A DNA stretch of 57,932 nucleotides, from IMG/VR virus record IMGVR_UViG_3300027597_000005, positions 1 through 57,932 of that record, one strand, 5' to 3'. Source of the DNA: a virus (Duplodnaviria; Caudoviricetes). Below the pieces are notes generated by a model. It ran no database searches and was not told the origin of the DNA. It saw only the letters and a program-made list of their open reading frames with translations. This document shows positions 1 to 57,932 of the stretch, piece by piece. The translations under genes and the position numbers were made by a program. Each line of letters opens with the position of its first letter. Position 1 is the stretch's first letter.

Positions 1-1278
1 GTTCATATTGTAATTAATACGTATGGTTGTATTATTTTGTGTGTCTCTAAAAAACCAATCAACATCAGTATTTGTGTCACCTGAAACAATGTCATTACTG
101 AAACTGGTAAACGCCAATGTATCATTTGTTACCCATGTGTATCCTAATACATTACTTGATATATTTCCATTAGTTGCAGATTTAGATACACGGGTTAATA
201 TTCTTGTATCTAAATCTTTGAAATACAAATTATCTATAGGGTTTGTTGACGAAGGATCAATATTATATGAGTTTGAAATAAATGCTACCTTAGTTCCATC
301 AGGTGAAAATGTAGCATTTTTGGAATAACCATTACCATAAATAGTCTCTAAGCTATTTTCATTCAACGGTATTATTGTATCGTTCGAAAAGTCATAAACG
401 AAATCATCTACTAATCCATTTGTGTCTGAAGTTATAGAAGTTCCGGTGGTTATGCGAAATAACATCTTGGTTCCATCATCAGACCAAGTTAGTGTTTCAG
501 GTGTAACAATACCAAAACCAAGAATTTCTGGCAATTCTTGCACACGTTGTATTGATGTATCCACCATATTTTTTATGACAAATCCCAATTCATATGAATA
601 GAAAGAAACTTTATTTGGAGCAACCGCAATGTTTATACAGCTACCAATAAAATAAGGTGTTATGTTGGTGTCTTCTTTTCTGGAAACGTGAATTATGTTT
701 CCAGAAGAAATGTTTTTCATATAAACTTCATAATGTGAATTTATATTAATACCACTTACTAAATTATTAGAAAGGGTAACAAAAACAACGTTGTCATTAT
801 CATACCATAATGCTTCGTTTCTGTCTATATTATTGCCAAAAACAGAAGATGTGGATGAAACACGGGTAAATGACGTATCAACAAAATCATATACATACCA
901 TCTATTTCCACTTGGATTTTGCGCAGATAAAATCGTATCAGCGGGTATTAAATTTGTTGATGTAGTTAGAAAAAGTATTTTGGAACCATCAGGAGAAAAT
1001 GCCGCATTGTATACCAATTCGTTTAACGTAGTGTTTGGTGGAAGTGGACAACTACCGTTTCCGCTGTTTATCTGAAATAAATCATTTGTTATTAAGTTTT
1101 TACAATATAATTGGTAAGTAGATAGATATGTATCGTTTTGATAGTCATAGTCTTGAACCCAAAAAGCAACTTTAGTGCCATCTGGTGAATAAAACGGATA
1201 CAAACAAGTTGAATGTATAAGAAGACCATTCTCTTGAATTGAAATAATGTTTAGTGTTTTATCCAATAATACTTGCAT
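1..1278 (-). CDS. TolB-like (PD40-repeat) beta-propeller protein, 3' end runs off the window
   Basis: Not in the ORF track because there is no stop in the window. Manual translation from ATG 1278 (GAAGG upstream): MQVLLDKTLNII...FYSPDGTKVAFW...AFSPDGSKILF...TWSDDGTKMLF...TFSPDGTKVAFISN, open to base 1. Confidence 0.8.
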   Translation of the reverse strand, partial: MQVLLDKTLNIISIQENGLLIHSTCLYPFYSPDGTKVAFWVQDYDYQNDTYLSTYQLYCKNLITNDLFQINSGNGSCPLPPNTTLNELVYNAAFSPDGSKILFLTTSTNLIPADTILSAQNPSGNRWYVYDFVDTSFTRVSSTSSVFGNNIDRNEALWYDNDNVVFVTLSNNLVSGININSHYEVYMKNISSGNIIHVSRKEDTNITPYFIGSCINIAVAPNKVSFYSYELGFVIKNMVDTSIQRVQELPEILGFGIVTPETLTWSDDGTKMLFRITTGTSITSDTNGLVDDFVYDFSNDTIIPLNENSLETIYGNGYSKNATFSPDGTKVAFISNSYNIDPSSTNPIDNLYFKDLDTRILTRVSKSATNGNISSNVLGYTWVTNDTLAFTSFSNDIVSGDTNTDVDWFFRDTQNNTTIRINYNMN

Positions 1279-1318
1279 TTTACCTTCTCATTTTTGTCTA
1301 TTTACAATAGGAGTGTTT

Positions 1319-1807
1319 ATGACAGATTTATACCAAAATTTAAACAAACTTACTAGCAATCGTGCAACCCTAGAGTTTTCAGCATTTCCACATTTGAGTT
1401 TTACATTACAACGTTATCCTTTACCCGGAATAAATCTTGGGGTCGCCCAACAATCTTCGCCTTTATTTGATAAACCGATTTATGGTGACAAATTATATTT
1501 TGGTGACTTATATTTGGAGTTTGCTGTTAGTGAAAACATGCAGAATTGGTATGAGGTATTTAAGTGGATGTGGGGTATAGCCAATCCGTCAGAACATCCT
1601 ATCAGTGCAGAATTCACATATGTTGACGCAGCAATGACAATATACACCAGCCATAATAATCCAATGATGAAGGTTACATTTATGGATGTGGTTCCTGTCT
1701 CTTTGGGTGAACTTGATTTTAGTGAACAAACATCAGAAACTATGGAAATATACAGCATGTTGATATTGAAATATCAACGTTACGAAATAGAGTTTTATGA
1801 CGTTTGA
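1319..1807 (+). CDS. gp3: Tail tube terminator / tail completion protein (T4 gp3-like)
   Basis: LPGINLG, IYGDKLYFGDL, V.ENMQNWYEVFKWM, DA.MTIYTSHNNP motifs. AGGAG RBS precedes ATG 1319. Adjacent to uvsY as in T4-like phages. Confidence 0.85.
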   Translation: MTDLYQNLNKLTSNRATLEFSAFPHLSFTLQRYPLPGINLGVAQQSSPLFDKPIYGDKLYFGDLYLEFAVSENMQNWYEVFKWMWGIANPSEHPISAEFTYVDAAMTIYTSHNNPMMKVTFMDVVPVSLGELDFSEQTSETMEIYSMLILKYQRYEIEFYDV

Positions 1808-1832
1808 CTTTGTATGTTTTTTATGGTACAAT
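1804..1832 (+). promoter_or_regulatory. sigma70-type promoter
   Basis: TTGACT-17 bp-TACAAT with TG extension. Confidence 0.7.
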
Positions 1833-1845
1833 TCGGAGTGAAATT

Positions 1846-1953
1846 ATGAATGATTTATATGCTATTTTGATTGTTGGGATGACAGTGTTAGTTCCGGGTT
1901 TACCATTGTTGGTTAGCTGTTATTATCACTATTATAGTAAATGTTTGAAATGA
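1846..1953 (+). CDS. Small membrane peptide (35 aa)
   Basis: GGAG RBS; MNDLYAILIVGMTVLVPGLPLLVSCYYHYYSKCLK with one hydrophobic segment; fills the gap before uvsY. Confidence 0.55.
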   Translation: MNDLYAILIVGMTVLVPGLPLLVSCYYHYYSKCLK

Positions 1954-1962
1954 AGGATTGAA

Positions 1963-2403
1963 ATGTTATTAGAAGATATAGAAAAGCAATGGGCGGAAGA
2001 CGTTGAAATTAATCCTCTTAAATTGGACTCTGAAAGTCTAAAGATACCAAAACTACATGCTAAGTATTACAAAATACTTGTGCATGAAAAAATGGTTTTG
2101 ATAAAGCTGAAAACAAAACTAGAAGAAAAGGAACATGTTTTAGAACAGTTTTATAATAAAACACTAACGATTGAAGAATTGAATCATTATAATCTTCCTC
2201 TAGTTCAGGATAAAAAAGTAATGCGACAGGACATACCAACTGTTATTGCCAATAGACCTGACGTGATAGAATTAAAAACAAAGGTGGGGGTTCAACACAT
2301 AAAAATTGAATTCCTAGAATCTATTTTAAAAAGCATTCAAGGAAGAAACTGGAATATCAGGGACGCAATTGAGTGGAGAAAGTTTGAAAATGGGTCATAC
2401 TAA
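1963..2403 (+). CDS. uvsY: Recombination mediator UvsY
   Basis: W.ED.EI...LDSESLKIPKLHAKY and RNWNIRDAIEWRKF.NG motifs. Confidence 0.9.
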   Translation: MLLEDIEKQWAEDVEINPLKLDSESLKIPKLHAKYYKILVHEKMVLIKLKTKLEEKEHVLEQFYNKTLTIEELNHYNLPLVQDKKVMRQDIPTVIANRPDVIELKTKVGVQHIKIEFLESILKSIQGRNWNIRDAIEWRKFENGSY

Positions 2404-2704
2404 TAAGAAGGGCTGCTGTGGTGCATGCCCTTTTGCTTTTACGGATGAATCGGAATACGTACAGGGTCTTGGTTGTCTTCCAGAACCATATGACATTAAG
2501 AAGATGAAGGAAGAAAGTGGGCATAATTGGGCATGTCATGAAGATGAAACTAAGATATGCACCGGATATGTACTTCACGCTAAAAAATATTGGCCACACC
2601 ATGATGTAAAAAGTGGTGGTCTTATATCTTATACCAATTGGCATCAATTTGGCCCAGAAGAAGCCATGAGACTAGCTGGTTTACAAAACAATACACAAGA
2701 ATAA
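2390..2704 (+). CDS. Hypothetical Cys-rich protein
   Basis: CGACPF, GCLP, WACH, ICTG motifs; start overlaps the uvsY end. Confidence 0.6.
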   Translation: MGHTNKKGCCGACPFAFTDESEYVQGLGCLPEPYDIKKMKEESGHNWACHEDETKICTGYVLHAKKYWPHHDVKSGGLISYTNWHQFGPEEAMRLAGLQNNTQE

Positions 2705-2753
2705 TTGTATTCAAATATATTTTATTGTATAATTTAATTTTTAGGAGAACAAC

Positions 2754-3131
2754 ATGTTCAAATGGTCATTTGATGTTCTTAATTGCAGCCCTAAAAGGGT
2801 ATATGAAGAATACAGTGCATATAAAGTTTTCAATTTTAAACGTTGCTATGAAACAATCGACAGATATGCTACAAAAGACATGTATGTTGAAGTTGGTATA
2901 CTCGAAGATTGGCATTCTACCAGTGATATATTGGTTGAAAATGGCGTGTTAAATGAAAATGTAGATTTTCAACAATGGTCTACACGTGGGACGCCAGCAA
3001 TGAAAATTAATGGTTCTGTTGTACCATGTTTTATATATTCTAACGGTACTGCGTATAATAGAAATTATTCATATTGGAAAGCTGCCGCTAAAGTTAGATT
3101 GGAAATGTTAGACCGAAAGGTGTTTGAATGA
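2754..3131 (+). CDS. Hypothetical protein
   Basis: AGGAG RBS; ATGA overlap with the next gene. Confidence 0.7.
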   Translation: MFKWSFDVLNCSPKRVYEEYSAYKVFNFKRCYETIDRYATKDMYVEVGILEDWHSTSDILVENGVLNENVDFQQWSTRGTPAMKINGSVVPCFIYSNGTAYNRNYSYWKAAAKVRLEMLDRKVFE

Positions 3132-3535
3132 AGGTTATTAAGAAGTACACACAAGAAAATATTGAAGACTTGTTTTTACGAGCATGTAAGAGCAAATATA
3201 GCATGCATAAAGTTGAAATGGTCTATCGTCGTTTTTACTCAAGGCAACCAATTCGTTATAAGATGTTGGCAAATATACTGTCACGATTGATAGACAACCG
3301 TTTGACCATCACGATTGATCGTCTTGAACTTATAGATGACATTCGACCGCATAAAATCAGCTTGAAGCAAGATAACCGTGAAGTAAGTGATGAAAGCTAT
3401 TATGAGCAAGTATGTTTATTTTTCGTTAATAAGATAACATTGGCTGAAATACATCAAGTGAAGGATTATAAAATACCCGCATATTGGAGAAATTATGAAA
3501 AATACGAAGCTTTGTTATCCATTAAAAGTAATTAA
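3128..3535 (+). CDS. Hypothetical protein
   Basis: Translationally coupled ORF in a plus-strand operon. Confidence 0.65.
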   Translation: MKVIKKYTQENIEDLFLRACKSKYSMHKVEMVYRRFYSRQPIRYKMLANILSRLIDNRLTITIDRLELIDDIRPHKISLKQDNREVSDESYYEQVCLFFVNKITLAEIHQVKDYKIPAYWRNYEKYEALLSIKSN

Positions 3536-4043
3536 TCTTTGGGGCGGCCCCGGATCGGGAAAATCTACTACAGCAGCAGGTCTTTTTCATTTAATGAAAA
3601 AGAAACATTATGATGTTGAGTTGATTACAGAATATGCAAAAGACATGGTTTGGGAAAGACAACACCCTGACCATTTCACGAATCAAGTTTATATTTCCGC
3701 AACCCAGAATAATAAACAACTGAACTTGGTTTCACATAATGTTGAATATTGTATTACTGATAGTCCAGTATTAATGTCTGCTTTGTATAGACCAAAAAAC
3801 TATTACAAGAACTTTCTCCCTTTGTTGTTGGAAATGCACCATTCATACCAAAATATCAACTTTTTCTTACAACGTGATTTTGAATATGTTGAAAAAGGAA
3901 GAAACAAAACCGAAAAACAAGCACAGAAACTTTCAAATAAAATTTTAAAGTTTTTGGATAAACACAACATAGAGTATCATATCATCAAAACAGATTATGA
4001 TACATCCAATAAAATATTTGAGATTATTAATGCAAAAAATTGA
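3495..4043 (+). CDS. P-loop ATPase/kinase, NadR/Ttd14 (AAA_28)-like
   Basis: INLWGGPGSGKST Walker A; EYAKDMVWE; ITDSPVL; GR.KTE. Confidence 0.75.
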   Translation: MKNTKLCYPLKVINLWGGPGSGKSTTAAGLFHLMKKKHYDVELITEYAKDMVWERQHPDHFTNQVYISATQNNKQLNLVSHNVEYCITDSPVLMSALYRPKNYYKNFLPLLLEMHHSYQNINFFLQRDFEYVEKGRNKTEKQAQKLSNKILKFLDKHNIEYHIIKTDYDTSNKIFEIINAKN

Positions 4044-4365
4044 TTGCTGGGAAATATGTGGTATACTAAACAGTGGAAGTCCTCATGAGGACTTCTATAC
4101 ATGTATCCCGTCAAAAGCAAATCATTTACACATCAATGGTACAATTATTGATGGAGACAATGAAATTATTCATTTAATTGGTACAATTTTTGAATTGATA
4201 GAAACAGAAAACAACCACATAATCCGTGTAGATAACGACGAAAAATATATTTTGGGCGATGTTAGTGATCGTTATGAATATGAACTTGGTTATGCGAATG
4301 GCGGAATTTTAAAAGAACTTATAGAAGTTTGTAAAAAGAAAGGTATGTATAAATGCAAATTATAA
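3997..4365 (+). CDS. Hypothetical protein (start may be 4030)
   Basis: Overlapping ORF in the operon; weak resemblance to the N-terminus of the next ORF. Confidence 0.6.
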   Translation: MIHPIKYLRLLMQKIDCWEICGILNSGSPHEDFYTCIPSKANHLHINGTIIDGDNEIIHLIGTIFELIETENNHIIRVDNDEKYILGDVSDRYEYELGYANGGILKELIEVCKKKGMYKCKL

Positions 4366-5000
4366 ATGATTGGGTGTTATTTGAACAAACCATGCCATAT
4401 GAGCTTGTGGCACCAACGCAAATACCGTTTCGTGTTTATGGTAAAATAAGTTCATATTGGGATGTTCCTGTGTCATTTAAACAAAAACCTATTGACTTTG
4501 TTGAAGAAGGTGAAATAATGACAACCACTATTGTAAAAATTCTTTATGAAAACGGCAATGCTTTTTTTGTTACTAATGATGGTTATTATTTCGTCATTGG
4601 GAAAGTTAATAAAGAATATAATAAGAAGTATCACTCTGCATATATTACACTTTTCGACAAAATGCAGGAAGCAGGATTATGTGAACATGTATGGACGGTG
4701 CCGGAAACCTTGTGGGATAAAAAGTTTGCAGAAAGCGTAACATTATCTCTTATGTGGTATGATGGATATATTTCATTTTTATCGGAAAGTGATGGAAAGC
4801 ACTATTACTTTAATCTATGCGATGCGGAACCTGCGGGAAATGAACAATATTATCGTGTTTATAAAGGATTTGAAGTATCAGAAGATTTAATTAAAAAAAT
4901 TAAATTAATGTATTCTTCACCAAATGAAAACTTACTAGGTGACGTTGAAAAATTAATACATGAAAATGGCATGAAGGTGGTTACATATACAAAATGGTGA
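4353..5000 (+). CDS. Hypothetical protein
   Basis: 215-aa ORF with AAGG RBS. Confidence 0.7.
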   Translation: MQIINDWVLFEQTMPYELVAPTQIPFRVYGKISSYWDVPVSFKQKPIDFVEEGEIMTTTIVKILYENGNAFFVTNDGYYFVIGKVNKEYNKKYHSAYITLFDKMQEAGLCEHVWTVPETLWDKKFAESVTLSLMWYDGYISFLSESDGKHYYFNLCDAEPAGNEQYYRVYKGFEVSEDLIKKIKLMYSSPNENLLGDVEKLIHENGMKVVTYTKW

Positions 5001-5003
5001 AAC

Positions 5004-5564
5004 TTATTTCACCATGTATTGTTGATTATTCATACACCATATAGCATAAGCATCTACCATATCCGATACAGGGTTCCCTACATCATTTGGTTCTGATGGG
5101 TCGCCTATAGCCATATGAATATCATATGGACAAATCTTTTTAAATGAAAGAAACATCATACCTTTGTTAGAATTACCGCTTCCTGTAAAATATTTTTTTA
5201 TCTGGGTTGGTGCCAATACATCATAAGGTATGTCATTTTTATACATCTTATATTTCAATACTTCTGTATTTTCAGCAATTTGAAATACTTGACCGGCAGA
5301 ACTGCCATATGCATATCCCTCCATCATAACATGATCAACTTTTTCAGTTTTAAGTATTTCCATGAATAGTTCTGAAAGACGATCATATCTTTCCTGATCT
5401 GTTTTCCACAACGGATATGTCAACAAAGTTATTTGTGATTTATTTGAATAATGTCTTTTTTTAGTTGCAAATGAATAAAATTTAAGGTCATCAAAAGACG
5501 ACCCTACCTTTCCAATAACTAAAGCTGGACATGTTATAGAATAATCTATACCAGCTAAAATCAT
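5004..5564 (-). CDS. RuvC-like Holliday junction resolvase
   Basis: AGIDYS, MEGYAYGS, PTQIKKYFTGSGNSNK, DMVDAYAI: RNase H-fold acidic residues. Confidence 0.8.
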   Translation of the reverse strand: MILAGIDYSITCPALVIGKVGSSFDDLKFYSFATKKRHYSNKSQITLLTYPLWKTDQERYDRLSELFMEILKTEKVDHVMMEGYAYGSSAGQVFQIAENTEVLKYKMYKNDIPYDVLAPTQIKKYFTGSGNSNKGMMFLSFKKICPYDIHMAIGDPSEPNDVGNPVSDMVDAYAIWCMNNQQYMVK

Positions 5565-5565
5565 T

Positions 5566-6048
5566 TTATTCCCCTGTGTTATTTAAATTATGTAACAAGT
5601 TAGTATGACGTTGTTGTTCTGCCTCACCTTTAACTTGATGTCTAATTGCAGATGCTAGGTTTCCATTGGTCGCATGTTGTTTCGCCATAGAAAAATGGTA
5701 CTGAGCTAGATGGTGACTTACTTCTGCGTGTGCATTGTTAATTATATTCTGGTGCCTTAGCTGTTTTTCAGTGTCACCGTTTTCATGATGAAAACGCACC
5801 ATGTCTTTACTATGGTTTATAATATGACCGTACATCTTTGCAGCAGCTATATGATGTTCTGGGCTTCCCACGGGATGACTGTCCATTTCAACTTTACTAG
5901 CATGCATATTGCGCATATCATTGAAATCTTCATCCAACCCCTGTGCAAAAAACTTGTATGAGCTTCTTTCTAAAGGGTTTAAGTTTATTTCATTTTCAAT
6001 ATCATTAAAATCGACATTATCAGGTTTAACTACGTTAGTTTCCATCAT
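5566..6048 (-). CDS. His-rich hypothetical protein, possible head-internal protein
   Basis: GLDED motif followed by His-rich helical repeats. Confidence 0.6.
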   Translation of the reverse strand: MMETNVVKPDNVDFNDIENEINLNPLERSSYKFFAQGLDEDFNDMRNMHASKVEMDSHPVGSPEHHIAAAKMYGHIINHSKDMVRFHHENGDTEKQLRHQNIINNAHAEVSHHLAQYHFSMAKQHATNGNLASAIRHQVKGEAEQQRHTNLLHNLNNTGE

Positions 6049-6167
6049 TAGTCCTCAATCTCTATATCCAATTCTTCTCCGCAATACGGACAATAGTGTA
6101 TGTTGTAATCGGAATGTAATTCCTTTATTTTAAATTCTGATTCGCAAGATATGCAAATTATTTCCAC
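6048..6167 (-). CDS. Small zinc-ribbon protein (39 aa)
   Basis: GGAG RBS, GTG start; MEIICISCESEF...HYCPYCGEELDIEIED; stop overlaps the next start. Confidence 0.7.
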   Translation of the reverse strand: MEIICISCESEFKIKELHSDYNIHYCPYCGEELDIEIED

Positions 6168-6246
6168 GTTTTTTTCTCCGATAAAGTCCATTTATATCTC
6201 CATAATAAAAAAGAAGATATTATATCTTCTATATACAAAATAAAAT

Positions 6247-6277
6247 AAAAAGCCAATGTTTTAGCATTGGCTTTTTT
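6247..6277 (-). terminator. Rho-independent terminator after phoH
   Basis: AAAAAGCCAATG-loop-CATTGGCTTTTT hairpin. Confidence 0.75.
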
Positions 6278-6279
6278 GT

Positions 6280-7113
6280 TTACACACGTTTTACTAATTC
6301 AGGGTTTGTATCGTATTGTTTTTCAATGGCTCTTACCCATGCCCCGCAAAGACCAGAACGAACAATATCATCAGAATCAAACTCGGCGATGCCAGTCAAT
6401 TCACCCAATGATTTATATTTGTTAACCATACGCAAGGCCCATTCAAGACCATTTGATGTTCCAATATCTGATTGACGTATATCACCATCTATAACAACTT
6501 TTGAGTTTTCACCAGTACGTGTTACAAATGCAGTCATTTCTTTAACAGTAGTGTTTTGTGCTTCTGTTAAAAGAATCAATGAATTGTTCAATGATCTACC
6601 ACGAATAACTTCAAAAGGAACAATTTCTATATCACCATTTTTCAAGGCGATGCCGTATGCTTCTGGCCCCATATGCATTTTTAAAATATTAATTGTTTCA
6701 GCCAACCACACACTCATTTTTTCTTCTAATGTTCCGGGGAAGAAACCAATTGACGTTTCAACAGCAACAGTGGGTCTTGTTATAATTATTTTATCATAAT
6801 TACCCTTGATAAACTCATGCGCAGCAAAAGTTGTTGTCACATAAGTTTTACCAGTACCAGCAGGCCCATAAACCAATACTTGATCGTAGGTTTCTAATGC
6901 GTGTATCAAATTATATTGTGCTTCTGTTTTCGCTTGCAATGGTTTCAAGCTTGATATTTTATTTTGGTGGTGGCGCTCGGCCTTTTGGTGGGTGGGTTGT
7001 TCTTGAACAGCGGTTTTACGTTGTTTACGCTCTAACCTTGCAAGTTGGCGAGGGGTTAGATAATCGCTGATATCACTTATGTTTTCTTCTGTTATCACAC
7101 GCTTGTTACGCAT
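6280..7113 (-). CDS. phoH: PhoH-family ATPase
   Basis: GPAGTGKT, IIITRP, GFFPG, RGRSL, EAQN, GDIRQSD, DIVRSG. Confidence 0.92.
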   Translation of the reverse strand: MRNKRVITEENISDISDYLTPRQLARLERKQRKTAVQEQPTHQKAERHHQNKISSLKPLQAKTEAQYNLIHALETYDQVLVYGPAGTGKTYVTTTFAAHEFIKGNYDKIIITRPTVAVETSIGFFPGTLEEKMSVWLAETINILKMHMGPEAYGIALKNGDIEIVPFEVIRGRSLNNSLILLTEAQNTTVKEMTAFVTRTGENSKVVIDGDIRQSDIGTSNGLEWALRMVNKYKSLGELTGIAEFDSDDIVRSGLCGAWVRAIEKQYDTNPELVKRV

Positions 7114-7158
7114 AATGCATTCCTTTGTTAATGGTTAATATAAAACTCTACTCTCCAA

Positions 7159-7416
7159 TTATTTTCTAAATTGGAATTGTTGTGTTTGGTTCAATGTACT
7201 TGCCAATTGCGAGGCCATACTCATAAGTCTTCTGGAAGTTTGAACGTCTCCTTTTAATAGATATACGTTTGACAATGATTTGAGATGAAGATATAGACTT
7301 TGATAGCTGGTTTGAATGATTTGTTGAAAATCATCTTGTGTATTGATATTGCGAATGTCGGTCATGACCGTTTCTGAAAGAGTTTTAATTCCTAAAAAGT
7401 CGTTATAACTTATCAT
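7159..7416 (-). CDS. Hypothetical protein with a capsid-targeting-like N-terminus
   Basis: GGGGA RBS before ATG 7416; MISYNDFLGIKTLSE. Confidence 0.6.
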   Translation of the reverse strand: MISYNDFLGIKTLSETVMTDIRNINTQDDFQQIIQTSYQSLYLHLKSLSNVYLLKGDVQTSRRLMSMASQLASTLNQTQQFQFRK

Positions 7417-7520
7417 AAAATCCCCGTGTAAAAAGTTCATGTAGATATATGTGTAACGTCTACATGTTTTTATTTACGTTACCAACAAATATATTTTCAC
7501 ACATAAAGGAACAGAATTGA

Positions 7521-8993
7521 ATGAGTATTGTACATTTAGAATCAATTAACGAATCTTTTGTTAGATTGAATACTGACGTTTCCATTTTGAGGGAACTTTC
7601 CACTAAGTTTTCTTTCAGAGTAGAAGGTTATCAATTCATGACACGCTATAAAGCTGGTGTATGGGATGGTTATATCCGACCAATCAACACAAAAAACGGA
7701 TACTGTCCAAAAGGTATTGTGCCAAAGGTAATTCAGTATTTGAAAGACAACGATTATCAGTTTACTTTAGATGAAGGATTCTCACGCTTCAAAGAAAAAA
7801 TAAAGTTTGATTACAAAACGCTACAACTTCCTCATGAGCCACATGATTACCAATTAAACGCTTTGGAAATATTCACTAGCAAAAAACGCCAAGTTATTCT
7901 TAGCGCCACTGGTTCTGGTAAGTCAATGACAATTTACATGATGATTCATTCTATTCTTGACTATATGGAAGAAGACAGAAAAATATTGATATTGGTTCCT
8001 ACAGTGGGCCTTGTAACACAGCTTTTCAACGACTTTAAAGATTACTCAGTCAACAATAAATGGGATGTTGATGGAAGTGTTCACATGATCATGGGTGGAA
8101 AAGATAAAAATTCTTCAAAAAAGATTTATATCAGCACTTGGCAAAGCATTTATAACATCAAAGATAACGACTATTTTGAGCGTTTTGAAGCTATCATTGC
8201 CGATGAATGTCATACCTGTGCGGCAGCATCGTTATCAGCCATCATGGAACGCTCTATAAACGCATTCTACCGTGTTGGAGTGTCCGGGACACTCGACGGG
8301 TCACTTATAGCTGAAACGGCCCTTATAGGCCATTTTGGGCCTATTAGAAGGGTGTCTTCTACTAGTGATCTAATCGAAAGAAATATATTGGCAAAATTGA
8401 AAATATTTTTGTTGACTTTAAAGTATCCAGATGATATCGTAAAAGAGACAAAGTATTTTGATTATGCTGCGGAAATGGATTGGATTGTCCGCAATGATTA
8501 CCGTAATAGATACATTAGTAAGTTGGCAAAATCATTAAATGGAAATACACTTATACTTATTCAATATATTGAAAAACAGGGTCGTGTTTTAGAACAAATG
8601 TTAAAAGAAACATGCCCTGATAAACAAGTCTATTTTGTTTATGGGGGAACTGATGCTGATGATCGTGAATCTGTTCGTAAAATTGCTGAATCACATTCGA
8701 ATGTGATAATTTTGGCATCGTATCCTGTTTTCCAAGCTGGTGTCAATATTCGTAACTTACCAAATTTGATTTTGGGGTCGCCAACAAAATCTGTTATTAG
8801 ATTGCTACAATCAATTGGCCGTGGGTTGAGAAAACACGATGATAAAGAATATTGCCGTGTCTTTGATATTGCCGACGATTTGCGTGGCAGTCGCAAAAAA
8901 CTTAATTATACACTTAAACATTGTTTAGAACGTTTGAAAATATATCAAAACGAAGGATTCGATGTTATTGAAAAAACAATTAATACAAAATAA
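7521..8993 (+). CDS. uvsW: UvsW RNA-DNA/DNA helicase
   Basis: GVWDGYIR, ATGSGKS, STWQS, DECH, SGT, QSIGRGLR, DIADD. Confidence 0.95.
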   Translation: MSIVHLESINESFVRLNTDVSILRELSTKFSFRVEGYQFMTRYKAGVWDGYIRPINTKNGYCPKGIVPKVIQYLKDNDYQFTLDEGFSRFKEKIKFDYKTLQLPHEPHDYQLNALEIFTSKKRQVILSATGSGKSMTIYMMIHSILDYMEEDRKILILVPTVGLVTQLFNDFKDYSVNNKWDVDGSVHMIMGGKDKNSSKKIYISTWQSIYNIKDNDYFERFEAIIADECHTCAAASLSAIMERSINAFYRVGVSGTLDGSLIAETALIGHFGPIRRVSSTSDLIERNILAKLKIFLLTLKYPDDIVKETKYFDYAAEMDWIVRNDYRNRYISKLAKSLNGNTLILIQYIEKQGRVLEQMLKETCPDKQVYFVYGGTDADDRESVRKIAESHSNVIILASYPVFQAGVNIRNLPNLILGSPTKSVIRLLQSIGRGLRKHDDKEYCRVFDIADDLRGSRKKLNYTLKHCLERLKIYQNEGFDVIEKTINTK

Positions 8994-9002
8994 AGGAAAT
9001 AT

Positions 9003-9420
9003 ATGAGTCTATTTTTATCTTTAACCCATGACGAACTTCAAGAGAATTTCAAAACGTCAATATTGTGTGTTTTAACACTGGTCAACTCAGACACTATCAT
9101 ATGCAATGCAAAAGAAATCCGGAGAAAAAACGATATTGTTTAACCCGGTTTTAATGGAGGGTTATGTTGATGAAAACCAAGTTTTCCAATACTTCTTCAA
9201 ACCTATATGCATGGCTTCAAAAGATAATTTCACTGTTATTGATAGTAGTAAAATATTATATGCATCATCAATTGATGCTAGTTTTAAAGCAGATTATATT
9301 GAATATCAAAAAACACGCATTCAAAAACAACTTGATGCAAAGGCTGAAAGTGAAAAAATGAATGTGGATGATACAGATTCTTCAAATGTTGTGCAGTTAA
9401 ATAAACGACAATTACACTAA
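9003..9420 (+). pseudogene. Post-uvsW gene (Sm-like fold suspected) interrupted by a +1 frameshift near 9110-9130
   Basis: AAGGA RBS and ATG 9003 give a 46-aa frame stopping at 9143. The 9106..9420 frame is +1 and lacks an RBS. Joined they read LTLVNSDTIICNAKE-SGEKTILFNPV. Confidence 0.55.
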
Positions 9421-9423
9421 AAG

Positions 9424-9449
9424 AAAAAGGAGCTTATGCTCCTTTTTTT
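9424..9449. terminator. Bidirectional terminator between convergent genes
   Basis: AAAAAGGAGC-TTAT-GCTCCTTTTTTT. Confidence 0.75.
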
Positions 9450-10246
9450 ACGTGAATCCTAAAACCAAGCAATCTACGTTTACGTGCAATACGATGGGCA
9501 ATTTGTTGCGCATGCTCTTTATTAATTGCATAATTTATCTTGAACTTTTTCTTAACACGTTTCCTATCACCACGTTTCACATGAGAATATTCCACCTCAA
9601 ACGAATCATGAAAGCTTTCAGACATTGGTGGTGTAGGAATTGGATGATGTAATTCACCACTACCAAACTTTCTAATATATTCATCACGAGACGAAACATG
9701 TAAGTTTTCTGGGTCTACATGATGAGCCTTTGGATTGTCATGAAAAAAATGCTTTTGCATGTTGGCAATAGCATGTTTTAAAACCGTAGCGTTTTTATGT
9801 CTGAAAAAAACTTTACCATGACTATCATGCACGATATAATCAGCATTGACTGCACCTACGTCTTCAAACAATTTAATTTCATCTAATTTATTTTCTATAG
9901 ACTCATACAAAACATGTTTTGATTTAGTTGGCTCAGTTTTCTTACCAAAATCACGAGCAAATGGAGATATATGATAAGTAGCTACCATATGTTTATGCTC
10001 AGTCGATTCCGCCGATGTAATTAAATCGCCTCCGGGATGAACCATAACAAAATGATATGGGTCATGACGTATAACAGTTGATTTTGGATTAATATCACGC
10101 AATTTAGCCTCCAATTTACGGGAGGCTAACTCAGCGGGTTCATCATGTTTATATTCTGAGAAAAAACGACCGTTTTCCATATCAGAAAGTTCTTTATATG
10201 AGGTTGCGGACTCATTTAGATTGACTAAAATATCTAGAATATTCAT
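9434..10246 (-). CDS. Putative head-internal protein
   Basis: LNES, LYES, LFED and MSES motifs; His-rich; downstream of gp23. Confidence 0.65.
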   Translation of the reverse strand: MNILDILVNLNESATSYKELSDMENGRFFSEYKHDEPAELASRKLEAKLRDINPKSTVIRHDPYHFVMVHPGGDLITSAESTEHKHMVATYHISPFARDFGKKTEPTKSKHVLYESIENKLDEIKLFEDVGAVNADYIVHDSHGKVFFRHKNATVLKHAIANMQKHFFHDNPKAHHVDPENLHVSSRDEYIRKFGSGELHHPIPTPPMSESFHDSFEVEYSHVKRGDRKRVKKKFKINYAINKEHAQQIAHRIARKRRLLGFRIHVKKGA

Positions 10247-10268
10247 ATCCGTTTCCTACTCCAATATA

Positions 10269-10673
10269 TTATTGCGGGGTATATGTTATGGTTTGATAGT
10301 AATAAGAAGAACCGCCAATTTTTGAAATGACGACCCCACCAACAACATCCCAACCATCAGTTGTAAAAACATTAACCTTGGTAACTAAATCATCTAATGT
10401 TGCAATTGCTGTTGCCGAGCTTCCACCACCACCAGTAATAGTAACAGTTGGGGTAGCCGAATATCCCTTACCGGAATCTAACATTACGATAGAGACAACA
10501 CTACCATCTTCAATAACTGCAAATGCGGATGCCCCGTGGCCGGTAGTATCTCCGTTTGCAGGGGTAATGGTAACAGTTGGCACCGAAGTATAACCACTGC
10601 CAGCTTGGTCTACAGCGATACTTTCAACACCACCATTTGTCAAGTTTCTTGACGAAATAACTTTATAATCCAT
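10269..10673 (-). CDS. Putative virion protein: DUF1737-like halves around a GSGYT-repeat module
   Basis: MDYKVISS...[GSGYTSVPTVTIT / GKGYSATPTVTITGGG]...DDLVTKVN..DGWDVVGGV...YYQTI. Confidence 0.6.
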   Translation of the reverse strand: MDYKVISSRNLTNGGVESIAVDQAGSGYTSVPTVTITPANGDTTGHGASAFAVIEDGSVVSIVMLDSGKGYSATPTVTITGGGGSSATAIATLDDLVTKVNVFTTDGWDVVGGVVISKIGGSSYYYQTITYTPQ

Positions 10674-10676
10674 TTT

Positions 10677-11807
10677 TTAACCTTCCTTTTTCATTTTAAT
10701 AATATCTTCTGGGGATAATGTTTTTTCAACTTTTATAGCGTGATCCATATTATAATTTGGTGCCCACATATGGCGCTTAGGGTTGTTAACATTGTTTATG
10801 TCATGGTATCCGACCATATCACCAACGGATATATTTTTATTGGTTGTATCCATTTCATGTACACTTTTTGGTATCATTGTATAGTATCTTCCCTTCGGAG
10901 AAACTTTAACATTTGGTAATTTTTTAACATCTTCTTCCGCACCAGCAGGAACATGTAATAATGCATAATGGTCATTCTTCTCTTGGTGTGCTGTTTTTCT
11001 TGCACCAACAAACTCAGCATCCACGCCCGGTAATACTTTACTCATGACACTCTTTCTATATTTTGGCAATTCACGACTTCTGTAATCTTCATCTGAAATA
11101 ACTTCTGAATCGTCATGTGATGAATGATAAGAAGGGAATAAAGCATTTGCCTTATCATGGTCATCTTTTGTTACTGGAACTGCATAAGTATGTTCACCAA
11201 CCTTGATACCTTCATGTGCTGGGGTGTCAAGTGGTGTATGCGACTTCACAACCAAATAATGATCTTTTTTAGGAGGTGTATACGCAGGGTATGATTTAGA
11301 TGGGCGGCGCATTACTTCGTCATTTTCACGTTCCTTTTCACCATGCCACAAATGAGGCATGTAATGGCTGTTATATCGGTTTCCAAATTTTGCTTCCGAT
11401 AAACTTTTACCCTCTGACACTGGTTGTTCTACATTTTCTTTAGCTTTAGAACGATTTGATGGACGTTCTACCAATATGACATGTTTACCTTGTTTATTTG
11501 AATGGACAATTGCTATTTCATTTCCATTCGAAGAAATCATTTTGAACTCATCATTGTTAATACGTGAAAAAGAAGATTTTGGGTATTTTCTCTTCATGAT
11601 TGACTCTATATCACGTGAGTTTTGATCTGGTGCAACTACAACATAACGATTTTTTCCATCATTTAAATCTAAATCATTAACGGAATCTTCCCCACCGGAA
11701 TATACTTGATCCCCGGTAGAATCGTTATCGGTGAAATCAGGTCTAACCCCATAATATGAACGGCTCTTTTTTTCATCTGACTTTGATAATGTTACATCGT
11801 TTTCCAT
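10677..11807 (-). CDS. Late hypothetical protein, possible head-internal protein
   Basis: TATAAATA late promoter and GAAGG RBS upstream; VSEG and LSEA motifs. Confidence 0.7.
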   Translation of the reverse strand: MENDVTLSKSDEKKSRSYYGVRPDFTDNDSTGDQVYSGGEDSVNDLDLNDGKNRYVVVAPDQNSRDIESIMKRKYPKSSFSRINNDEFKMISSNGNEIAIVHSNKQGKHVILVERPSNRSKAKENVEQPVSEGKSLSEAKFGNRYNSHYMPHLWHGEKERENDEVMRRPSKSYPAYTPPKKDHYLVVKSHTPLDTPAHEGIKVGEHTYAVPVTKDDHDKANALFPSYHSSHDDSEVISDEDYRSRELPKYRKSVMSKVLPGVDAEFVGARKTAHQEKNDHYALLHVPAGAEEDVKKLPNVKVSPKGRYYTMIPKSVHEMDTTNKNISVGDMVGYHDINNVNNPKRHMWAPNYNMDHAIKVEKTLSPEDIIKMKKEG

Positions 11808-11833
11808 ATTACTTACCTTCAATTGGTTTACTG

Positions 11834-11841
11834 TATTTATA
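11834..11841 (-). promoter_or_regulatory. T4-type late promoter
   Basis: TATAAATA on the minus strand. Confidence 0.7.
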
Positions 11842-11863
11842 TTACTTCTTTTTTTACAGGAAT

Positions 11864-11890
11864 AAAAAAAGAGTCCGAAGACTCTTTTTT
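11864..11890 (-). terminator. Terminator after the major capsid gene with a C(UUCG)G tetraloop
   Basis: Minus strand AAGAGTC-TTCG-GACTC-TTTTTTT. Confidence 0.9.
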
Positions 11891-11913
11891 ATTAAATCAC
11901 ACTAATATTGCTA

Positions 11914-13215
11914 TTAGGATGCAGCACCTGCCAAGTTTTCGATACGAACACGGCGGTAGTAGACGTTTGCGTTAGCAGTCAATGCACCGTTGGAAACAGC
12001 GTTTCCGTTCACGTCGATATTAGCAAATGGGTTGCTTGCCAAACCGTAACGGGTTTTAAAACCAATCTTAGGTTGGAAGCTATCTTCACTAACAGCTTTG
12101 TAAAGTTGCAATGGGATGTATGGGCAGTAGTAGATACCTGCGTCATATTGGTTAGCACCCTTGTAACCGACAACGTAGAAGTTACCAACTGCGTATGGGT
12201 CGATATAAACACGATACTTACCGTTCAACACACCAGCGAATGTATTACCAGTATCATCAATTTGCAAGTCAGTAGACAATGCAGGTTGATAATCCAACAT
12301 ACCGGACATTGCAAGAGCAGAAGCTACGTCAGACGAACAGATAATGAAATTACCTTTACCGTTACGAGTTTCTTTAGCGATTGCGTTAGCATCACGGTCG
12401 ATCTGGAACAACATACCTTGGAATTTTTCTTTTGACCAACGACCGTTAGAGTCAGTGTCAAGGTCGAAAATACCGGGTGTTGACAAATCAGTGTTTTGTG
12501 CACCAACCTTAGCAGTAACATAAATTGTACGAATAACTTCACGGTTCAAATCAGCCAACAATTGTGCGGACAAAATGTTTGCCAATTCAGTTTCAGCGTC
12601 AAGACCATGAATCTGCTTCAAATCTTGTGCCAATTCAACAGTATAAGTTGCCTTCAATGCACGGGTCTTTGTCTGAACAGTGAACGAATCAATGTCGAAG
12701 CCCATTTCACCGAATGCATCACCTGTATCTGTACCCAAAGCTTCACCAGTAGCAGTTGCCATACCAGTACCAGAAGTATATGTTCCGGGAACGCCAAGGT
12801 TAAGAACAGATGGATCAGTACCACCATGAGAACCAGTACCAGAGAATGCAGTATTAGCTTCACGATAGAAAGCATCAGTACGAGTTGCACCAGCGATGTA
12901 TTTTGGCTTGTAAGCGAAAACCAAACCAGATGGGCCAGTCAAAGGCTGAACACCACAAACATCATAAGCGATCAAGTTTGGCATAGAACGACGAACCAAA
13001 TTAATCAAGATTGGGTCATATTTTGCGACATTTGCAGTTACGTTGCTTGCAGCAGCATCTTCATTCAAAGTACCACCGAATGCATCAACAGCAGTCGAAT
13101 TTTTTAGTTGGTTTTCCAACAAGGTAGCTGTAGTCTTACGACGGTGAGCATCCTTAATCTTAGGATAGTCACTGTGTTCAAGAACCGCTTGCCACTTTTG
13201 AACTAAATCAGTCAT
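11914..13215 (-). CDS. gp23: Major capsid protein
   Basis: DPILINLVRRSMPNLIAYDVCGVQPLTGPSGL, RALKATYTVELAQDLK, FQPKIGFKTRYG. Confidence 0.98.
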   Translation of the reverse strand: MTDLVQKWQAVLEHSDYPKIKDAHRRKTTATLLENQLKNSTAVDAFGGTLNEDAAASNVTANVAKYDPILINLVRRSMPNLIAYDVCGVQPLTGPSGLVFAYKPKYIAGATRTDAFYREANTAFSGTGSHGGTDPSVLNLGVPGTYTSGTGMATATGEALGTDTGDAFGEMGFDIDSFTVQTKTRALKATYTVELAQDLKQIHGLDAETELANILSAQLLADLNREVIRTIYVTAKVGAQNTDLSTPGIFDLDTDSNGRWSKEKFQGMLFQIDRDANAIAKETRNGKGNFIICSSDVASALAMSGMLDYQPALSTDLQIDDTGNTFAGVLNGKYRVYIDPYAVGNFYVVGYKGANQYDAGIYYCPYIPLQLYKAVSEDSFQPKIGFKTRYGLASNPFANIDVNGNAVSNGALTANANVYYRRVRIENLAGAAS

Positions 13216-13366
13216 TTCGATTTCCTCTATAATTTTAAAAATTTGTTTAATCTTATTTATTTACTGACAAAAAAAGTTTTGAAAATTTTTCGTTTTGTAA
13301 ACAATAAGTTGTTATACTTTTATTTACTGTAAAAAAATTATTTTTTAATTTTTTATCATTTTCGGT

Positions 13367-13396
13367 GATTTTAGTGAAAATTAATTCACTAAAATC
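13367..13396. other. Hairpin between gp22 and gp23
   Basis: GATTTTAGTGAA / TTCACTAAAATC 12-bp inverted repeat. Confidence 0.55.
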
Positions 13397-13406
13397 CATG
13401 TATTAA

Positions 13407-14492
13407 TTACGATGTACGGTTAATACGGCTAATTTTCTTAGCGATTTCTTCGATTTCGTTACCAACACTTTCAGTCAAAGGCTTAGCTGGCTGAGAAACA
13501 GTGTCTTCGGAAATAGGCTTAGCAGGTGCAGCAGCTTGGGCCAAACTAGAAACTGCAATATCAACACGAGCACGGAACGAGTCTGCATCAGAGAATGCAA
13601 CGCTTTCCATCAACCCACGAATCTTTTCTGCTTTAACAGCACTAACATTTTTCAATGCAGATTCAAGAATTGCGTTCTTCTTATATGTATTAACTTCTTC
13701 TGCAAGAGCAGCAGATTTTGCCTTTTCTTCATCCAATTGAGAAAGAATTTCGTCGCCTTTCTTAACAGCAGCTTCATAAAGGTCAACCTTATCCTTTGGC
13801 AATTCAACATAATGAGATTCAAGCAAACCTTTCAAGCCATCCATGAACGATTCAGCGATACGGGTACGTGCGCCAAGTTCAAGTGCCAACTTGTTTTCTT
13901 CTGCCCATTCGTTAACAACGACAGACAAATACTCATTGATAGAAGCTTGTTGAGCTTGTTGGAAGTTTTCCAATTCCTGAGCAATGTAAGTTTCAGCAGC
14001 TTCGGAAATAGCCAACAAATGCTTCTTACCTGCGGAAGTAACAGCAGCTTCGAAAATGTCAGTTGCCTTGCTAGTGAAATCTTCATTCAAGCCTTGCGAT
14101 TCAAACATAGAACCCAATTCAGACTTCAATTGTACTTCATAAATTGATTCTGCCATCAACTTGCCGATAACCTTGTCCAAAATACCGTTAACGGAATCTT
14201 CGGAAACAACACCGTTGATACGATCTTGAATGTCATCAACACTAGTGATATCACCACCTGTAGACGCAGGAAGATTAGGATCATTGATAAAATCCTTTTC
14301 GTCCAAACCACCATCACCAGACACAACATTACCTGTTTCGTTTGCAGGATAAGGTTCTACTGGTGCAGGTGGGGCAGCTTGGAAATCTTGAGGTTCCAAG
14401 GTGACAGGTGCAACTTGACCGACATCAGTGTTATCTGCTGGACGGTATGCTGCCTCTGACATAGTTGTTAAAATTTCTTTAATGGTTTTCAT
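13407..14492 (-). CDS. gp22: Prohead core scaffold protein
   Basis: F..KATDIFEAAV, YL..VVNEW.EENKLA, IAESFMDGLKGL..HYVELP; position between gp21 and gp23. Confidence 0.92.
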   Translation of the reverse strand: MKTIKEILTTMSEAAYRPADNTDVGQVAPVTLEPQDFQAAPPAPVEPYPANETGNVVSGDGGLDEKDFINDPNLPASTGGDITSVDDIQDRINGVVSEDSVNGILDKVIGKLMAESIYEVQLKSELGSMFESQGLNEDFTSKATDIFEAAVTSAGKKHLLAISEAAETYIAQELENFQQAQQASINEYLSVVVNEWAEENKLALELGARTRIAESFMDGLKGLLESHYVELPKDKVDLYEAAVKKGDEILSQLDEEKAKSAALAEEVNTYKKNAILESALKNVSAVKAEKIRGLMESVAFSDADSFRARVDIAVSSLAQAAAPAKPISEDTVSQPAKPLTESVGNEIEEIAKKISRINRTS

Positions 14493-14537
14493 TTTCCACT
14501 CCAATAATTGTGAATATTTTTAAAATGTTGTTTTATC

Positions 14538-14545
14538 TATTTATA
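14538..14545 (-). promoter_or_regulatory. T4-type late promoter
   Basis: TATAAATA upstream of gp22. Confidence 0.7.
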
Positions 14546-14590
14546 TAGTTCAACATTCTGTAGTTCTTTTTATTTAATGGTTCAAAAATT

Positions 14591-15265
14591 TTATGAGCCA
14601 TTAATACATGATTTCATTAGTTTATTCCATGCTTCCAATTTAGCCTCTTGAAGATTTCTCGAAGATGCATTTTTTATTGAACGGCGGATTTCTTCGGCTA
14701 TTGCAACATCAGGGTCAGATGTGTCCCATGCAATAGTTCCTTCCATTAAACCATCAACAAATGCTTCTGGTGCAGATGGGTCATATACAATGTCAATAGC
14801 ACGTAAAATAAGACCGGGATTAACTTGATTTACACCATCACCACGTTCACGTACAGAACCGTCAGCACGAGAAGAAACAGCCAATTGTACGCCGCCTTCT
14901 AACAAAGCTTGTGCGATTTTCCCACAAGGGGTATCAAGCACTTTTGCCTTACCGATATAATAATTACCATCAATCTTTATTTCTTCTGTTAAGTGAGAAA
15001 TACGATCAGGATTGATTTTCGTGGTGTCTGGATGTGTTAATTCGCCTACGGCACGTCTCTTATTAACAAACTGTGTAATATAAGTGTTTGTCGCAGCATC
15101 AAGAATATCTTTTGGGTACATGCGATTGTTTCTATTAACAATGTTCGCCTGCATGAAGATACCTTTTATGTACCAATACTTTTTACCGTTAACTGTCTCG
15201 CTCAATATTTCAGTATCTTCGAAAAGTTGATCATGAAACGGCAATATGTTACTTTTACTAATCAT
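14591..15265 (-). CDS. gp21: Prohead protease
   Basis: YIKGIFMQA..VNRN.RMYP, GEL.HP, RISH, VSSR, DIV.DPSAPEAFV. Confidence 0.95.
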   Translation of the reverse strand: MISKSNILPFHDQLFEDTEILSETVNGKKYWYIKGIFMQANIVNRNNRMYPKDILDAATNTYITQFVNKRRAVGELTHPDTTKINPDRISHLTEEIKIDGNYYIGKAKVLDTPCGKIAQALLEGGVQLAVSSRADGSVRERGDGVNQVNPGLILRAIDIVYDPSAPEAFVDGLMEGTIAWDTSDPDVAIAEEIRRSIKNASSRNLQEAKLEAWNKLMKSCINGS

Positions 15266-15672
15266 TTAAAATACCCCAATTCACTATTTCTACGTTGTAT
15301 AGAACGCATGCGTTTGCGTATGATCATAGACATTTTCATTTGACGCTTTCTTGCAGCACGTTTAGCAGCACGTTTACGATTTATAATCTCACGTGGTTGC
15401 ATCTTAATAACTTGCCCACCGGGCATTAATTTATATCCCTTCCCCATAACATCAACACGCTTGTTCATCTGCAAGCTTCCGTTACGTACACGATTGACAA
15501 TAGCAATACGCCCCATACGTCTTTCAAATGGATGAGGACGATGAGTCATGTTCTCATCAAGAGATTCGGTAATAATTTCATCAGTTGTCATTTCACCCAA
15601 CATCGAAGCTGTTTTTTCTAATGCCAAGCGGTCAAGTGATTCTTTTAACATAGTCTTAACAATATTAGTCAT
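15262..15672 (-). CDS. gp68: Prohead core protein (gp68-like)
   Basis: Basic C-terminus RVRNG...GYK...RKRAAKRAARKR; immediately upstream of gp21. Confidence 0.75.
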   Translation of the reverse strand: MTNIVKTMLKESLDRLALEKTASMLGEMTTDEIITESLDENMTHRPHPFERRMGRIAIVNRVRNGSLQMNKRVDVMGKGYKLMPGGQVIKMQPREIINRKRAAKRAARKRQMKMSMIIRKRMRSIQRRNSELGYFK

Positions 15673-16066
15673 GACTAACTCCCTGTAAAATTGGTTGAAC
15701 TGTATTAGTAAAATCGTCTATATCATCAAAACCAGCATCCATCTTGTCGATAAATGATGGGTTTGACATAAGAACTTCTGCAATATCAGGTGACATTACT
15801 ACGTATGAGCCATCTTTATTAACAACAACCAAATCATTTTCAGAAATACCGTCTTCTGACATTTCATCATCTGTTATATCATCTGGCGCTGGCGTATATT
15901 CAAAGTCATCGTCGTCATCTTCAATATCATCGGCATTGATATTTTCTATATCACTGGTATCAACATCAGGAATATCCATGTCATCAACAGGAACATCACT
16001 ATCATTTGAAGGTGAAACGATATCAAAAACATCATCCAAATCGTCGTCTGTTATATTGTAATCCAT
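15665..16066 (-). CDS. Acidic prohead core protein (gp67-like by position)
   Basis: Extremely Asp-rich; lies between the portal and gp68 genes. Confidence 0.55.
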   Translation of the reverse strand: MDYNITDDDLDDVFDIVSPSNDSDVPVDDMDIPDVDTSDIENINADDIEDDDDDFEYTPAPDDITDDEMSEDGISENDLVVVNKDGSYVVMSPDIAEVLMSNPSFIDKMDAGFDDIDDFTNTVQPILQGVSHD

Positions 16067-16078
16067 TTATTTTTCCTC

Positions 16079-16531
16079 TTATTGCCAAGGATTATGTTCG
16101 CCAGACCAATCCTGATTTTCATTGGCATCTTCCAAATCATCATCGTCGTTGACGTTATTATATGGCAAATCAAATTGGTCATTGCTTTGTTTAAAATTAG
16201 TGTAGTAATAATCATACGGCATCAATTTAGCAGGTCTTTGGCTTCCACTAGTATCTACGTCCTGAGAATTGAAATCCGAGTTCAATTCAGGTGCAAACCA
16301 TTTCGCCTTTAACCATCCATCTTGGCTACGGTATTCTGGATCATCGTTCCAGTTTTCTTCATCTTCACGTCTTTCATATTGAGCAAGCATTTTTTCAACT
16401 TGTCTACGTGTCAATGGGTAACTCGATTGATCAGGGGCCATACGCATTTCTAATAAATTACCAGAAGACAATTTATCAATTAGCTTTTCATTCATGATCA
16501 ATTTAACAAAATCTTTATTAGGGATTTTCAT
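16079..16531 (-). CDS. Late hypothetical head-module protein
   Basis: AGGAG RBS; late promoter at 16556-16563; IMNEK and LLEM motifs. Confidence 0.7.
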   Translation of the reverse strand: MKIPNKDFVKLIMNEKLIDKLSSGNLLEMRMAPDQSSYPLTRRQVEKMLAQYERREDEENWNDDPEYRSQDGWLKAKWFAPELNSDFNSQDVDTSGSQRPAKLMPYDYYYTNFKQSNDQFDLPYNNVNDDDDLEDANENQDWSGEHNPWQ

Positions 16532-16555
16532 TTATAACTCCTTAAAACATAAGAA

Positions 16556-16563
16556 TATTTATA
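16556..16563 (-). promoter_or_regulatory. T4-type late promoter
   Basis: TATAAATA. Confidence 0.7.
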
Positions 16564-16574
16564 ACATTTCATTT

Positions 16575-16850
16575 TTATGGCAAATTGATATTATTGTCAA
16601 AATATGCAATTGCAGCATCAAAATATGCTTCCAAATCAGTTTTCAATGCATATTGCACATGTGGATTTGAACCATTAATGTGAGCGACCATTACCGCCGA
16701 AGCCTCACCAACAGGGTCGGCCCCTACCATAGCTGCGGTGTAATCACCTGTTTGTGCATATATATTGGGGCCAATACGTCCAAACACCGTTTGAACATCA
16801 GTGCTTACTGGCATTGGCATTGGCATGCCATAAATTGCTGAATTAAACAT
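16575..16850 (-). CDS. Small fibre-repeat protein
   Basis: VQTVFGR.G...AQTGDYTAAMVGADP.G.AS....AH....NPH.QY resembles tail-fibre repeat segments. Confidence 0.55.
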   Translation of the reverse strand: MFNSAIYGMPMPMPVSTDVQTVFGRIGPNIYAQTGDYTAAMVGADPVGEASAVMVAHINGSNPHVQYALKTDLEAYFDAAIAYFDNNINLP

Positions 16851-16874
16851 AATTACCCCAAAAGTTTATATTAT

Positions 16875-18515
16875 TTATTGTTGCATTTGATCTTGCTCTT
16901 GTTGCATTTGTTGTGCAACAGCAATGTAATTTGACGCATCTATTCCTTGTTTCCCCAATATATCAGTTAATGATGAATCGGATTCTGCTTGTAACTGTGC
17001 AGTCAATTGTTGTTCATTAATTCTATTCTGAATATTTTCTTGACGATATTGTGCTGCTTGTTTTTTCAATTCCGCCGCAACTTCTTCTGTTACGTGTAAG
17101 ACATTGGTATAAACATAATCAGGGCCATAATATTTTCCAACAAAAGCATCTGCTGCCCCAATCATATTCAAACGACCTTGTAAAATTTCATTTTCTACAG
17201 ATTCTTTGAAATAGTTGTCAACGGTAAAATCAAAATACAAATTGTCACGGAATTCTTCCCAATCATCTAATCCAATTATTCCTTTTAATACTAACTGTCG
17301 TTTCAACAATTCAGCAAAAAGCTTTGAGAATTGAATACGCAAACGTTGAATATAATTAAAGAAGCGTAATTCATCACGAGTAATTTCAGAACCATGTGTA
17401 TACAAGGAACCTTGTTGAAAACGGGACGCTGGAACTTTTAATGCATCCCACAATTGAGTTTTGAAATAATCCAATTGACTAGTATTGTCGAAAGAGTCAC
17501 CACCGGGCAATGTATCAATTTCTGTGCCACGGCTACCACCTTGACGGGGTATGAAAAAGTCTTCATTCATTGACATGAATCGTTTTTCGTTTTTCACTTT
17601 GCCGGTAACGGGGTCATAAAGAATTTTTGTACGGTACTTGTCAGCGATTTCTTTGATATATTGGTCAATTTTTGCTTTAGGAAGATTACCAACGTCGATA
17701 TAGAATATTCTACGTTCGGGCGCACGTGTAAGCATATAGATAATCCCGCTTTCTTCTAACATACGCATGGAATTAGTAGTACGTATAGCAGTTTCCAAAG
17801 CGGATACCATGAAACCACGATCAGCGTCATAAATCCCTGAATTACATTGAACAACTGATTCCGGTGTTAATGTAATAGTAGTGGAAGTTGCGCCACCCGC
17901 CGTCGATGCACTTTGATCTATTCCGTTTTCATTAAAGATATAAAACTCTTTTATATTCCTGACAATTGGATGGCCATTTTGTATATCACGATTTATTTCA
18001 CGTATTTTCTTTATTTTCGTTGGTTCAACATATTGTAATTGTTGAATACCGTACTGAGGATTGTTTTCATCAATAGAAACCAAATAATTAATACGGCCAT
18101 CAACATACCAGCGTTTAGCAACTGTATGAGCGTCAGTGTTGAAATCTAATAACCCAAGAATTGTTTTAAACTCTTTATTAATTACTTCTTTCAACTCCAA
18201 CGAAATATCAATGGCATCCATATTCAAAGTAACAGCCGGTTTTTGATGTTCCATCACAACCATTTCACAAATTATTTCTTCTACTGCTAAATCAACTTCT
18301 GCCTGTCTTGCTATATCTCTATATTGAGCAATCGCATCGTTTTCTGTTTTAACCATTGATGTTATTTGTAATGATGTCGCCATAGGCGTCATGAAACCAC
18401 CAGAATAAAGGTCTACAGAAGGATCGTTTAGACTTGGCGCAATGTATTGCGTAACACCACTTGCAGAGTTTTTATCGGCAGAGCCAAAGCTAAAGCCAAA
18501 AATTTTAAATTGCAT
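16875..18515 (-). CDS. gp20: Portal protein
   Basis: WYVDGRI, RAPERRIFYIDVGNLPK, EDFFIPR..GSRGTEIDTLPGG, EITRDELRF. Confidence 0.97.
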   Translation of the reverse strand: MQFKIFGFSFGSADKNSASGVTQYIAPSLNDPSVDLYSGGFMTPMATSLQITSMVKTENDAIAQYRDIARQAEVDLAVEEIICEMVVMEHQKPAVTLNMDAIDISLELKEVINKEFKTILGLLDFNTDAHTVAKRWYVDGRINYLVSIDENNPQYGIQQLQYVEPTKIKKIREINRDIQNGHPIVRNIKEFYIFNENGIDQSASTAGGATSTTITLTPESVVQCNSGIYDADRGFMVSALETAIRTTNSMRMLEESGIIYMLTRAPERRIFYIDVGNLPKAKIDQYIKEIADKYRTKILYDPVTGKVKNEKRFMSMNEDFFIPRQGGSRGTEIDTLPGGDSFDNTSQLDYFKTQLWDALKVPASRFQQGSLYTHGSEITRDELRFFNYIQRLRIQFSKLFAELLKRQLVLKGIIGLDDWEEFRDNLYFDFTVDNYFKESVENEILQGRLNMIGAADAFVGKYYGPDYVYTNVLHVTEEVAAELKKQAAQYRQENIQNRINEQQLTAQLQAESDSSLTDILGKQGIDASNYIAVAQQMQQEQDQMQQ

Positions 18516-18553
18516 ATTTTAATCCTGATATATTGTTTCTAATTTTATATAGC

Positions 18554-18578
18554 AAAAAAGCCGCAGGGCGGCTTTTTT
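18554..18578 (-). terminator. Rho-independent terminator
   Basis: AAAAAAGCCGC-AGG-GCGGCTTTTTT. Confidence 0.8.
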
Positions 18579-18593
18579 GAATCAATGGTCTGA

Positions 18594-19454
18594 TTAAACT
18601 TTTAGCTTATGTGTTCTGATTTTGTACTTACCTTGTACAGCTTGTACCTTATCAACTAAACCATCTTTTCTAACATGTGTTAAACAGTGACCCTCATGAA
18701 GTATGATTGACCCACCATAACGATTTGTTAATGCGGTTGAAATTTGTTGAAGTGCTTCATCTAAATTTTCAACTTGGTGTGGGTATTCGATATATGCTGA
18801 TTCATCTAATTTAGAATCTTTGTGAGATTCATCGTCATCACATTTTTCTTCAAGTTCCGTTTTAATCATGTCATTTTGATCATTAACAACATCAACCGCA
18901 GGTGCCATTGTTGTATCAATCGGTGTATCAATTGCAGCGGCTATGTCAGCATCTGGTGCAGGTTGAACATCAATATTATCATCAACTGTAGGTGCTGGTT
19001 GTGCATCTGATACCAAATCAGCAATGTCTAAATCATTGTCAGTATCGTTGTTTGTGTCATCTTGACCATTTTCAACAAATGGTACAATTTCACCAACTGG
19101 CAACACAACAGAGTTTGCATCTTGTTCGGAAGTATCGCCATCACAACCATTATCCGAAACTGGTTCTGGATTAGGCGTTATATTATCGTCACTTTGATTA
19201 ACTGGTATATCAGTAGATAAACCACCAACATAATGGTCAGAATCAGTAGACACAACAATATGACATGATGGGCATGTATTTCCATCATCATCAGTATCAT
19301 TAGACAAATAGATGAATGCATTTGGACTAATACGCACCAAATGACCATTCAATTGATTGTCAACCATATTACCCATCAAGGTATTTGAAGCATCAGTGGC
19401 ATTTCCTTGCTGGTGGGGGTATACTGATGATAAAATTGCATTAGTTAAATCCAT
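18594..19454 (-). CDS. Acidic hypothetical virion-module protein
   Basis: Between gp19 and gp20; Asp-rich; LDES and LDEA motifs. Confidence 0.7.
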   Translation of the reverse strand: MDLTNAILSSVYPHQQGNATDASNTLMGNMVDNQLNGHLVRISPNAFIYLSNDTDDDGNTCPSCHIVVSTDSDHYVGGLSTDIPVNQSDDNITPNPEPVSDNGCDGDTSEQDANSVVLPVGEIVPFVENGQDDTNNDTDNDLDIADLVSDAQPAPTVDDNIDVQPAPDADIAAAIDTPIDTTMAPAVDVVNDQNDMIKTELEEKCDDDESHKDSKLDESAYIEYPHQVENLDEALQQISTALTNRYGGSIILHEGHCLTHVRKDGLVDKVQAVQGKYKIRTHKLKV

Positions 19455-19466
19455 TATAATTCTCCA

Positions 19467-20084
19467 TTACTCACGTCTTGCCGATGCATCAACATCAGTC
19501 AACGAAATTTCATTTTTGTTATACGCATTGAAGTTAGTAGTGAAATAATCATACTTCCAAGTTACTTCGAACATCATCACCTGATCATTAGCCTGCCATG
19601 ATAATTGGACAGGAGATACAACATATGGGAATGCATTATGAAGAACATATATTTTATCAACCTTACCAGTTTTTGTATAATGAGACACTTTTATGTCACA
19701 AACATACTTATCAATAGTTTCGGATGACGTACCATGTTCTTTGAATGTATCAAAGTTTAAGAAAGACATGGAGTTATTCCATGCTTCAAAGGCATTACGG
19801 GTTATAAAATCTTCGTCACAATAAATTGCACATGTCCAATCTTCAAACATACGATCACCAGCAACGTTAATGAAACGACCGAAGTAAGGAACAGGAATTG
19901 TACCAATAACTGAACCGGGTAGGTCTGCTGCGTTAGTCATATATGTAAAGGAAGACATTGCATTGCCTGAACCTGCTGCTGTGGTGAAAGATGCAGGTGC
20001 ACTTAACAACTCAATTTGGAATTGGTTTGGACGGGCACCACCATTTTTCAATTGCTTTCTAAATTCATTAGCATTAAATGGCAT
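19467..20084 (-). CDS. gp19: Tail tube protein
   Basis: GGARPNQF, AADLPGS.IG.I.VPYFGR...AGDR.FEDW, DEDF..RNAFE.W. Confidence 0.95.
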   Translation of the reverse strand: MPFNANEFRKQLKNGGARPNQFQIELLSAPASFTTAAGSGNAMSSFTYMTNAADLPGSVIGTIPVPYFGRFINVAGDRMFEDWTCAIYCDEDFITRNAFEAWNNSMSFLNFDTFKEHGTSSETIDKYVCDIKVSHYTKTGKVDKIYVLHNAFPYVVSPVQLSWQANDQVMMFEVTWKYDYFTTNFNAYNKNEISLTDVDASARRE

Positions 20085-20131
20085 TTTTGTTATCCTCTTA
20101 AATTAAATATCTGTTACATACTATTTAACTT

Positions 20132-20139
20132 TATTTATA
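20132..20139 (-). promoter_or_regulatory. T4-type late promoter for gp19
   Basis: TATAAATA. Confidence 0.65.
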
Positions 20140-20152
20140 TTGAGGTGAAATT

Positions 20153-20356
20153 ATGAATCGCTTTTATTGTGACATCGAATCATATAAAACCATAATACTT
20201 CAAGAACTAATATACGAACAGTATTATCTCTCCAACCAAGATGCTGTTGAACATCTCTATATACTCGAAGATCAAATAAAAATATTTTTTCATAAACAAA
20301 CACCAATACCTAGTGTTTTAAAATGGATCATGACCTACGATACATGTCTTAAATGA
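20153..20356 (+). CDS. Small hypothetical protein
   Basis: GAGG RBS; 67 aa. Confidence 0.55.
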   Translation: MNRFYCDIESYKTIILQELIYEQYYLSNQDAVEHLYILEDQIKIFFHKQTPIPSVLKWIMTYDTCLK

Positions 20357-20399
20357 TTGACAACTGTATAAATACATTGTATAATGTCACAGTTGACAT
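20357..20399 (+). promoter_or_regulatory. Consensus sigma70 promoter with a nested late promoter and an operator-like palindrome
   Basis: TTGACA(20357)-17 bp-TATAAT(20380); TATAAATA at 20367-20374; ATGTCA-cagt-TGACAT at 20384-20399. Confidence 0.8.
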
Positions 20400-20412
20400 G
20401 TAGGAGTAGATC

Positions 20413-21165
20413 ATGATACCAGTTCGCAAAAACAAGTTTGATTTTTCAAATACAGAAAAGTATTACTATAAAGATAGCAAACTTATTACCCACTTTTTTA
20501 ACGCATTATCCTCTACCTTTCCGCCCGGCGAAGATTTCTTTGTACGAGCAGTTAGGGCGCATCGTAAAAATACTAAAGACGAATTGGAAAAAGATATTTC
20601 TGGATTTATTGGTCAAGAAGCATGGCATTCTATGGCGCATAAAACCATGAATCTTTATGCGGAAACTCATAATGTTCCATTAACAAAGATAGAAGATTTT
20701 ATCAATGTTGCGTTGAAACAAATAGAAAAGAAATTGACAGTTAAACAATGTTTAGCAGTAACAGTTGCACTTGAACACTATACCGCATCAATGGGGATGG
20801 AAATACTCAATAACCCTAAATGGTTGTCATCGTTTGATGAACCATACAAGGAATTGATAAAATGGCATTCTTCCGAAGAAATAGAACATCGTCATGTGGC
20901 ATTCGATGTTTATATGAGAGATTATGCAGACGACTATAAAACTCGTGTCGCTGTCATGATTGGTGCGAGTATAATTTTCTGGGTAGCTATATCAATAATG
21001 ACTGGAATGCTATATTTCACTGATAAAGATATTGGTGTAAAGGATAAAGTATTTGGTTTATTTCATGGAACCAAAGAATTGTTAGGCCCGTCAGGATTTG
21101 TTACCAATATCCTAAAAGACCTTCCAATATTCTTCAAAAGGGATTTCCACCCCAACATGATGTGA
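20413..21165 (+). CDS. Predicted metal-dependent hydrolase (PF10118-like, ferritin-like diiron ExxH motifs)
   Basis: FNALSSTFPPGEDFF, FIGQEAWHSMAH, ALEHYTA, WHSSEEIEHRHVAFDVY, FHP. Confidence 0.85.
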   Translation: MIPVRKNKFDFSNTEKYYYKDSKLITHFFNALSSTFPPGEDFFVRAVRAHRKNTKDELEKDISGFIGQEAWHSMAHKTMNLYAETHNVPLTKIEDFINVALKQIEKKLTVKQCLAVTVALEHYTASMGMEILNNPKWLSSFDEPYKELIKWHSSEEIEHRHVAFDVYMRDYADDYKTRVAVMIGASIIFWVAISIMTGMLYFTDKDIGVKDKVFGLFHGTKELLGPSGFVTNILKDLPIFFKRDFHPNMM

Positions 21166-21573
21166 TTAGACGTATGGTTTACCTTCATGGTCATTCATGG
21201 CCATGAACAAACTCCCACCGTTTTCATGAAACTCTTTGACGTGATCTTCAAACCCCTTGTCACCAAGACCGGGGTTTCTAAATCCATTGTTATGAAATAC
21301 TTTCAAACTGGCAAGTGAAGATACTTGTCCACCAAGATCAGAATGGCGTTGTTTGGCATGTTTCAACAATTTATCCCCAATTCCTTTCCCACGTTTATTT
21401 TCATCGACGACAAAATCAACAACCGATTGTTTTCTAGGGGAATATTCTGTTTGATGTTGGACATCAATATAACCGCCATCAGTTATGATTTTTTCACCTT
21501 TATCACCAACTAAAGACTTTCCGTATGAAAAGTCTTCATTAAACATTTTCACAAAATGTGTTGTAAATTTCAT
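21166..21573 (-). CDS. GNAT-family acetyltransferase
   Basis: DFVVDENKRGKGIGDKLL acetyl-CoA motif A; ASLKVFHNNGF motif B. Confidence 0.8.
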   Translation of the reverse strand: MKFTTHFVKMFNEDFSYGKSLVGDKGEKIITDGGYIDVQHQTEYSPRKQSVVDFVVDENKRGKGIGDKLLKHAKQRHSDLGGQVSSLASLKVFHNNGFRNPGLGDKGFEDHVKEFHENGGSLFMAMNDHEGKPYV

Positions 21574-21576
21574 ATA

Positions 21577-23262
21577 TCACCATCTAAATGAGTCATCAGG
21601 GTCTTTTTCTTCCCACACACCCTTTTCGCCTTTGAACTTAACGTATGTAGGGGCATTTGTAGTATCTTGGTTATTAACGTATCCAAATGGAATAAGATCA
21701 TTTTCAATATCTTCATCCGAAAAATCACGCATATGTGGCAATATATTACCATTAGCTAATTCATGAAAATAATTATCCTGTGTCAAAAATGCTAATAACA
21801 CTAAAGTCATGACCATATCATCATGGTTTCCGGGTTCAGCGGAATAACCATCACCCTTCTTGGAGAATGTTCTCAATTCTTTGATGGTCGCCTCATCACG
21901 CAACAACATGGTATTTTGTTCAAGCATTAACTTCAAAACCGAACATCCAAGACGTTTAACCGTGGTGGTGGTGCGCAACCCTATTTCTACACCCCTTCCA
22001 AAGCCTGTAGAAAGACGTTTACCGGCCCTTCCGGCAGATTCTGTACTTAGGATGTTCTCGTAGCCGTAATCGTATTGTAGAAGCACAGCGACCTGTTCTC
22101 CCAAGTCGTTTGTTTCGACAATAGTGTATGCATTGTTATACATTTTTGCAATACGATAAATCCAACTTGCATAATCGGTTGGGGTTATTTTATTATTACG
22201 GAAAATACAAACTTGACGATACGGAACTTCTGTAACATCAAAAACGCTAAATGCAGAATAATCCAACCCTTTACCACGTGAAACGTCACACGTCATAAAA
22301 TATATTCTGTCTTTTTCTGGTAATTCAAATTGTTTTAAAAAATCATTTGACGTAATGGGTGGGACTGGTAATAATCTACCTAATGTACTTGAGTTTAGAA
22401 GTGTACCAGCGGAGCCTAAAAACTCACCTTCATATTCTTGACGAAAACGGTCAAAGTCATAGTTCAAAGCTTTTAATGTGTCTGACTTCCATTTATCGTC
22501 ACGATTAGGTATTTTATACCAAGGTGCAAAAATAGGCGTAAATCCATTAAGTTCAACTTTTCCAGACTCATCTGGCGTACCATCAGTCGCCCCTTTCCAG
22601 AAATCATAGAAATGATTCAAACCATTAGGGGTACTCGTGAACAACATTTTTGTTGTTTTACCAGAAGAAATAGTTGGGAATGTTGATGCGTAAAAATCAG
22701 TCCAATTTTCAACGAATGCAGTTTCGTCAATGTATAAGAACGCCATAGACTTACCACGAATGGAACTTGAAGAAGAAGCCGCAGCAATGATTTTAGATTC
22801 GTTAGCAAACTCAACAGAACCCTTGTTCCATTCTTTAACCCCTATTTGCATCCAACGGGGAAGATTTTCATACGCCATTTGTATACGGTCTAAAATTTCA
22901 CGTGCTGAGTCCGCTTTATTGGCAAGTAGACCAATGCGTTTAGCATTATTGAAAATAGCAAAATGCAATAATACAATCGTTGCCACTGTAGTTTTACCTT
23001 GTTGACGACCAGTCAATACAATAACACGTCGATTGTTCAATGTAGCTTCAATAATTTCTTTTTGGAAATCATATAATTTAATTGGAATAACACCATAGTC
23101 AACACTAACAATCTTAATATATTTTTCAGCCCAATAAACCGGGTCAATAGAACAGCGATATAATTCTTGTATTTGTTCTAGTGTTAATGATTGTTTTGTT
23201 CCGGGTAGTTTTAGATTAGGATTACCATTATAACCCAATTCCCCTGTTAATTTCTGTGCCAT
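21577..23262 (-). CDS. gp17: Terminase large subunit
   Basis: YNGNPNLK, RQQGKTT, IRGKS, YIDETAFV, STPNGLNHFY, DVSRGKGLDYS, HDDMVM. Confidence 0.97.
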   Translation of the reverse strand: MAQKLTGELGYNGNPNLKLPGTKQSLTLEQIQELYRCSIDPVYWAEKYIKIVSVDYGVIPIKLYDFQKEIIEATLNNRRVIVLTGRQQGKTTVATIVLLHFAIFNNAKRIGLLANKADSAREILDRIQMAYENLPRWMQIGVKEWNKGSVEFANESKIIAAASSSSSIRGKSMAFLYIDETAFVENWTDFYASTFPTISSGKTTKMLFTSTPNGLNHFYDFWKGATDGTPDESGKVELNGFTPIFAPWYKIPNRDDKWKSDTLKALNYDFDRFRQEYEGEFLGSAGTLLNSSTLGRLLPVPPITSNDFLKQFELPEKDRIYFMTCDVSRGKGLDYSAFSVFDVTEVPYRQVCIFRNNKITPTDYASWIYRIAKMYNNAYTIVETNDLGEQVAVLLQYDYGYENILSTESAGRAGKRLSTGFGRGVEIGLRTTTTVKRLGCSVLKLMLEQNTMLLRDEATIKELRTFSKKGDGYSAEPGNHDDMVMTLVLLAFLTQDNYFHELANGNILPHMRDFSDEDIENDLIPFGYVNNQDTTNAPTYVKFKGEKGVWEEKDPDDSFRW

Positions 23263-23322
23263 ATTTTATAACCTAAAATGTAAGTTCATAAAATATATAT
23301 TAAATTTTTGTCAAAATATGTA

Positions 23323-23345
23323 AAAGGCGCTTTCAAAGCGCCTTT
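23323..23345 (-). terminator. Terminator-like hairpin
   Basis: AAAGGCGCTTT-C-AAAGCGCCTTT. Confidence 0.65.
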
Positions 23346-23988
23346 AGGAAGTAGTCGGTGTACTCGACAAGGGTTTATATTTTTTAATCTTCTGTATCAA
23401 TTTGTCATATTCTGGTTTGTCTTGATTTTTGTAAATGTGATCAACAATGGTATTTTCATGTAGACCATGAAGCATTTCAACTTCATTTGGTGTAAATGTA
23501 TTTGCCATATGCTTATCCAAATTACGATACACATGCCAATGTAAACGATTTAAATCTTGATCGTAATCAGGAGAGTTTATATTACCTTTATGTTTTGTAT
23601 TGAAAGAGTCTAACACTCTCGCTTTTAAAGCATTTACTGTTTTTGCCTTATTAGATGCGAATGAATCATATGCTGTTTTAATTTCTTCACGTGAATATTT
23701 CACTGGCTTTTCACGAGTAAAAAATCCTTCTGTTAAATCTGATTCATCCTCGGACAACTCATGCGCAGAATCAACACGATACGCACCACGAGACAGAGAA
23801 TGTAAATGGATTGATGCTAATTTTGCCTCGTTTGCATCACGAACATTAAAAATTTTATTTGCCACGGGAGTTTCTTCACCATTATCCCCTTTTATAAAAC
23901 CACGAACACGATAATGTTTATCACCGGAAAATAAACTTTCGAATATTTTTTTGATAACCATTTGTTCCAAAGATTTTTTAATATCCAT
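23344..23988 (-). CDS. Putative head-internal protein
   Basis: Start ATG 23988; IFES, LSED and LTEG motifs. Confidence 0.65.
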   Translation of the reverse strand: MDIKKSLEQMVIKKIFESLFSGDKHYRVRGFIKGDNGEETPVANKIFNVRDANEAKLASIHLHSLSRGAYRVDSAHELSEDESDLTEGFFTREKPVKYSREEIKTAYDSFASNKAKTVNALKARVLDSFNTKHKGNINSPDYDQDLNRLHWHVYRNLDKHMANTFTPNEVEMLHGLHENTIVDHIYKNQDKPEYDKLIQKIKKYKPLSSTPTTS

Positions 23989-23989
23989 T

Positions 23990-24550
23990 TCAGTTACCTT
24001 CCTTATGGTGTCTATTCCAAAACTCAGTATGACCAAGAATCAAGTCTTTATGTTTAGCATCCGAGTTTTTAATAGTTTTATAAGAGTTTTTATCATATAA
24101 ACGACCACCAATCTTACTGTCTTCAAACGCCAAAGGCGATCTGTAGAAATAGTGGGAAGGAGACATATTTTTCAATGTCTTAGCCACGTCCTCATTATCC
24201 TTTGTTGATGCAAGGACATGAGAAACCATACGAGCGGTATATTCATTAGGATTTTCATGAACATCTTTGCGAATTGATTCTGCATGACCACCAACACCAG
24301 CAAATTTTGTAGCCAATATTTTATAGGCTTTTTCACGAACAGTGCTTCTATGTGGGCCTGTAGCTACATCATTCAAACGCTTCGCCAATTCTTCATTTGA
24401 GTGTTTGCCCGTATGTGAAAATAATTCTTCATAAGGCAAATTTTCAACATACTTATGCATAGGGACAACATTTTCATCGTCATACCCTTCTGGGCTTTCA
24501 TTCAAATGTGTTTCAATTTTATTTTCAAAATAATTTGTGAAAAAATTCAT
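23990..24550 (-). CDS. Putative head-internal protein
   Basis: AAGGA RBS; MNFFTNYFENKIETHLNES leader. Confidence 0.65.
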   Translation of the reverse strand: MNFFTNYFENKIETHLNESPEGYDDENVVPMHKYVENLPYEELFSHTGKHSNEELAKRLNDVATGPHRSTVREKAYKILATKFAGVGGHAESIRKDVHENPNEYTARMVSHVLASTKDNEDVAKTLKNMSPSHYFYRSPLAFEDSKIGGRLYDKNSYKTIKNSDAKHKDLILGHTEFWNRHHKEGN

Positions 24551-24594
24551 TTTAAAATTCCTTTTTATTTTTAACTATTTAACATTGAAGAACC

Positions 24595-27500
24595 TTAGTT
24601 CTTCAATGCAATAGCACGGAAACGTTTTGACCTTGGGATAATAGAACGATATCTATCATCACCTCTCGCAATTGTCGAAGAGTAAACAACTTTAATAACA
24701 AAGTTTGTAAAGTCTTCTGGTGATTCATACTGATATTTTGTTTCAGTGAAAACACCAATATCGTTAAATGAGTTACCACTAACAACTGTCATTTTCTTCC
24801 ACTGTGCATCATCCAATGTGACTGAGGTTGGAGTTGTTGAAACCTTACAATACACATCAATTTGTGTTCCCGATAACAAATTATTATCCAAATAAACTTG
24901 AAGTTCATTAGATGGGTTTACGAGTGTAACATTCTTGGTTGCATAACGAGCAATAGAATTATTCACTTCATATGTTATGCTATTATCATCCAATACTGCC
25001 GAGTCATTGAACTCATTGATACGATTATTAACAACATACATACCAACCTTATTAATATCAATAACAGGTGAGATATATTCATTAGGTGACGATATAGAAG
25101 CTGTTAATTGCATTGATTGGTCATTGTTTGATTTAACAACTTTCAATGTTCCCAAATCAATTAATTTATCTTCTATAATACCATAATTAGTTGAATCAAC
25201 AACCAAATTAGAGTAATATCCTTTAGCCTTCAAATTCCATTCTAATGACGTTCCATTCAACACAACGGCATCAGTATTCAAACGAACCATTGAATATGGT
25301 ATAACTTGAGAAGCAGTTATTTGGGTTCCGCCACCATTCAATACAGTTTGTGTGTTTGTTGCCCCTGTTACTGTAAAGCTATAAGTATCAATAGTTTCGC
25401 TTGTTATGGTATGTGAACCACTCAAGTCCGCAATCGTAAAGTCACCTAATACTATGTTACTACCACCATTATAGTTAGGATCAGATGGATAAGTTATAAT
25501 AACGGTATCACCAACCTTGAAACCATGATTTTTATGTTTCACAAAAACAGTAGAACCATCATCATAAGTAACATTAATATCAGCACCAATACCATCACCA
25601 GTAATTGTCAAAGTAGGGGCAGATGTGTAACCAACTCCATAATTTGTTATTTGGAAACCAGTAATTGATGCGTATACAATTGCATCCGCAGTAGCACCAG
25701 TTCCATCACCAGTAATAAGTATCGAAGTTGAAGCCGGGTCATAACCAGTACCACCATCAACCACTGTAATAGCAGTTACAGCACCACCACTAACAGTAAC
25801 ACTGACTGTTGCACCAGTACCAGTACCAACGACACTTGCCGATGCAGTAGTATAACCACTGCCACCTAAAGAAACGTTAACGTGATCCAAACTTCCCCTT
25901 AAAATTGGGTCAGCCGCAAACCCTGAACCACCCCCACCAGCAAATGCAAATGAAGCTGTTGTGTATCCAGAACCACCAGCCAATACATCTAGGTTAGGGC
26001 CGTAATACACAGACATCGGGTTGTTGTCAAGCAATTTCTTAAAAATATTTGCCTCTCCGTCAATGTCACTGTCTAACAATTTGTTGGTAAATGTTACATT
26101 ACCAGTTACATTATTGTCAAACTTGGCACGATAAATTGTGAACTTAATATCCTGAGATTGTTCTGCTGTCCAAGTGCTATGGTTTTGTGACTTGAACATA
26201 GTTCCCAAGTATGGCTGTTTGTTGATATATTCGCCAGTGAATGTGTTGATATCTCCCGGTCTAACAGCTTTCTGTCCCAATTCGGAACACCATAATGACA
26301 AATCTTCTGAGTTTGAAGAAACAACAAAAGCATATTCTTTATTAGGTTCCAAATAAACAGGATGATCAAAAGTGAACCTAGTAGGAACTGTTGAATCCAA
26401 CGAACCATAAAATACGTTCACGTCAACAGATGCAACCACATTCTTTCCGGGATAACCATTAACCATATCACATATTTGCAAATTAACAGGAGTTCCATCA
26501 ACACCAGCAATATCATCAGCTTCTGGGCCAAAATATAAATCCATTGATGTTATAAATGCGCCTTCTGGGTTTTCAATCACAAAAGATTGAGCAACAGGGT
26601 CATACCAATAATCATTTGTTGAAACAACACGGGTTGTAACAAAAACGTTTTGTAGTGTTACAGATGTGCCAGAAGCATCATAATTTCCAGTCGCACTTGT
26701 TGAGGGATTCTCAATGACATCTTTTACCTCAAACTTACGAACACCAGTTTTGAAACGCAAATTACTGTTATTTGGTATTAAGAACCAACCATTAATAACA
26801 CCAGCACCATTTGATTTCAATGTTTGGGTGTTACTTTGTGTAGTGTTCCACCATCCAAAATCATACCAGAAATACCAATAGTACCAGAAATACCATGTTG
26901 GGTACGAAATGGTGTTGTTAATTGTTTGGTAACAATACTGTGAAACATCAACGCCATCAAAATATGGCTTAACGACAGTATTTGGCTTCAATCCTGTTAT
27001 TCTAAATTGTACCCATCTGCTACGTATCCAAGGAACAGCCCCAACATCAACAGTACGTGTACCTACATAAGATGTTTGTGTGGTTGTTGTTGTATTTCTC
27101 CATTGGCGGCCTCTACCAAAAGAAAACCCCACAACATCTGTTCTTGCCGATGTTGATGAAGTAGTGGAACCATTGTGAACCATAGCATTTTCTTGGCCCA
27201 CAAAAACTTGTGCCGCCAAATCCCAAACTTTATTCTGTATAGTACCAGCACTTGTACCGCTTGGGTATGTTCCACCATCTAGTGTCAAATCAGGAGCGTA
27301 TTGGTAAGTAACCCAACGATCCACGTTTGGTGTAAGCTTTACACGACCACGCCATGCATACTGAACAAAAGGCTGCAAGCGTACAAGAGTAGAGGCCAAG
27401 CTTTGTTTAACATGTGCTACTTCGGTATAAGGTAATGTAATAATTCCATCATTATCTTGTGTGTTTGTATTTGTAGTAGAACTTAATTCCAAGTTAACAT

Positions 27501-30354
27501 GTGTGGTGACAGTTTCAGTGCACATTTCTCCTTTAGAGAAGTCAATAGCTACTGTGTGTAATGGGTTTTGTACATCACCAGTGGTTAAACTCTCAAAATT
27601 ATCAACAATAAATCCAGATTTAAACTTATCAAAAAACTCTTTCCCTTGTATATCAGTTTCAAGTAATGACAATTGTGTGTAATACTCAAGATTCTCAATA
27701 CGTTTTTCAAGTTGCGATATATCACGCATTGTGTAACGTTTGTAATTTTTCTTATCAACACTAACATCAGAAACCTTGAATGTATATGCAGGTATACGCA
27801 AAGTGTACAATGTAATAGAATCGTCTGCGTCAACCGGAGTTTTTGGGTCAAGTGCAGGAACACCACGTAATATTGTAAAAACACCCTTGCGATTCAAAAT
27901 TATATTATCAACACGTGACAAATAGTAATTATAATCAATAATAATATCAGTTGATGGTGTAACAAATGTTGGTGAAACATCAACAGAAGTTCTTAAATCA
28001 ACAACATTACCCAAGAAGTTTCCATTATAACTAGGAATATCCTCATAAGGAATTGTTGAGTATGAGTCAACTGTGAAGAAATCACCAGACAAGGAATGAC
28101 TAAAGTAAGTGTAAGACACCTTAACAGTACCTTGTGTTGGGGCATTGCTACCTGCCTTCAAACGAGCATAACCATAATCATAGATATCATTTTTCTGACC
28201 ATTGTCTAAAATATAATGATCAGTATAATCAATATAGCCGTTACCGTCATCTACTGATATAGATGATATAGCAATTATATCAGTATGATCCAATTTAACA
28301 TTTGCGATATCAGACGGTGAATAGCATGAATGTAATTCATCTACAACAGACGTTACTGATTTAGTTTTTGGTGTGTAATTATTTTTCGCAACACTTGCCC
28401 ATACGGTATAATTCATAGAGTTATAACCGCTTGGTAAATCAATTTCAACAACGCCAGTTTGTTTTATAATTGCTGTTGGGGTTACATATCCTACACCATC
28501 TATACAAACAACGTATGCACCAGAGTCAGAAACAAATTGTATTGTTGTGTCATTCAATGTTATCTTATCTGTTGAAACAGTACCAGAATAAGTCTTGTAA
28601 TATTGTAACAATGAACCAAAAACATTCTTGACATAGCTGTATGGTATGTTAAGTATGAAGTTGGAATTTGCTGTATTGACATTGATTGCACTTATTCCAG
28701 ATAATGCCGCCAATGGAGCATACTTACCACTTTGCGCAATATATGTTACAGAAGAAACGGTTGAATTGGCAACAATAGTTTTCAATTGTGTGAAATACAA
28801 CTTATAGATAGTGCCACTGAAATGCTCAAGGCCCATCGGCTGTGCTGTAAACAAAACTATATTTGAAGCATTGCGAAACTCAACAGGTGAACTTCTATTA
28901 AACAGATCAAACGCAGCATCAGTTGTAGCACCCGCTGGTGTAGTTCCAGAAGGGTTTAAGTCCAAATAAACATATGTTTCGTATGGGTTTGAGATATAAA
29001 CATCGTTAACCGTGTCTGTATCACGGCTCTTATCCAAAACAAGAGGTGGATTATTTGCAGTACGTTCAACTTCATGACCACGAACATATGCAAGGCCCGG
29101 CCCCATAATTGCAACCATCTTGTTACTATCGCCACCATTACCAACAGTGTACTTACCTAAGTTTGTTCCATTGTCCAAATGTTCACGCAAATCCAATGAA
29201 AAGTCATTTATGATATAATCACCAGACTCATTGTAAGTTCTCTTTTCCAATATATCTAAAAACAATTGTGAGTAATCAGTTTGATTCGGTGGTGTTGTAG
29301 CAGTACCACTTTGTAAAACCATTAACTGAACAAAGTTTTTAACAGATTCATCTGTTGGCTTCACCGAGAATGTCAATTCCATTTTGTAACGTGTAGCGCC
29401 CGGTGCTGATTCATTAGGAGAACCAATAGCATTATCGTATAAACTATTGTCATCTTCCGGGGTAATGATAATATCAGAAACCAAAAACCCTAAAGAAATT
29501 TCGTTCTCAGTTTGCGTGATATCAGTGTACTTTGAAACGACAAGTGTTTGACGATCAACTATAGCAAAACGACCATTTATAAAATAGATACCATCATTTA
29601 TAAATGCTAGAGCACCAAAACCAATACCTGATTGTGTTATATCAGCTACAAAATCTTCATACAATTCAGTTTCGTTGTTATACAAACTGAATGTAACCCC
29701 TGTATTGATCAATTCAGCAGTAGCAACCCCACCAGTACCAACCCCACCAATAATAACAGAAGGAGCAGTAGTATATCCAGAACCATTATTAGTTATAGTT
29801 ATATCTGTAATAACACCAGCAGTAACGGTTGCAGTGGCAGTTGCACCAGTACCATCACCTGTGATAGTAATTGTTGGTGCCGAAGTATATCCAGTCCCAC
29901 CATTTGTAATGTTTATTTTATAAACAGAAGACGAAGAAAATGACTGAATATGACCTTCCGATGAAGTATATTCAACATAAACCGTTGCTGGGTCGGTGGT
30001 AGTGCTTGCAACATAATGGGTAATTTTACCTGTAAGGCTACCCTTGGTTATAGTCCCACCAATATAATTGTGTGTTGTTGACAATGGCAACGACATTGTG
30101 CTTGGCAATTTTATATATTCAATTTGCTGTTTTAACGAAGTTTCACCACCAATGATTTTTGCACCATTGTCGAAAAAGTGGCTACCCATACGTGCAACTT
30201 GATCTTGCAAAATAGTTTGCATTTGTGTCAATTCACGGGCTTGAACTCCCATACCCGGACGAAACAATACCTGCAAAAACTTTTTGCTTATATCGAAATC
30301 ATCGTAATATGGTCTTTGTGTAAATGTTTTTAGTTTTGTTTGGTATCCTGCCAC
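24595..30354 (-). CDS. Large virion structural protein, DUF4815/VrlC-like
   Basis: PYYDDFD..K.F..VLFRPG..VQARELTQMQTILQ.Q, YTMRDI..LEKRIENLEYYTQLSLLE, FKSGFIVDNF, DPVAQSF, WTAEQSQDIKF; GTG start with AGGAG RBS. Confidence 0.88.
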   Translation of the reverse strand: MAGYQTKLKTFTQRPYYDDFDISKKFLQVLFRPGMGVQARELTQMQTILQDQVARMGSHFFDNGAKIIGGETSLKQQIEYIKLPSTMSLPLSTTHNYIGGTITKGSLTGKITHYVASTTTDPATVYVEYTSSEGHIQSFSSSSVYKINITNGGTGYTSAPTITITGDGTGATATATVTAGVITDITITNNGSGYTTAPSVIIGGVGTGGVATAELINTGVTFSLYNNETELYEDFVADITQSGIGFGALAFINDGIYFINGRFAIVDRQTLVVSKYTDITQTENEISLGFLVSDIIITPEDDNSLYDNAIGSPNESAPGATRYKMELTFSVKPTDESVKNFVQLMVLQSGTATTPPNQTDYSQLFLDILEKRTYNESGDYIINDFSLDLREHLDNGTNLGKYTVGNGGDSNKMVAIMGPGLAYVRGHEVERTANNPPLVLDKSRDTDTVNDVYISNPYETYVYLDLNPSGTTPAGATTDAAFDLFNRSSPVEFRNASNIVLFTAQPMGLEHFSGTIYKLYFTQLKTIVANSTVSSVTYIAQSGKYAPLAALSGISAINVNTANSNFILNIPYSYVKNVFGSLLQYYKTYSGTVSTDKITLNDTTIQFVSDSGAYVVCIDGVGYVTPTAIIKQTGVVEIDLPSGYNSMNYTVWASVAKNNYTPKTKSVTSVVDELHSCYSPSDIANVKLDHTDIIAISSISVDDGNGYIDYTDHYILDNGQKNDIYDYGYARLKAGSNAPTQGTVKVSYTYFSHSLSGDFFTVDSYSTIPYEDIPSYNGNFLGNVVDLRTSVDVSPTFVTPSTDIIIDYNYYLSRVDNIILNRKGVFTILRGVPALDPKTPVDADDSITLYTLRIPAYTFKVSDVSVDKKNYKRYTMRDISQLEKRIENLEYYTQLSLLETDIQGKEFFDKFKSGFIVDNFESLTTGDVQNPLHTVAIDFSKGEMCTETVTTHVNLELSSTTNTNTQDNDGIITLPYTEVAHVKQSLASTLVRLQPFVQYAWRGRVKLTPNVDRWVTYQYAPDLTLDGGTYPSGTSAGTIQNKVWDLAAQVFVGQENAMVHNGSTTSSTSARTDVVGFSFGRGRQWRNTTTTTQTSYVGTRTVDVGAVPWIRSRWVQFRITGLKPNTVVKPYFDGVDVSQYCYQTINNTISYPTWYFWYYWYFWYDFGWWNTTQSNTQTLKSNGAGVINGWFLIPNNSNLRFKTGVRKFEVKDVIENPSTSATGNYDASGTSVTLQNVFVTTRVVSTNDYWYDPVAQSFVIENPEGAFITSMDLYFGPEADDIAGVDGTPVNLQICDMVNGYPGKNVVASVDVNVFYGSLDSTVPTRFTFDHPVYLEPNKEYAFVVSSNSEDLSLWCSELGQKAVRPGDINTFTGEYINKQPYLGTMFKSQNHSTWTAEQSQDIKFTIYRAKFDNNVTGNVTFTNKLLDSDIDGEANIFKKLLDNNPMSVYYGPNLDVLAGGSGYTTASFAFAGGGGSGFAADPILRGSLDHVNVSLGGSGYTTASASVVGTGTGATVSVTVSGGAVTAITVVDGGTGYDPASTSILITGDGTGATADAIVYASITGFQITNYGVGYTSAPTLTITGDGIGADINVTYDDGSTVFVKHKNHGFKVGDTVIITYPSDPNYNGGSNIVLGDFTIADLSGSHTITSETIDTYSFTVTGATNTQTVLNGGGTQITASQVIPYSMVRLNTDAVVLNGTSLEWNLKAKGYYSNLVVDSTNYGIIEDKLIDLGTLKVVKSNNDQSMQLTASISSPNEYISPVIDINKVGMYVVNNRINEFNDSAVLDDNSITYEVNNSIARYATKNVTLVNPSNELQVYLDNNLLSGTQIDVYCKVSTTPTSVTLDDAQWKKMTVVSGNSFNDIGVFTETKYQYESPEDFTNFVIKVVYSSTIARGDDRYRSIIPRSKRFRAIALKN

Positions 30355-30389
30355 AATTTAGCTCCTAAAGGATTTGTGTGTTTGTGTGA

Positions 30390-30397
30390 TATTTATA
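30390..30397 (-). promoter_or_regulatory. T4-type late promoter
   Basis: TATAAATA upstream of the DUF4815 gene. Confidence 0.7.
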
Positions 30398-31639
30398 TCA
30401 CCATAAAATCGGTATTTTTATTGTCTCTGATTGCGTTATATTTCTAAACACGGGTGAACTATATGCAACATATAATATCTTACCCGAATATATTTTCACA
30501 TCGCTTTTTGTAATTCCACCAGAAACTATGTCTAATTGGTTGAACCCATCATATATCTTATGGTTTTCAGTTAAGATTGGTGAGGTGATATTACACAAAT
30601 AAAGTTTATTATTTGAAATGTCATTATATGCCACATTTGCAGTTCCAACTTTTACTGAGTTCAACCATATTTGAACTTCTTGGTCTTGTGTAAATGTAGC
30701 AGTAGATGTTAAAACAACATCAGTTGTTGTTTTTGCCACATTTTCCACATAATTAGAACTACCATCATATTCAAGTGGTTCACGCACAATGAATATTTTT
30801 CTAAACTCGTTGTTTGTTAAAAAATAGCCTGTTTCATCATATTCCAAGTTTACGGAAATCATGACATAATTAGCCAACAATTCATCCGCAGGAGAAAAAC
30901 CGTGACCCCCTATTGGTGATAATATAACTTCGGCTGTCGCATCAATACCATCCCCTGTAATAGTAACTGTTGCGTAATTATAACCAGTACCATTATTTGT
31001 TAGAACTATCGAATTAATGTGGCCTCCAGAATATTGTGCATACGCAGCAGCGCCAACACCATCTCCCTCGATAGTTATATTAGCATAACTATATGATGAA
31101 CCAATATCTGTAACATCTATACGAGTTAATTCACCGGCAATAGGCGAATTAGCAGCATCTATAATTGGAATAAAATCATTCGTTGCAAACTTGTTATACA
31201 ACACGGTTGGTATATTGTACATCCATCTCCACACATAACCGTCTGATGTATTAAGGTTTGACTGTGTTGGTTTGACAGTAGATGCAGAACCATTATTGTT
31301 GGACAAACATTTGAAAACATCATTCGTGTCTGTTAACACATAGAATGCTTTACCATCCATGTTACTCTTATCAGTATATGAATCATAAATGGTTCCGGTA
31401 GTCCAGTCATAACGAGGTGCTACTAAACAGGCATCAATTGTTTTTATTCTCTTCATTGAATATGAATTACGCCATGCATCATTTTGAGTCAAATCAATAT
31501 TAGTGATGCTATCAGGTATAGGATCATTATCCCATGCTAAAATACCACCAATACCAAGATAATGGGGGACACTGTTTAATGAATTAATGAAGTCTCTAGC
31601 AGCGGAAACTTTAGCTAAATTTGTTAAAATACTAGGCAT
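30398..31639 (-). CDS. gp8: Baseplate wedge subunit
   Basis: PRYDWTTGTIYD.Y, FYVLT...VFKCLSNN, DGYVWRWMY, GGHG.....EL, YSGKILY. Confidence 0.88.
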   Translation of the reverse strand: MPSILTNLAKVSAARDFINSLNSVPHYLGIGGILAWDNDPIPDSITNIDLTQNDAWRNSYSMKRIKTIDACLVAPRYDWTTGTIYDSYTDKSNMDGKAFYVLTDTNDVFKCLSNNNGSASTVKPTQSNLNTSDGYVWRWMYNIPTVLYNKFATNDFIPIIDAANSPIAGELTRIDVTDIGSSYSYANITIEGDGVGAAAYAQYSGGHINSIVLTNNGTGYNYATVTITGDGIDATAEVILSPIGGHGFSPADELLANYVMISVNLEYDETGYFLTNNEFRKIFIVREPLEYDGSSNYVENVAKTTTDVVLTSTATFTQDQEVQIWLNSVKVGTANVAYNDISNNKLYLCNITSPILTENHKIYDGFNQLDIVSGGITKSDVKIYSGKILYVAYSSPVFRNITQSETIKIPILW

Positions 31640-31691
31640 GTTATGTCTCTTTTTTTATATTTATGTTCTATTATTTTAGGATTAACATTCT

Positions 31692-32942
31692 TTATTCAAA
31701 CTCATCATTTAACCATGAAATAAACAAATCTCTCATACGTTTACTAGGGATATAAACTGTAATTGGTTCACCATTTCTAATACGTGATCTAAAAATAAAT
31801 TGTATCAATTCGGATAATGCATACATTTTCTCATTTATTTGCACATTTTTATAGCACAAGGCTTTCTCAATCATTGGGTTGTGAAATAAGTTCAACAAAT
31901 AAGCAATTGCCCATGTATCACTATAGTCATTAGTTGCTTTGGTGTTATAGGATAACCATGATGCACTATACCTTCCCCCTGATATAACACGCATCGCCTG
32001 TTTAAAAGTTGTCCATAATCTTTCGTTTTTATTGGCCTTAGTTATATTATTAAAAAAGTTTAATAATCTTTTTCGTAGCTCATTATTAGAATGTTTTTTA
32101 GTGACTAAATCTGCGGCACTAAGGGCGGTAACTTTATCACCAACCTCATTCATTTTACGATCATCAACGATTGTTATTTTATCTTTTAATTGTGATGGTA
32201 AAAGTCCAAACTTTTCAACCGTGTAATCAATGCCATTTGATTTGAGAAAAGCACATAATTGACTTCCTTCAAACATATAAGTTGATATGTATATTTCTTT
32301 GAAAGATTTTATAATATCAACAGGAAACTCCCATAAAACTATTTTTTCATCAATAATTAATAATTGTCCTAAAGCACATAAGTTTGAAATTGTATCGAAT
32401 CTTGTATTTTCAGTATACGCAATCTTTTCATTGTTGAATCTAAGGGTAATACCATCAGCATCAACAGACAGCACATTCGACTTTATTAGTTGTTTGCACT
32501 CGTTAATATCAAGTATATCCGTAGCAGGCTCATATATCGAAACAACTTCATCAAGAAATAACGTATATTCTTTTTCTTGAATAACATTTGCTATAGAAGG
32601 TGTGAAGTTTGAAAAAAGACTATGTGTGGAAACAATATTGTACCCATTTTCAATTAACGTCATTGCATCTGATAATTTAGTCTCTCCTTTACTATTCGTA
32701 GGGTGTCTGAAACGTTTATTTTTTAATGGATTGGTTTCATCATAATAATACTCATCGTCAGAAACCATTAATGGACGTTTATAGACATCGTTTTCATCAT
32801 AAGATGTGCCAGCAATTCGATGACATTCTGACAATAACGGAGTAACATAGATTATGTTATTTGATGACTCAGCCATCATTTGAATCATCTTGTTTGTTTT
32901 ACCAGAACCACATAATGCACTAAACACTGTCACTTTTGTCAT
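31692..32942 (-). CDS. SF2 helicase-like protein, candidate origin-binding/replication initiator
   Basis: ALCGSGKT, IYVTPLLSE, LFLDEV, STYMF, ELIQFIFRSRIR motifs. Confidence 0.7.
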   Translation of the reverse strand: MTKVTVFSALCGSGKTNKMIQMMAESSNNIIYVTPLLSECHRIAGTSYDENDVYKRPLMVSDDEYYYDETNPLKNKRFRHPTNSKGETKLSDAMTLIENGYNIVSTHSLFSNFTPSIANVIQEKEYTLFLDEVVSIYEPATDILDINECKQLIKSNVLSVDADGITLRFNNEKIAYTENTRFDTISNLCALGQLLIIDEKIVLWEFPVDIIKSFKEIYISTYMFEGSQLCAFLKSNGIDYTVEKFGLLPSQLKDKITIVDDRKMNEVGDKVTALSAADLVTKKHSNNELRKRLLNFFNNITKANKNERLWTTFKQAMRVISGGRYSASWLSYNTKATNDYSDTWAIAYLLNLFHNPMIEKALCYKNVQINEKMYALSELIQFIFRSRIRNGEPITVYIPSKRMRDLFISWLNDEFE

Positions 32943-32966
32943 AATTAATCCTTTAGAAAGGTGATA

Positions 32967-32995
32967 ATTCTACCACATTTTTTACCAAATTTCAA
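32967..32995 (-). promoter_or_regulatory. sigma70-type promoter for the helicase-like gene
   Basis: Minus strand TTGAAA-17 bp-TAGAAT. Confidence 0.65.
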
Positions 32996-33182
32996 CAAAA
33001 AATACCCCCTAGATTTGCGCAACTACTAACACTTCTTTTACTATTTTTATTTTATATTTCTTATTAAAGAAAGATGGTGTAAACACATGTTTTTAAAGAA
33101 GAAAAATTCAGGTCTAAGCATAGGGTCTGCTTAAATCCAAAAATGTAGTAAAAAATGAAGAAAAATTATAGTGTCAAAGACA

Positions 33183-33481
33183 CATACTTGAGCGTAGCGA
33201 AAGTATCAGTTATAACGAACATAGTGAGTGAGGAAAAATAATTTAAAAATGTAAAATACCAGTATTAAAATTTTAATCATGGTATAAAAATCTCTACATC
33301 ATATTTTCCTCATTCGCTACGCTCATTACAAATTTTATATTTGGTTCTATTCCTCATTCCATTCGTCATAGAACGTTCACTTCGTTCATATTTTATATTG
33401 GTCAATTCAAATATCATATTTCCTCATTCGCTACGCTCACTATAAAATATAAAACTGATACTTTCGCTACGCTCAAGTATG
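33183..33481. repeat. Perfect 29-bp inverted repeat enclosing iteron-like repeats (candidate replication origin)
   Basis: CATACTTGAGCGTAGCGAAAGTATCAGTT at 33183-33211 and its reverse complement at 33453-33481; TTCGCTACGCTCA at 33313, 33427, 33463 and inverted at 33189. Confidence 0.9.
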
Positions 33482-33702
33482 CCTAACGACCATTTTTTAA
33501 TCAAACAATCTTTTTCTTTTCATTTAAAAGAAAAGAGTCTATCAAACCAATTAAACACATTCATAGAACGCTCTATAAAGCGTTTTAAGACGCTTAAACA
33601 AAAATTAAGTACCTTCGTATTAAAATGCCATCAATACCTCCTTAAACGAGCTTATAGAAGGTTTTAGGGCTATTTGTTAAATGGTGACAACTAAACTTTT
33701 AC

Positions 33703-33731
33703 TTGACAAATCAAAATTCTGTATATAAAAT
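33703..33731 (+). promoter_or_regulatory. sigma70-type promoter
   Basis: TTGACA-17 bp-TAAAAT. Confidence 0.75.
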
Positions 33732-33921
33732 ATGCAACGTCAAAAAAGATAGTTGTTAAACTGGGTTTTTGAACACAAATTTTTACATGTTATGGGAGTA
33801 AAGAGTTCAAAATTTTGATATAATTGTGTGGTTATGAGACGCACTTCTGATGGGGACATTGTTGTATCTGACTGATCTATATTTTTAATCCGTCCCTGTC
33901 CATTAGAGAGGTAAAATTTAA

Positions 33922-34413
33922 ATGTCTAATATAGTAAAATCATTGTTGGTTGCCATTGTATTCATGGCTCCAATCGCCGCCGAGGCAGGTAACACCAAGA
34001 AAACCGATCATTCGCATGAAAGCGTGGTGAAGACTGAAAAGAAGAAGAAGGGAAAGAAGAACGCCAAAAGTAAGGACACGATTTTGGTAAAGTCCACACA
34101 CTCAAGAATTGAAATTGGTAAAGCATCTTGGTATGGGAAGAAGTTTATAGGTAGGAAAACTGCGAGTGGAGAGCGTCTAAACGGAATTACAATGACTGCT
34201 GCTCATAAGAAACTACCATTGGGTACGATTGTAAAAGTAATAAACACGGAAAACAACCAAAGTGTTGTTGTTAAGATCAATGACCGTGGCCCTTATGTTG
34301 GTAAACGAATACTTGATTTATCACCGGCTGCTGCTAAACGAATCGGAATGATTGATGCAGGGGTTGCAAATGTTAGTATGGTTGTAATATCAGAGCCTAA
34401 AAAGATGTATTAA
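33922..34413 (+). CDS. rlpA: RlpA-like lytic transglycosylase (DPBB domain) with signal peptide
   Basis: GKASWYG, TASGE, TAAHKKLPLGT.VKV, V.INDRGPY...RILDLS; N-terminal hydrophobic segment ending AEA. Confidence 0.9.
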   Translation: MSNIVKSLLVAIVFMAPIAAEAGNTKKTDHSHESVVKTEKKKKGKKNAKSKDTILVKSTHSRIEIGKASWYGKKFIGRKTASGERLNGITMTAAHKKLPLGTIVKVINTENNQSVVVKINDRGPYVGKRILDLSPAAAKRIGMIDAGVANVSMVVISEPKKMY

Positions 34414-34436
34414 AAAAGCCCTTAAAGGGCTTTTTT
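34412..34436 (+). terminator. Rho-independent terminator
   Basis: AAAAAAGCCCTT-A-AAGGGCTTTTTT. Confidence 0.8.
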
Positions 34437-34489
34437 CATTTATTGCGTACAAAATATGTTTAAATAACATTCATGTTTGGAGGTATATT

Positions 34490-35500
34490 ATGCCCGGTGC
34501 GGTTAGATTAGGTGATATGGGCAGTGGTCATGGATGTTTCCCGCCACATAATGTTATTGTTGGTAATCCAAAGGTATTAATTGAAGGAATGCCCGCTAGT
34601 TGTATAGGCGATTTATTAACAACACATTGTTGTGGCCCTGTGTGTCATCCGGGTGCTATTGCATCAGGTTCTGAAAAAGTATTAGTTGGTGGAAGACCTT
34701 TGGCTAAAATAGGGGATTTTGTTAATTGTGGATCAATTTTGATAACTGGCTCTACCAAAGTAAGGGTCGGTGAAGCGATTCCGATATCTATCATGCCAAC
34801 TTCTGTAGTTTCATCAACAGGTGAAGTAATATCATTGCCACCACAATATAGCAGCGAAGCGGTAGGCCCAATAATACAATCTACGGGTAAGTATGTTGTA
34901 TTTGACGAACCTGACAACATAGAATATACACCACAAACTTTAGCTGATGACACAACGGAAGCGTCAACAAGTAAACCAGAAAGGGATGTTAAGTCAATGA
35001 ATACTGAACCAACGCCATTATTATCAGATTGTGCAAATATACAAAAGATAGATTACAATTTAAAACTCTCAACCCATTTTACATTGGACGATTTAAGTAC
35101 AAAATGCTTGTTCAAACATGAAATACAGGCACAGGCAGGATTTACGGTAGCACAGATTATATGTAATTTACAAGGTCTTGCTCAAAATGTTCTTGAAAAG
35201 ATATGGGAAAAGTATCCAAACTTTAGAGTAAATTCTGGATTTAGATCATTTACTGTTGGTAAAAGTCAACATGAAAAGGGGCAAGCTTGTGATATTCAGT
35301 GGCCCGGTATAACAAATGCTGAATACAAAGTTAGGGCACAATGGATGCGTGATAATTTGGTGTTTGACCAATTGTTATTTGAACATGGCAACATGATTTG
35401 GATACATGTTAGTTTTAATAGAAATAATCCTTCACAAAGAAAAGATGTTAGAACTATGTATAAAGGTAAGTTTGAACCGGGTATAGTTCTTTATTATTAA
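34490..35500 (+). CDS. PAAR spike-tip protein (gp5.4-like) fused to a peptidase M15 domain
   Basis: MPGAVRLGD..SGHGCFPP...GS.KV.VGG.P.A.IGD...CGS; C-terminal NSGFR, SQHEKGQACDI, FDQLLFE, WIHVSF. Confidence 0.88.
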   Translation: MPGAVRLGDMGSGHGCFPPHNVIVGNPKVLIEGMPASCIGDLLTTHCCGPVCHPGAIASGSEKVLVGGRPLAKIGDFVNCGSILITGSTKVRVGEAIPISIMPTSVVSSTGEVISLPPQYSSEAVGPIIQSTGKYVVFDEPDNIEYTPQTLADDTTEASTSKPERDVKSMNTEPTPLLSDCANIQKIDYNLKLSTHFTLDDLSTKCLFKHEIQAQAGFTVAQIICNLQGLAQNVLEKIWEKYPNFRVNSGFRSFTVGKSQHEKGQACDIQWPGITNAEYKVRAQWMRDNLVFDQLLFEHGNMIWIHVSFNRNNPSQRKDVRTMYKGKFEPGIVLYY

Positions 35501-35513
35501 TGAATGGTGTAGT

Positions 35514-36092
35514 ATGGATAGCATAAAATCGCCAAAGTTGATGAAGGCGGAAATATACAAGAATATTTTTTTACAGAAAGAATTTAAAAATCCCATGACT
35601 AATTCTATAATTAGTCTAAAGCATAAATTGTCTTTGAAATTTCAAAATACGCATTCCGAAAAAATGAAAGAGAGTATTAAAGTATTGTTTGAATTGTTGG
35701 ATTATTTTAAATCATACACAGATGACATCTCTGGTGCGAATATGAAATCAAAGAAAACAATTTTTGAAATATATGATATAATTCAAAAACATTCAAAAAT
35801 GTGTAATAATGATACAGAAAACTTATACAAACTTTGTTTAAGTTCGGTGTTGGATTCAGATGACTTATTAGAATTGTTTGAAAAACTGGAAGAATCTATA
35901 TCCCAAGGCGTATCGGATGAGATAGTGATGTTTAATATTAATTCAGTGATAAAACATATAAATTCTCATATCCAAGCTGATAAATTAGCATATGCAAACC
36001 TAAAACAAGAAACATTATTATATTCAATAAATGAATCTTTGCGTAATGTTGTTTGCAAAACAAAAGATAATATGGAAATGTATGTTAATTAA
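35514..36092 (+). CDS. Hypothetical helical protein
   Basis: 192-aa ORF downstream of the PAAR gene. Confidence 0.65.
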   Translation: MDSIKSPKLMKAEIYKNIFLQKEFKNPMTNSIISLKHKLSLKFQNTHSEKMKESIKVLFELLDYFKSYTDDISGANMKSKKTIFEIYDIIQKHSKMCNNDTENLYKLCLSSVLDSDDLLELFEKLEESISQGVSDEIVMFNINSVIKHINSHIQADKLAYANLKQETLLYSINESLRNVVCKTKDNMEMYVN

Positions 36093-36122
36093 ATACAGAT
36101 ATCATTAATAGAAGGGATCATT

Positions 36123-36749
36123 ATGAAAAATATGATGACATTGATGGAATTTTTTGATTCCGCTGATTTGCCAAATAAAGATCAAAATTTGGGAATAAAG
36201 CGTGTCAATATGCCACAAATAGAAACAAATCAATTTTTGGCTGATGTAGAAAAACATCCAGACATAAATTATACTAAAGATGTAGTTGATACCGATCAGC
36301 TATTACCATCACAATCTCAATTCAATGATGGGAAGGTGAAAGCAATTGTTATGGCACTACGTTCGGGTGCAGAACAGAAACCAATTATAGTTACCGAAGA
36401 CAATTATATTGTTGATGGTCATCATCGTTGGGCAGCACATGACAATATAGGTGCAAAAATACCTGTACTCAAAGTTGGAACCGACATTAATTCTCTTTTG
36501 GAGTTTTTGAAAGATAAACCATATGTTGTTAGAAAAACAATCAATGAATCGGTTAACATTGATAATATGAAACGTCAACTGATAGACATATTGCGTTTAC
36601 GTGTTCAAAAATCTTGCCCAATTTCCTCGTTAGGCTACTCGATGATGTTGCAACAAGAAACACAAAAAGTTATAGATATGCCGGATGATCAAGTTACCAA
36701 GGAATATAATCAAATTTTTGTTAATAACGACGTTTCCCCGGTGAGCTAA
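36123..36749 (+). CDS. ParB/sulfiredoxin-like domain protein
   Basis: L.PSQ, PIIVTEDNYIVDGHHRWAA. Confidence 0.8.
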   Translation: MKNMMTLMEFFDSADLPNKDQNLGIKRVNMPQIETNQFLADVEKHPDINYTKDVVDTDQLLPSQSQFNDGKVKAIVMALRSGAEQKPIIVTEDNYIVDGHHRWAAHDNIGAKIPVLKVGTDINSLLEFLKDKPYVVRKTINESVNIDNMKRQLIDILRLRVQKSCPISSLGYSMMLQQETQKVIDMPDDQVTKEYNQIFVNNDVSPVS

Positions 36750-37322
36750 ATGAATAGGTTTGAAGACATTCTTGTTGAAGAACATACGGTAGTTTATGAA
36801 GGGGTTTTGGATGTATTGATGCGTAGATCAATACCAGAACGTGTACTCCATGCAAAGTCTGACAGTGATTTTATGACACTTCACCGTCATTTTGCCACTA
36901 GTGACGACAAAGAAGGATTTGATGATTTACGTGCAAAGACCCCAGATTCAGCCTATCATAAGTTGGCTACTAGTTATAATTACAAAGATCGTATGATTGC
37001 TGCCCAACATGCGCCACATCCAGTTTTGACAAAGATGGTTGATGATATTAACACAAATGTTAAGGAAAAATTGGCGGCGCATGCCCCGCAATTTCATGAA
37101 TATATGGCAAGTGATAATGCTCCATCAGTACGTCACACTGTAGCAAAGCATACCACCCGTCATAATGTGTTGCATAAATTAGCAAGTGATTTAGACCCTC
37201 GTGTTGCAACAACTGCTATTCACCGTGCTCGCTCGGTTTTAAGTGGAAGTTCCTTGGATGATGTTGAAAAAACATACAAACGCTCTCATCCAAATGGTTA
37301 TAACGGTGATATGTTTACTTAA
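36750..37322 (+). CDS. HEAT/LRV-like repeat protein
   Basis: Repeated LA.D....VR..VA.H pattern. Confidence 0.6.
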   Translation: MNRFEDILVEEHTVVYEGVLDVLMRRSIPERVLHAKSDSDFMTLHRHFATSDDKEGFDDLRAKTPDSAYHKLATSYNYKDRMIAAQHAPHPVLTKMVDDINTNVKEKLAAHAPQFHEYMASDNAPSVRHTVAKHTTRHNVLHKLASDLDPRVATTAIHRARSVLSGSSLDDVEKTYKRSHPNGYNGDMFT

Positions 37323-37335
37323 TTGATACACATGG

Positions 37336-37378
37336 GTTCACGAAAGATGATATACTCTTATTATCATCTTTCGTGAAC
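37336..37378. promoter_or_regulatory. Perfect 17-bp hairpin just upstream of a start codon, TATACT at the loop
   Basis: GTTCACGAAAGATGATA / TATCATCTTTCGTGAAC with a 9-nt loop. Confidence 0.7.
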
Positions 37379-37383
37379 AAATC

Positions 37384-37731
37384 ATGATTACACACTCTCT
37401 TTTTTCAATTCCTTCTGACCAAGATCAACTCATTGTTTCGTCTCATTGTCTAACTCGTTTTATGCAACGTTTTCGTTTACATATGACACTGACAGAAACA
37501 CAATCAAAGAAAATGCAGATACGCCTTATCAAGAAACTTGTCATGAGTGGATATGTACAACGCAAGTATGAGTTCTGCCCATTCTATGTCAATAAACAAT
37601 CAACAAAGCATAAACATGGTGATGCTTCTTACGTGAAAACGAAAAGCGGTATTTTTATTTTAAAGCCGAGTGCAGAAGACCCATCTAAAATTATGATTTT
37701 GACGGTTGTTAGACATATGGGGGAGATATAA
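37384..37731 (+). CDS. Hypothetical protein
   Basis: VSSHCLTRFMQRF motif; 115 aa. Confidence 0.65.
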   Translation: MITHSLFSIPSDQDQLIVSSHCLTRFMQRFRLHMTLTETQSKKMQIRLIKKLVMSGYVQRKYEFCPFYVNKQSTKHKHGDASYVKTKSGIFILKPSAEDPSKIMILTVVRHMGEI

Positions 37732-37752
37732 CAGAAAGTGTACAAAATGGGG

Positions 37753-37781
37753 TTGCATATTTCATGTTATTTTGTTATAAT
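37753..37781 (+). promoter_or_regulatory. sigma70-type promoter
   Basis: TTGCAT-17 bp-TATAAT with TG extension. Confidence 0.7.
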
Positions 37782-37816
37782 CCTTGCAAAATTAAAAGAG
37801 AACAAGAGATAAGAAA

Positions 37817-38467
37817 ATGAGCAATGAAATATTTTTCACAAGTGACCTCCATTTCGGTCATGGTAATGTAATAAAATATTCGAACCGTCCTTTTATGGAT
37901 CAGTTTGAACGTCATGAGTATGACAAAGCAAAAGCTAACCTAACTCCCGCAGAATACCGTGAGTTTGAACGCCGCTTTAAACTAAGTCGTGAGACTGTTG
38001 AACGCATGGATAATACCATGATTGAGCGTTTCAATTCCAAGGTTCTTCCTAACTCCACGGTATACATCCTTGGTGATGTTGCATTCTACAAAGAGGTTTC
38101 CACCACCATTTCTTTGTTGAAACGAATGAATGGTCGTAAGATTTTGATTGCAGGTAATCATGATAAGTACATGGTAAAAGATCGTGCATTCCGTGATTGT
38201 TTTGAACAGGTTCGTGATTTCATGGAAATAAAACATGAAAACCAAAGTATAACATTATGTCACTATGCTATGCTAACGTGGAATAAGAGCCATCATGGCG
38301 CTTGGATGTTGCATGGCCATAGTCATGGTTCACTGCCTGATGATAACACTCAATTACGCATAGATGTTGGCGTTGATTGTCATGATTTTTATCCAATTTC
38401 TTTTAGTGAAGTAAAAGAAATTATGTCTAAGAAGAAATACTCACCGATTGATCATCACGGGGAATAA
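37817..38467 (+). CDS. Calcineurin-like metallophosphoesterase
   Basis: SDLHFGH, LGDV, GNHD, CHY, LHGHSHG, DVGVD. Confidence 0.92.
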   Translation: MSNEIFFTSDLHFGHGNVIKYSNRPFMDQFERHEYDKAKANLTPAEYREFERRFKLSRETVERMDNTMIERFNSKVLPNSTVYILGDVAFYKEVSTTISLLKRMNGRKILIAGNHDKYMVKDRAFRDCFEQVRDFMEIKHENQSITLCHYAMLTWNKSHHGAWMLHGHSHGSLPDDNTQLRIDVGVDCHDFYPISFSEVKEIMSKKKYSPIDHHGE

Positions 38468-38472
38468 CCCCC

Positions 38473-38682
38473 GTGGATTATTCATCTTCTAATTCGTCGA
38501 ATAATAAATCTTACAATGATGAACGTTGTTTTAGTGGTATGCAATCAAGAGCACATGGAATTACAGACAAAGGAATAAACCGCATGCTCGATAGCTCTTG
38601 TAAAAAAGACTATGGGTATTATTACCATGACTCCATATATGATGAAGTCGATGAATGGCATTGTCAGAATGATGAATGTTAA
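38473..38682 (+). CDS. Small Tyr/Asp/Cys-rich protein
   Basis: GTG start after GGGGA; coupled to its neighbours. Confidence 0.55.
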   Translation: MDYSSSNSSNNKSYNDERCFSGMQSRAHGITDKGINRMLDSSCKKDYGYYYHDSIYDEVDEWHCQNDEC

Positions 38683-38918
38683 AACACTTAATTATTATCG
38701 TCACTTGTGGTTAGAACCACGGTAATGAATTAAACGAAAAAATTAAAACGCTTTATAGTCGTAAAATGTTTGACTATATGTTTTCAAAGTTTGATCGTTC
38801 TATAATGAAAATACCAATTGATACTATAACACATAACGATTTTTCGGATGAAGTTGAGTTTTTGAACAATTTTAATGATGAGGGGTTGACGTTCCGTAGT
38901 CAACATAGTAATGACTAA

Positions 38919-39119
38919 ATGAGCAATAGTACATCAATATTCGATCATCAATGCATGTTTAATTATACAACGTCTAGGGATATGTTTTATATTTATGACG
39001 AATCACGTGATGATAATCCTAAACCGCAAAAATATTGTAATCCTGTAAAATATAATACAGACCGTTATAATGAATGTTATGATGACGTTTCTTATAATAC
39101 CCAATCCAAAAATGATTAA
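38919..39119 (+). CDS. Small Tyr/Asp/Cys-rich protein
   Basis: ATG directly follows an upstream TAA; 66 aa. Confidence 0.55.
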   Translation: MSNSTSIFDHQCMFNYTTSRDMFYIYDESRDDNPKPQKYCNPVKYNTDRYNECYDDVSYNTQSKND

Positions 39120-39137
39120 TAACACCAAGAGTATAAA

Positions 39138-40187
39138 ATGACTTTTTTACAAACAAATTATATAGCTTCTCACGAAACTTCCAACAACCCAATTGTAAAC
39201 TCCTATCAAGCAATTTTATCTAAACGATTGTCGGAGATGTTTTCACGAACTAATTATTATAATTCTGGTTTTGGATATTTTTATATAACAAAGCAGAACT
39301 TATTTCGTTTGAAGGCATTGTTGGAAGAAAAACAATGTTTAATTTATCACTTTTCTGGTTCTTCAAAAGAGTTTATCTATATTACCAATGATAATGAAGA
39401 AATCGTAAAAGTTAACTTTATATCAGAAGTAAATGATTGTGTTGAAGAATCTTACAAGATGTCGTATAACTCTATTATGAGAACTTGTAGTAAAACATTA
39501 GAGTTTTTGGAAATATTGAAAGATGTTTCTTTTGTTCCTCCTAATAAGATGAAAGTATACAATTATTATTTTCAAGAAGGAAAAATTGTATATAATGAAA
39601 TGTTGATGGATGTTACCCCGTCGTTGAACCAATTGGCGTATCCGTATATCAAAAACATGCATCAATATTTTGAAGATTATTTTAACAATGAACGCAGTGT
39701 CTGCATCTTTAAAGGACAACCCGGAACAGGTAAGACCACATTAATTCGTTCTTTGATGGCCAAATATACACCTCAAGATGTTCCCGTATTTTATACTAAC
39801 TCGGATCGTGCTATTGAGTCTGATCAATTGTTCAGTGAGTTCTTGACTTCTTCTGCAAAGTCTATTGTTTTTGAGGATATTGATATCCATTTGACTGCAC
39901 GTAATGATGGTAATTTGACAATGTATCGTTTGCTTGCAGCATCTGATGGTTTCATTAAGTCTCCAATCAATAGTAAGAAAATCCTTATTTCTACAAACTT
40001 ACCTAACATTCGTGAAATGGATAATGCATTGACTCGCCCCGGTCGTTGTCAAGGTATCATTGATTTCCGTGCATTGGATTATACCGAATCCTGTGCATTC
40101 ATGGAGTCTATTAAACAAGATTATTCGTGGTTGGATAGTAAGAAGAAATATACCTTGGCAGAATTGTATAATCCGGAATTGAAATAA
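39138..40187 (+). CDS. AAA+ ATPase
   Basis: GQPGTGKTT, IVFEDID, STN, DNALTRPGRC. Confidence 0.88.
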   Translation: MTFLQTNYIASHETSNNPIVNSYQAILSKRLSEMFSRTNYYNSGFGYFYITKQNLFRLKALLEEKQCLIYHFSGSSKEFIYITNDNEEIVKVNFISEVNDCVEESYKMSYNSIMRTCSKTLEFLEILKDVSFVPPNKMKVYNYYFQEGKIVYNEMLMDVTPSLNQLAYPYIKNMHQYFEDYFNNERSVCIFKGQPGTGKTTLIRSLMAKYTPQDVPVFYTNSDRAIESDQLFSEFLTSSAKSIVFEDIDIHLTARNDGNLTMYRLLAASDGFIKSPINSKKILISTNLPNIREMDNALTRPGRCQGIIDFRALDYTESCAFMESIKQDYSWLDSKKKYTLAELYNPELK

Positions 40188-40188
40188 A

Positions 40189-40407
40189 ATGGAAGGAAAT
40201 CTATTATTGACCGAAGATTCTGAAAAAGATGGAAGATGCTATCAAAATTGGCGTGAAAATATAGATTATAAAGTTTTTAGAGATATGGAAACTAAAGAGT
40301 TTATAGAACGTGCGTACACTAACCATAATAGACCTTTATCATCTGATTTTGAATCTATAGTAGATTGTAGTGAATACATAATAACATTTAACACTAAACA
40401 TGATTAA
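40189..40407 (+). CDS. Small hypothetical protein
   Basis: Coupled between the AAA ATPase and the methyltransferase. Confidence 0.55.
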   Translation: MEGNLLLTEDSEKDGRCYQNWRENIDYKVFRDMETKEFIERAYTNHNRPLSSDFESIVDCSEYIITFNTKHD

Positions 40408-40990
40408 CGATATACCAAAGGGTAAAAATTTTTCCACAAATAATGTTTCAGGAAATCGTAAAAAGTCAGATTTTTATGAAACCCCATATTCACTAACTCA
40501 ACAATTTCTTCAAGCACATTCTTTTTATGGGGATGTGCTTGAGCCTGCTTGTGGTGATGGTGCTATTGTAAAGGTTTTGGAAGAAAATGGTTACAATGTA
40601 ACTGCGTTTGACGTAGAAGTTGATTTTTTGAAATACAATGGCACCATAGATAACATTATAACAAACCCACCTTTTTCATTGGCATATGAGTTCATACTAC
40701 ATGCTAAAAAGATTGCTACACGTCAGATAGCTATGCTTTTGCCACTTTCTTACTTGCATGGTAAGAAGCGTTACGATAACATATATTGTGATAAGGACTT
40801 TTCATTGAGGGCTGTGTATGTTTATACACGTTATCCATTATTAGGAGAAAAACTTAGGGAAGATGGTAAGTATAAAACTGGAATGATGGTGTATGCATGG
40901 TTTGTTTTTGATAAAGAACATAGTGGCCCACCAGAAATACATTGGTTAGATAATAATGAATATGTTTTGAATAGTAAGGATAAAATATGA
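40400..40990 (+). CDS. Amino-DNA (N6-adenine-type) methyltransferase
   Basis: DFYETP, LEPACGDGAI (SAM motif), IITNPPF. Confidence 0.88.
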   Translation: MINDIPKGKNFSTNNVSGNRKKSDFYETPYSLTQQFLQAHSFYGDVLEPACGDGAIVKVLEENGYNVTAFDVEVDFLKYNGTIDNIITNPPFSLAYEFILHAKKIATRQIAMLLPLSYLHGKKRYDNIYCDKDFSLRAVYVYTRYPLLGEKLREDGKYKTGMMVYAWFVFDKEHSGPPEIHWLDNNEYVLNSKDKI

Positions 40991-41310
40991 AAGTAATGAA
41001 ACACCCATTTGCTTTGACAAATGATACATTAAAAGACCATTATATGATAATTGATGGCGACTACAAAGGTAGTGTTTATGAACTGAAAAATGTTCGCTTT
41101 GGTGGGGATGCTGAGATTATGTTTGATTTGGACTTAGTTGCATTGCAATTTAAGGAAAGACCAGTGACCGATATATTCCTTATAAATTACCATTTTGGTA
41201 TTATACAACAAAAGGTTAGTGATTTGGTTGTTGAAGCATTGAAATCGTATATTGATGCCAATACAGATAAAGAAGCTGCCAACATAGCGGACAAACCTGT
41301 ACGTGAGTGA
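40987..41310 (+). CDS. Hypothetical protein
   Basis: ATGA-coupled ORF. Confidence 0.65.
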   Translation: MKVMKHPFALTNDTLKDHYMIIDGDYKGSVYELKNVRFGGDAEIMFDLDLVALQFKERPVTDIFLINYHFGIIQQKVSDLVVEALKSYIDANTDKEAANIADKPVRE

Positions 41311-41617
41311 AAAGAAAAAACTCATACGCCAAAACTTTCGTGAGTCTGTTTTTGGACGTGACGGATATAAATGTGTCTTTTGTGATATTACTGAAACCCT
41401 TGATGCACATCATATAACCGATAGAAAAGAAATGCCAAACGGAGGCTATGTTGCCTCTAATGGCATTTCTTTATGTCATGAACATCATATGTTAGTTGAA
41501 GATTGGCATGTTTATGGTGAAGTTATAGAAGAACGTTATCATCCAAATAATCTTTATCAGATGGTTGGAAGTTCATACGAAAAGGCATATTTGGATTCTT
41601 TGAAATTGGGGAATTAA
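41303..41617 (+). CDS. HNH endonuclease
   Basis: VFGRDGYKCVFC, LDAHHI, NGISLCHEHH. Confidence 0.85.
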   Translation: MSEKKKLIRQNFRESVFGRDGYKCVFCDITETLDAHHITDRKEMPNGGYVASNGISLCHEHHMLVEDWHVYGEVIEERYHPNNLYQMVGSSYEKAYLDSLKLGN

Positions 41618-41811
41618 TGCTTTCAAATTATAAAAATGATAAAAGTAATTGTTGGTTTAGTGATGATAATATCATTCATGATATGGCTAAACATAATAGG
41701 TCGTATAATTATAGGTATTGTAATGGTGATGACGACTTTTATCGACCATGCTGTGAACATGAAGACCTCTCTATTAGTGAAAATTGTTTTGACGAAGGTG
41801 TTGGTGATTAA
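41617..41811 (+). CDS. Small Tyr/Asp/Cys-rich protein
   Basis: TAATG coupling with the HNH gene. Confidence 0.5.
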   Translation: MLSNYKNDKSNCWFSDDNIIHDMAKHNRSYNYRYCNGDDDFYRPCCEHEDLSISENCFDEGVGD

Positions 41812-41839
41812 TATTAACAAAGTGATGGAAATACGGTAA

Positions 41840-42772
41840 ATGGAAATAAAAGAAAGGTTTGAAGGTGCATTGTTTGGTCTTGCGTGTGGTGATGCCGTGG
41901 GGGCACCAGCCGAATGGAAGCCAAGAGAATGGCTTGACCAAAACCCTATTACTGGAATGCAGGATAGTGTTAGTCATGATTTAAAGGCAGGTCAATTTAC
42001 CGATGATACCAGCATGGCTTTATGTTTGGCGCAAAGCTTGATTGACAGTGATGGTGTGGATCAGTTAGACCAAATGAGGAAGTATGCCCAATGGTTTATG
42101 CAAGGGTATATGGGATGTAACCAAAAGTGCAATGGTATTGGACGTACTACACGTTTAGCAATACAGGATTTTTTACAGACAGGAAATTATGTCTGTACAG
42201 AAAACAATCCTGAGAAAGCTGGTAATGGTAGTATTATGCGCTTAGCGCCATTGCCAATGTTTTACTTTCAAGATTTTAATGGTCTTATGAAGGCTACTGT
42301 TAAATCTACACAAACAACACATGGTTCATATGAGTCAATTTATGGAGCAGTATTGTTTTCAATTTACATGCATCGTGCGTTGCTTGGTGTTAAAAAGGAA
42401 AACATCATATCACCTGTTCATTTCTTGGCTAACGATAAAAATACATCTGATGGGTTGAAGAAAATAATTTTTGGTGAATACCTTAATAAAGATTATGATT
42501 CTATCAAGGGTACAGGTTATATTATTGAGTCTCTTGAAGCAGCATTGTGGTGTTTTTATAAAACCGATAATTATAAAGATGCTGTTTTAATGGCGGTTAA
42601 TCAAGGTTATGATGCAGATACAACGGCTGCTATTGTTGGTCAATTGGCAGGTGCACATTACGGTGTTAACAATATTCCTACAGAATGGTTGCAAGTTTTG
42701 GATATGTATGATACTATAGATGGAATTATTGGGACAATATATAATAAAGTTGAAAAACGTTTAATACTATAA
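41840..42772 (+). CDS. ADP-ribosylglycohydrolase (DraG/ARH family)
   Basis: GLACGDAVG, FTDDT, AGNGSIMR.AP, TH, AVNQGYDADTTAAI.GQLAGA. Confidence 0.93.
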   Translation: MEIKERFEGALFGLACGDAVGAPAEWKPREWLDQNPITGMQDSVSHDLKAGQFTDDTSMALCLAQSLIDSDGVDQLDQMRKYAQWFMQGYMGCNQKCNGIGRTTRLAIQDFLQTGNYVCTENNPEKAGNGSIMRLAPLPMFYFQDFNGLMKATVKSTQTTHGSYESIYGAVLFSIYMHRALLGVKKENIISPVHFLANDKNTSDGLKKIIFGEYLNKDYDSIKGTGYIIESLEAALWCFYKTDNYKDAVLMAVNQGYDADTTAAIVGQLAGAHYGVNNIPTEWLQVLDMYDTIDGIIGTIYNKVEKRLIL

Positions 42773-42803
42773 TAATTCACATAATTCATATCAAGGATGT
42801 AAA

Positions 42804-44660
42804 ATGACAAATAATGATAATTTTAAGGTTCTAACGGACGAAGAACATTTAAAGCTTAGACCCTCCATGTATATCGGCTCTGTTGACGAGACTGATATAT
42901 CAACATATTTTATAAACCTATCTGATGGGGTATTATCAGAAGCGGAATATAAATCAATAAAGATAGTTCCCGGCCTTGCAAAGATAATCAATGAAATCAT
43001 TGACAATAGTGTTGATGAAAGTATTAGAACCAATGGGAAATATGCGAACAAAATAGACATATCCATGAAAGAAAACCTAGATGGTTTTCTGGTGACAGTA
43101 CGTGATAACGGTCGTGGTATTCCTATTGTAAAACCAGATGGTGTTGATGAATACAGACCAGTATTATCTTGGTCTAGGGCACGTTCTGGCACTTCTTTTG
43201 ATGCTAACCGTGTTACGTTAGGTGCTAATGGCGTTGGGTCATTTGCAACATATGTTTTTTCAACCAAGTTTTTTGGGGAGACGCATGATGGTACACATGG
43301 TTTGACTTTTCAAAAAGACGGTATGATAACAAAAGTCACTAAATCTAAAAAGAATTTCACCGAAGTTACCTTTTTACCAGATTTGGAACAATTCAACAAG
43401 GGTGAAGTTTCTTTTAATAATCATGCTGAATATATCAGACAACGATTGATAAACTTGTCCATATGTTATCCTAAGATTAAGTTTACTTTTAATGGTGATT
43501 TGGTTTCCATACATGATATGTCTGCGTTAGCAACATCATTTTATAAAGATAATATTATTGTTAAGGAAAATGATTTCACAATTATAATAGGTTCTACTGC
43601 CGAGTTCCAAGAGTTTAGATTCCATTCGTATGTTAATGGTTTACATACTCCAAATGGCGGCGCAGTTGTTGATTATATCACTTCCGAAGTGTGTAGTCTT
43701 CTTCAACCACTAATAAAAAAGAAGCATAAGATTGAAGTAACACCAAGTCAAATAAAAAATAATTTGTTTCTTGGTTTGTATGTTGTTAATTTTCAAAACT
43801 TGAAGTTTGATTCACAAACTAAAGAAAAAATAACAAACAGTCGTAATGAAGTTGCTGAGTTTTTTAAAGGTTATGATTTCACTGGTTTGGCTAAGAAGAT
43901 TTTAACAACTGAAAATATCATCAATCCAATAATACAATCTATACTTGCAAAGAAAGAATTAGCTGAACGCTTGGAGTTAGCTAGAAAACAAAAGAAATCA
44001 CAGAAATTAGATATTGTAAACCATATACAAGCAACATATCCTGAACCAGAGGAACGAATATTATTTGTTGCAGAAGGTCTTTCCGCTATGTCCCCTTTAT
44101 TGGCTACTAGAAAATCCACGAAAATTGGTGGTTATCCCCTGCGTGGTAAGATTTTGAATGTCACTGGAATGAAGTATAACGCCATAATGGATAACGTCAC
44201 CGTGTCTGAATTGATATCAGTCATTGGATTGCATCTTGGAAAACCACCACAGGATTTGAATTATGGAAAAATTGCGATTATGACGGATGCTGACGTTGAC
44301 GGTATCAGTATCAGAATGCAATTGGTTAATCTGTTCTATTTGTGGGGAACAAGGTTGTTTGATGAAAAACGTGTGTTCATAGTTAAGACACCTTTATTAT
44401 CCGCTCAAAAAGGAAATGATTTAAGACTTTATTATTCGTTTGATGAATACAATAAAGATAAGAAGAATATAAGGGGTTATGAGGAAACATATTTTAAAGG
44501 TCTTGGTACTATGCCACTAGAAGTGTATGAACAGTGCATTAATAATCCTAAATTGGTTCCTATAACATTATCGTCGGAATCTGATAAACGTCATTTAGAA
44601 ATGGCTTTCGGAGATGATTCTGATATGAGAAAGAAATGGTTGTTGGGTGAGTTTAAATGA
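42804..44660 (+). CDS. gp39: DNA topoisomerase II large subunit (gp39+gp60 fused; ATPase plus TOPRIM)
   Basis: RPSMYIGS, EIIDNSVDE, DNGRGIP, GANGVG, EGLSA, PLRGK, TDADVDG, KGLG. Confidence 0.95.
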   Translation: MTNNDNFKVLTDEEHLKLRPSMYIGSVDETDISTYFINLSDGVLSEAEYKSIKIVPGLAKIINEIIDNSVDESIRTNGKYANKIDISMKENLDGFLVTVRDNGRGIPIVKPDGVDEYRPVLSWSRARSGTSFDANRVTLGANGVGSFATYVFSTKFFGETHDGTHGLTFQKDGMITKVTKSKKNFTEVTFLPDLEQFNKGEVSFNNHAEYIRQRLINLSICYPKIKFTFNGDLVSIHDMSALATSFYKDNIIVKENDFTIIIGSTAEFQEFRFHSYVNGLHTPNGGAVVDYITSEVCSLLQPLIKKKHKIEVTPSQIKNNLFLGLYVVNFQNLKFDSQTKEKITNSRNEVAEFFKGYDFTGLAKKILTTENIINPIIQSILAKKELAERLELARKQKKSQKLDIVNHIQATYPEPEERILFVAEGLSAMSPLLATRKSTKIGGYPLRGKILNVTGMKYNAIMDNVTVSELISVIGLHLGKPPQDLNYGKIAIMTDADVDGISIRMQLVNLFYLWGTRLFDEKRVFIVKTPLLSAQKGNDLRLYYSFDEYNKDKKNIRGYEETYFKGLGTMPLEVYEQCINNPKLVPITLSSESDKRHLEMAFGDDSDMRKKWLLGEFK

Positions 44661-45121
44661 ATACAATGGAATTGGATGTAACTAACTTGGAAATAAATGA
44701 TTCATCAATAGAGTTTAATGGGTTAGCTTTTACCCAAACTAATGCCGATAAGCGTGATGAGAATAACATAATGATAGCAATGGACAACTATAAGTCATTT
44801 TGTGAAGCTGCTGTTGAAAAAGAGCGAAATCAATTGTATGAGAAAATTGACAAGGCATTATTTGAATTGAAAGAAAATCAAATGTTAATTTATGTTCCAA
44901 AAGATATGAAAGTAATTGGTGTTAAAAGTGCATTTGTTACTAAATTATTTAAAAATGAATTAAAGGAAAAATCTAAATCTAGATATTTTAAAGCACAAAT
45001 ATTGGAAATATGCTGTGAATATAAAGATTCTGATGGAAATGTAAAAACAGAGTGGATACTACTAACACATTATTCACCGACACAATTTATTAAAAAAATA
45101 ATAACAGAGGAAATACTATAA
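44657..45121 (+). CDS. Hypothetical protein
   Basis: ATGA-coupled ORF. Confidence 0.65.
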   Translation: MNTMELDVTNLEINDSSIEFNGLAFTQTNADKRDENNIMIAMDNYKSFCEAAVEKERNQLYEKIDKALFELKENQMLIYVPKDMKVIGVKSAFVTKLFKNELKEKSKSRYFKAQILEICCEYKDSDGNVKTEWILLTHYSPTQFIKKIITEEIL

Positions 45122-45630
45122 TGGTTAATAAAATAGATTTAAGTAAAGACCCAAATATTCTCGTATATGGCGGTCTTGAGTATGATTCAGCGTGTGTTGA
45201 TGATGTTGTACCAGAAGAAGAACCATTAAAAGATGATGAAATTATTACTTTATGGGGTGTTAAGCATGTCAATGAAGTTAAAAATGAACTGGTTGATGAT
45301 TCTCTCGGTGCAATGTATAACCGCATTTTGACACTTATTGCAGAATCTACTCCTAGTAAGTATGTCACATATAATAAAGAACGTGTTGTAGGAGTTAGAC
45401 GTTTTGAGGAAGTTATGGTTACTAAAGAATCATTTTTCCAAACAAATGCGTATAACTTCACTAGAAACGTAGAACGTCTTAAAAATGAATACGCAAATGA
45501 TAAGTTGGAAATATGTGTTGTCACTTCTTCTGCTGATGCTGATATTAACGGTCGTAAGTGGATACAATCGCCGCCGACATTTGTAAATTTTGCTATTGTT
45601 GAAATTAATGAAAAGCCGATATATCGTTAA
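45121..45630 (+). CDS. Hypothetical protein with a weak gp23-like segment
   Basis: GAGG RBS; see findings. Confidence 0.65.
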   Translation: MVNKIDLSKDPNILVYGGLEYDSACVDDVVPEEEPLKDDEIITLWGVKHVNEVKNELVDDSLGAMYNRILTLIAESTPSKYVTYNKERVVGVRRFEEVMVTKESFFQTNAYNFTRNVERLKNEYANDKLEICVVTSSADADINGRKWIQSPPTFVNFAIVEINEKPIYR

Positions 45631-45699
45631 GATATCGGCTTTAACTATTATCACATAATTTACATATTTTTACTAAACACATATAAATGGATTTAAAAA

Positions 45700-47067
45700 A
45701 TGAAAAAAGGAAAAAAGGTAGAGGAACAAGAGATTGATATCGACTTGTTATCGCCTATAACTGTTACTGATTACATCAATCAACATTATATGGATTACTC
45801 ATTGTATGTTATCCAATCACGTGCTCTCCCAAACTATATTGATGGTTTGAAAGTTGTTCAACGCAAATTGATATATGCCGCATTACAAATGGCAGCACAC
45901 AAAAAAGTAAAGGTAGCAGAGTTAGGGTCTTCACTTAGTTCATATGAATATCTTCATGGCGAAACCTCTGCTCAAGATGCTTTGGTTAGTATGGCTGCAT
46001 CATGGAAAAACAACATTCCATTATTCGATGGTCATGGTAACTTCGGTTCTCGTCTAATACAAGAATCAGCGGCCCCCCGTTACATTTATGTTAGCCTTTC
46101 CGACAAGTTTAAAGATACCTTCATAGACACCTCTGTTTGCGATTTTAAGGCCGATACACCAGAACCCATAACTTACCTACCTGTTATTCCGTGGTCGCTT
46201 ATAAACGGCATTTCAGGCGTTGCAGTGGGCTTTGCGAGTAACATTCTTCCTCGTGAATGGAAAGATGTTAAGCAAGCATGTTTGGAATACCTGACTAAAG
46301 GAAAAATAAAAACAGTTATGCAGGTAAAATATCCACATTTCAATGGGAAAGTTGAATTGCTTGAGGATGGGAGATGGGCAACATATGGTATTGTTGATAA
46401 AGAAAAGGTTGGGCGTAAAGAGGCTTATGTCATTAAAGAATTGCCTATTGGTTATGATCGTGAAAAATACTTCAATATTTTATTGAGACTTAAAAATGCC
46501 AATAAAATAAATGATTTTGATGATGAATGTAATAAGAATGGTTTTCGTTTTGTGGTCTATACTTCACCAGAACAAAATAAGGCTATTGACAAGGACATTA
46601 CTAAGTTTTTTGGATTAATGAAAACAGAAACAGAGAATATTTCAACTGTTGATGAACATGGGAAGTTGCGTATTTTCACATCAGTTGAAGATTTGGTGAA
46701 AGATTTTTGTAATTATCGTTTACAAAAGACAAAAGATTCGTTACAATACAGTATAAATCAAACTGAACAACGTCTTTTGGAGATGACTGTAAAAAAACAG
46801 TTTATTACGAATGTTGTTGAAAATGTAATCAATCTGAAAAATTATACTAAGAAAGAATTGGCTTCATATGTTTGTTCACTTGGAAATAATGTTTCGAATG
46901 ATATTTCAGAAAAGATTATATCAATACCATCCTATTCGTTTACTAAAGATAATATATTAGATTTAGAAAAGCAAATCTCTAAAGTAAATGATGAATTGAA
47001 TAAGCTTAGAAATAGCAATGAAAAAGACGTATTGGTTGATAAGATTAAAAAATTGAATTTGGATTAA
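45700..47067 (+). CDS. gp52: DNA topoisomerase II medium subunit (GyrA/ParC-like)
   Basis: RALPNYIDGLK.VQRK, YLHGE, GNFGSR, AAPRY catalytic Tyr. Confidence 0.95.
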   Translation: MKKGKKVEEQEIDIDLLSPITVTDYINQHYMDYSLYVIQSRALPNYIDGLKVVQRKLIYAALQMAAHKKVKVAELGSSLSSYEYLHGETSAQDALVSMAASWKNNIPLFDGHGNFGSRLIQESAAPRYIYVSLSDKFKDTFIDTSVCDFKADTPEPITYLPVIPWSLINGISGVAVGFASNILPREWKDVKQACLEYLTKGKIKTVMQVKYPHFNGKVELLEDGRWATYGIVDKEKVGRKEAYVIKELPIGYDREKYFNILLRLKNANKINDFDDECNKNGFRFVVYTSPEQNKAIDKDITKFFGLMKTETENISTVDEHGKLRIFTSVEDLVKDFCNYRLQKTKDSLQYSINQTEQRLLEMTVKKQFITNVVENVINLKNYTKKELASYVCSLGNNVSNDISEKIISIPSYSFTKDNILDLEKQISKVNDELNKLRNSNEKDVLVDKIKKLNLD

Positions 47068-47079
47068 AGGATTAAAGAA

Positions 47080-47601
47080 ATGGAAGATCGTGAAGTATTT
47101 TATGTTGATGTTGGGAACATGAGTAAGGAAAAAATAAATGAGATAATTGAGGAAACAGTAAAAGGGTTTTCAGCGAGGGTTTATACTGTTGATAGATTAG
47201 AACATAATGTTCACCCTGTTGAACCACTATTGGGCACTATTATTGAGAAGATTTGGGAATGGAATGACATTGCTGGTACACAAAAGAATGAAACCACAAT
47301 GGCATTGTATAAGAATCTTATCACGGAAGAATATGAAGAGTTTTTGGAAGCCTATGGTAATAAAGATCATGTCGAGGAACTAGATGCATGCGTTGATATG
47401 ATTTGGGTTATTGTTGGTTATATGCGTTCCCGTGGTTGGTCTAAGGAATTGTCTAAAGCTGCATTTGATGAAGTTCAGCGTTCTAATTTCTCTAAGTTTG
47501 TTGATGACAATGGGGAAGTAAAATGTGTAAAGCGTGAAGATGGAAAGATATTGAAGCCTTCTACATTCTCTCCCGCAGACATATCCGGTTTGTTTGTATG
47601 A
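47080..47601 (+). CDS. All-alpha NTP pyrophosphatase (MazG/PRA-PH-like) with an N-terminal portal-like peptide
   Basis: LITEEYEEF, EELDACVD, EVQRSNFSK, REDGKILKP. Confidence 0.85.
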   Translation: MEDREVFYVDVGNMSKEKINEIIEETVKGFSARVYTVDRLEHNVHPVEPLLGTIIEKIWEWNDIAGTQKNETTMALYKNLITEEYEEFLEAYGNKDHVEELDACVDMIWVIVGYMRSRGWSKELSKAAFDEVQRSNFSKFVDDNGEVKCVKREDGKILKPSTFSPADISGLFV

Positions 47602-48053
47602 CAAATTGGCCTATGACCATATATTATCGTAAAAGTTCTCCTGATAAAACCTATCAGGAGTTTTACGAAGAGCATATGAAAAAAATACCTTCTAAAAAGA
47701 AATATGAAGAAATTTTGGAAGAATTGAATGAAACACAAAAGGTTTCGGATGGGTCATATGACCTTAATGAAACATATAATGCCTTTTATAAGAGATACAT
47801 GGATTCAGTTAAGCCAAAATACTTCTTGTATGTTCAACATAGTAAAGTAGTCGAAACAGTTGATGTTAATAACGTACATGAATTTCAAGCTTTCTTGGAA
47901 CATGCGAAAGACATGAATTATGAAGTGTTAATAACAGATAAAGCAAAATCTGCTATATTAAGTCCACCATCTACTAATATTGAATCATATGGCACCACAG
48001 CAGTTGAAGTGCAGCCAATTTATAGTTCAGATATACAGAATATATTAAAATGA
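47598..48053 (+). CDS. Hypothetical protein, paralog of the N-domain of 48618..49343
   Basis: Shared pattern P..I.Y.....Y.E......PS...Y. Confidence 0.65.
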   Translation: MTNWPMTIYYRKSSPDKTYQEFYEEHMKKIPSKKKYEEILEELNETQKVSDGSYDLNETYNAFYKRYMDSVKPKYFLYVQHSKVVETVDVNNVHEFQAFLEHAKDMNYEVLITDKAKSAILSPPSTNIESYGTTAVEVQPIYSSDIQNILK

Positions 48054-48610
48054 GAATTATAACAATTTCATATAATGACTTGTTGCCACAAGGATACATT
48101 GAAGTCAATTGTACATCAAGGGGTGATAAGTATAAAGAATTATCGCCTTTCACTCATTATGACGTTAGGTTTAAAGATATATTTGCTAATAATGTTGAAA
48201 ACGCATGGCAATTTTCGAAAGTATATCCACAACATGATGATAATGGAACCCCAAATGAAAAATGGTATGAATGGAGAGAAAGAGGATTCAAGTCTTCTTT
48301 TGCTTATCGCTATCCTATGGGGAAAGGGGCAAAGCCACTGTATTCTTATGTTGATGGTGTGAAGTATGATTATGTTTCTGCAAGAAAAGAAATATATTTT
48401 CCACTATACATTGATTTTTGTTTACATAATTCGGTATTTTTGGAATTGTATAAAGAAGTATGTGATGGATATGAATGTTATGCTATTCGTGATTTTGATG
48501 CATATAAAATGAAAAAACTGACACTGAAAGAAGTAGTAAACAACCCATATAAAAAAGTTGGTCATGGTTTTGTTTTGTACCATTTATTGACTAACGAAAA
48601 TTATAAGTGA
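48050..48610 (+). CDS. DUF6939-like protein (possibly NADAR-related)
   Basis: TSR...LSPF, VENAWQFSKVY, YVSARKEIY.PLY, GHG. Confidence 0.6.
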   Translation: MRIITISYNDLLPQGYIEVNCTSRGDKYKELSPFTHYDVRFKDIFANNVENAWQFSKVYPQHDDNGTPNEKWYEWRERGFKSSFAYRYPMGKGAKPLYSYVDGVKYDYVSARKEIYFPLYIDFCLHNSVFLELYKEVCDGYECYAIRDFDAYKMKKLTLKEVVNNPYKKVGHGFVLYHLLTNENYK

Positions 48611-48617
48611 GATAATA

Positions 48618-49343
48618 ATGAAATACCCTTATCTAATATTTTACAAACAAAAAGTTGACAATTCATTAAGTTATGATGAATATGTCGGTTTATATGAAAA
48701 GGCATTGCCATCGGAAAATGAATACATGGAATACCATTCTTTGATTGGTAAGCTACCATTATTAACATATGATGAAATGATAAAACGTGAGCGTGATGGT
48801 TTTAAATCTAAGTACGAAAGTTATAGAAAGATAACATCACAGATAAATTCTAGACCAATTGATTCAGATGAAACTTATAATGAGTTTATTGATGAGTGTA
48901 TTGAAAATGGTTATGAATTATTTGATGATGATAAAAATACATTTTCTACTGTTGATATAACATGGAAGAAAAATTACGTAAAGGATATTTTGGTAACACT
49001 TTCAAACACGGTATCCAGAAATGGTGTTATCTATAGTAATGATGTTTTGGAATCTATGTCTAAACAAATAAATGAAAACAAAATATTATGTTTAAGCGGC
49101 ATACGTGATGATTTTAAAATAGATTTGGAAAATGTTGTTGGTATATGTCAGAATGCTAAAGTAACGGAGAAAGGATTAACAACAGATTTAAAAGTATTTA
49201 ATGGTTTCACATTGGACAGAGAGCATTTTACTGTAGGGTTTTGCTCATCTGGAAATGTTGATGATAAAGGTAATGTTAACGACATTGAAATAAAATATTC
49301 ATATATTTTTCCAAAAGAAGATTCACAATGGAAAAAGAGTTAA
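48618..49343 (+). CDS. Two-domain protein with a degenerate prohead-protease-like C-domain
   Basis: NTVSRNGVIYSNDVLE aligns with gp21 NIVNRNNRMYPKDILD. Confidence 0.65.
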   Translation: MKYPYLIFYKQKVDNSLSYDEYVGLYEKALPSENEYMEYHSLIGKLPLLTYDEMIKRERDGFKSKYESYRKITSQINSRPIDSDETYNEFIDECIENGYELFDDDKNTFSTVDITWKKNYVKDILVTLSNTVSRNGVIYSNDVLESMSKQINENKILCLSGIRDDFKIDLENVVGICQNAKVTEKGLTTDLKVFNGFTLDREHFTVGFCSSGNVDDKGNVNDIEIKYSYIFPKEDSQWKKS

Positions 49344-50065
49344 CAAAAACTGAATTATTCATAAAGAAAGCCAAAGCTATACATGGCGACAAGTATAATT
49401 ATGATAAAACTGTATATGTAAAAAGTTTACAAAAAGTAATCATTACATGTCCTGTTCATGGCGATTTCGAACAATTTCCAAATAATCATATTCTCAAAAA
49501 ATGTGGGTGTTATGCATGTAGTGGTAGAAATATAAAACCAGTTAATAAAAGGGCGTTAACAACATCATCTTTTATTGAGAAAAGTAAAAAAGTACACGGT
49601 GACAAGTATAATTACGATAAAACAGATTATTCACATTCACATATAAAAGTTATATTAACTTGTCCTAAACATGGTGATTTTTTAGTTTCTCCAAATAATC
49701 ATTTACGAAATGAAAAAGAGGGTGGTTGTCCAAAATGTCATTATGGCGTACCATCAAATAATGAGGTTATTGAAAACTTTAAAAAAGTACATGGTAATAA
49801 GTATAATTATGATAAAACAGTTTATGAAAATAGTTGTTCAAAGGTAATAATTACATGTTCTATTCATGGTGATTTTGAACAGTTGGCACGAAGTCATTTA
49901 AAAGGTCATGGTTGTAAAAAGTGTAGTTATATGTATAGCAAAAAATATTGTTTGTGCCCTATTCATGGACAATTTCCGAAAACAAAATATAATATAAAGC
50001 ATGGTTGCCCTAGTTGTAATATTTTGAATAATTGTGATTGTGAAGAATGTAAAAAGGGAGTTTAA
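49328..50065 (+). CDS. Zinc-binding repeat protein of homing-endonuclease type (DUF723-like repeats)
   Basis: Three copies of HG.KYNYDKT.Y....KVI.TC..HGDF......H....GC..C plus a partial fourth. Confidence 0.75.
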   Translation: MEKELTKTELFIKKAKAIHGDKYNYDKTVYVKSLQKVIITCPVHGDFEQFPNNHILKKCGCYACSGRNIKPVNKRALTTSSFIEKSKKVHGDKYNYDKTDYSHSHIKVILTCPKHGDFLVSPNNHLRNEKEGGCPKCHYGVPSNNEVIENFKKVHGNKYNYDKTVYENSCSKVIITCSIHGDFEQLARSHLKGHGCKKCSYMYSKKYCLCPIHGQFPKTKYNIKHGCPSCNILNNCDCEECKKGV

Positions 50066-50074
50066 ACTCCCTTT
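50053..50074. terminator. Bidirectional terminator
   Basis: AAAGGGAGTTT / AAACTCCCTTT between convergent genes. Confidence 0.7.
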
Positions 50075-50076
50075 CA

Positions 50077-50625
50077 TCATTTCTTTTTCTTTACAGAAGC
50101 CGCCGCAGGCGTGACTGGTTGATCATAAAAATCTGGACAAACTAGTTTTATCACACGTGGCCCACGTGTGCCAACCTGAGTGTACCATTTAGATTTAGTT
50201 AGATTTAGCGCAGCATTTTTCCAATCTTTTTTCTTGACAAATCCTAAAGTATTTTTAAAAGTCAATAATGTAGTGATGCCCATATTGAAACAAAGGTTGA
50301 CAATAGCACGGTTTGGGCCTTCTATGTCTTTTACTACTTCCCAGAAATCTTTACCTTCAAGATTTTTTATGCAACGATTTATATCATTTTTCAATAACAT
50401 CTCGACTTGTTCCATAGTCAACCCTTTTGTACTTAGAAATACATCGGCGTTGTGGAAAGATATACTGGTTGTTCCGAATATTGCTTGACATTCTTCACGG
50501 CTAAATGGTACGTCACTATAATTTCGTCCAACACCAACTGTGCGCTTACCTACAGTATCGGTATATGCTTTTAGACGAACACCTTCATCAACTTTAAGTT
50601 CTTCTATTAATTTTTTGATATCCAT
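50077..50625 (-). CDS. e: T4-type lysozyme (endolysin, GH24)
   Basis: DEGVRLKAYTDTVGKRTVGVG (E-8x-D-5x-T), FNMG, SKWYTQV..R..RV. Confidence 0.92.
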   Translation of the reverse strand: MDIKKLIEELKVDEGVRLKAYTDTVGKRTVGVGRNYSDVPFSREECQAIFGTTSISFHNADVFLSTKGLTMEQVEMLLKNDINRCIKNLEGKDFWEVVKDIEGPNRAIVNLCFNMGITTLLTFKNTLGFVKKKDWKNAALNLTKSKWYTQVGTRGPRVIKLVCPDFYDQPVTPAAASVKKKK

Positions 50626-50628
50626 TTT

Positions 50629-50784
50629 TCACCCCTGTAATGCTTTATTTTCTGGCTCGATGAGTTCTGCCATATTTGTTTTTGTTTTTGATGTTTCGTT
50701 CATATTGACGTTGGCGTATACAGTTTCACTTAAAACTGTTTTATTTTCAACCAACTCGATCAAAGGGTTATTGTTTTCCATCAT
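50629..50784 (-). CDS. Small protein between the putative holin and lysozyme
   Basis: AGGA RBS before MMENNNPLIELVE; fills the gap. Confidence 0.45.
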   Translation of the reverse strand: MMENNNPLIELVENKTVLSETVYANVNMNETSKTKTNMAELIEPENKALQG

Positions 50785-51082
50785 TATTTCCTGTATCATC
50801 TGTTGTTGTTTCACCATCGGTTTTTTTATTTTCTTTCATTTGTGCAAGTTTTAAACGTTCTTTTTCCACGGAAGCATATGAAACACCAGCCATAGTAGAT
50901 AAAGGTATAGTTAAAGCCCACATAAGGGAATCAGCGACCGTTGTGTAAAATGATGCTACTGTCAAAATCAATACACCTAATGACATAGCAGTTGCGGACA
51001 TGAATAATACTAAACGTTTTGATGAAGAATCACTTGATTCTTTCAAGAAATCCGATAGAACAAAATCTCCTAATTTAAACAT
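50768..51082 (-). CDS. Putative holin
   Basis: SSKR followed by two hydrophobic helices and a charged tail; GGAG RBS; upstream of lysozyme. Confidence 0.65.
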   Translation of the reverse strand: MFKLGDFVLSDFLKESSDSSSKRLVLFMSATAMSLGVLILTVASFYTTVADSLMWALTIPLSTMAGVSYASVEKERLKLAQMKENKKTDGETTTDDTGNNDGKQ

Positions 51083-51113
51083 AATATAATCTCCAAAAAT
51101 TTATTCAATATGC

Positions 51114-51142
51114 TTGACATTTGAATGGTTTGCTGGTATATT
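51114..51142 (+). promoter_or_regulatory. sigma70-type promoter
   Basis: TTGACA-17 bp-TATATT. Confidence 0.7.
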
Positions 51143-51168
51143 TACAAAAAATAACAAAGGTAACACAA

Positions 51169-52284
51169 ATGACTAATACACTTATCAACAACCTGATTGA
51201 AACCCCCGCATTGAAGACTAACAAAAGTACAGTAACACAAGTAAAAACACCATATAATGACATTTTTATCGTTAATGCAGCACGTGTATCTTTTGATAAA
51301 GAATCTTCGTTTAATGATGACGGGTCGTTGAAAGAAGGCGATCAAAAGCTTTTAAACTATCTCGCATCTCATGGTCACTGGACGCCTTTTTCTCATGTTC
51401 GTGAAACATTTGCATTTGATGAAGATTGGTTTGATATTGACTGGTTCATTCAATCTGTTTCTCAAGAAAACCTCAACAGTATTGTTTTCGCAAAGGCATT
51501 TGTTTATGGGAAGCCTTCGTGGGTAATTCGTCACTCCCTTTATGGTTGGATTCAGTTACTTCAATTGGATGAAACAGAACACTTGTTCCAGCCAGTTGTT
51601 GCACAATTTATCAAAACAATTTTGTCCAGTGTTTACCCCGGCTCTATGAAGGCATACAAGATGTATGAAGAACAAGTAGAGATTGAAGGCCATGACGGCT
51701 TGGTTGAATATATCCCAACCTTGGATATGTTTGAAGAGGCTGATCCTGAGAATGAACCCGGACTTTATAATAAGCCTGTTGTTGAGTTCTATCAGGAAGG
51801 AAAGCGTGAATATTTTATTGACGTAACCATTCGTGAAGATGTTCCGATTTTCGTGGCCCGCCAGAGATTTAAGCACATGGTTGGGTTTACATTCAATGAA
51901 GTAAGTCGTCGTTATGTTGACTATCCACCTACATTCTTTACCCCAGATGTATTGCGTAAACGTGCTGAAAATAAGAAACAAGGTTCTCTTGATGAAGCAT
52001 GTAATGAACATGAAGAAGCATTGGCCGTTTATAATGATGTTCTTGACTTGGTGAATGATGTTTATGCTTCGTTTGTTGAAAAGGATGATGGTGTTTTCAA
52101 AGTTTGTCCTGAACAAGCTCGTGCTTTGCTTCCACAGGCTATGATGACTAGCTATTATGCAACAGGTCATCTTGCAGCTTGGAAGCGTTTGGTTACACAG
52201 CGTCGAGATGACCACGCTCAAAAGGAAATCCGTGATTTTGCTGATGATGTTGGTGTTATCATTACCGATGTTGAAAACGCATGA
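51169..52284 (+). CDS. thyX: Flavin-dependent thymidylate synthase with a large insertion
   Basis: IVNAARVSF, HWTPF.H, PIFVARQ..KH, NEVSRRYV, PEQARALLPQ, HAQKEIR. Confidence 0.92.
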   Translation: MTNTLINNLIETPALKTNKSTVTQVKTPYNDIFIVNAARVSFDKESSFNDDGSLKEGDQKLLNYLASHGHWTPFSHVRETFAFDEDWFDIDWFIQSVSQENLNSIVFAKAFVYGKPSWVIRHSLYGWIQLLQLDETEHLFQPVVAQFIKTILSSVYPGSMKAYKMYEEQVEIEGHDGLVEYIPTLDMFEEADPENEPGLYNKPVVEFYQEGKREYFIDVTIREDVPIFVARQRFKHMVGFTFNEVSRRYVDYPPTFFTPDVLRKRAENKKQGSLDEACNEHEEALAVYNDVLDLVNDVYASFVEKDDGVFKVCPEQARALLPQAMMTSYYATGHLAAWKRLVTQRRDDHAQKEIRDFADDVGVIITDVENA

Positions 52285-53006
52285 TACGCCCATCATTCAA
52301 ACCGATTGTGCCAGATAAGGAGTTTACTCATCTTAAACTCCCTATTGACATAGAACCTGCTGTTCGTTCAGAGTTGAATGGTAGGCGTGTTTATATTGTC
52401 GATGGTGACACTTCTAATCCACTTTTCTCTGTCACTACTGTTTTAGGTGAACGAGAAAAGGATTGGGTTGAGAATTGGAAGCGTGAGGTTGGTGAGGAAT
52501 TTGCAAAGAAAGTCTCAACACAGGCATCTAACATAGGTACATGCATTCACTCTTTATGTGAATCATATTTGTCGAATATTGACATATCGGATAGTGTTCG
52601 CAATAACGTTATATTGTATCATCGTTTCAAAAAGTTGTCGAAAACACTTAACAAAATAGACAATATATATTGTTTAGAGACACCATTGTACTCTAAACGT
52701 TTGAAATTGGCCGGTACTGTTGACTGCATAGCAGAATACGATGGCGTCCCTTCCGTAATAGATTTTAAAACTTCAAACAAACCAAAGCAGTTTGAAGAAA
52801 TACCACATTACTTTGCACAAGCAACTGCTTATGCGGTTATGTTTTACGAAATGTATGGTATTAAAATAAAACAGGTAGTAATCATGATTTCAATTGATAG
52901 TGATGAAACTTTTGTATATGTTTCTAATATAAGTAAACATATAGATTATTTGATAGAATCAATTAAAATATTCAACAAGACAATGGAAGACAAAAATGGA
53001 AACTAA
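52281..53006 (+). CDS. PD-(D/E)XK exonuclease (RecB/Cas4-like)
   Basis: SVTTVL, GT.IH, LE..LYS..L.LAGTVDC, IDFKTS, Q..AYA. Confidence 0.88.
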   Translation: MIRPSFKPIVPDKEFTHLKLPIDIEPAVRSELNGRRVYIVDGDTSNPLFSVTTVLGEREKDWVENWKREVGEEFAKKVSTQASNIGTCIHSLCESYLSNIDISDSVRNNVILYHRFKKLSKTLNKIDNIYCLETPLYSKRLKLAGTVDCIAEYDGVPSVIDFKTSNKPKQFEEIPHYFAQATAYAVMFYEMYGIKIKQVVIMISIDSDETFVYVSNISKHIDYLIESIKIFNKTMEDKNGN

Positions 53007-53247
53007 AGCGTTAACACATATAGAAGGTAAGTTTATTTCTGGTCATTACAGTAGTTCAACGAGCGCAACAATAACGGTTGCCGATTTGAACGATTCCAAT
53101 GTAATTTACAAGTGTAACATTAATAAACAAAGAACTCCTGAATTGTACGAAAAATTGATTAATGTGCAAAATGGTTCTATATTATCTTTGAATGGCGCTC
53201 GTGTTAAAAACCAAGTTACTGGTGAATATCAGTACATTATAAAATAA
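52996..53247 (+). CDS. Hypothetical protein (OB-fold-like)
   Basis: Beta-rich 83-aa coupled ORF. Confidence 0.55.
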   Translation: METKALTHIEGKFISGHYSSSTSATITVADLNDSNVIYKCNINKQRTPELYEKLINVQNGSILSLNGARVKNQVTGEYQYIIK

Positions 53248-53256
53248 AGGATTATT

Positions 53257-53829
53257 ATGGCTTTAAAAGATAAACTAAAAGGCATAAAATATTTACGTTG
53301 GGTAAAATCAACCGATGATTCTTTTTCATTTAGACCACAAGAAATTTATCCCTTGATTCGTGTTGAAGGAGATAACGATCTTGTGGTTAAAGATGAATCA
53401 GAAGAAGAAATATATGTTGAACAAGAAGATTTACAATTCTTTGTTCCAGTTACAGACGAAGAATATCGTGACTCTCGAAGACAAGTTCATAGTCGCCCTC
53501 CTATCACTGGAATGGTATCAGCACAAACAGCGATACCATCTAATGTGGTAACAAGTGGGCCTAGTGTTGTTACCATAGAGATTGATCAATTTCCCCATTG
53601 GGCACAATATATTACAATAAGTAATGAAGGAATATTTGCAACGTCAGATTCTATAGATGAAGTATCCAAGATGAAAGAAAAGGTATCTTTAACTTCGCCT
53701 ATTGTTTTGAAAATACCAAAACGTAAAGTTCCTTTAGAAACACTTGCCATGTGGTTTAAGGAAGGTAAGATTACGTATGAAGAGTTTGAAAAGGAAATGA
53801 AATCTACGTTCGGGGGGCTTTCTATATGA
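53257..53829 (+). CDS. Hypothetical protein
   Basis: AAGGA RBS; C-terminal EGKITYEEFE (SHOCT-like). Confidence 0.7.
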   Translation: MALKDKLKGIKYLRWVKSTDDSFSFRPQEIYPLIRVEGDNDLVVKDESEEEIYVEQEDLQFFVPVTDEEYRDSRRQVHSRPPITGMVSAQTAIPSNVVTSGPSVVTIEIDQFPHWAQYITISNEGIFATSDSIDEVSKMKEKVSLTSPIVLKIPKRKVPLETLAMWFKEGKITYEEFEKEMKSTFGGLSI

Positions 53830-54104
53830 CTCCTATAAATGGAAATGTAATAGTTAAGTGGATTGATAACAAAAATGGGGATTTAGTAACAGTTCTTGTT
53901 ATTGAAGAGGGTAACTGTCCTCTACATGATTTTGGTATAACGTATAATACCCACAAAGACGAATATTTTTTGGTTAATCCAACAGATATAAAGTATATCA
54001 ATCGTAATGAATATATTGGTGTTATTAAAACATCAAGTTTAAGAGTAAATTTAGGAAAGGATTATGGAATTAATATCGAAAAACAAGACGTTAGTGGCAG
54101 TTAA
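53826..54104 (+). CDS. Hypothetical protein, possibly a divergent GroES-like protein
   Basis: MTPINGNVIVK resembles the GroES N-terminus. Confidence 0.5.
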   Translation: MTPINGNVIVKWIDNKNGDLVTVLVIEEGNCPLHDFGITYNTHKDEYFLVNPTDIKYINRNEYIGVIKTSSLRVNLGKDYGINIEKQDVSGS

Positions 54105-54321
54105 AATTGAGGTTGAGGCTAAGAGCAAGTCTGGGTTGTATCTAGGCAGTGCCGATGAAAGTCCACCTTTGTTTAAAGTAGTTAGTGCAAATGAATCCTA
54201 TAAGGACATTTATGAAGGGGATAAATTATTGATTTCAACATCACCCCCAAAGGCTAAGTTTGATGGTGTTGAGTATTACTTTATCAACTACGAATCAATA
54301 TTAGCGGTATACCGTGATTGA
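54064..54321 (+). CDS. GroES-like co-chaperonin
   Basis: KSKSGLYL mobile loop, VVSA, EGDKLL, DGVEYYFINYESILAV. Confidence 0.8.
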   Translation: MELISKNKTLVAVKIEVEAKSKSGLYLGSADESPPLFKVVSANESYKDIYEGDKLLISTSPPKAKFDGVEYYFINYESILAVYRD

Positions 54322-54362
54322 CAAAATAACTCCGAAAATGCTATACTAGTGTTTTCGGAGTT
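54318..54362 (+). promoter_or_regulatory. Promoter embedded in an RBS-sequestering hairpin upstream of denV
   Basis: TTGACA-18 bp-TATACT; AACTCCGAAAA / TTTTCGGAGTT arms, with GGAG in the 3' arm. Confidence 0.7.
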
Positions 54363-54367
54363 TTTGT

Positions 54368-54766
54368 ATGACAAGAATTAATGTCCTTCCACCATCTGAA
54401 CTAACCCGTGAACATTTGATTGCAGAATATAGGGAAATTGTTCGTATATTTGCTTTAGTACGATCTGCACAATCTAAAGGAATAAACAAGTTTAACTTCC
54501 ATAAAAAATATAAACAGCCTAGTGAATATACACTAGGAACTGGTCATGTTTTATTTTTCTACAACAAATTGAAGTATATCTTGGAGAGATATCATTTGCT
54601 TATAGATGATATGATTCGACGACATTATACGCCTAATCCGATACCAGATGAAGACTTGTGTTTAGATATACATCAGGATTGGTTTGGTGATTATGTGCCG
54701 ACTGAAAATGCAATGATAATAAATCGTGAAAGAATACAAAAACGTTTAAGTGGGGATAAAACATGA
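54368..54766 (+). CDS. denV: Pyrimidine-dimer DNA glycosylase / endonuclease V
   Basis: MTRINV, HLIAEYREI.R, YTLGTGHVLFFY.KL. Confidence 0.95.
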   Translation: MTRINVLPPSELTREHLIAEYREIVRIFALVRSAQSKGINKFNFHKKYKQPSEYTLGTGHVLFFYNKLKYILERYHLLIDDMIRRHYTPNPIPDEDLCLDIHQDWFGDYVPTENAMIINRERIQKRLSGDKT

Positions 54767-54981
54767 ACGCTCTTAATGAAATTAGTGAAGAATTGGAGAC
54801 TGCACCTAAAAACTTTTCTGGCACTGTTACTGCAAAAGACGGTTCATGGGCATTGGTAGTAAAGGGTGAAATTATTAGTTATCATCCCTATATTCCCTTA
54901 ATGGTGTTTTCTACATCGACCCACGAGGTATCTTATCATTCACCATTGCCACCAAAGGGATATTATGACAGTAATATGTAA
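54763..54981 (+). CDS. Small hypothetical protein
   Basis: ATGA-coupled ORF. Confidence 0.55.
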   Translation: MNALNEISEELETAPKNFSGTVTAKDGSWALVVKGEIISYHPYIPLMVFSTSTHEVSYHSPLPPKGYYDSNM

Positions 54982-55345
54982 TTATTGTGGTAAGCCAGCA
55001 GAATATATTGGTGGCTCTGACTTATATCCACATAGACCTGATTTGTTTTCAAAACGTTTTTGGCGTTGTTATGATTGTGATGCCTATGTTGGTTGTATTG
55101 GTGGAACGAATAAACCTCATGGTATTCTTGCCAATAAATCTTTACGTTCTAAACGTATGCAAGCTCATTCCAGATTTGACATGTTGTGGAAAAATGGTAT
55201 AATGTCACGATCAGATGCATATGCATGGCTTTCTAATAAATTGGGAATACCAAAGGATGAATGTCATATTGGTCAATTTGATTCTTTGATGTGTAACAAA
55301 GTCATAAAGGTGATGGATTCTTATGCAATATCCCAGAGGGTATAA
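54965..55345 (+). CDS. Zinc-finger protein (DUF3268-like)
   Basis: CNYCG, YPHRPDL, C..CDAYVGC, AH..FD.LW, AY.WL, CHIG.FD. Confidence 0.8.
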   Translation: MTVICNYCGKPAEYIGGSDLYPHRPDLFSKRFWRCYDCDAYVGCIGGTNKPHGILANKSLRSKRMQAHSRFDMLWKNGIMSRSDAYAWLSNKLGIPKDECHIGQFDSLMCNKVIKVMDSYAISQRV

Positions 55346-55745
55346 AACATGTAACAAGTGTGGTACAACGTATCTCCATTGGGTATCAGTTGGCGGATAT
55401 TGGCGCTTGTCTAATGATCCTCGTGGCACGGATTTGCATCGTTGTCCTTCTAAGAATAAAGAAAAGGTTGAAAAGGCCAAAAAAGAGAAGGAACAAGACG
55501 ACAAGTTAAAGATTGGGCAACGTATACAAATCATATACGATAAATGTGGTGCAAAAGGTAAGTTTGGGCGTATAATATCTGTCGATAACACCGATAGTTG
55601 GGCTTCCGATTGGTATGGTATAGAACTGGATGACATGTTTGATTTAGGTCATAGTTGTTTGGGGTTATGCTCTTTTGGTCGTGGATATTACGTCCATATT
55701 ACATCAGTGAAGACTGCTGATAATACTTTAGATTTAGGTGAGTAA
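55323..55745 (+). CDS. Hypothetical protein (Zn-ribbon plus SH3-like part)
   Basis: CNKCG...H.C; GIELD...GHSC.G. Confidence 0.6.
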   Translation: MQYPRGYKTCNKCGTTYLHWVSVGGYWRLSNDPRGTDLHRCPSKNKEKVEKAKKEKEQDDKLKIGQRIQIIYDKCGAKGKFGRIISVDNTDSWASDWYGIELDDMFDLGHSCLGLCSFGRGYYVHITSVKTADNTLDLGE

Positions 55746-55886
55746 ATGAATAGCATGATGGTATTTTGTTTTGTGTTGAAATATGGTGTTTGTGCTGATA
55801 ATAAACCTGTAGAGAAACCAAAACAAACTGTAACTGTAACTGCACCAAAACAGGGTGCTAATGAAAAGAAGGTAGTACGTAAATGA
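55746..55886 (+). CDS. Small hypothetical protein (46 aa)
   Basis: Fills the gap exactly; ATGA overlap with the lipoprotein gene. Confidence 0.5.
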   Translation: MNSMMVFCFVLKYGVCADNKPVEKPKQTVTVTAPKQGANEKKVVRK

Positions 55887-56251
55887 AGCGTTTTATGATT
55901 ATTGCAATGGCTTTTGGTCTTTCAGCATGTGCCCCTGATACCCCTATCAACCAGCGCCAAGCCTCTGAGTCACAATTTCAGAATATTAAGGGGTTGACTG
56001 ATTGTATGCTTTATGACATTCAGGACTCAAATGTTTTGATCGTGCGTTGCCCAAATTCTACAACTACTACATCTTATGATGAAAGTTGCGGGAAGAATTG
56101 TCGTCGTCAAATCACTAATGTTGTCACCGATGGCGCACCATCTAGTGAACCACAAGTATGTGATACGACGAAAATTTACACACAGGCGCAAGCTGACGCA
56201 ATGTGTCTTGATAAGGTTTCCAAAAGTATGGGTTTTAAACCAACCGAGTAA
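55883..56251 (+). CDS. Lipoprotein
   Basis: MKRFMIIAMAFGLSAC lipobox; Cys-rich. Confidence 0.8.
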   Translation: MKRFMIIAMAFGLSACAPDTPINQRQASESQFQNIKGLTDCMLYDIQDSNVLIVRCPNSTTTTSYDESCGKNCRRQITNVVTDGAPSSEPQVCDTTKIYTQAQADAMCLDKVSKSMGFKPTE

Positions 56252-56255
56252 TATC

Positions 56256-57929
56256 ATGGATAATGTGACGAAATACTTTAGAACACATCACCTACCTTGG
56301 TCAGAAGCCGTGGCAGATGATGACGTTGTTGCTAAATCACCATTTACCGAAGTGGATGAAGTCGTCGTCACTATTAAGATGGATGGTGAATGTTTTATTT
56401 CAAAAACTCCTATTTTAATGTATGACGGCACAAAAAAGTTTATATCTTCAATAAAAATTGGTGATATTGTTGCTGGTGAATGTAACGGGGAAATTATACC
56501 ATCATTTGTTACTAAAACTTTTTTTAATGGAAATACTAATGATTGGTGCAGAGTGTGTTTTGAAGACTTATCTGGTAAAAAATACAAAACATTAATTTGC
56601 ACATCAACCCATAATTTTTTTGTTGATGGTGTATATAAACCAATACATGAGGTTAGTATCGGTAATGTTTTAAAACATTTGAAAAATAATAGAGTATGTC
56701 ATGACATACAAAAACAAATAATATTGGGTAAGTTATTAGGCGATGGTTCTTTTGGAAAATATGGAACTATGCAGTACACCCATAAGTTAGAACATATTGA
56801 GTATTCTAATTACATAAACACTATTTTGGGTGATGTTTACTCTGGGTCATGTATTGATAAAAATTATAATAGTTATAGTAAAAAAGAAAAATATAAGTCA
56901 TGGACTAAAAGTTGCAACACTATTTCTTTGCTTAAACAGTTAATGATAAAAAATAATAAAAAGATATTTCCTAAAGAGTTAATTGAAGAAATATCACCAT
57001 TATCATTGGCTATACTTTATATGGATGATGGAAATATTAGTTATAACAAGCTACCAATTATGCATATATCAACATGTGGTTTTGATTTGGAGTCATGTGA
57101 GAACATCCGTAAAGTTTTTGACATATATGGTATAAAAACAACGTTAACCAATAGTGATGGATATTTTTATATCCATATTTCGGCACATTCAGTTAATGAT
57201 TTTTGTGAGTTGATATGCAAATATATACCCCCTGTTATGCAGTATAAATTACCGGATTTATTTAAAAATAAATTCGAATTATTAGATGTAAATTATAAAT
57301 CTTTTAATGAACAAGAATTAAAAGATGTTAGAGTTAAAAGTATTGATTTTATAAGTGGTTCAAGATATACTGGAAAATATGACATCGAGACAACCACTCA
57401 TAATTATTTTGCCAATGGTGTTTTGGTTCATAATTGTACTTCTTTATACCCTTCTGGTCGTTGTCATGCGAGAAGTATTGATAGTGGTAATCACCCTTCC
57501 CGTGATTTTGTGAAAGCCTATTGGCGTGACCGTGCCCACTTACTACCTCATGGGTGGCGTGTGTGTGGTGAAAACCTATACGCCAAACATAGTATTCATT
57601 ATGAAGACTTGAAGGCATATTTGTATGTTTTTTCAATATGGAATGAACATAATATGTGTCTTTCGTGGGATGAAACGGTTGAGTGGGTAGAAATGCTAGA
57701 ATTGGTTCCGGTTGAAGTCATATATCGTGGATTATATGATGAAACTGAAATTAAGAAGGCTTTCCTACCACATAAGGAAAGACATGAAGGGTATGTGGTG
57801 CGTAATGCCAATTCATTTCATTACAGTGATGCTTCGAAAAACTTGGCCAAGTATGTTCGTAAGAACCATGTTCAGACGAATGAACATTGGATGTTCCAAG
57901 AAATAGTTCCAAATAAAATAATAAATTAA
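56256..57929 (+). CDS. ATP-dependent RNA ligase (Rnl2-like family) containing an intein
   Basis: KY.RT.HLPWS, IKMDGE motif I, HARS, CGENLYAKHSI.Y, FSIW, EGYVVR, AKYVR..HVQT..HW; likely start ATG 56256. Confidence 0.88.
   Translation: MDNVTKYFRTHHLPWSEAVADDDVVAKSPFTEVDEVVVTIKMDGECFISKTPILMYDGTKKFISSIKIGDIVAGECNGEIIPSFVTKTFFNGNTNDWCRVCFEDLSGKKYKTLICTSTHNFFVDGVYKPIHEVSIGNVLKHLKNNRVCHDIQKQIILGKLLGDGSFGKYGTMQYTHKLEHIEYSNYINTILGDVYSGSCIDKNYNSYSKKEKYKSWTKSCNTISLLKQLMIKNNKKIFPKELIEEISPLSLAILYMDDGNISYNKLPIMHISTCGFDLESCENIRKVFDIYGIKTTLTNSDGYFYIHISAHSVNDFCELICKYIPPVMQYKLPDLFKNKFELLDVNYKSFNEQELKDVRVKSIDFISGSRYTGKYDIETTTHNYFANGVLVHNCTSLYPSGRCHARSIDSGNHPSRDFVKAYWRDRAHLLPHGWRVCGENLYAKHSIHYEDLKAYLYVFSIWNEHNMCLSWDETVEWVEMLELVPVEVIYRGLYDETEIKKAFLPHKERHEGYVVRNANSFHYSDASKNLAKYVRKNHVQTNEHWMFQEIVPNKIIN
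56391..57434 (+). mobile_element. Intein (348 aa) with a LAGLIDADG homing endonuclease
   Basis: Starts CFISKTPILMYDG; block B CTSTHNF; LGKLLGDGS and AILYMDDGN; ends YDIETTTHNYFANGVLVHN followed by +1 Cys. Confidence 0.93.
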
Positions 57930-57932
57930 TCA

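Follow-up and report, generated by a model that had tools for sequence, protein, structure and literature searches.

Iteron origins with a dedicated initiator are known from plasmid Rep proteins, from lambda O and from T4 oriE with RepEA/RepEB. In HSV-1, the SF2 helicase UL9, which has a separate C-terminal sequence-specific DNA-binding domain, binds the oriS boxes and the hairpin form oriS*, and in T4-like phages replication is usually driven by recombination. The REP, BIME and REPIN repeats of bacteria are short imperfect palindromes in non-coding DNA, found alone, in inverted pairs or clustered, with REP families being lineage-specific and tied to RAYT transposases (PMC3733652, in the accessible text of that survey). 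The Bpu element of Cycas and Ginkgo mitochondria is present in ~500 dispersed organelle copies with AAGG terminal direct repeats (Chaw et al. 2008, as reported in the accessible part of PMC8297867). The unusually stable DNA mini-hairpins of Hirao and Kimoto, defined by the sequence GCG-N-AGC or GCG-NN-AGC and published in the forms GCGNAGC and GCGNNAGC, are reported for G4, St-1 and alpha3, where they stand in the primer-start hairpins, and from close to ssiA of RSF1010 (accessible part of PMC13037366). Here we compare these systems with an array of repeats at positions 33183-33481 of a phage DNA record of 57,932 bases (hereafter the window, meaning the whole stretch that was analysed). Our preferred reading, to which we give a probability of about one half, is that this array is a local cluster of a widespread structured DNA word and not a set of phage-specific iterons.

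The window amounts to ~33% of the phage genome, and the phage is T4-like, as had been proposed, because UvsY, gp23-, gp20-, gp21- and gp22-type head proteins, topoisomerase II subunits and DenV are encoded. Scans of the viral collection with single proteins, the helicase described below and the baseplate wedge protein, returned no close phage relatives, and GenBank relatives of the baseplate wedge protein are at most 31% identical. The largest stretch of the window without an open reading frame of at least 80 aa, 32943-33921 (979 bp), lies at the switch from minus-strand to plus-strand genes, and outward-facing sigma-70-like promoters stand on both sides of the array; gap, strand switch and promoters all agree with the preliminary description. 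By consensus match, the minus-strand promoter TTGAAA-17-TG-TAGAAT (32967..32995; 10/12 with a TG extension) is placed between the repeats and the helicase gene that it would serve, and the plus-strand promoter TTGACA-17-TAAAAT (33703..33731; 11/12) would serve the rightward operon. Contigs from RNA libraries start at 33764, just beyond the latter. The spacers are AT-rich, the 32-34 kb bin having a GC content of 0.305, the lowest of any 2-kb bin nearby. A ParB-like gene had been placed close to the array; a match is present at 36123-36749, but it is weak. Profile searches of the window's open reading frames found no replication genes adjoining the repeat locus.

The 13-mer TTCGCTACGCTCA occurs in exactly four copies, one on the minus strand (33189-33201) and three on the plus strand (33313-33325, 33427-33439 and 33463-33475), compared with ~0.002 copies expected by chance (2 × 57,932 / 4^13), and no further copy exists in the record even with one mismatch allowed; repeats in the array are far above chance. 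The first and fourth copies lie in the arms of an inverted repeat that is perfect across 29 bp (33183-33211 / 33453-33481) and reaches 46 nt at 85% identity (33183..33228 and 33436..33481), and each is enclosed by the complementary flanks ATACTT/AAGTAT (33184-33206 and 33458-33480, stem flanks read from the sequence). Copies 2 and 3 have no flanking stem and belong to the longer unit ATCATATTT(T)CCTCATTCGCTACGCTCA, found at 33298 and 33413 as ATCATATTTTCCTCA followed by copy 2 (33298..33325, plus strand) and as ATCATATTTCCTCA followed by copy 3 (33413..33439, plus strand). Decayed plus-strand copies fill 33350..33388: TTCCTCATTCCATTCGTCA (33350-33368), read from the sequence and additional to those listed before, and TTCACTTCGTTCA (33376-33388, three mismatches); a decayed inverted piece lies at 33216-33228. 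Distances between copies are irregular (36, 51, 63 and 114 nt) and one copy is inverted. The degenerate copies, the longer unit, the perfect inverted repeat and two small hairpins, at ~33115 and ~33578, had all been described and were found again here. We infer that a ~69-nt unit was duplicated locally, in direct and inverted orientation, to build up the array; inverted duplication of the unit would have produced the 29-bp perfect inverted repeat, and at least three copies would have decayed since. Copy 3 with its flank CGCTCACTATA resembles a T7-class promoter, a likeness judged to be chance because the bases 3′ of the 13-mer vary among copies.

Two palindromes accompany the array. The first, AT-rich and 88% complementary, was located by a repeat search between the arms at 33256..33285, where contigs of the DNA run X4 break, ending at 33260 and restarting at 33271. 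The second, ATAGAGCGTTCTAT, lies inside a block of ~80 nt (33500..33578, minus strand) that has 74% identity to the upstream DNA of the YonV homologue in Aeromonas phage 4L372XY (E=4e-8 against a small locus set), and its half-site is repeated at 33366-33378. Perfect inverted repeats and internal promoter-like sites, weak at 9/12 each (33242-33271, plus strand; 33417-33390, minus strand), are what a switch would need in which a recombinase flips the 241-bp segment between the 29-bp repeats, but several observations make such a switch extremely improbable. No invertase or integrase was found among the 61 window open reading frames searched against PHROGs, one DNA run, seen as contigs, has no strand-changing joint, its contig breaks fall at the inner palindrome and spare the repeat arms, and the arms can be accounted for as inverted repeat-unit copies.

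The complement of the 13-mer reads T-GA-GCGTAGC-GA-A and contains the GCGNAGC mini-hairpin, GCGTAGC being present in all four window copies, once on the plus strand and three times on the minus strand. On the strand TGAGCGTAGCGAA, GCGTAGC would fold into two G-C pairs and a one-base loop closed by a sheared G-A pair; on either side, the GA / GA flanks might contribute tandem G-A pairs, with a further pair possible between the outer T and A. A Watson-Crick stem of 5-6 bp (ATACTT/AAGTAT) lengthens the hairpin in two of the four intact window copies. At least one complementary pair stands directly beside the word in 307 of 340 distinct flank pairs, and at least three in 120 of 340; the stem sequences are highly variable, and the word is usually the hairpin tip. 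Folding in vivo and any function of the hairpin are predictions.

Strong predicted folding could point to a structured non-coding RNA made from the repeat region, an alternative that the preliminary description had raised and that we now consider very improbable. The ViennaRNA score (z ~-10) was obtained with DNA parameters, owes most of its size to the long inverted repeat and comes from a model that does not include sheared pairs. Rfam gave no match, even at a permissive E-value, the copies lie in both orientations, and contigs of three RNA libraries cover 33764-34437, in the neighbouring gene, and not the array, which is a weak negative. The array is otherwise touched only by short mismatched pieces of unrelated contigs, a gap in cover that is not proof of silence. 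Hammerhead and k-turn readings of the word were set aside, as it does not appear to fit their core consensus.

The word is far from private to this phage. Pairs of exact 13-mers 10-40 nt apart were found in six viral contigs from three unrelated sequence families, which have nothing else in common with the window, and in at least 122 prokaryotic stretches (contigs from one genome per species), a distribution that contradicts the proposal of the 13-mer as a replicon-specific iteron. The 80 titled matches among these at least 122 loci come from ~50 assemblies, and the matches listed include Bacteroidota, Gemmatimonadota, Chloroflexota, Cyanobacteria, Firmicutes, several proteobacterial classes, Acidobacteriota, Planctomycetota, Actinobacteriota, a bacterium of the candidate phyla radiation (CPR) and the archaeon Halorubrum. 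As a control, the reversed word pair gave no viral matches, and the GCGAAGC variant pair gave 25. In five whole genomes, picked because the word had already matched them, the family TTCGCTNCGCTCA has 32, 8, 558, 6 and 96 copies, compared with 0, 0, 0, 0 and 1 for the reversed control. In bacterial genomes the word is dispersed, unlike the single cluster per phage record, and in four other phage records, of which three are at least 96% complete, the word family is limited to one two-copy cluster. One cluster per phage record looks more like a cis-acting site than a dispersing selfish element. An apparent replichore bias of the word in a Binatia genome was dropped, its plus-only look reflecting the order of listing, and the prokaryotic loci are of mixed strands. 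Small dispersed repeats in cyanobacteria were reportedly described by Elhai et al. in 2008, and that work may already cover the Calothrix copies. We know of no enzyme or mechanism that spreads such a word across domains. Literature searches for the word strings matched only primers and the Cycas paper.

In that paper, the 36-nt Bpu consensus contains the identical TGAGCGTAGCGAA between the complementary flanks CCCTT(T)CC / GGGAAGG, and because the same 13-mer stands between complementary flanks, Bpu shares the hairpin-tip architecture of the window word (accessible part of PMC8297867). The core of the window repeats thus equals that of the Bpu consensus, with 5-6 bp stems in the two stemmed copies; the window differs in having one cluster of four intact copies, other stems and no evident terminal direct repeats. 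Nor is the dispersal of REP and Bpu matched, as the 57.9-kb record, ~33% of the genome, holds a single cluster. Like REP, BIME and REPIN repeats, the window repeats are short imperfect palindromes in non-coding DNA, and two Competibacteraceae loci (L014 and L030) have the 13-mer inside a GTAG-tagged hairpin. Unlike the lineage-specific REP families, the apical word of the window is common across phyla; no RAYT-like (Y1) transposase was found among the 61 window open reading frames compared with PHROGs, in a window covering ~33% of the genome, and neither AGCGAA nor TTCGCT appears in the accessible text of the REP survey (PMC3733652). The window word also matches the published mini-hairpins, GCGTAGC being present in the 13-mer complement and GCGATAGC in the variant of the nearest homologous locus. 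The mini-hairpins of G4, St-1, alpha3 and RSF1010 are single sites in single-stranded replicons, unlike the cluster seen here, and the accessible part of PMC13037366 does not describe the extended word with GA/GA flanks or its cross-domain repetition.

The gene to the left of the array (P0001; 31692..32942, minus strand) encodes a compact, DinG/XPD-like SF2 helicase of 416 aa from the YonV family. The helicase-like nature of this neighbour had been suggested before and is borne out by a structure model and fold comparison: the AlphaFold model has a pLDDT of 91.2, its best Foldseek matches are XPD/DinG, and the match has a VIA Z of ~16 over residues 1-414. At the sequence level, the protein matches phrog_2467 over residues 1-415 (E=7.6e-73), is 32% identical to SPbeta YonV and, like all 120 homologues listed, is recorded with PF27199 (YonV_C); the motifs GSGKT (Walker A) and LDEV (DExx) are invariant across 39 homologues. 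A PDB sequence search gave no relationship to any solved chain, and NCBIfam, PADLOC, PDB and Rfam sequence searches of the region or protein gave nothing useful. The core alignments span residues 1-414 of 416 and leave no apparent room for an extra domain; with inserts within the core covered as part of the whole chain, the modelled protein is a helicase core end to end, and no separate DNA-binding domain is apparent. The locus resembles UL9 and oriS in placing an SF2 helicase beside inverted repeats able to form a hairpin, and differs in that no additional domain is apparent in P0001. Some members of the family contain inteins, which are typical of replication-type genes, and the homologue in a Psychrobacter phage adjoins genes annotated as replication initiation protein and primase/helicase. 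In the literature searched, a single paper names YonV as a protein, in connection with a toxin-antitoxin system next to it.

Whether similar repeats flank homologues of this gene, as the preliminary description would predict, has a divided answer. The nearest YonV homologue (locus L239, 57% identity) has upstream, at -410 and -337, the word TGAGCGATAGCGAA, which is one base longer than the 13-mer and contains the mini-hairpin form GCGATAGC, together with an inverted, decayed hairpin copy at ~-228; the order and distances of these repeats match the upstream layout of the window. Strict counting of the family TTCGCTNCGCTCA (0 of 78 viral YonV loci; 1 of 80 metagenome YonV loci) had implied that repeats and gene are not associated, a false negative: the strict count misleads because the L239 variant is one base longer, and a relaxed pattern with controls was therefore used. 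In 96 non-redundant YonV loci, the relaxed motif GAGCG-N1-2-AGCGA has 13 matches, 8 of them on the coding strand and no more than 1 kb upstream of the gene, in a zone that accounts for 7% of the space searched; the four control words used have 0-4 matches in total in the same loci and at most one in that zone. L239 and five further loci are positive, and the motif is missing within 1 kb upstream in the other 90. Because the six positives reduce to ~three independent lineages, the enrichment is modest (p ~0.02 by our own estimate). The bare core GCG-N1-2-AGC was rejected as a marker of association, being only ~1.7-fold enriched upstream of YonV genes (0.41 versus ~0.24 per kb). The L239 layout and the relaxed-motif enrichment suggest possible joint inheritance, or joint action, of the repeats and the YonV gene. 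In the other direction, a YonV homologue is encoded in none of 20 other motif-bearing viral records (0 of 4 and 0 of 16), in a search whose positive control, the window itself, scored E=7.7e-189; judged by encoded proteins, these records show the word to be independent of YonV in other viruses. None of the 158 YonV-homologue loci compared has synteny with the genes flanking the array, and the YonV-type helicase gene appears to be horizontally mobile.

Several lines of evidence bear on an origin. The earlier proposal of an initiator paired with an iteron origin is partly supported only: the repeats, the helicase fold, the site at the strand switch and GC-skew minimum, and L239 speak for it; the lack of replicon specificity and the apparent lack of a separate DNA-binding domain speak against it. 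Like iteron origins, the locus has several copies of one word, an AT-rich spacer and an adjoining candidate replication protein, and the copies are identical within the locus and different in the nearest relative; unlike them, its word is not replicon-specific, is irregularly spaced in both orientations and neighbours a bare helicase core. A version of the proposal freed from sequence-specific binding, in which the neighbouring YonV-type helicase serves the array as a structure-specific origin or a helicase-loading site, is in our view a serious competitor, though less probable than the main reading. Hairpins would extrude from the AT-rich spacer, the helicase would recognise the hairpin or fork and not the duplex, and the region would be opened for bidirectional replication as a supplement to the recombination-driven mode. 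First, the location fits, as the array occupies the largest non-coding gap, at the strand switch, in the lowest-GC bin nearby and at the cumulative GC-skew minimum; the skew check itself is confounded, because skew here follows gene direction, and no replication genes adjoin the locus in the window. Second, the layout kept at L239, the concentration of relaxed-motif matches upstream on the coding strand, and copies that are identical within a locus and different between loci, as in iterons, are all consistent with an origin, and some homologues have upstream repeats of their own, unrelated to those of the window (three AGACAA..TTGTCT palindromes in L140 and L143; ACACAA-type words in 4L372XY). 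Against this stand the 90 of 96 loci without the motif upstream, positives from ~three lineages, the 0 of 20 motif-bearing records encoding the protein, the lack of shared flanking genes and a helicase in which no extra DNA-binding domain is apparent. Third, the inteins and the replication-type neighbours of the Psychrobacter phage homologue point towards replication, as does the presence of mini-hairpin words at single-strand initiation sites of G4-type phages and RSF1010 (accessible part of PMC13037366).

The same hairpins could serve transcription, ending it, insulating the two divergent operons from each other or stabilising transcript ends, a role that has been proposed for REP and that we think unlikely here; we also consider it improbable that the copies and the nearby palindrome are operators for a regulator of the helicase cassette. 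Individual loci lend themselves to such roles. At L263, just ahead of the YonV promoter region, the variant word forms the tip of an 8-bp hairpin that leads into a T-run; at L010 the copies stand after a stop codon and before a terminator, and at L008 after a terminator; and in the Aeromonas phage a promoter lies downstream of the conserved block that contains the palindrome ATAGAGCGTTCTAT. More broadly, 90 of 123 arrays lie outside long open reading frames in a crude survey, and among low-GC loci the left gene is co-directional in 11 of 13, though the survey is rough and the counts are small. In the window, however, the copies are found not at gene ends but upstream of each promoter, the stemmed ones lead into no T-run, and RNA-library contigs do not cover the array, again a weak negative.

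Because unrelated phages, bacteria, an archaeon and cycad mitochondria all share the word, it probably represents a repeat that forms a structure, rather than an origin code of this phage's own, and we therefore favour a local cluster of a widespread structured word. The array fills the ~700-bp spacer between the outward-facing promoters, upstream of a mobile YonV-type helicase gene, and would most likely act through a hairpin formed on single-stranded DNA during replication, recombination or transcription, where it would be an obstacle, offer a landing pad or make the site prone to recombination; reading of the double-stranded word by a dedicated initiator would be unlikely. Several observations weigh against this cluster: the L239 variant in the same layout and the relaxed-motif enrichment upstream of YonV on the coding strand, the position of the array at a strand switch and cumulative GC-skew minimum, where an origin would be expected, the flanking stem in only two of four intact copies, and a G-A clamp and in-vivo extrusion that are predicted only.

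A bolder reading, which we hold tentatively as possible, is that TGAGCG-N(1-2)-AGCGAA is a G-A-clamped mini-hairpin, a single, hitherto unrecognised cross-domain DNA module. The same tip of 13-14 nt would have spread or arisen repeatedly in phages, giant-virus contigs and at least 15 bacterial phyla, as well as in a haloarchaeon and, as Bpu, in gymnosperm mitochondria; its single-strand fold would be read by the universal machinery of replication or repair, or would interfere with it. Where a phage carries YonV, the compact DinG/XPD-like helicase would be the factor that uses or resolves the hairpin, and the locus studied here would then be a structure-coded origin or helicase entry site.

The presence of the exact word in cycad mitochondria and a haloarchaeon means that it is not the phage's private origin code, and arrays of this kind should therefore not be annotated as iterons on sight. 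The result joins three separate fields, the chemistry of DNA mini-hairpins, the REP-like repeats of bacteria and the Bpu elements of plant mitochondria, and raises the idea that one very stable single-strand fold has been reused or re-invented across life. For the phages themselves, the hinted pairing with a DinG/XPD-like helicase may offer a handle on the role of the YonV family, which is widespread among them.

The repeats proposed as iterons are, with a probability of about 0.5, local copies of a ubiquitous hairpin-tip word that acts, if at all, through single-strand structure. As the preliminary description held, the 13-mer TTCGCTACGCTCA occurs exactly four times, at 33189 on the minus strand and at 33313, 33427 and 33463 on the plus strand; the 57,932-base record holds no further copy with one mismatch permitted. 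Its other landmarks were likewise recovered: a perfect 29-bp inverted repeat (33183–33211/33453–33481), which extends to 46 nt at 85%; a longer unit, ATCATATTT(T)CCTCA plus the 13-mer, present twice; and the longest stretch of the window without an open reading frame (ORF) of at least 80 amino acids, 32943–33921, at the minus-to-plus gene switch. Decayed copies lie at 33350–33368 (TTCCTCATTCCATTCGTCA) and 33376–33388, and a decayed inverted piece at 33216–33228. Sigma-70-like sites at 32995–32967 and 33703–33731 face outward, as claimed, leaving approximately 700 bp between them as ‘extra’ DNA with the repeats at its centre. A transcription-related role of the repeats is unlikely. The cumulative GC skew has its minimum at 32–34 kb, where skew tracks gene direction.

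Either strand of the array, folded by itself as single-stranded DNA, scores z ~ −10, an effect of the long inverted repeat. That an RNA is made from the repeat region is very improbable: contigs of three RNA libraries cover 33764–34437, which fits the rightward promoter, and leave the array uncovered (absence from contigs proves little), and the window and 20 loci matched no Rfam family. An invertible switch is the least credible explanation, with no strand-changing joint reported in the contigs of one DNA run, where absence again proves little. The contigs of that run (X4) stop at 33260 and resume at 33271. Both points fall within an AT-rich palindrome (33256–33285), and the break may stem from assembly across the nested repeats or mark a genuinely variable site.

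The viral contig, estimated to be 33% complete, encodes UvsY, a UvsW-type helicase, TerL, tail tube proteins, DenV, gp23-, gp20-, gp21- and gp22-type head proteins, both topoisomerase II subunits and several HNH and LAGLIDADG endonucleases. This gene content bears out a distant T4-like phage, whose wedge protein shares no more than 31% identity with pelagiphage and cyanophage counterparts; the region was recovered in riverine metagenome runs. A LAGLIDADG homing-endonuclease segment lies within the RNA-ligase gene (56076–57929), and two free-standing HNH endonuclease genes (41303–41617 and 49328–50065) lie on the same arm.

First, the distribution of the word tells against private iterons. A scan for two 13-mer copies 10–40 nt apart found the exact pair in six other IMG/VR contigs from three unrelated sequence families and, among prokaryote contigs taken at one genome per species, in at least 122 stretches, 80 of which came from around 50 assemblies of many phyla, including a Halorubrum. 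The same scan of the viral collection with the word written backwards gave no matches. The six viral contigs have nothing else in common with the window: the pair lies in the spacer upstream of terS–terL–portal in L008 and L011, in a 1.2-kb non-coding region of phages of approximately 100 kb (L009, L012 and L013), and in a third family (L010). In these phages (L009, 4800–5250; L012; L013), the non-coding region contains other triloop hairpins as well, such as CGTTTGCGAAGCAAACG and ACGCTAAGCGT, together with G-run / GGAAGG..CCTTCC hairpins; L008, which is unrelated to L009, has a comparable GGAAGG hairpin after its pair.

A GCGAAGC variant pair gave 25 viral matches, including giant-virus contigs and (TTCGC)n pentanucleotide arrays. 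Six large phage contigs of 40–159 kb (L219, L225, L227, L234, L235 and L237) carry GCGAAGC-form arrays that grade into the (TTCGC)n repeat and TTCCATTCGG units, which the decayed copy at 33350–33368 resembles. In five whole genomes, a biased sample in that all had previously matched, the TTCGCTNCGCTCA family occurs 32, 8, 558, 6 and 96 times, against 0, 0, 0, 0 and 1 for the backward control. The 558 copies, on both strands of a 4.2-Mb Binatia chromosome (control 0), include many in tandem arrays with a period of 33–34 nt. By a crude ORF survey, 90 of 123 arrays lie outside long ORFs, and the left gene is co-directional at 11 of 13 low-GC loci. The Cycas mitochondrial Bpu consensus AAGGTTATCCCTTTCCTGAGCGTAGCGAAGGGAAGG, given in a passage of PMC8297867, holds the identical word between complementary flanks.

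Second, most instances set the word between short inverted repeats of variable sequence (GCTAG/CTAGC, GATTAGC/GCTAATC, GATGGGT/ACCCATC and ATCC/GGAT; ATACTT/AAGTAT in the window). Among 340 distinct flank pairs, the first flanking pair is complementary in 307 and at least three pairs are in 120. The complement of the 13-mer reads T-GA-GCGTAGC-GA-A. GCGNAGC and GCGNNAGC are described in PMC13037366 as the two forms of an unusually stable DNA mini-hairpin, found at G4-type phage primer-start hairpins and near RSF1010 ssiA. Judged from sequence, the flanking GA/GA would form tandem sheared pairs, with the outer T/A paired. In L319 (2700–3200), a hairpin-rich 550-bp spacer of an unrelated 64-kb phage contig in whose 6-kb locus no YonV gene was detected, TGAG...GAAC flanks stay constant around a central mini-hairpin that is either CGATAGCG or GGCCTCTGGCC; this swap with kept flanks supports the structural reading. 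An Acinetobacter sp. scaffold carries two copies with different stems (GTT/AAC and GCGG/CCGC), nested in an outer inverted repeat, AAAACTGCC/GGCAGTTTT, that yields a branched hairpin.

Third, the adjacent minus-strand gene (31692–32942) encodes P0001, a 416-residue protein (phrog_2467, E = 7.6e-73) of Pfam PF27199, named YonV_C in Atlas. It is 32% identical to SPbeta YonV, 43% to gp131 of Aeromonas phage 4L372XY and 57% to its closest relative among 5.8 billion proteins; homologues occur in 56 GenBank phage records from very different hosts and, at around 46% identity, are common in Acinetobacter. The proposed SF2-helicase likeness stands: a confident AlphaFold model (pLDDT 91.2) has XPD and DinG as its top Foldseek matches, VIA-align (Z ~ 16) aligns 335–350 residues, and the family motifs GSGKT and LDEV are invariant. 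Because the alignment spans residues 1–414, the model presents the entire protein as a compact SF2 core of DinG/XPD type that appears to leave no space for a separate DNA-binding domain. Searches with P0001 against PDB sequences, NCBIfam and PADLOC gave no match, and the one paper found that concerns YonV reportedly deals with a neighbouring toxin–antitoxin system. LAGLIDADG intein domains occur in one Atlas cluster of 793-residue YonV_C members, and in Vibrio phage VH-8 a homing endonuclease of the same family as that at 49328–50065 follows the YonV homologue.

The pairing of initiator and origin lives on in altered form, as a less likely alternative in which the DinG/XPD-like protein uses a structure-coded origin or helicase entry site. 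Against it, motif and protein are independent in most genomes: the other motif-bearing viral records searched had no YonV homologue (0/4 and 0/16; the window as control, E = 7.7e-189), the strict word family turned up in none of 78 viral YonV loci and in one of 80 from metagenomes, and the upstream regions of three GenBank homologues held no similar repeats. In its favour are the presence of one word cluster per phage and the layout of L239, the locus of the nearest homologue (57%). Its 560-bp upstream spacer carries TGAGCGATAGCGAA, a word of the GCGNNAGC form with one extra base, twice without mismatch, at −410 and −337, and a decayed inverted copy in a hairpin (TTCCT/AGGAA) at around −228; the window, in gene orientation, has the same order, with GAGCG-type copies at around −370 to −530 and then an inverted stemmed copy at around −250. 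The window (39138–40187) and L239 (7628–8257) both encode the AAA ATPase of phrog_14322, 6 kb from the helicase gene in the former and 3 kb downstream of the YonV homologue in the latter, so more than one accessory gene is common to both phages.

The origin reading also draws on a relaxed rescan (GAGCG-N1-2-AGCGA) of 161 YonV loci, 96 of them non-redundant. Eight of its 13 matches in the 96 loci sit on the coding strand no more than 1 kb upstream of the gene, a compartment of 7% (80,693 of 2 × 558,888 strand positions), and a ninth is at −1011. As controls, the reversed word and three scrambles yielded 4, 2, 0 and 1 matches, at most one in that compartment. The eight belong to L239, L263 and a related group of four (L311, L314, L315 and L318), six loci that represent approximately three independent lineages, making the enrichment real but modest. 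By this relaxed motif, similar repeats stand less than 1 kb upstream of the homologue at L239 and five more of the 96 loci and not at the other 90. An 8-bp hairpin in L263 has the word at its tip and is followed by a T-run.

Earlier work describes mini-hairpin DNA, REP-type repeats and Bpu elements separately. The text of the REP survey PMC3733652 lacks the word strings. Literature string searches matched primers, the Cycas paper, a mini-hairpin review and further gymnosperm Bpu papers, among which the extended word is nowhere described as common to phages, many bacterial phyla, an archaeon and plant mitochondria. Work by Elhai et al. in 2008 may cover the cyanobacterial copies.

Finally, other features recur upstream of YonV genes. 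An 80-nt non-coding block (33500–33578, minus strand) is 74% identical to 3252–3331 of L005, the 4L372XY locus, and lies upstream of a YonV-type gene in both phages. It contains the palindrome ATAGAGCGTTCTAT, a half-site of which recurs at 33366–33378, and may be an operator, since in 4L372XY a promoter and a 61-residue gene follow it. At the position of the array, 4L372XY has a small gene and ACACAA-type words, and Acinetobacter-type loci have three AGACAA..TTGTCT palindromes instead; in two such prophage-like contigs (L140 and L143, 2230–2900), these are three copies of AGACAAGGTTTTGTCT, typical of operator sites, in a 1.3-kb spacer upstream of the YonV homologue. The window’s flanking genes are common to no YonV homologue locus. 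From the block and the lineage-specific words and palindromes, upstream control regions seem to travel with the YonV gene, their repeats differing by lineage. In this phage, a hairpin-tip word would have multiplied, both directly and as inverted copies, within the spacer that lies upstream of a mobile helicase cassette, and any effect of the copies would be exerted through single-strand structure.

Follow-up and report, generated by a model that had tools for sequence, protein, structure and literature searches.

Gene content and organization of the locus

The window, i.e. the whole stretch of DNA that was analysed (58 kb, an estimated 33% of the genome), originates from an uncultivated, divergent marine-type T4-like phage. 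The locus of interest lies in a tightly packed gene block (intergenic gaps of -16 to +69 nt) that is closed by a terminator-like hairpin and contains the following features:

42804..50065, + strand: co-directional gene block, from the topoisomerase II large subunit to a DUF723-repeat protein
45121..45630, + strand: o169, orphan ORF of 169 aa between the two topoisomerase II genes
47080..47601, + strand: o173, MazG-like pyrophosphohydrolase of 173 aa with an N-terminal tag
47086..47181, + strand: portal-clip-like strand-turn-helix (o173 residues 3-34)
47598..48053, + strand: o151, paralogue of the o241 N-domain (by hhalign)
48050..48610, + strand: o186, between the two N-domain genes, no assigned family
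48618..49343, + strand: o241, two-domain protein of 241 aa (N-domain and, very probably, a dead gp21-type protease domain)
48618..48968, + strand: o241 N-domain (residues 1-117), alpha/beta, no known family
48969..49343, + strand: o241 C-domain (residues 118-241), very probably a shortened, dead prohead-protease (gp21/S77) fold
50053..50074, + strand: terminator-like hairpin closing the block

For o186, the profile search gave a DUF6939 match below threshold (E 0.001; 19.2 bits, cut-off 27) and no PHROG or NCBIfam family. The head and packaging genes with which the locus was compared are located elsewhere in the window:

11914..13215, - strand: major capsid protein gp23 (PF07068, E 2.5e-135)
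14591..15265, - strand: true prohead protease of the gp21 type, with His and Ser motifs (PF03420, E 6.2e-35)
16875..18515, - strand: portal protein gp20 (PF07230, E 5.7e-137), with the o173-like clip segment at about 17622-17717
21577..23262, - strand: large terminase of the gp17 type (phrog_5989, E 1.7e-64)

The late-promoter motif TATAAATA was found six times in the window, always between 11.8 and 30.4 kb, where each copy closely precedes a listed ORF of the structural part. It was not found in the block at 42804..50065, and ATAAATA does not occur on the + strand beyond 20.4 kb of the window. Production of o241 and o173 before the late head proteins fits this promoter evidence; we infer such an early timing only from the absence of the motif and the packing of the genes.

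It had originally been predicted that three genes around the topoisomerase genes carry degenerate pieces of the phage's own head proteins (of the portal protein, the prohead protease and, weakly, the capsid protein) and that these could form a decoy system directed at immune sensors such as Avs, CBASS, CapRel and Lit. The portal and protease pieces stood, with similarities that proved significant and with both pieces kept in other metagenomic phages. The capsid helix in o169 did not: its best segment in common with gp23 has 6 of 17 residues identical (BLASTP E 0.31), which we regard as noise, so that the supposed cluster of three is a pair and the system shrinks to two genes. No Pfam family (at E <= 1) and no PHROG or NCBIfam family was found for o169, and it was rejected as a relative of gp23 (PF07068) for lack of significant similarity. 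Both o241 and o173 are intact, conserved genes that have head-protein-like parts of different kinds, and the stretch is better seen, with some confidence, as part of an early/middle accessory block cotranscribed with the topoisomerase II genes than as a degenerate head-gene cluster.

A gp21-type domain without catalytic residues in o241

The protease-like domain predicted in o241 was borne out more strongly than had been claimed. In the AlphaFold2 model of o241 (mean pLDDT 90.7), residues 118-233 matched T4 gp21 (5jbl_A) as the first of 48,161 PDB representatives (VIA; Z 11.4), with an rmsd of 2.4 Å over 115 superposed residues, and the next-best folds were those of herpesvirus proteases (Z 8.2 and 6.4). 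Foldseek likewise put 5jbl first (E 1.7e-3) and found 65 models in BFVD at E <= 1e-3; among the matches listed, 18 of the 19 functionally named rows carried names of prohead or capsid-maturation proteases or of the prohead core. An hhalign comparison of the C-domain family with six gp21 proteins yielded a probability of 91.9% and an E-value of 7e-7 over 105 columns.

Pairwise similarity was weak, with 16 of 49 residues identical to the phage's own prohead protease (BLASTP E 0.003; E 0.044 in the comparison with 12 head-region proteins). PF03420 matched neither the C-domain (at E <= 10) nor its relatives (at E <= 1), and gp21 was not recovered from the PDB by hmmsearch with the C-domain family profile. 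The C-domain thus stays under the cut-off of the curated family model, and its homology is drawn from hhalign and the profile of its own family only. Searched against ten terminase-related virus records, that profile picked up a single frame of 199-242 aa in eight (E 4e-7 to 9.9e-4), seven of which have the motifs NxNxRxY, GExxHP and VS[ST]R, the eighth having the Ser motif. In the dead domain, conservation is highest for the motif made up of N, Y and L within SRNGVIYS..L, which in the N-terminal part of true gp21 proteins is likewise the best-conserved one. The o241 gene itself is found 33 kb from the head module, among replication genes and not between portal and scaffold.

Prohead proteases use a His/Ser/Asp triad, as stated in PMC5694885. 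With residues numbered from the T4-type sequence in the hhalign alignment (His85 in GELNHP, i.e. GELxHP, and Ser140 in VSSRG), all three are replaced in o241 (His85 by Asp164, Ser140 by Gly207 and the Asp by Tyr229), in agreement with the predicted loss of catalytic residues. The loss extends to the family: in its 11 members the His column reads D/N/S/H/Q/D/Q/Q/Q/Q/E, the Ser column G/G/G/G/A/G/A/A/A/A/F and the Asp column Y/Y/Y/Y/D/N/D/D/D/D/F, so that His is kept in 1/11, Ser in 0/11, Asp in 5/11 and the complete triad in 0/11, none of the five Asp-bearing members having His and Ser. In an alternative register Cys209 of o241 takes the nucleophile position, where three of the 11 members have Cys and one has Ser. 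With its triad lost, and with neither the pro-segment at the N-terminus of gp21 nor the tail at its C-terminus represented, the C-domain of o241 is very likely a shortened pseudo-protease of the gp21 type.

Distribution of the two domains of o241

The o241 protein was also found on a 91-kb contig. The C-domain has relatives in 10 further clusters, all stand-alone proteins with a length of 126-177 aa (about 130 aa), and the phmmer library search gave separate relatives for residues 1-117 (~120 aa) and residues 120-240 (~130 aa) of o241. The N-domain, with homologues P0002, P0005, P0006, P0007 and P0011, had no clear fold match in the structure searches; it is related to o151, encoded two genes upstream (hhalign probability 92.8%, E 3.9e-7). 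Clusters of the two domains have longest contigs of equal size (85,886, 31,988 and 4,711), and in the nearest relatives of o241 the two halves thus seem to be encoded separately on one and the same contig. The same holds for the MazG homologues P0027, P0029 and P0024, the longest contigs of which (3,745, 24,490 and 25,438) equal in size those of P0009, P0005 and P0145, all C-domain or N-domain homologues. The connection between o241 and o173 derives from these equal sizes in the databases and from proximity in the window, and equal sizes can mislead, as in the case of 11,929, common by coincidence to P0031 and an IMG/VR record.

On the one readable homologue contig (L009), the neighbouring ORFs had no recognisable head-gene likeness as judged by eye. 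The pseudo-protease was absent from all ten terminase-related records searched, which include one complete genome and are mostly fragments, and it is therefore sporadic and dispensable for head assembly.

A MazG-like enzyme with a portal-like tag

The core of o173 is a MazG-like domain (PF01503, PRA-PH, E 3.8e-7, 30.9 bits with the cut-off at 21.3; phrog_671, E 1.2e-29) with 862 homologues. Residues E83, E84, E87, D102 and D106, which we take to be metal ligands, are invariant in 20 aligned sequences. AlphaFold2 modelled most of the core (residues 50-173) with a pLDDT >90 and placed a helix (residues 16-30) and a disordered stretch (residues 31-45) ahead of it.

The portal peptide predicted at its N-terminus is present, at the level of a motif: it is a tag of 32 residues rather than a degenerate portal protein. 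Residues 3-34 give an ungapped alignment with residues 267-298 of the phage's own portal protein, in which 12/32 are identical and 22/32 score as positive (BLASTP E 1e-6; E 7e-6 in the comparison with 12 head-region proteins). Portal_T4 (PF07230) matched whole o173 with E 0.0029 (16.9 bits) and the first 40 aa with E 0.00018 (20.8 bits), both under the gathering cut-off of 22.9, and the match covers profile positions 205-237 (33/433), which do not amount to the portal fold. The PHROG portal family phrog_213 gave E 0.00043. None of 3000 shuffles of o173 reached the local score of 77 against the portal protein (shuffle maximum 74), and o173 ranked first against it among the 229 listed stop-to-stop frames of at least 60 aa, the portal's own being skipped, with the next frame at 59. 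The likeness thus exceeds chance and is confined to the motif level.

The segment corresponds to residues 281-312 of T4-type gp20, inside the clip domain (279-358), and covers a stretch, residues 288-311, of which a synthetic peptide was reported to bind gp17 and to inhibit packaging (PMC4493910). Of 19 aligned o173 homologues, 10 retain the tag motif (its first ~10 residues), and only the closest ones retain the tip residues. Portal_T4 was matched by one of the ten motif-bearing MazG homologues (E 0.027), others giving equally weak matches to unrelated strand-helix families such as ubiquitin and flagellin motifs, and T4 gp20, although the top phmmer match of o173 in 177,635 PDB sequences, had an E-value of 0.95; both results point to a strand-helix element of a generic kind. 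At third codon positions, identity of the tag with the portal gene is close to the random level (11/32). Common descent of tag and portal clip, as opposed to convergence, is rather doubtful.

Possible roles of o241 and o173

The dead protease domain may have kept the peptide-binding or oligomerising surfaces of the gp21 fold. Made before the real protease, o241 would then bind gp21 or gp21-type cleavage sites without cutting, and could regulate or buffer the action of the head protease outside the prohead. This putative mode of action, o241 as a non-cutting binder that buffers the head protease, seems the likeliest of those considered but is proposed tentatively and may well not hold. In o173 the tag, tethered to the core by a flexible linker, probably serves this MazG clade for docking or oligomerisation.

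Another explanation would do without any link to the head: the gp21 fold would be an ancient recruit that serves as a generic beta-barrel binder in an unrelated task, perhaps in nucleotide metabolism alongside MazG, and the tag would be a convergent, generic strand-helix. The near-random third codons, the single Portal_T4 match among ten homologues next to the ubiquitin and flagellin ones, the poor E-value in the PDB and the closeness of the shuffle maximum to the observed score all agree with this, as does the co-occurrence of MazG homologues with both o241 domains (judged from longest contigs of equal size). Nevertheless, the tag leads the 229 listed frames in their match to the portal (the portal's own frame skipped) by 18 score units, T4 gp20 came first of all PDB sequences and the top motif of the dead domain is that of true gp21, and we consider the explanation unlikely.

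A role in anti-defence was the essence of the original prediction. According to a preprint (PMC12991175), T4 gp21 activates CBASS by cleavage of a loop of the CD-NTase, which needs the protease active site and is "not simply complex formation". If, as that text indicates, CBASS senses the activity of gp21 and not its presence, a dead copy could not titrate the sensor by being sensed, which argues against a simple decoy role of o241 towards CBASS. The sole option left to an inactive o241 towards that sensor, on the same description, would be non-cutting competition, a mechanism different from the one proposed. In a version of the idea revised along these lines, an early dead protease would bind the bait loops of host sensors such as the CBASS CD-NTases or restrain gp21, the loops thereby escaping cleavage, and the tag of the MazG-like protein would occupy the terminase or a terminase/portal sensor. 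Cleavage of the CD-NTase loop as the trigger, the position of o241 and o173 outside the late module and without a late motif, the sporadic and accessory nature of the family (as is often seen for counter-defence genes) and the overlap of the tag with the gp17-binding gp20 peptide speak for such a role; the sensing of activity, with which a plain decoy would fail, and the restriction of the tip residues to the closest homologues speak against it, and we think it quite improbable. The bolder claim, in which o241 is a pseudo-protease acting in counter-defence, the first of its kind, and o173 a portal-clip mimic docking on the large terminase, is a long shot; if true, a dead gp21 domain, made ahead of the active enzyme, would bind gp21-type cleavage loops such as the CD-NTase tripwire, or free gp21, without cutting and so blind protease-sensing immunity.

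It is also very unlikely that the two are minor head or ejected proteins, with o241 as a non-catalytic core component and the tag of o173 as a targeting signal to the portal or prohead. A truncated protease paralogue of the giant phage SPN3US may be such a component, the top BFVD match of o241 is a 142-aa protein annotated as prohead core scaffold protein and the disordered linker tethers the tag like a targeting peptide, but both genes are packed with replication genes and have no late motif, the L009 homologue is not among head genes and the family is absent from the ten related records, most of them fragments. Recombination debris, i.e. decaying head-gene fragments, is largely refuted and can practically be dismissed: the two pieces are indeed short, diverged and set in a plastic region, the corresponding place in XG4, the closest relative in culture, being occupied by unrelated ORFs, but the genes are intact with start-stop overlaps, are packed with the topoisomerase II genes and lack a late motif, the fold of o241 is confident, conserved families exist in other phages and no DNA-level similarity points to a recent copy, in line with the third codons.

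Comparison with known systems

The tag of o173 lines up with part of the T4 gp20 clip, namely its first strand, its tip (G-N-M...K) and the beginning of the next helix; it differs in being a stretch of 32 residues (12 identical) below the Pfam threshold and located on an enzyme, with binding putative. The core of o173 (residues ~50-173) shares its family match and acidic residues with phage MazG-like enzymes (PF01503, phrog_671), from which o173 differs by the conserved N-terminal tag and the variable linker, not covered by most MazG homologues among the matches listed, many of which align to 49-62% of the query only.

The pseudo-protease domain of o241 has the core fold and the N-terminal NxNxRxY..L motif in common with T4 gp21 (MEROPS S77, PF03420, PDB 5JBL), of which ~36 N-terminal and 40-50 C-terminal residues have no counterpart in o241. 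Unlike gp21, o241 has its triad replaced, is fused to an unrelated domain, is encoded outside the head module and is missed by Pfam. Its closest parallel in kind is gp117 of SPN3US, a "cryptic" protease paralogue that, as described in PMC5694885, is diverged, truncated and presumably inactive and occurs beside an active enzyme, as o241 does. By that description gp117 aligns with the catalytic Ser and Asp and belongs to a giant phage, whereas o241 keeps none of the triad and is a fusion in a T4-like genome. The pseudo-protease o241 is thus akin to the known type of the cryptic protease paralogue.

Genomic context and predicted timing

The window (57,932 bases; IMG/VR completeness estimate 33%) belongs to a divergent T4-like phage whose nearest match among 50,697 phage genomes is Pseudoalteromonas phage XG4, with 62.6% identity in the capsid protein and 38.8% in the topoisomerase subunit gp52. 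The head genes lie together on the minus strand.

Head module and structural region
11914-13215, minus: major capsid protein gp23 (strong Pfam match)
13407-14504, minus: scaffold (strong Pfam match)
14591-15265, minus: S77 prohead protease (strong Pfam match)
16875-18515, minus: gp20 portal (strong Pfam match)
21577-23262, minus: large terminase (head module)
24595-30354, minus: 1919-aa ORF (structural region)

The genes for o173 (a MazG-like protein) and o241 (the protein with a protease-like domain) are found elsewhere, where nine genes follow one another in the same direction with intergenic gaps of -16 to +69 nt.

Nine-gene block, in order
1, plus: topoisomerase II large subunit
2, plus: o154
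3, 45121-45630, plus: o169
4, plus: topoisomerase II medium subunit, gp52 (PF00521, E 3.6e-75)
5, 47080-47601, plus: o173
6, 47598-48053, plus: o151
7, 48050-48610, plus: o186
8, 48618-49343, plus: o241
9, 49328-50065, plus: DUF723-repeat protein
50053-50074: terminator-like hairpin, which ends the run

The T4 late-promoter core TATAAATA was found in six copies (at 11834, 14538, 16556, 20132, 20367 and 30390), all within the structural part of the window (11.8-30.4 kb) and each directly upstream of a listed ORF. Across the window as a whole, the shorter ATAAATA is strongly depleted (11 observed versus 37 expected from shuffles), and no copy lies on the plus strand past 20.4 kb; depletion and TATAAATA placement together fit selection acting against stray late promoters. 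This distribution of late motifs, with the tight gene packing, supports a predicted early or middle transcription of the block alongside the replication genes.

Close relatives of the region were scarce: none was found in IMG/VR (queries o241, gp52, the homologue clusters P0003 and P0012, and a homologue alignment), a metagenome search gave one contig, tblastn of o241 found no counterpart in the 50,697 phage records, and in the synteny comparison with XG4 gp52 alone matched. The only relative with a readable contig (4.9 kb) has neighbouring ORFs without likeness to head genes, as judged by eye alone. The topoisomerase II subunit genes are separated by two small ORFs both here (44657-45630, plus) and in XG4 (5967-6913 of the sequence L003) and, the sequences being unrelated, this spot looks like a plastic insertion site within a conserved gene pair. 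One of these ORFs, o169, was originally predicted to resemble, weakly, a capsid helix at 45235; it matched gp23 with E 0.31 and no family in three libraries, so that the capsid resemblance is not confirmed.

At the other end of the block, the DUF723-repeat protein (245 aa) consists of three tandem zinc-ribbon-like repeats of ~75 aa. Its matches to the PHROG endonuclease and HNH-endonuclease families are confined to their repeat part (profile positions 301-430 of 576 and 121-308 of 607, respectively), and no nuclease domain was seen. At the DNA level, the gene is ~70-75% identical to stretches of unrelated jumbo phages (TH47, Lak phages, phiR1-37 and XaC1). A mobile DNA-binding module, or what is left of a homing endonuclease, would have this appearance.

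A dead prohead protease domain in o241

The gene for o241 is intact, has relatives and carries a dead, truncated gp21 domain (C-domain, residues 118-241); the protease-like domain predicted at 48975 is clear from structure as well as from profiles. The AlphaFold2 model of o241 (16-row alignment) was confident (mean pLDDT 90.7) and, in an exhaustive comparison with 48,161 PDB representatives, T4 gp21 (5jbl_A) came first with Z 11.4 and an rmsd of 2.4 A over 115 residues (o241 118-233 on gp21 37-172), followed by the proteases of varicella-zoster virus (Z 8.2) and cytomegalovirus (Z 6.4), only the first two exceeding Z 8. Foldseek also put three 5jbl chains at the top of its PDB list (E 1.7e-3 to 4.5e-3, all above 1e-3) and found 65 BFVD models at E <= 1e-3; among the matches listed, 18 of the 19 with a functional name were named as a protease of the prohead or of capsid maturation, or as part of the prohead core. 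The profile comparison agreed, hhalign of the 11-member C-domain family with six gp21 proteins giving a probability of 91.9% and E 7e-7 over 105 columns. The pairwise match of o241 to the phage's own protease was weak (E 0.003), Pfam was silent on the domain, and hmmsearch of the PDB with the family profile returned no gp21. The first ~36 and the C-terminal ~40-50 residues of gp21 have no counterpart in the C-domain.

The catalytic triad of gp21 has been described as His/Ser/Asp (PMC5694885), and in T4-type gp21 His85 lies in GELNHP and Ser140 in VSSRG. The o241 residues that face these positions in the hhalign alignment are given below, with the corresponding columns of the family alignment.

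Residues at the gp21 triad positions in o241 and in the 11-member C-domain family
His position: Asp164 in o241; family column D N S H Q D Q Q Q Q E
Ser position: Gly207 in o241; family column G G G G A G A A A A F
Asp position: Tyr229 in o241; family column Y Y Y Y D N D D D D F

None of the 11 members has a complete triad, so that the entire family is, on its alignment, inactive by the gp21 mechanism, which argues that it is retained for a non-cutting task. If the register were shifted by two, the nucleophile position would fall on Cys209, a residue kept in only 3 of the 11 members.

A HMMER scan of 1.84 billion representatives with o241 yielded 11 proteins including o241 itself, its relatives being either ~120 aa long and matching residues 1-117 or ~130 aa long and matching residues 120-240, and a profile search added five further C-domain relatives. 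When the family profile was run on ten terminase-related virus records, exactly one open frame (199-242 aa) matched in eight of them, and seven of these frames have the gp21 motifs NxNxRxY, GExxHP and VS[ST]R; a second, pseudo-protease-like match was found in none of the ten, which are mostly fragments and include one complete genome of 144.8 kb. T4 gp68 was rejected as a relative of the dead domain (two T4-type gp68 sequences look charged and, by eye, unlike it), and the three small ORFs encoded between the portal and protease genes belong to no family and matched o241 in BLASTP no better than E 5.5.

The second domain and the origin of the fusion

For the N-domain of o241 (residues 1-117; 48618-48968, plus) no recognisable fold relative was found; the ESM Atlas gave nothing usable for it or for o169, and an NCBIfam search gave nothing. 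A paralogue is encoded two genes upstream, namely o151 (hhalign 92.8%, E 3.9e-7). This uncharacterised alpha/beta domain of ~115 aa thus occurs twice within 1 kb, once alone and once fused to the dead protease, and its other relatives are stand-alone metagenomic proteins of ~120 aa. A six-residue stretch in o151 resembles the targeting signal of T4 internal proteins; since this stretch forms part of helix 1 in a folded domain and is not at the N-terminus, a role in capsid targeting was rejected.

The closest N-domain and C-domain relative clusters have longest contigs of equal length in three cases (85,886, 31,988 and 4,711), and therefore in those relatives the two halves are very probably encoded separately on shared contigs, which makes o241 a fusion. 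Three MazG homologue clusters also have longest contigs as long as those of C-domain or N-domain homologues, which hints at a conserved module of MazG and N-domain/C-domain genes. One such equality (11,929, for cluster P0031 and an IMG/VR record) proved on direct checking to be a coincidence, so that the argument for linkage from equal lengths needs the contigs themselves. The protein o186 (186 aa), encoded between both N-domain genes and with only a sub-threshold DUF6939 match (19.2 bits versus a cut-off of 27), may belong to the same module.

A portal-clip-like tag on a MazG-like protein

In o173 a core like the pyrophosphohydrolase MazG (PF01503, scoring above its cut-off; phrog_671 at E 1.2e-29; 862 homologues) is preceded by a conserved clip-like tag, and the gene is intact and has relatives. 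The portal peptide predicted at 47083 was recovered: an ungapped alignment pairs o173 residues 3-34 with residues 267-298 of the portal of this phage (12 of 32 identical, E 1e-6), and Pfam Portal_T4 and PHROG 213 fall just below threshold on the same residues. The score of 77 was reached by none of 3000 shuffles (highest 74), and the o173 ORF was the best non-self portal match among the 229 frames listed (next score 59). In a search of 177,635 PDB sequences T4 gp20 was the top match, but with E 0.95. At the DNA level tag and portal gene share 51 of 96 positions and 11 of 32 third codon positions, and therefore the tag is not a recent portal copy.

In an alignment of 19 homologues (the 16 best and three distant ones), ten start with the strand motif basic-basic-V-F-Y-I-D/E-V, followed by a linker of variable length. 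In the AlphaFold2 model of o173 the core is confidently predicted, residues 16-30 form a helix and 31-45 are disordered, the picture of an N-terminal element tethered to the core. Only one of the ten motif-bearing homologues matches Portal_T4, and others weakly match ubiquitin or flagellin strand-helix motifs, which counts against a true relationship; common descent of tag and portal is doubtful. In the complete 144.8-kb relative the MazG-like gene (143058-143570, minus) lies in a 223-aa open frame with a long N-terminal extension that has no clip-like motif, so that these extensions differ among phages.

Aligned to T4-type gp20, the tag-like segment of the portal corresponds to T4 residues 281-315, within the clip domain (279-358). 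The segment includes N291, M292, R295 and K296, which contact the packaging ATPase gp17, and covers residues 288-311, a peptide of which was reported to bind gp17 and to inhibit packaging (PMC4493910). The tag on a MazG enzyme overlaps this peptide, the sole one from the portal with reported binding to the packaging motor. That it functionally mimics the clip is unlikely in our estimate. When the large terminase of this phage (27-row alignment) was predicted in complex with o173 residues 1-48, the score was 0.03 (mark 0.32), which counts neither for nor against docking, and among the papers listed in a literature search none dealt with MazG-portal mimicry.

Possible roles

The original prediction took the head-protein-like pieces to be candidate decoys for bacterial immune sensors such as Avs, CapRel, Lit and CBASS. 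In a 2026 preprint a large share of CBASS systems is reported to detect phages via cleavage by the prohead protease, the response being to proteolytic activity of gp21 on a CD-NTase loop and not to complex formation (PMC12991175). Since activity and not a complex is sensed, the decoy idea needs recasting for the protease piece, and if anti-CBASS, the dead piece would fit a shielding or competitor role only. The dead domain would keep the binding surfaces of the fold and, made before gp21, o241 could bind either gp21 or the sites that gp21-type proteases cleave, itself cutting nothing. Given detection by cleavage, such an early, non-cutting look-alike is a candidate regulator or counter-measure. 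The boldest joint reading, with o241 as a pseudo-protease counter-measure and the o173 tag docking on terminase, we regard as improbable. Should neither o241 nor the tag bind, o241 would stand as a well-documented pseudo-enzyme.

Comparison with known systems

Dead copies of capsid-maturation proteases have barely been described, and o241 is one that is fused to a second domain and lies outside the head module, among replication genes. Among the papers searched, the only example found was gp117 of the giant phage SPN3US, which is presented as a truncated, "cryptic" paralogue (PMC5694885) and is the closest described case. Compared with gp117, o241 lacks all three catalytic residues, is fused to another domain, is encoded in a replication-gene block and has a C-domain from a family that appears inactive throughout.
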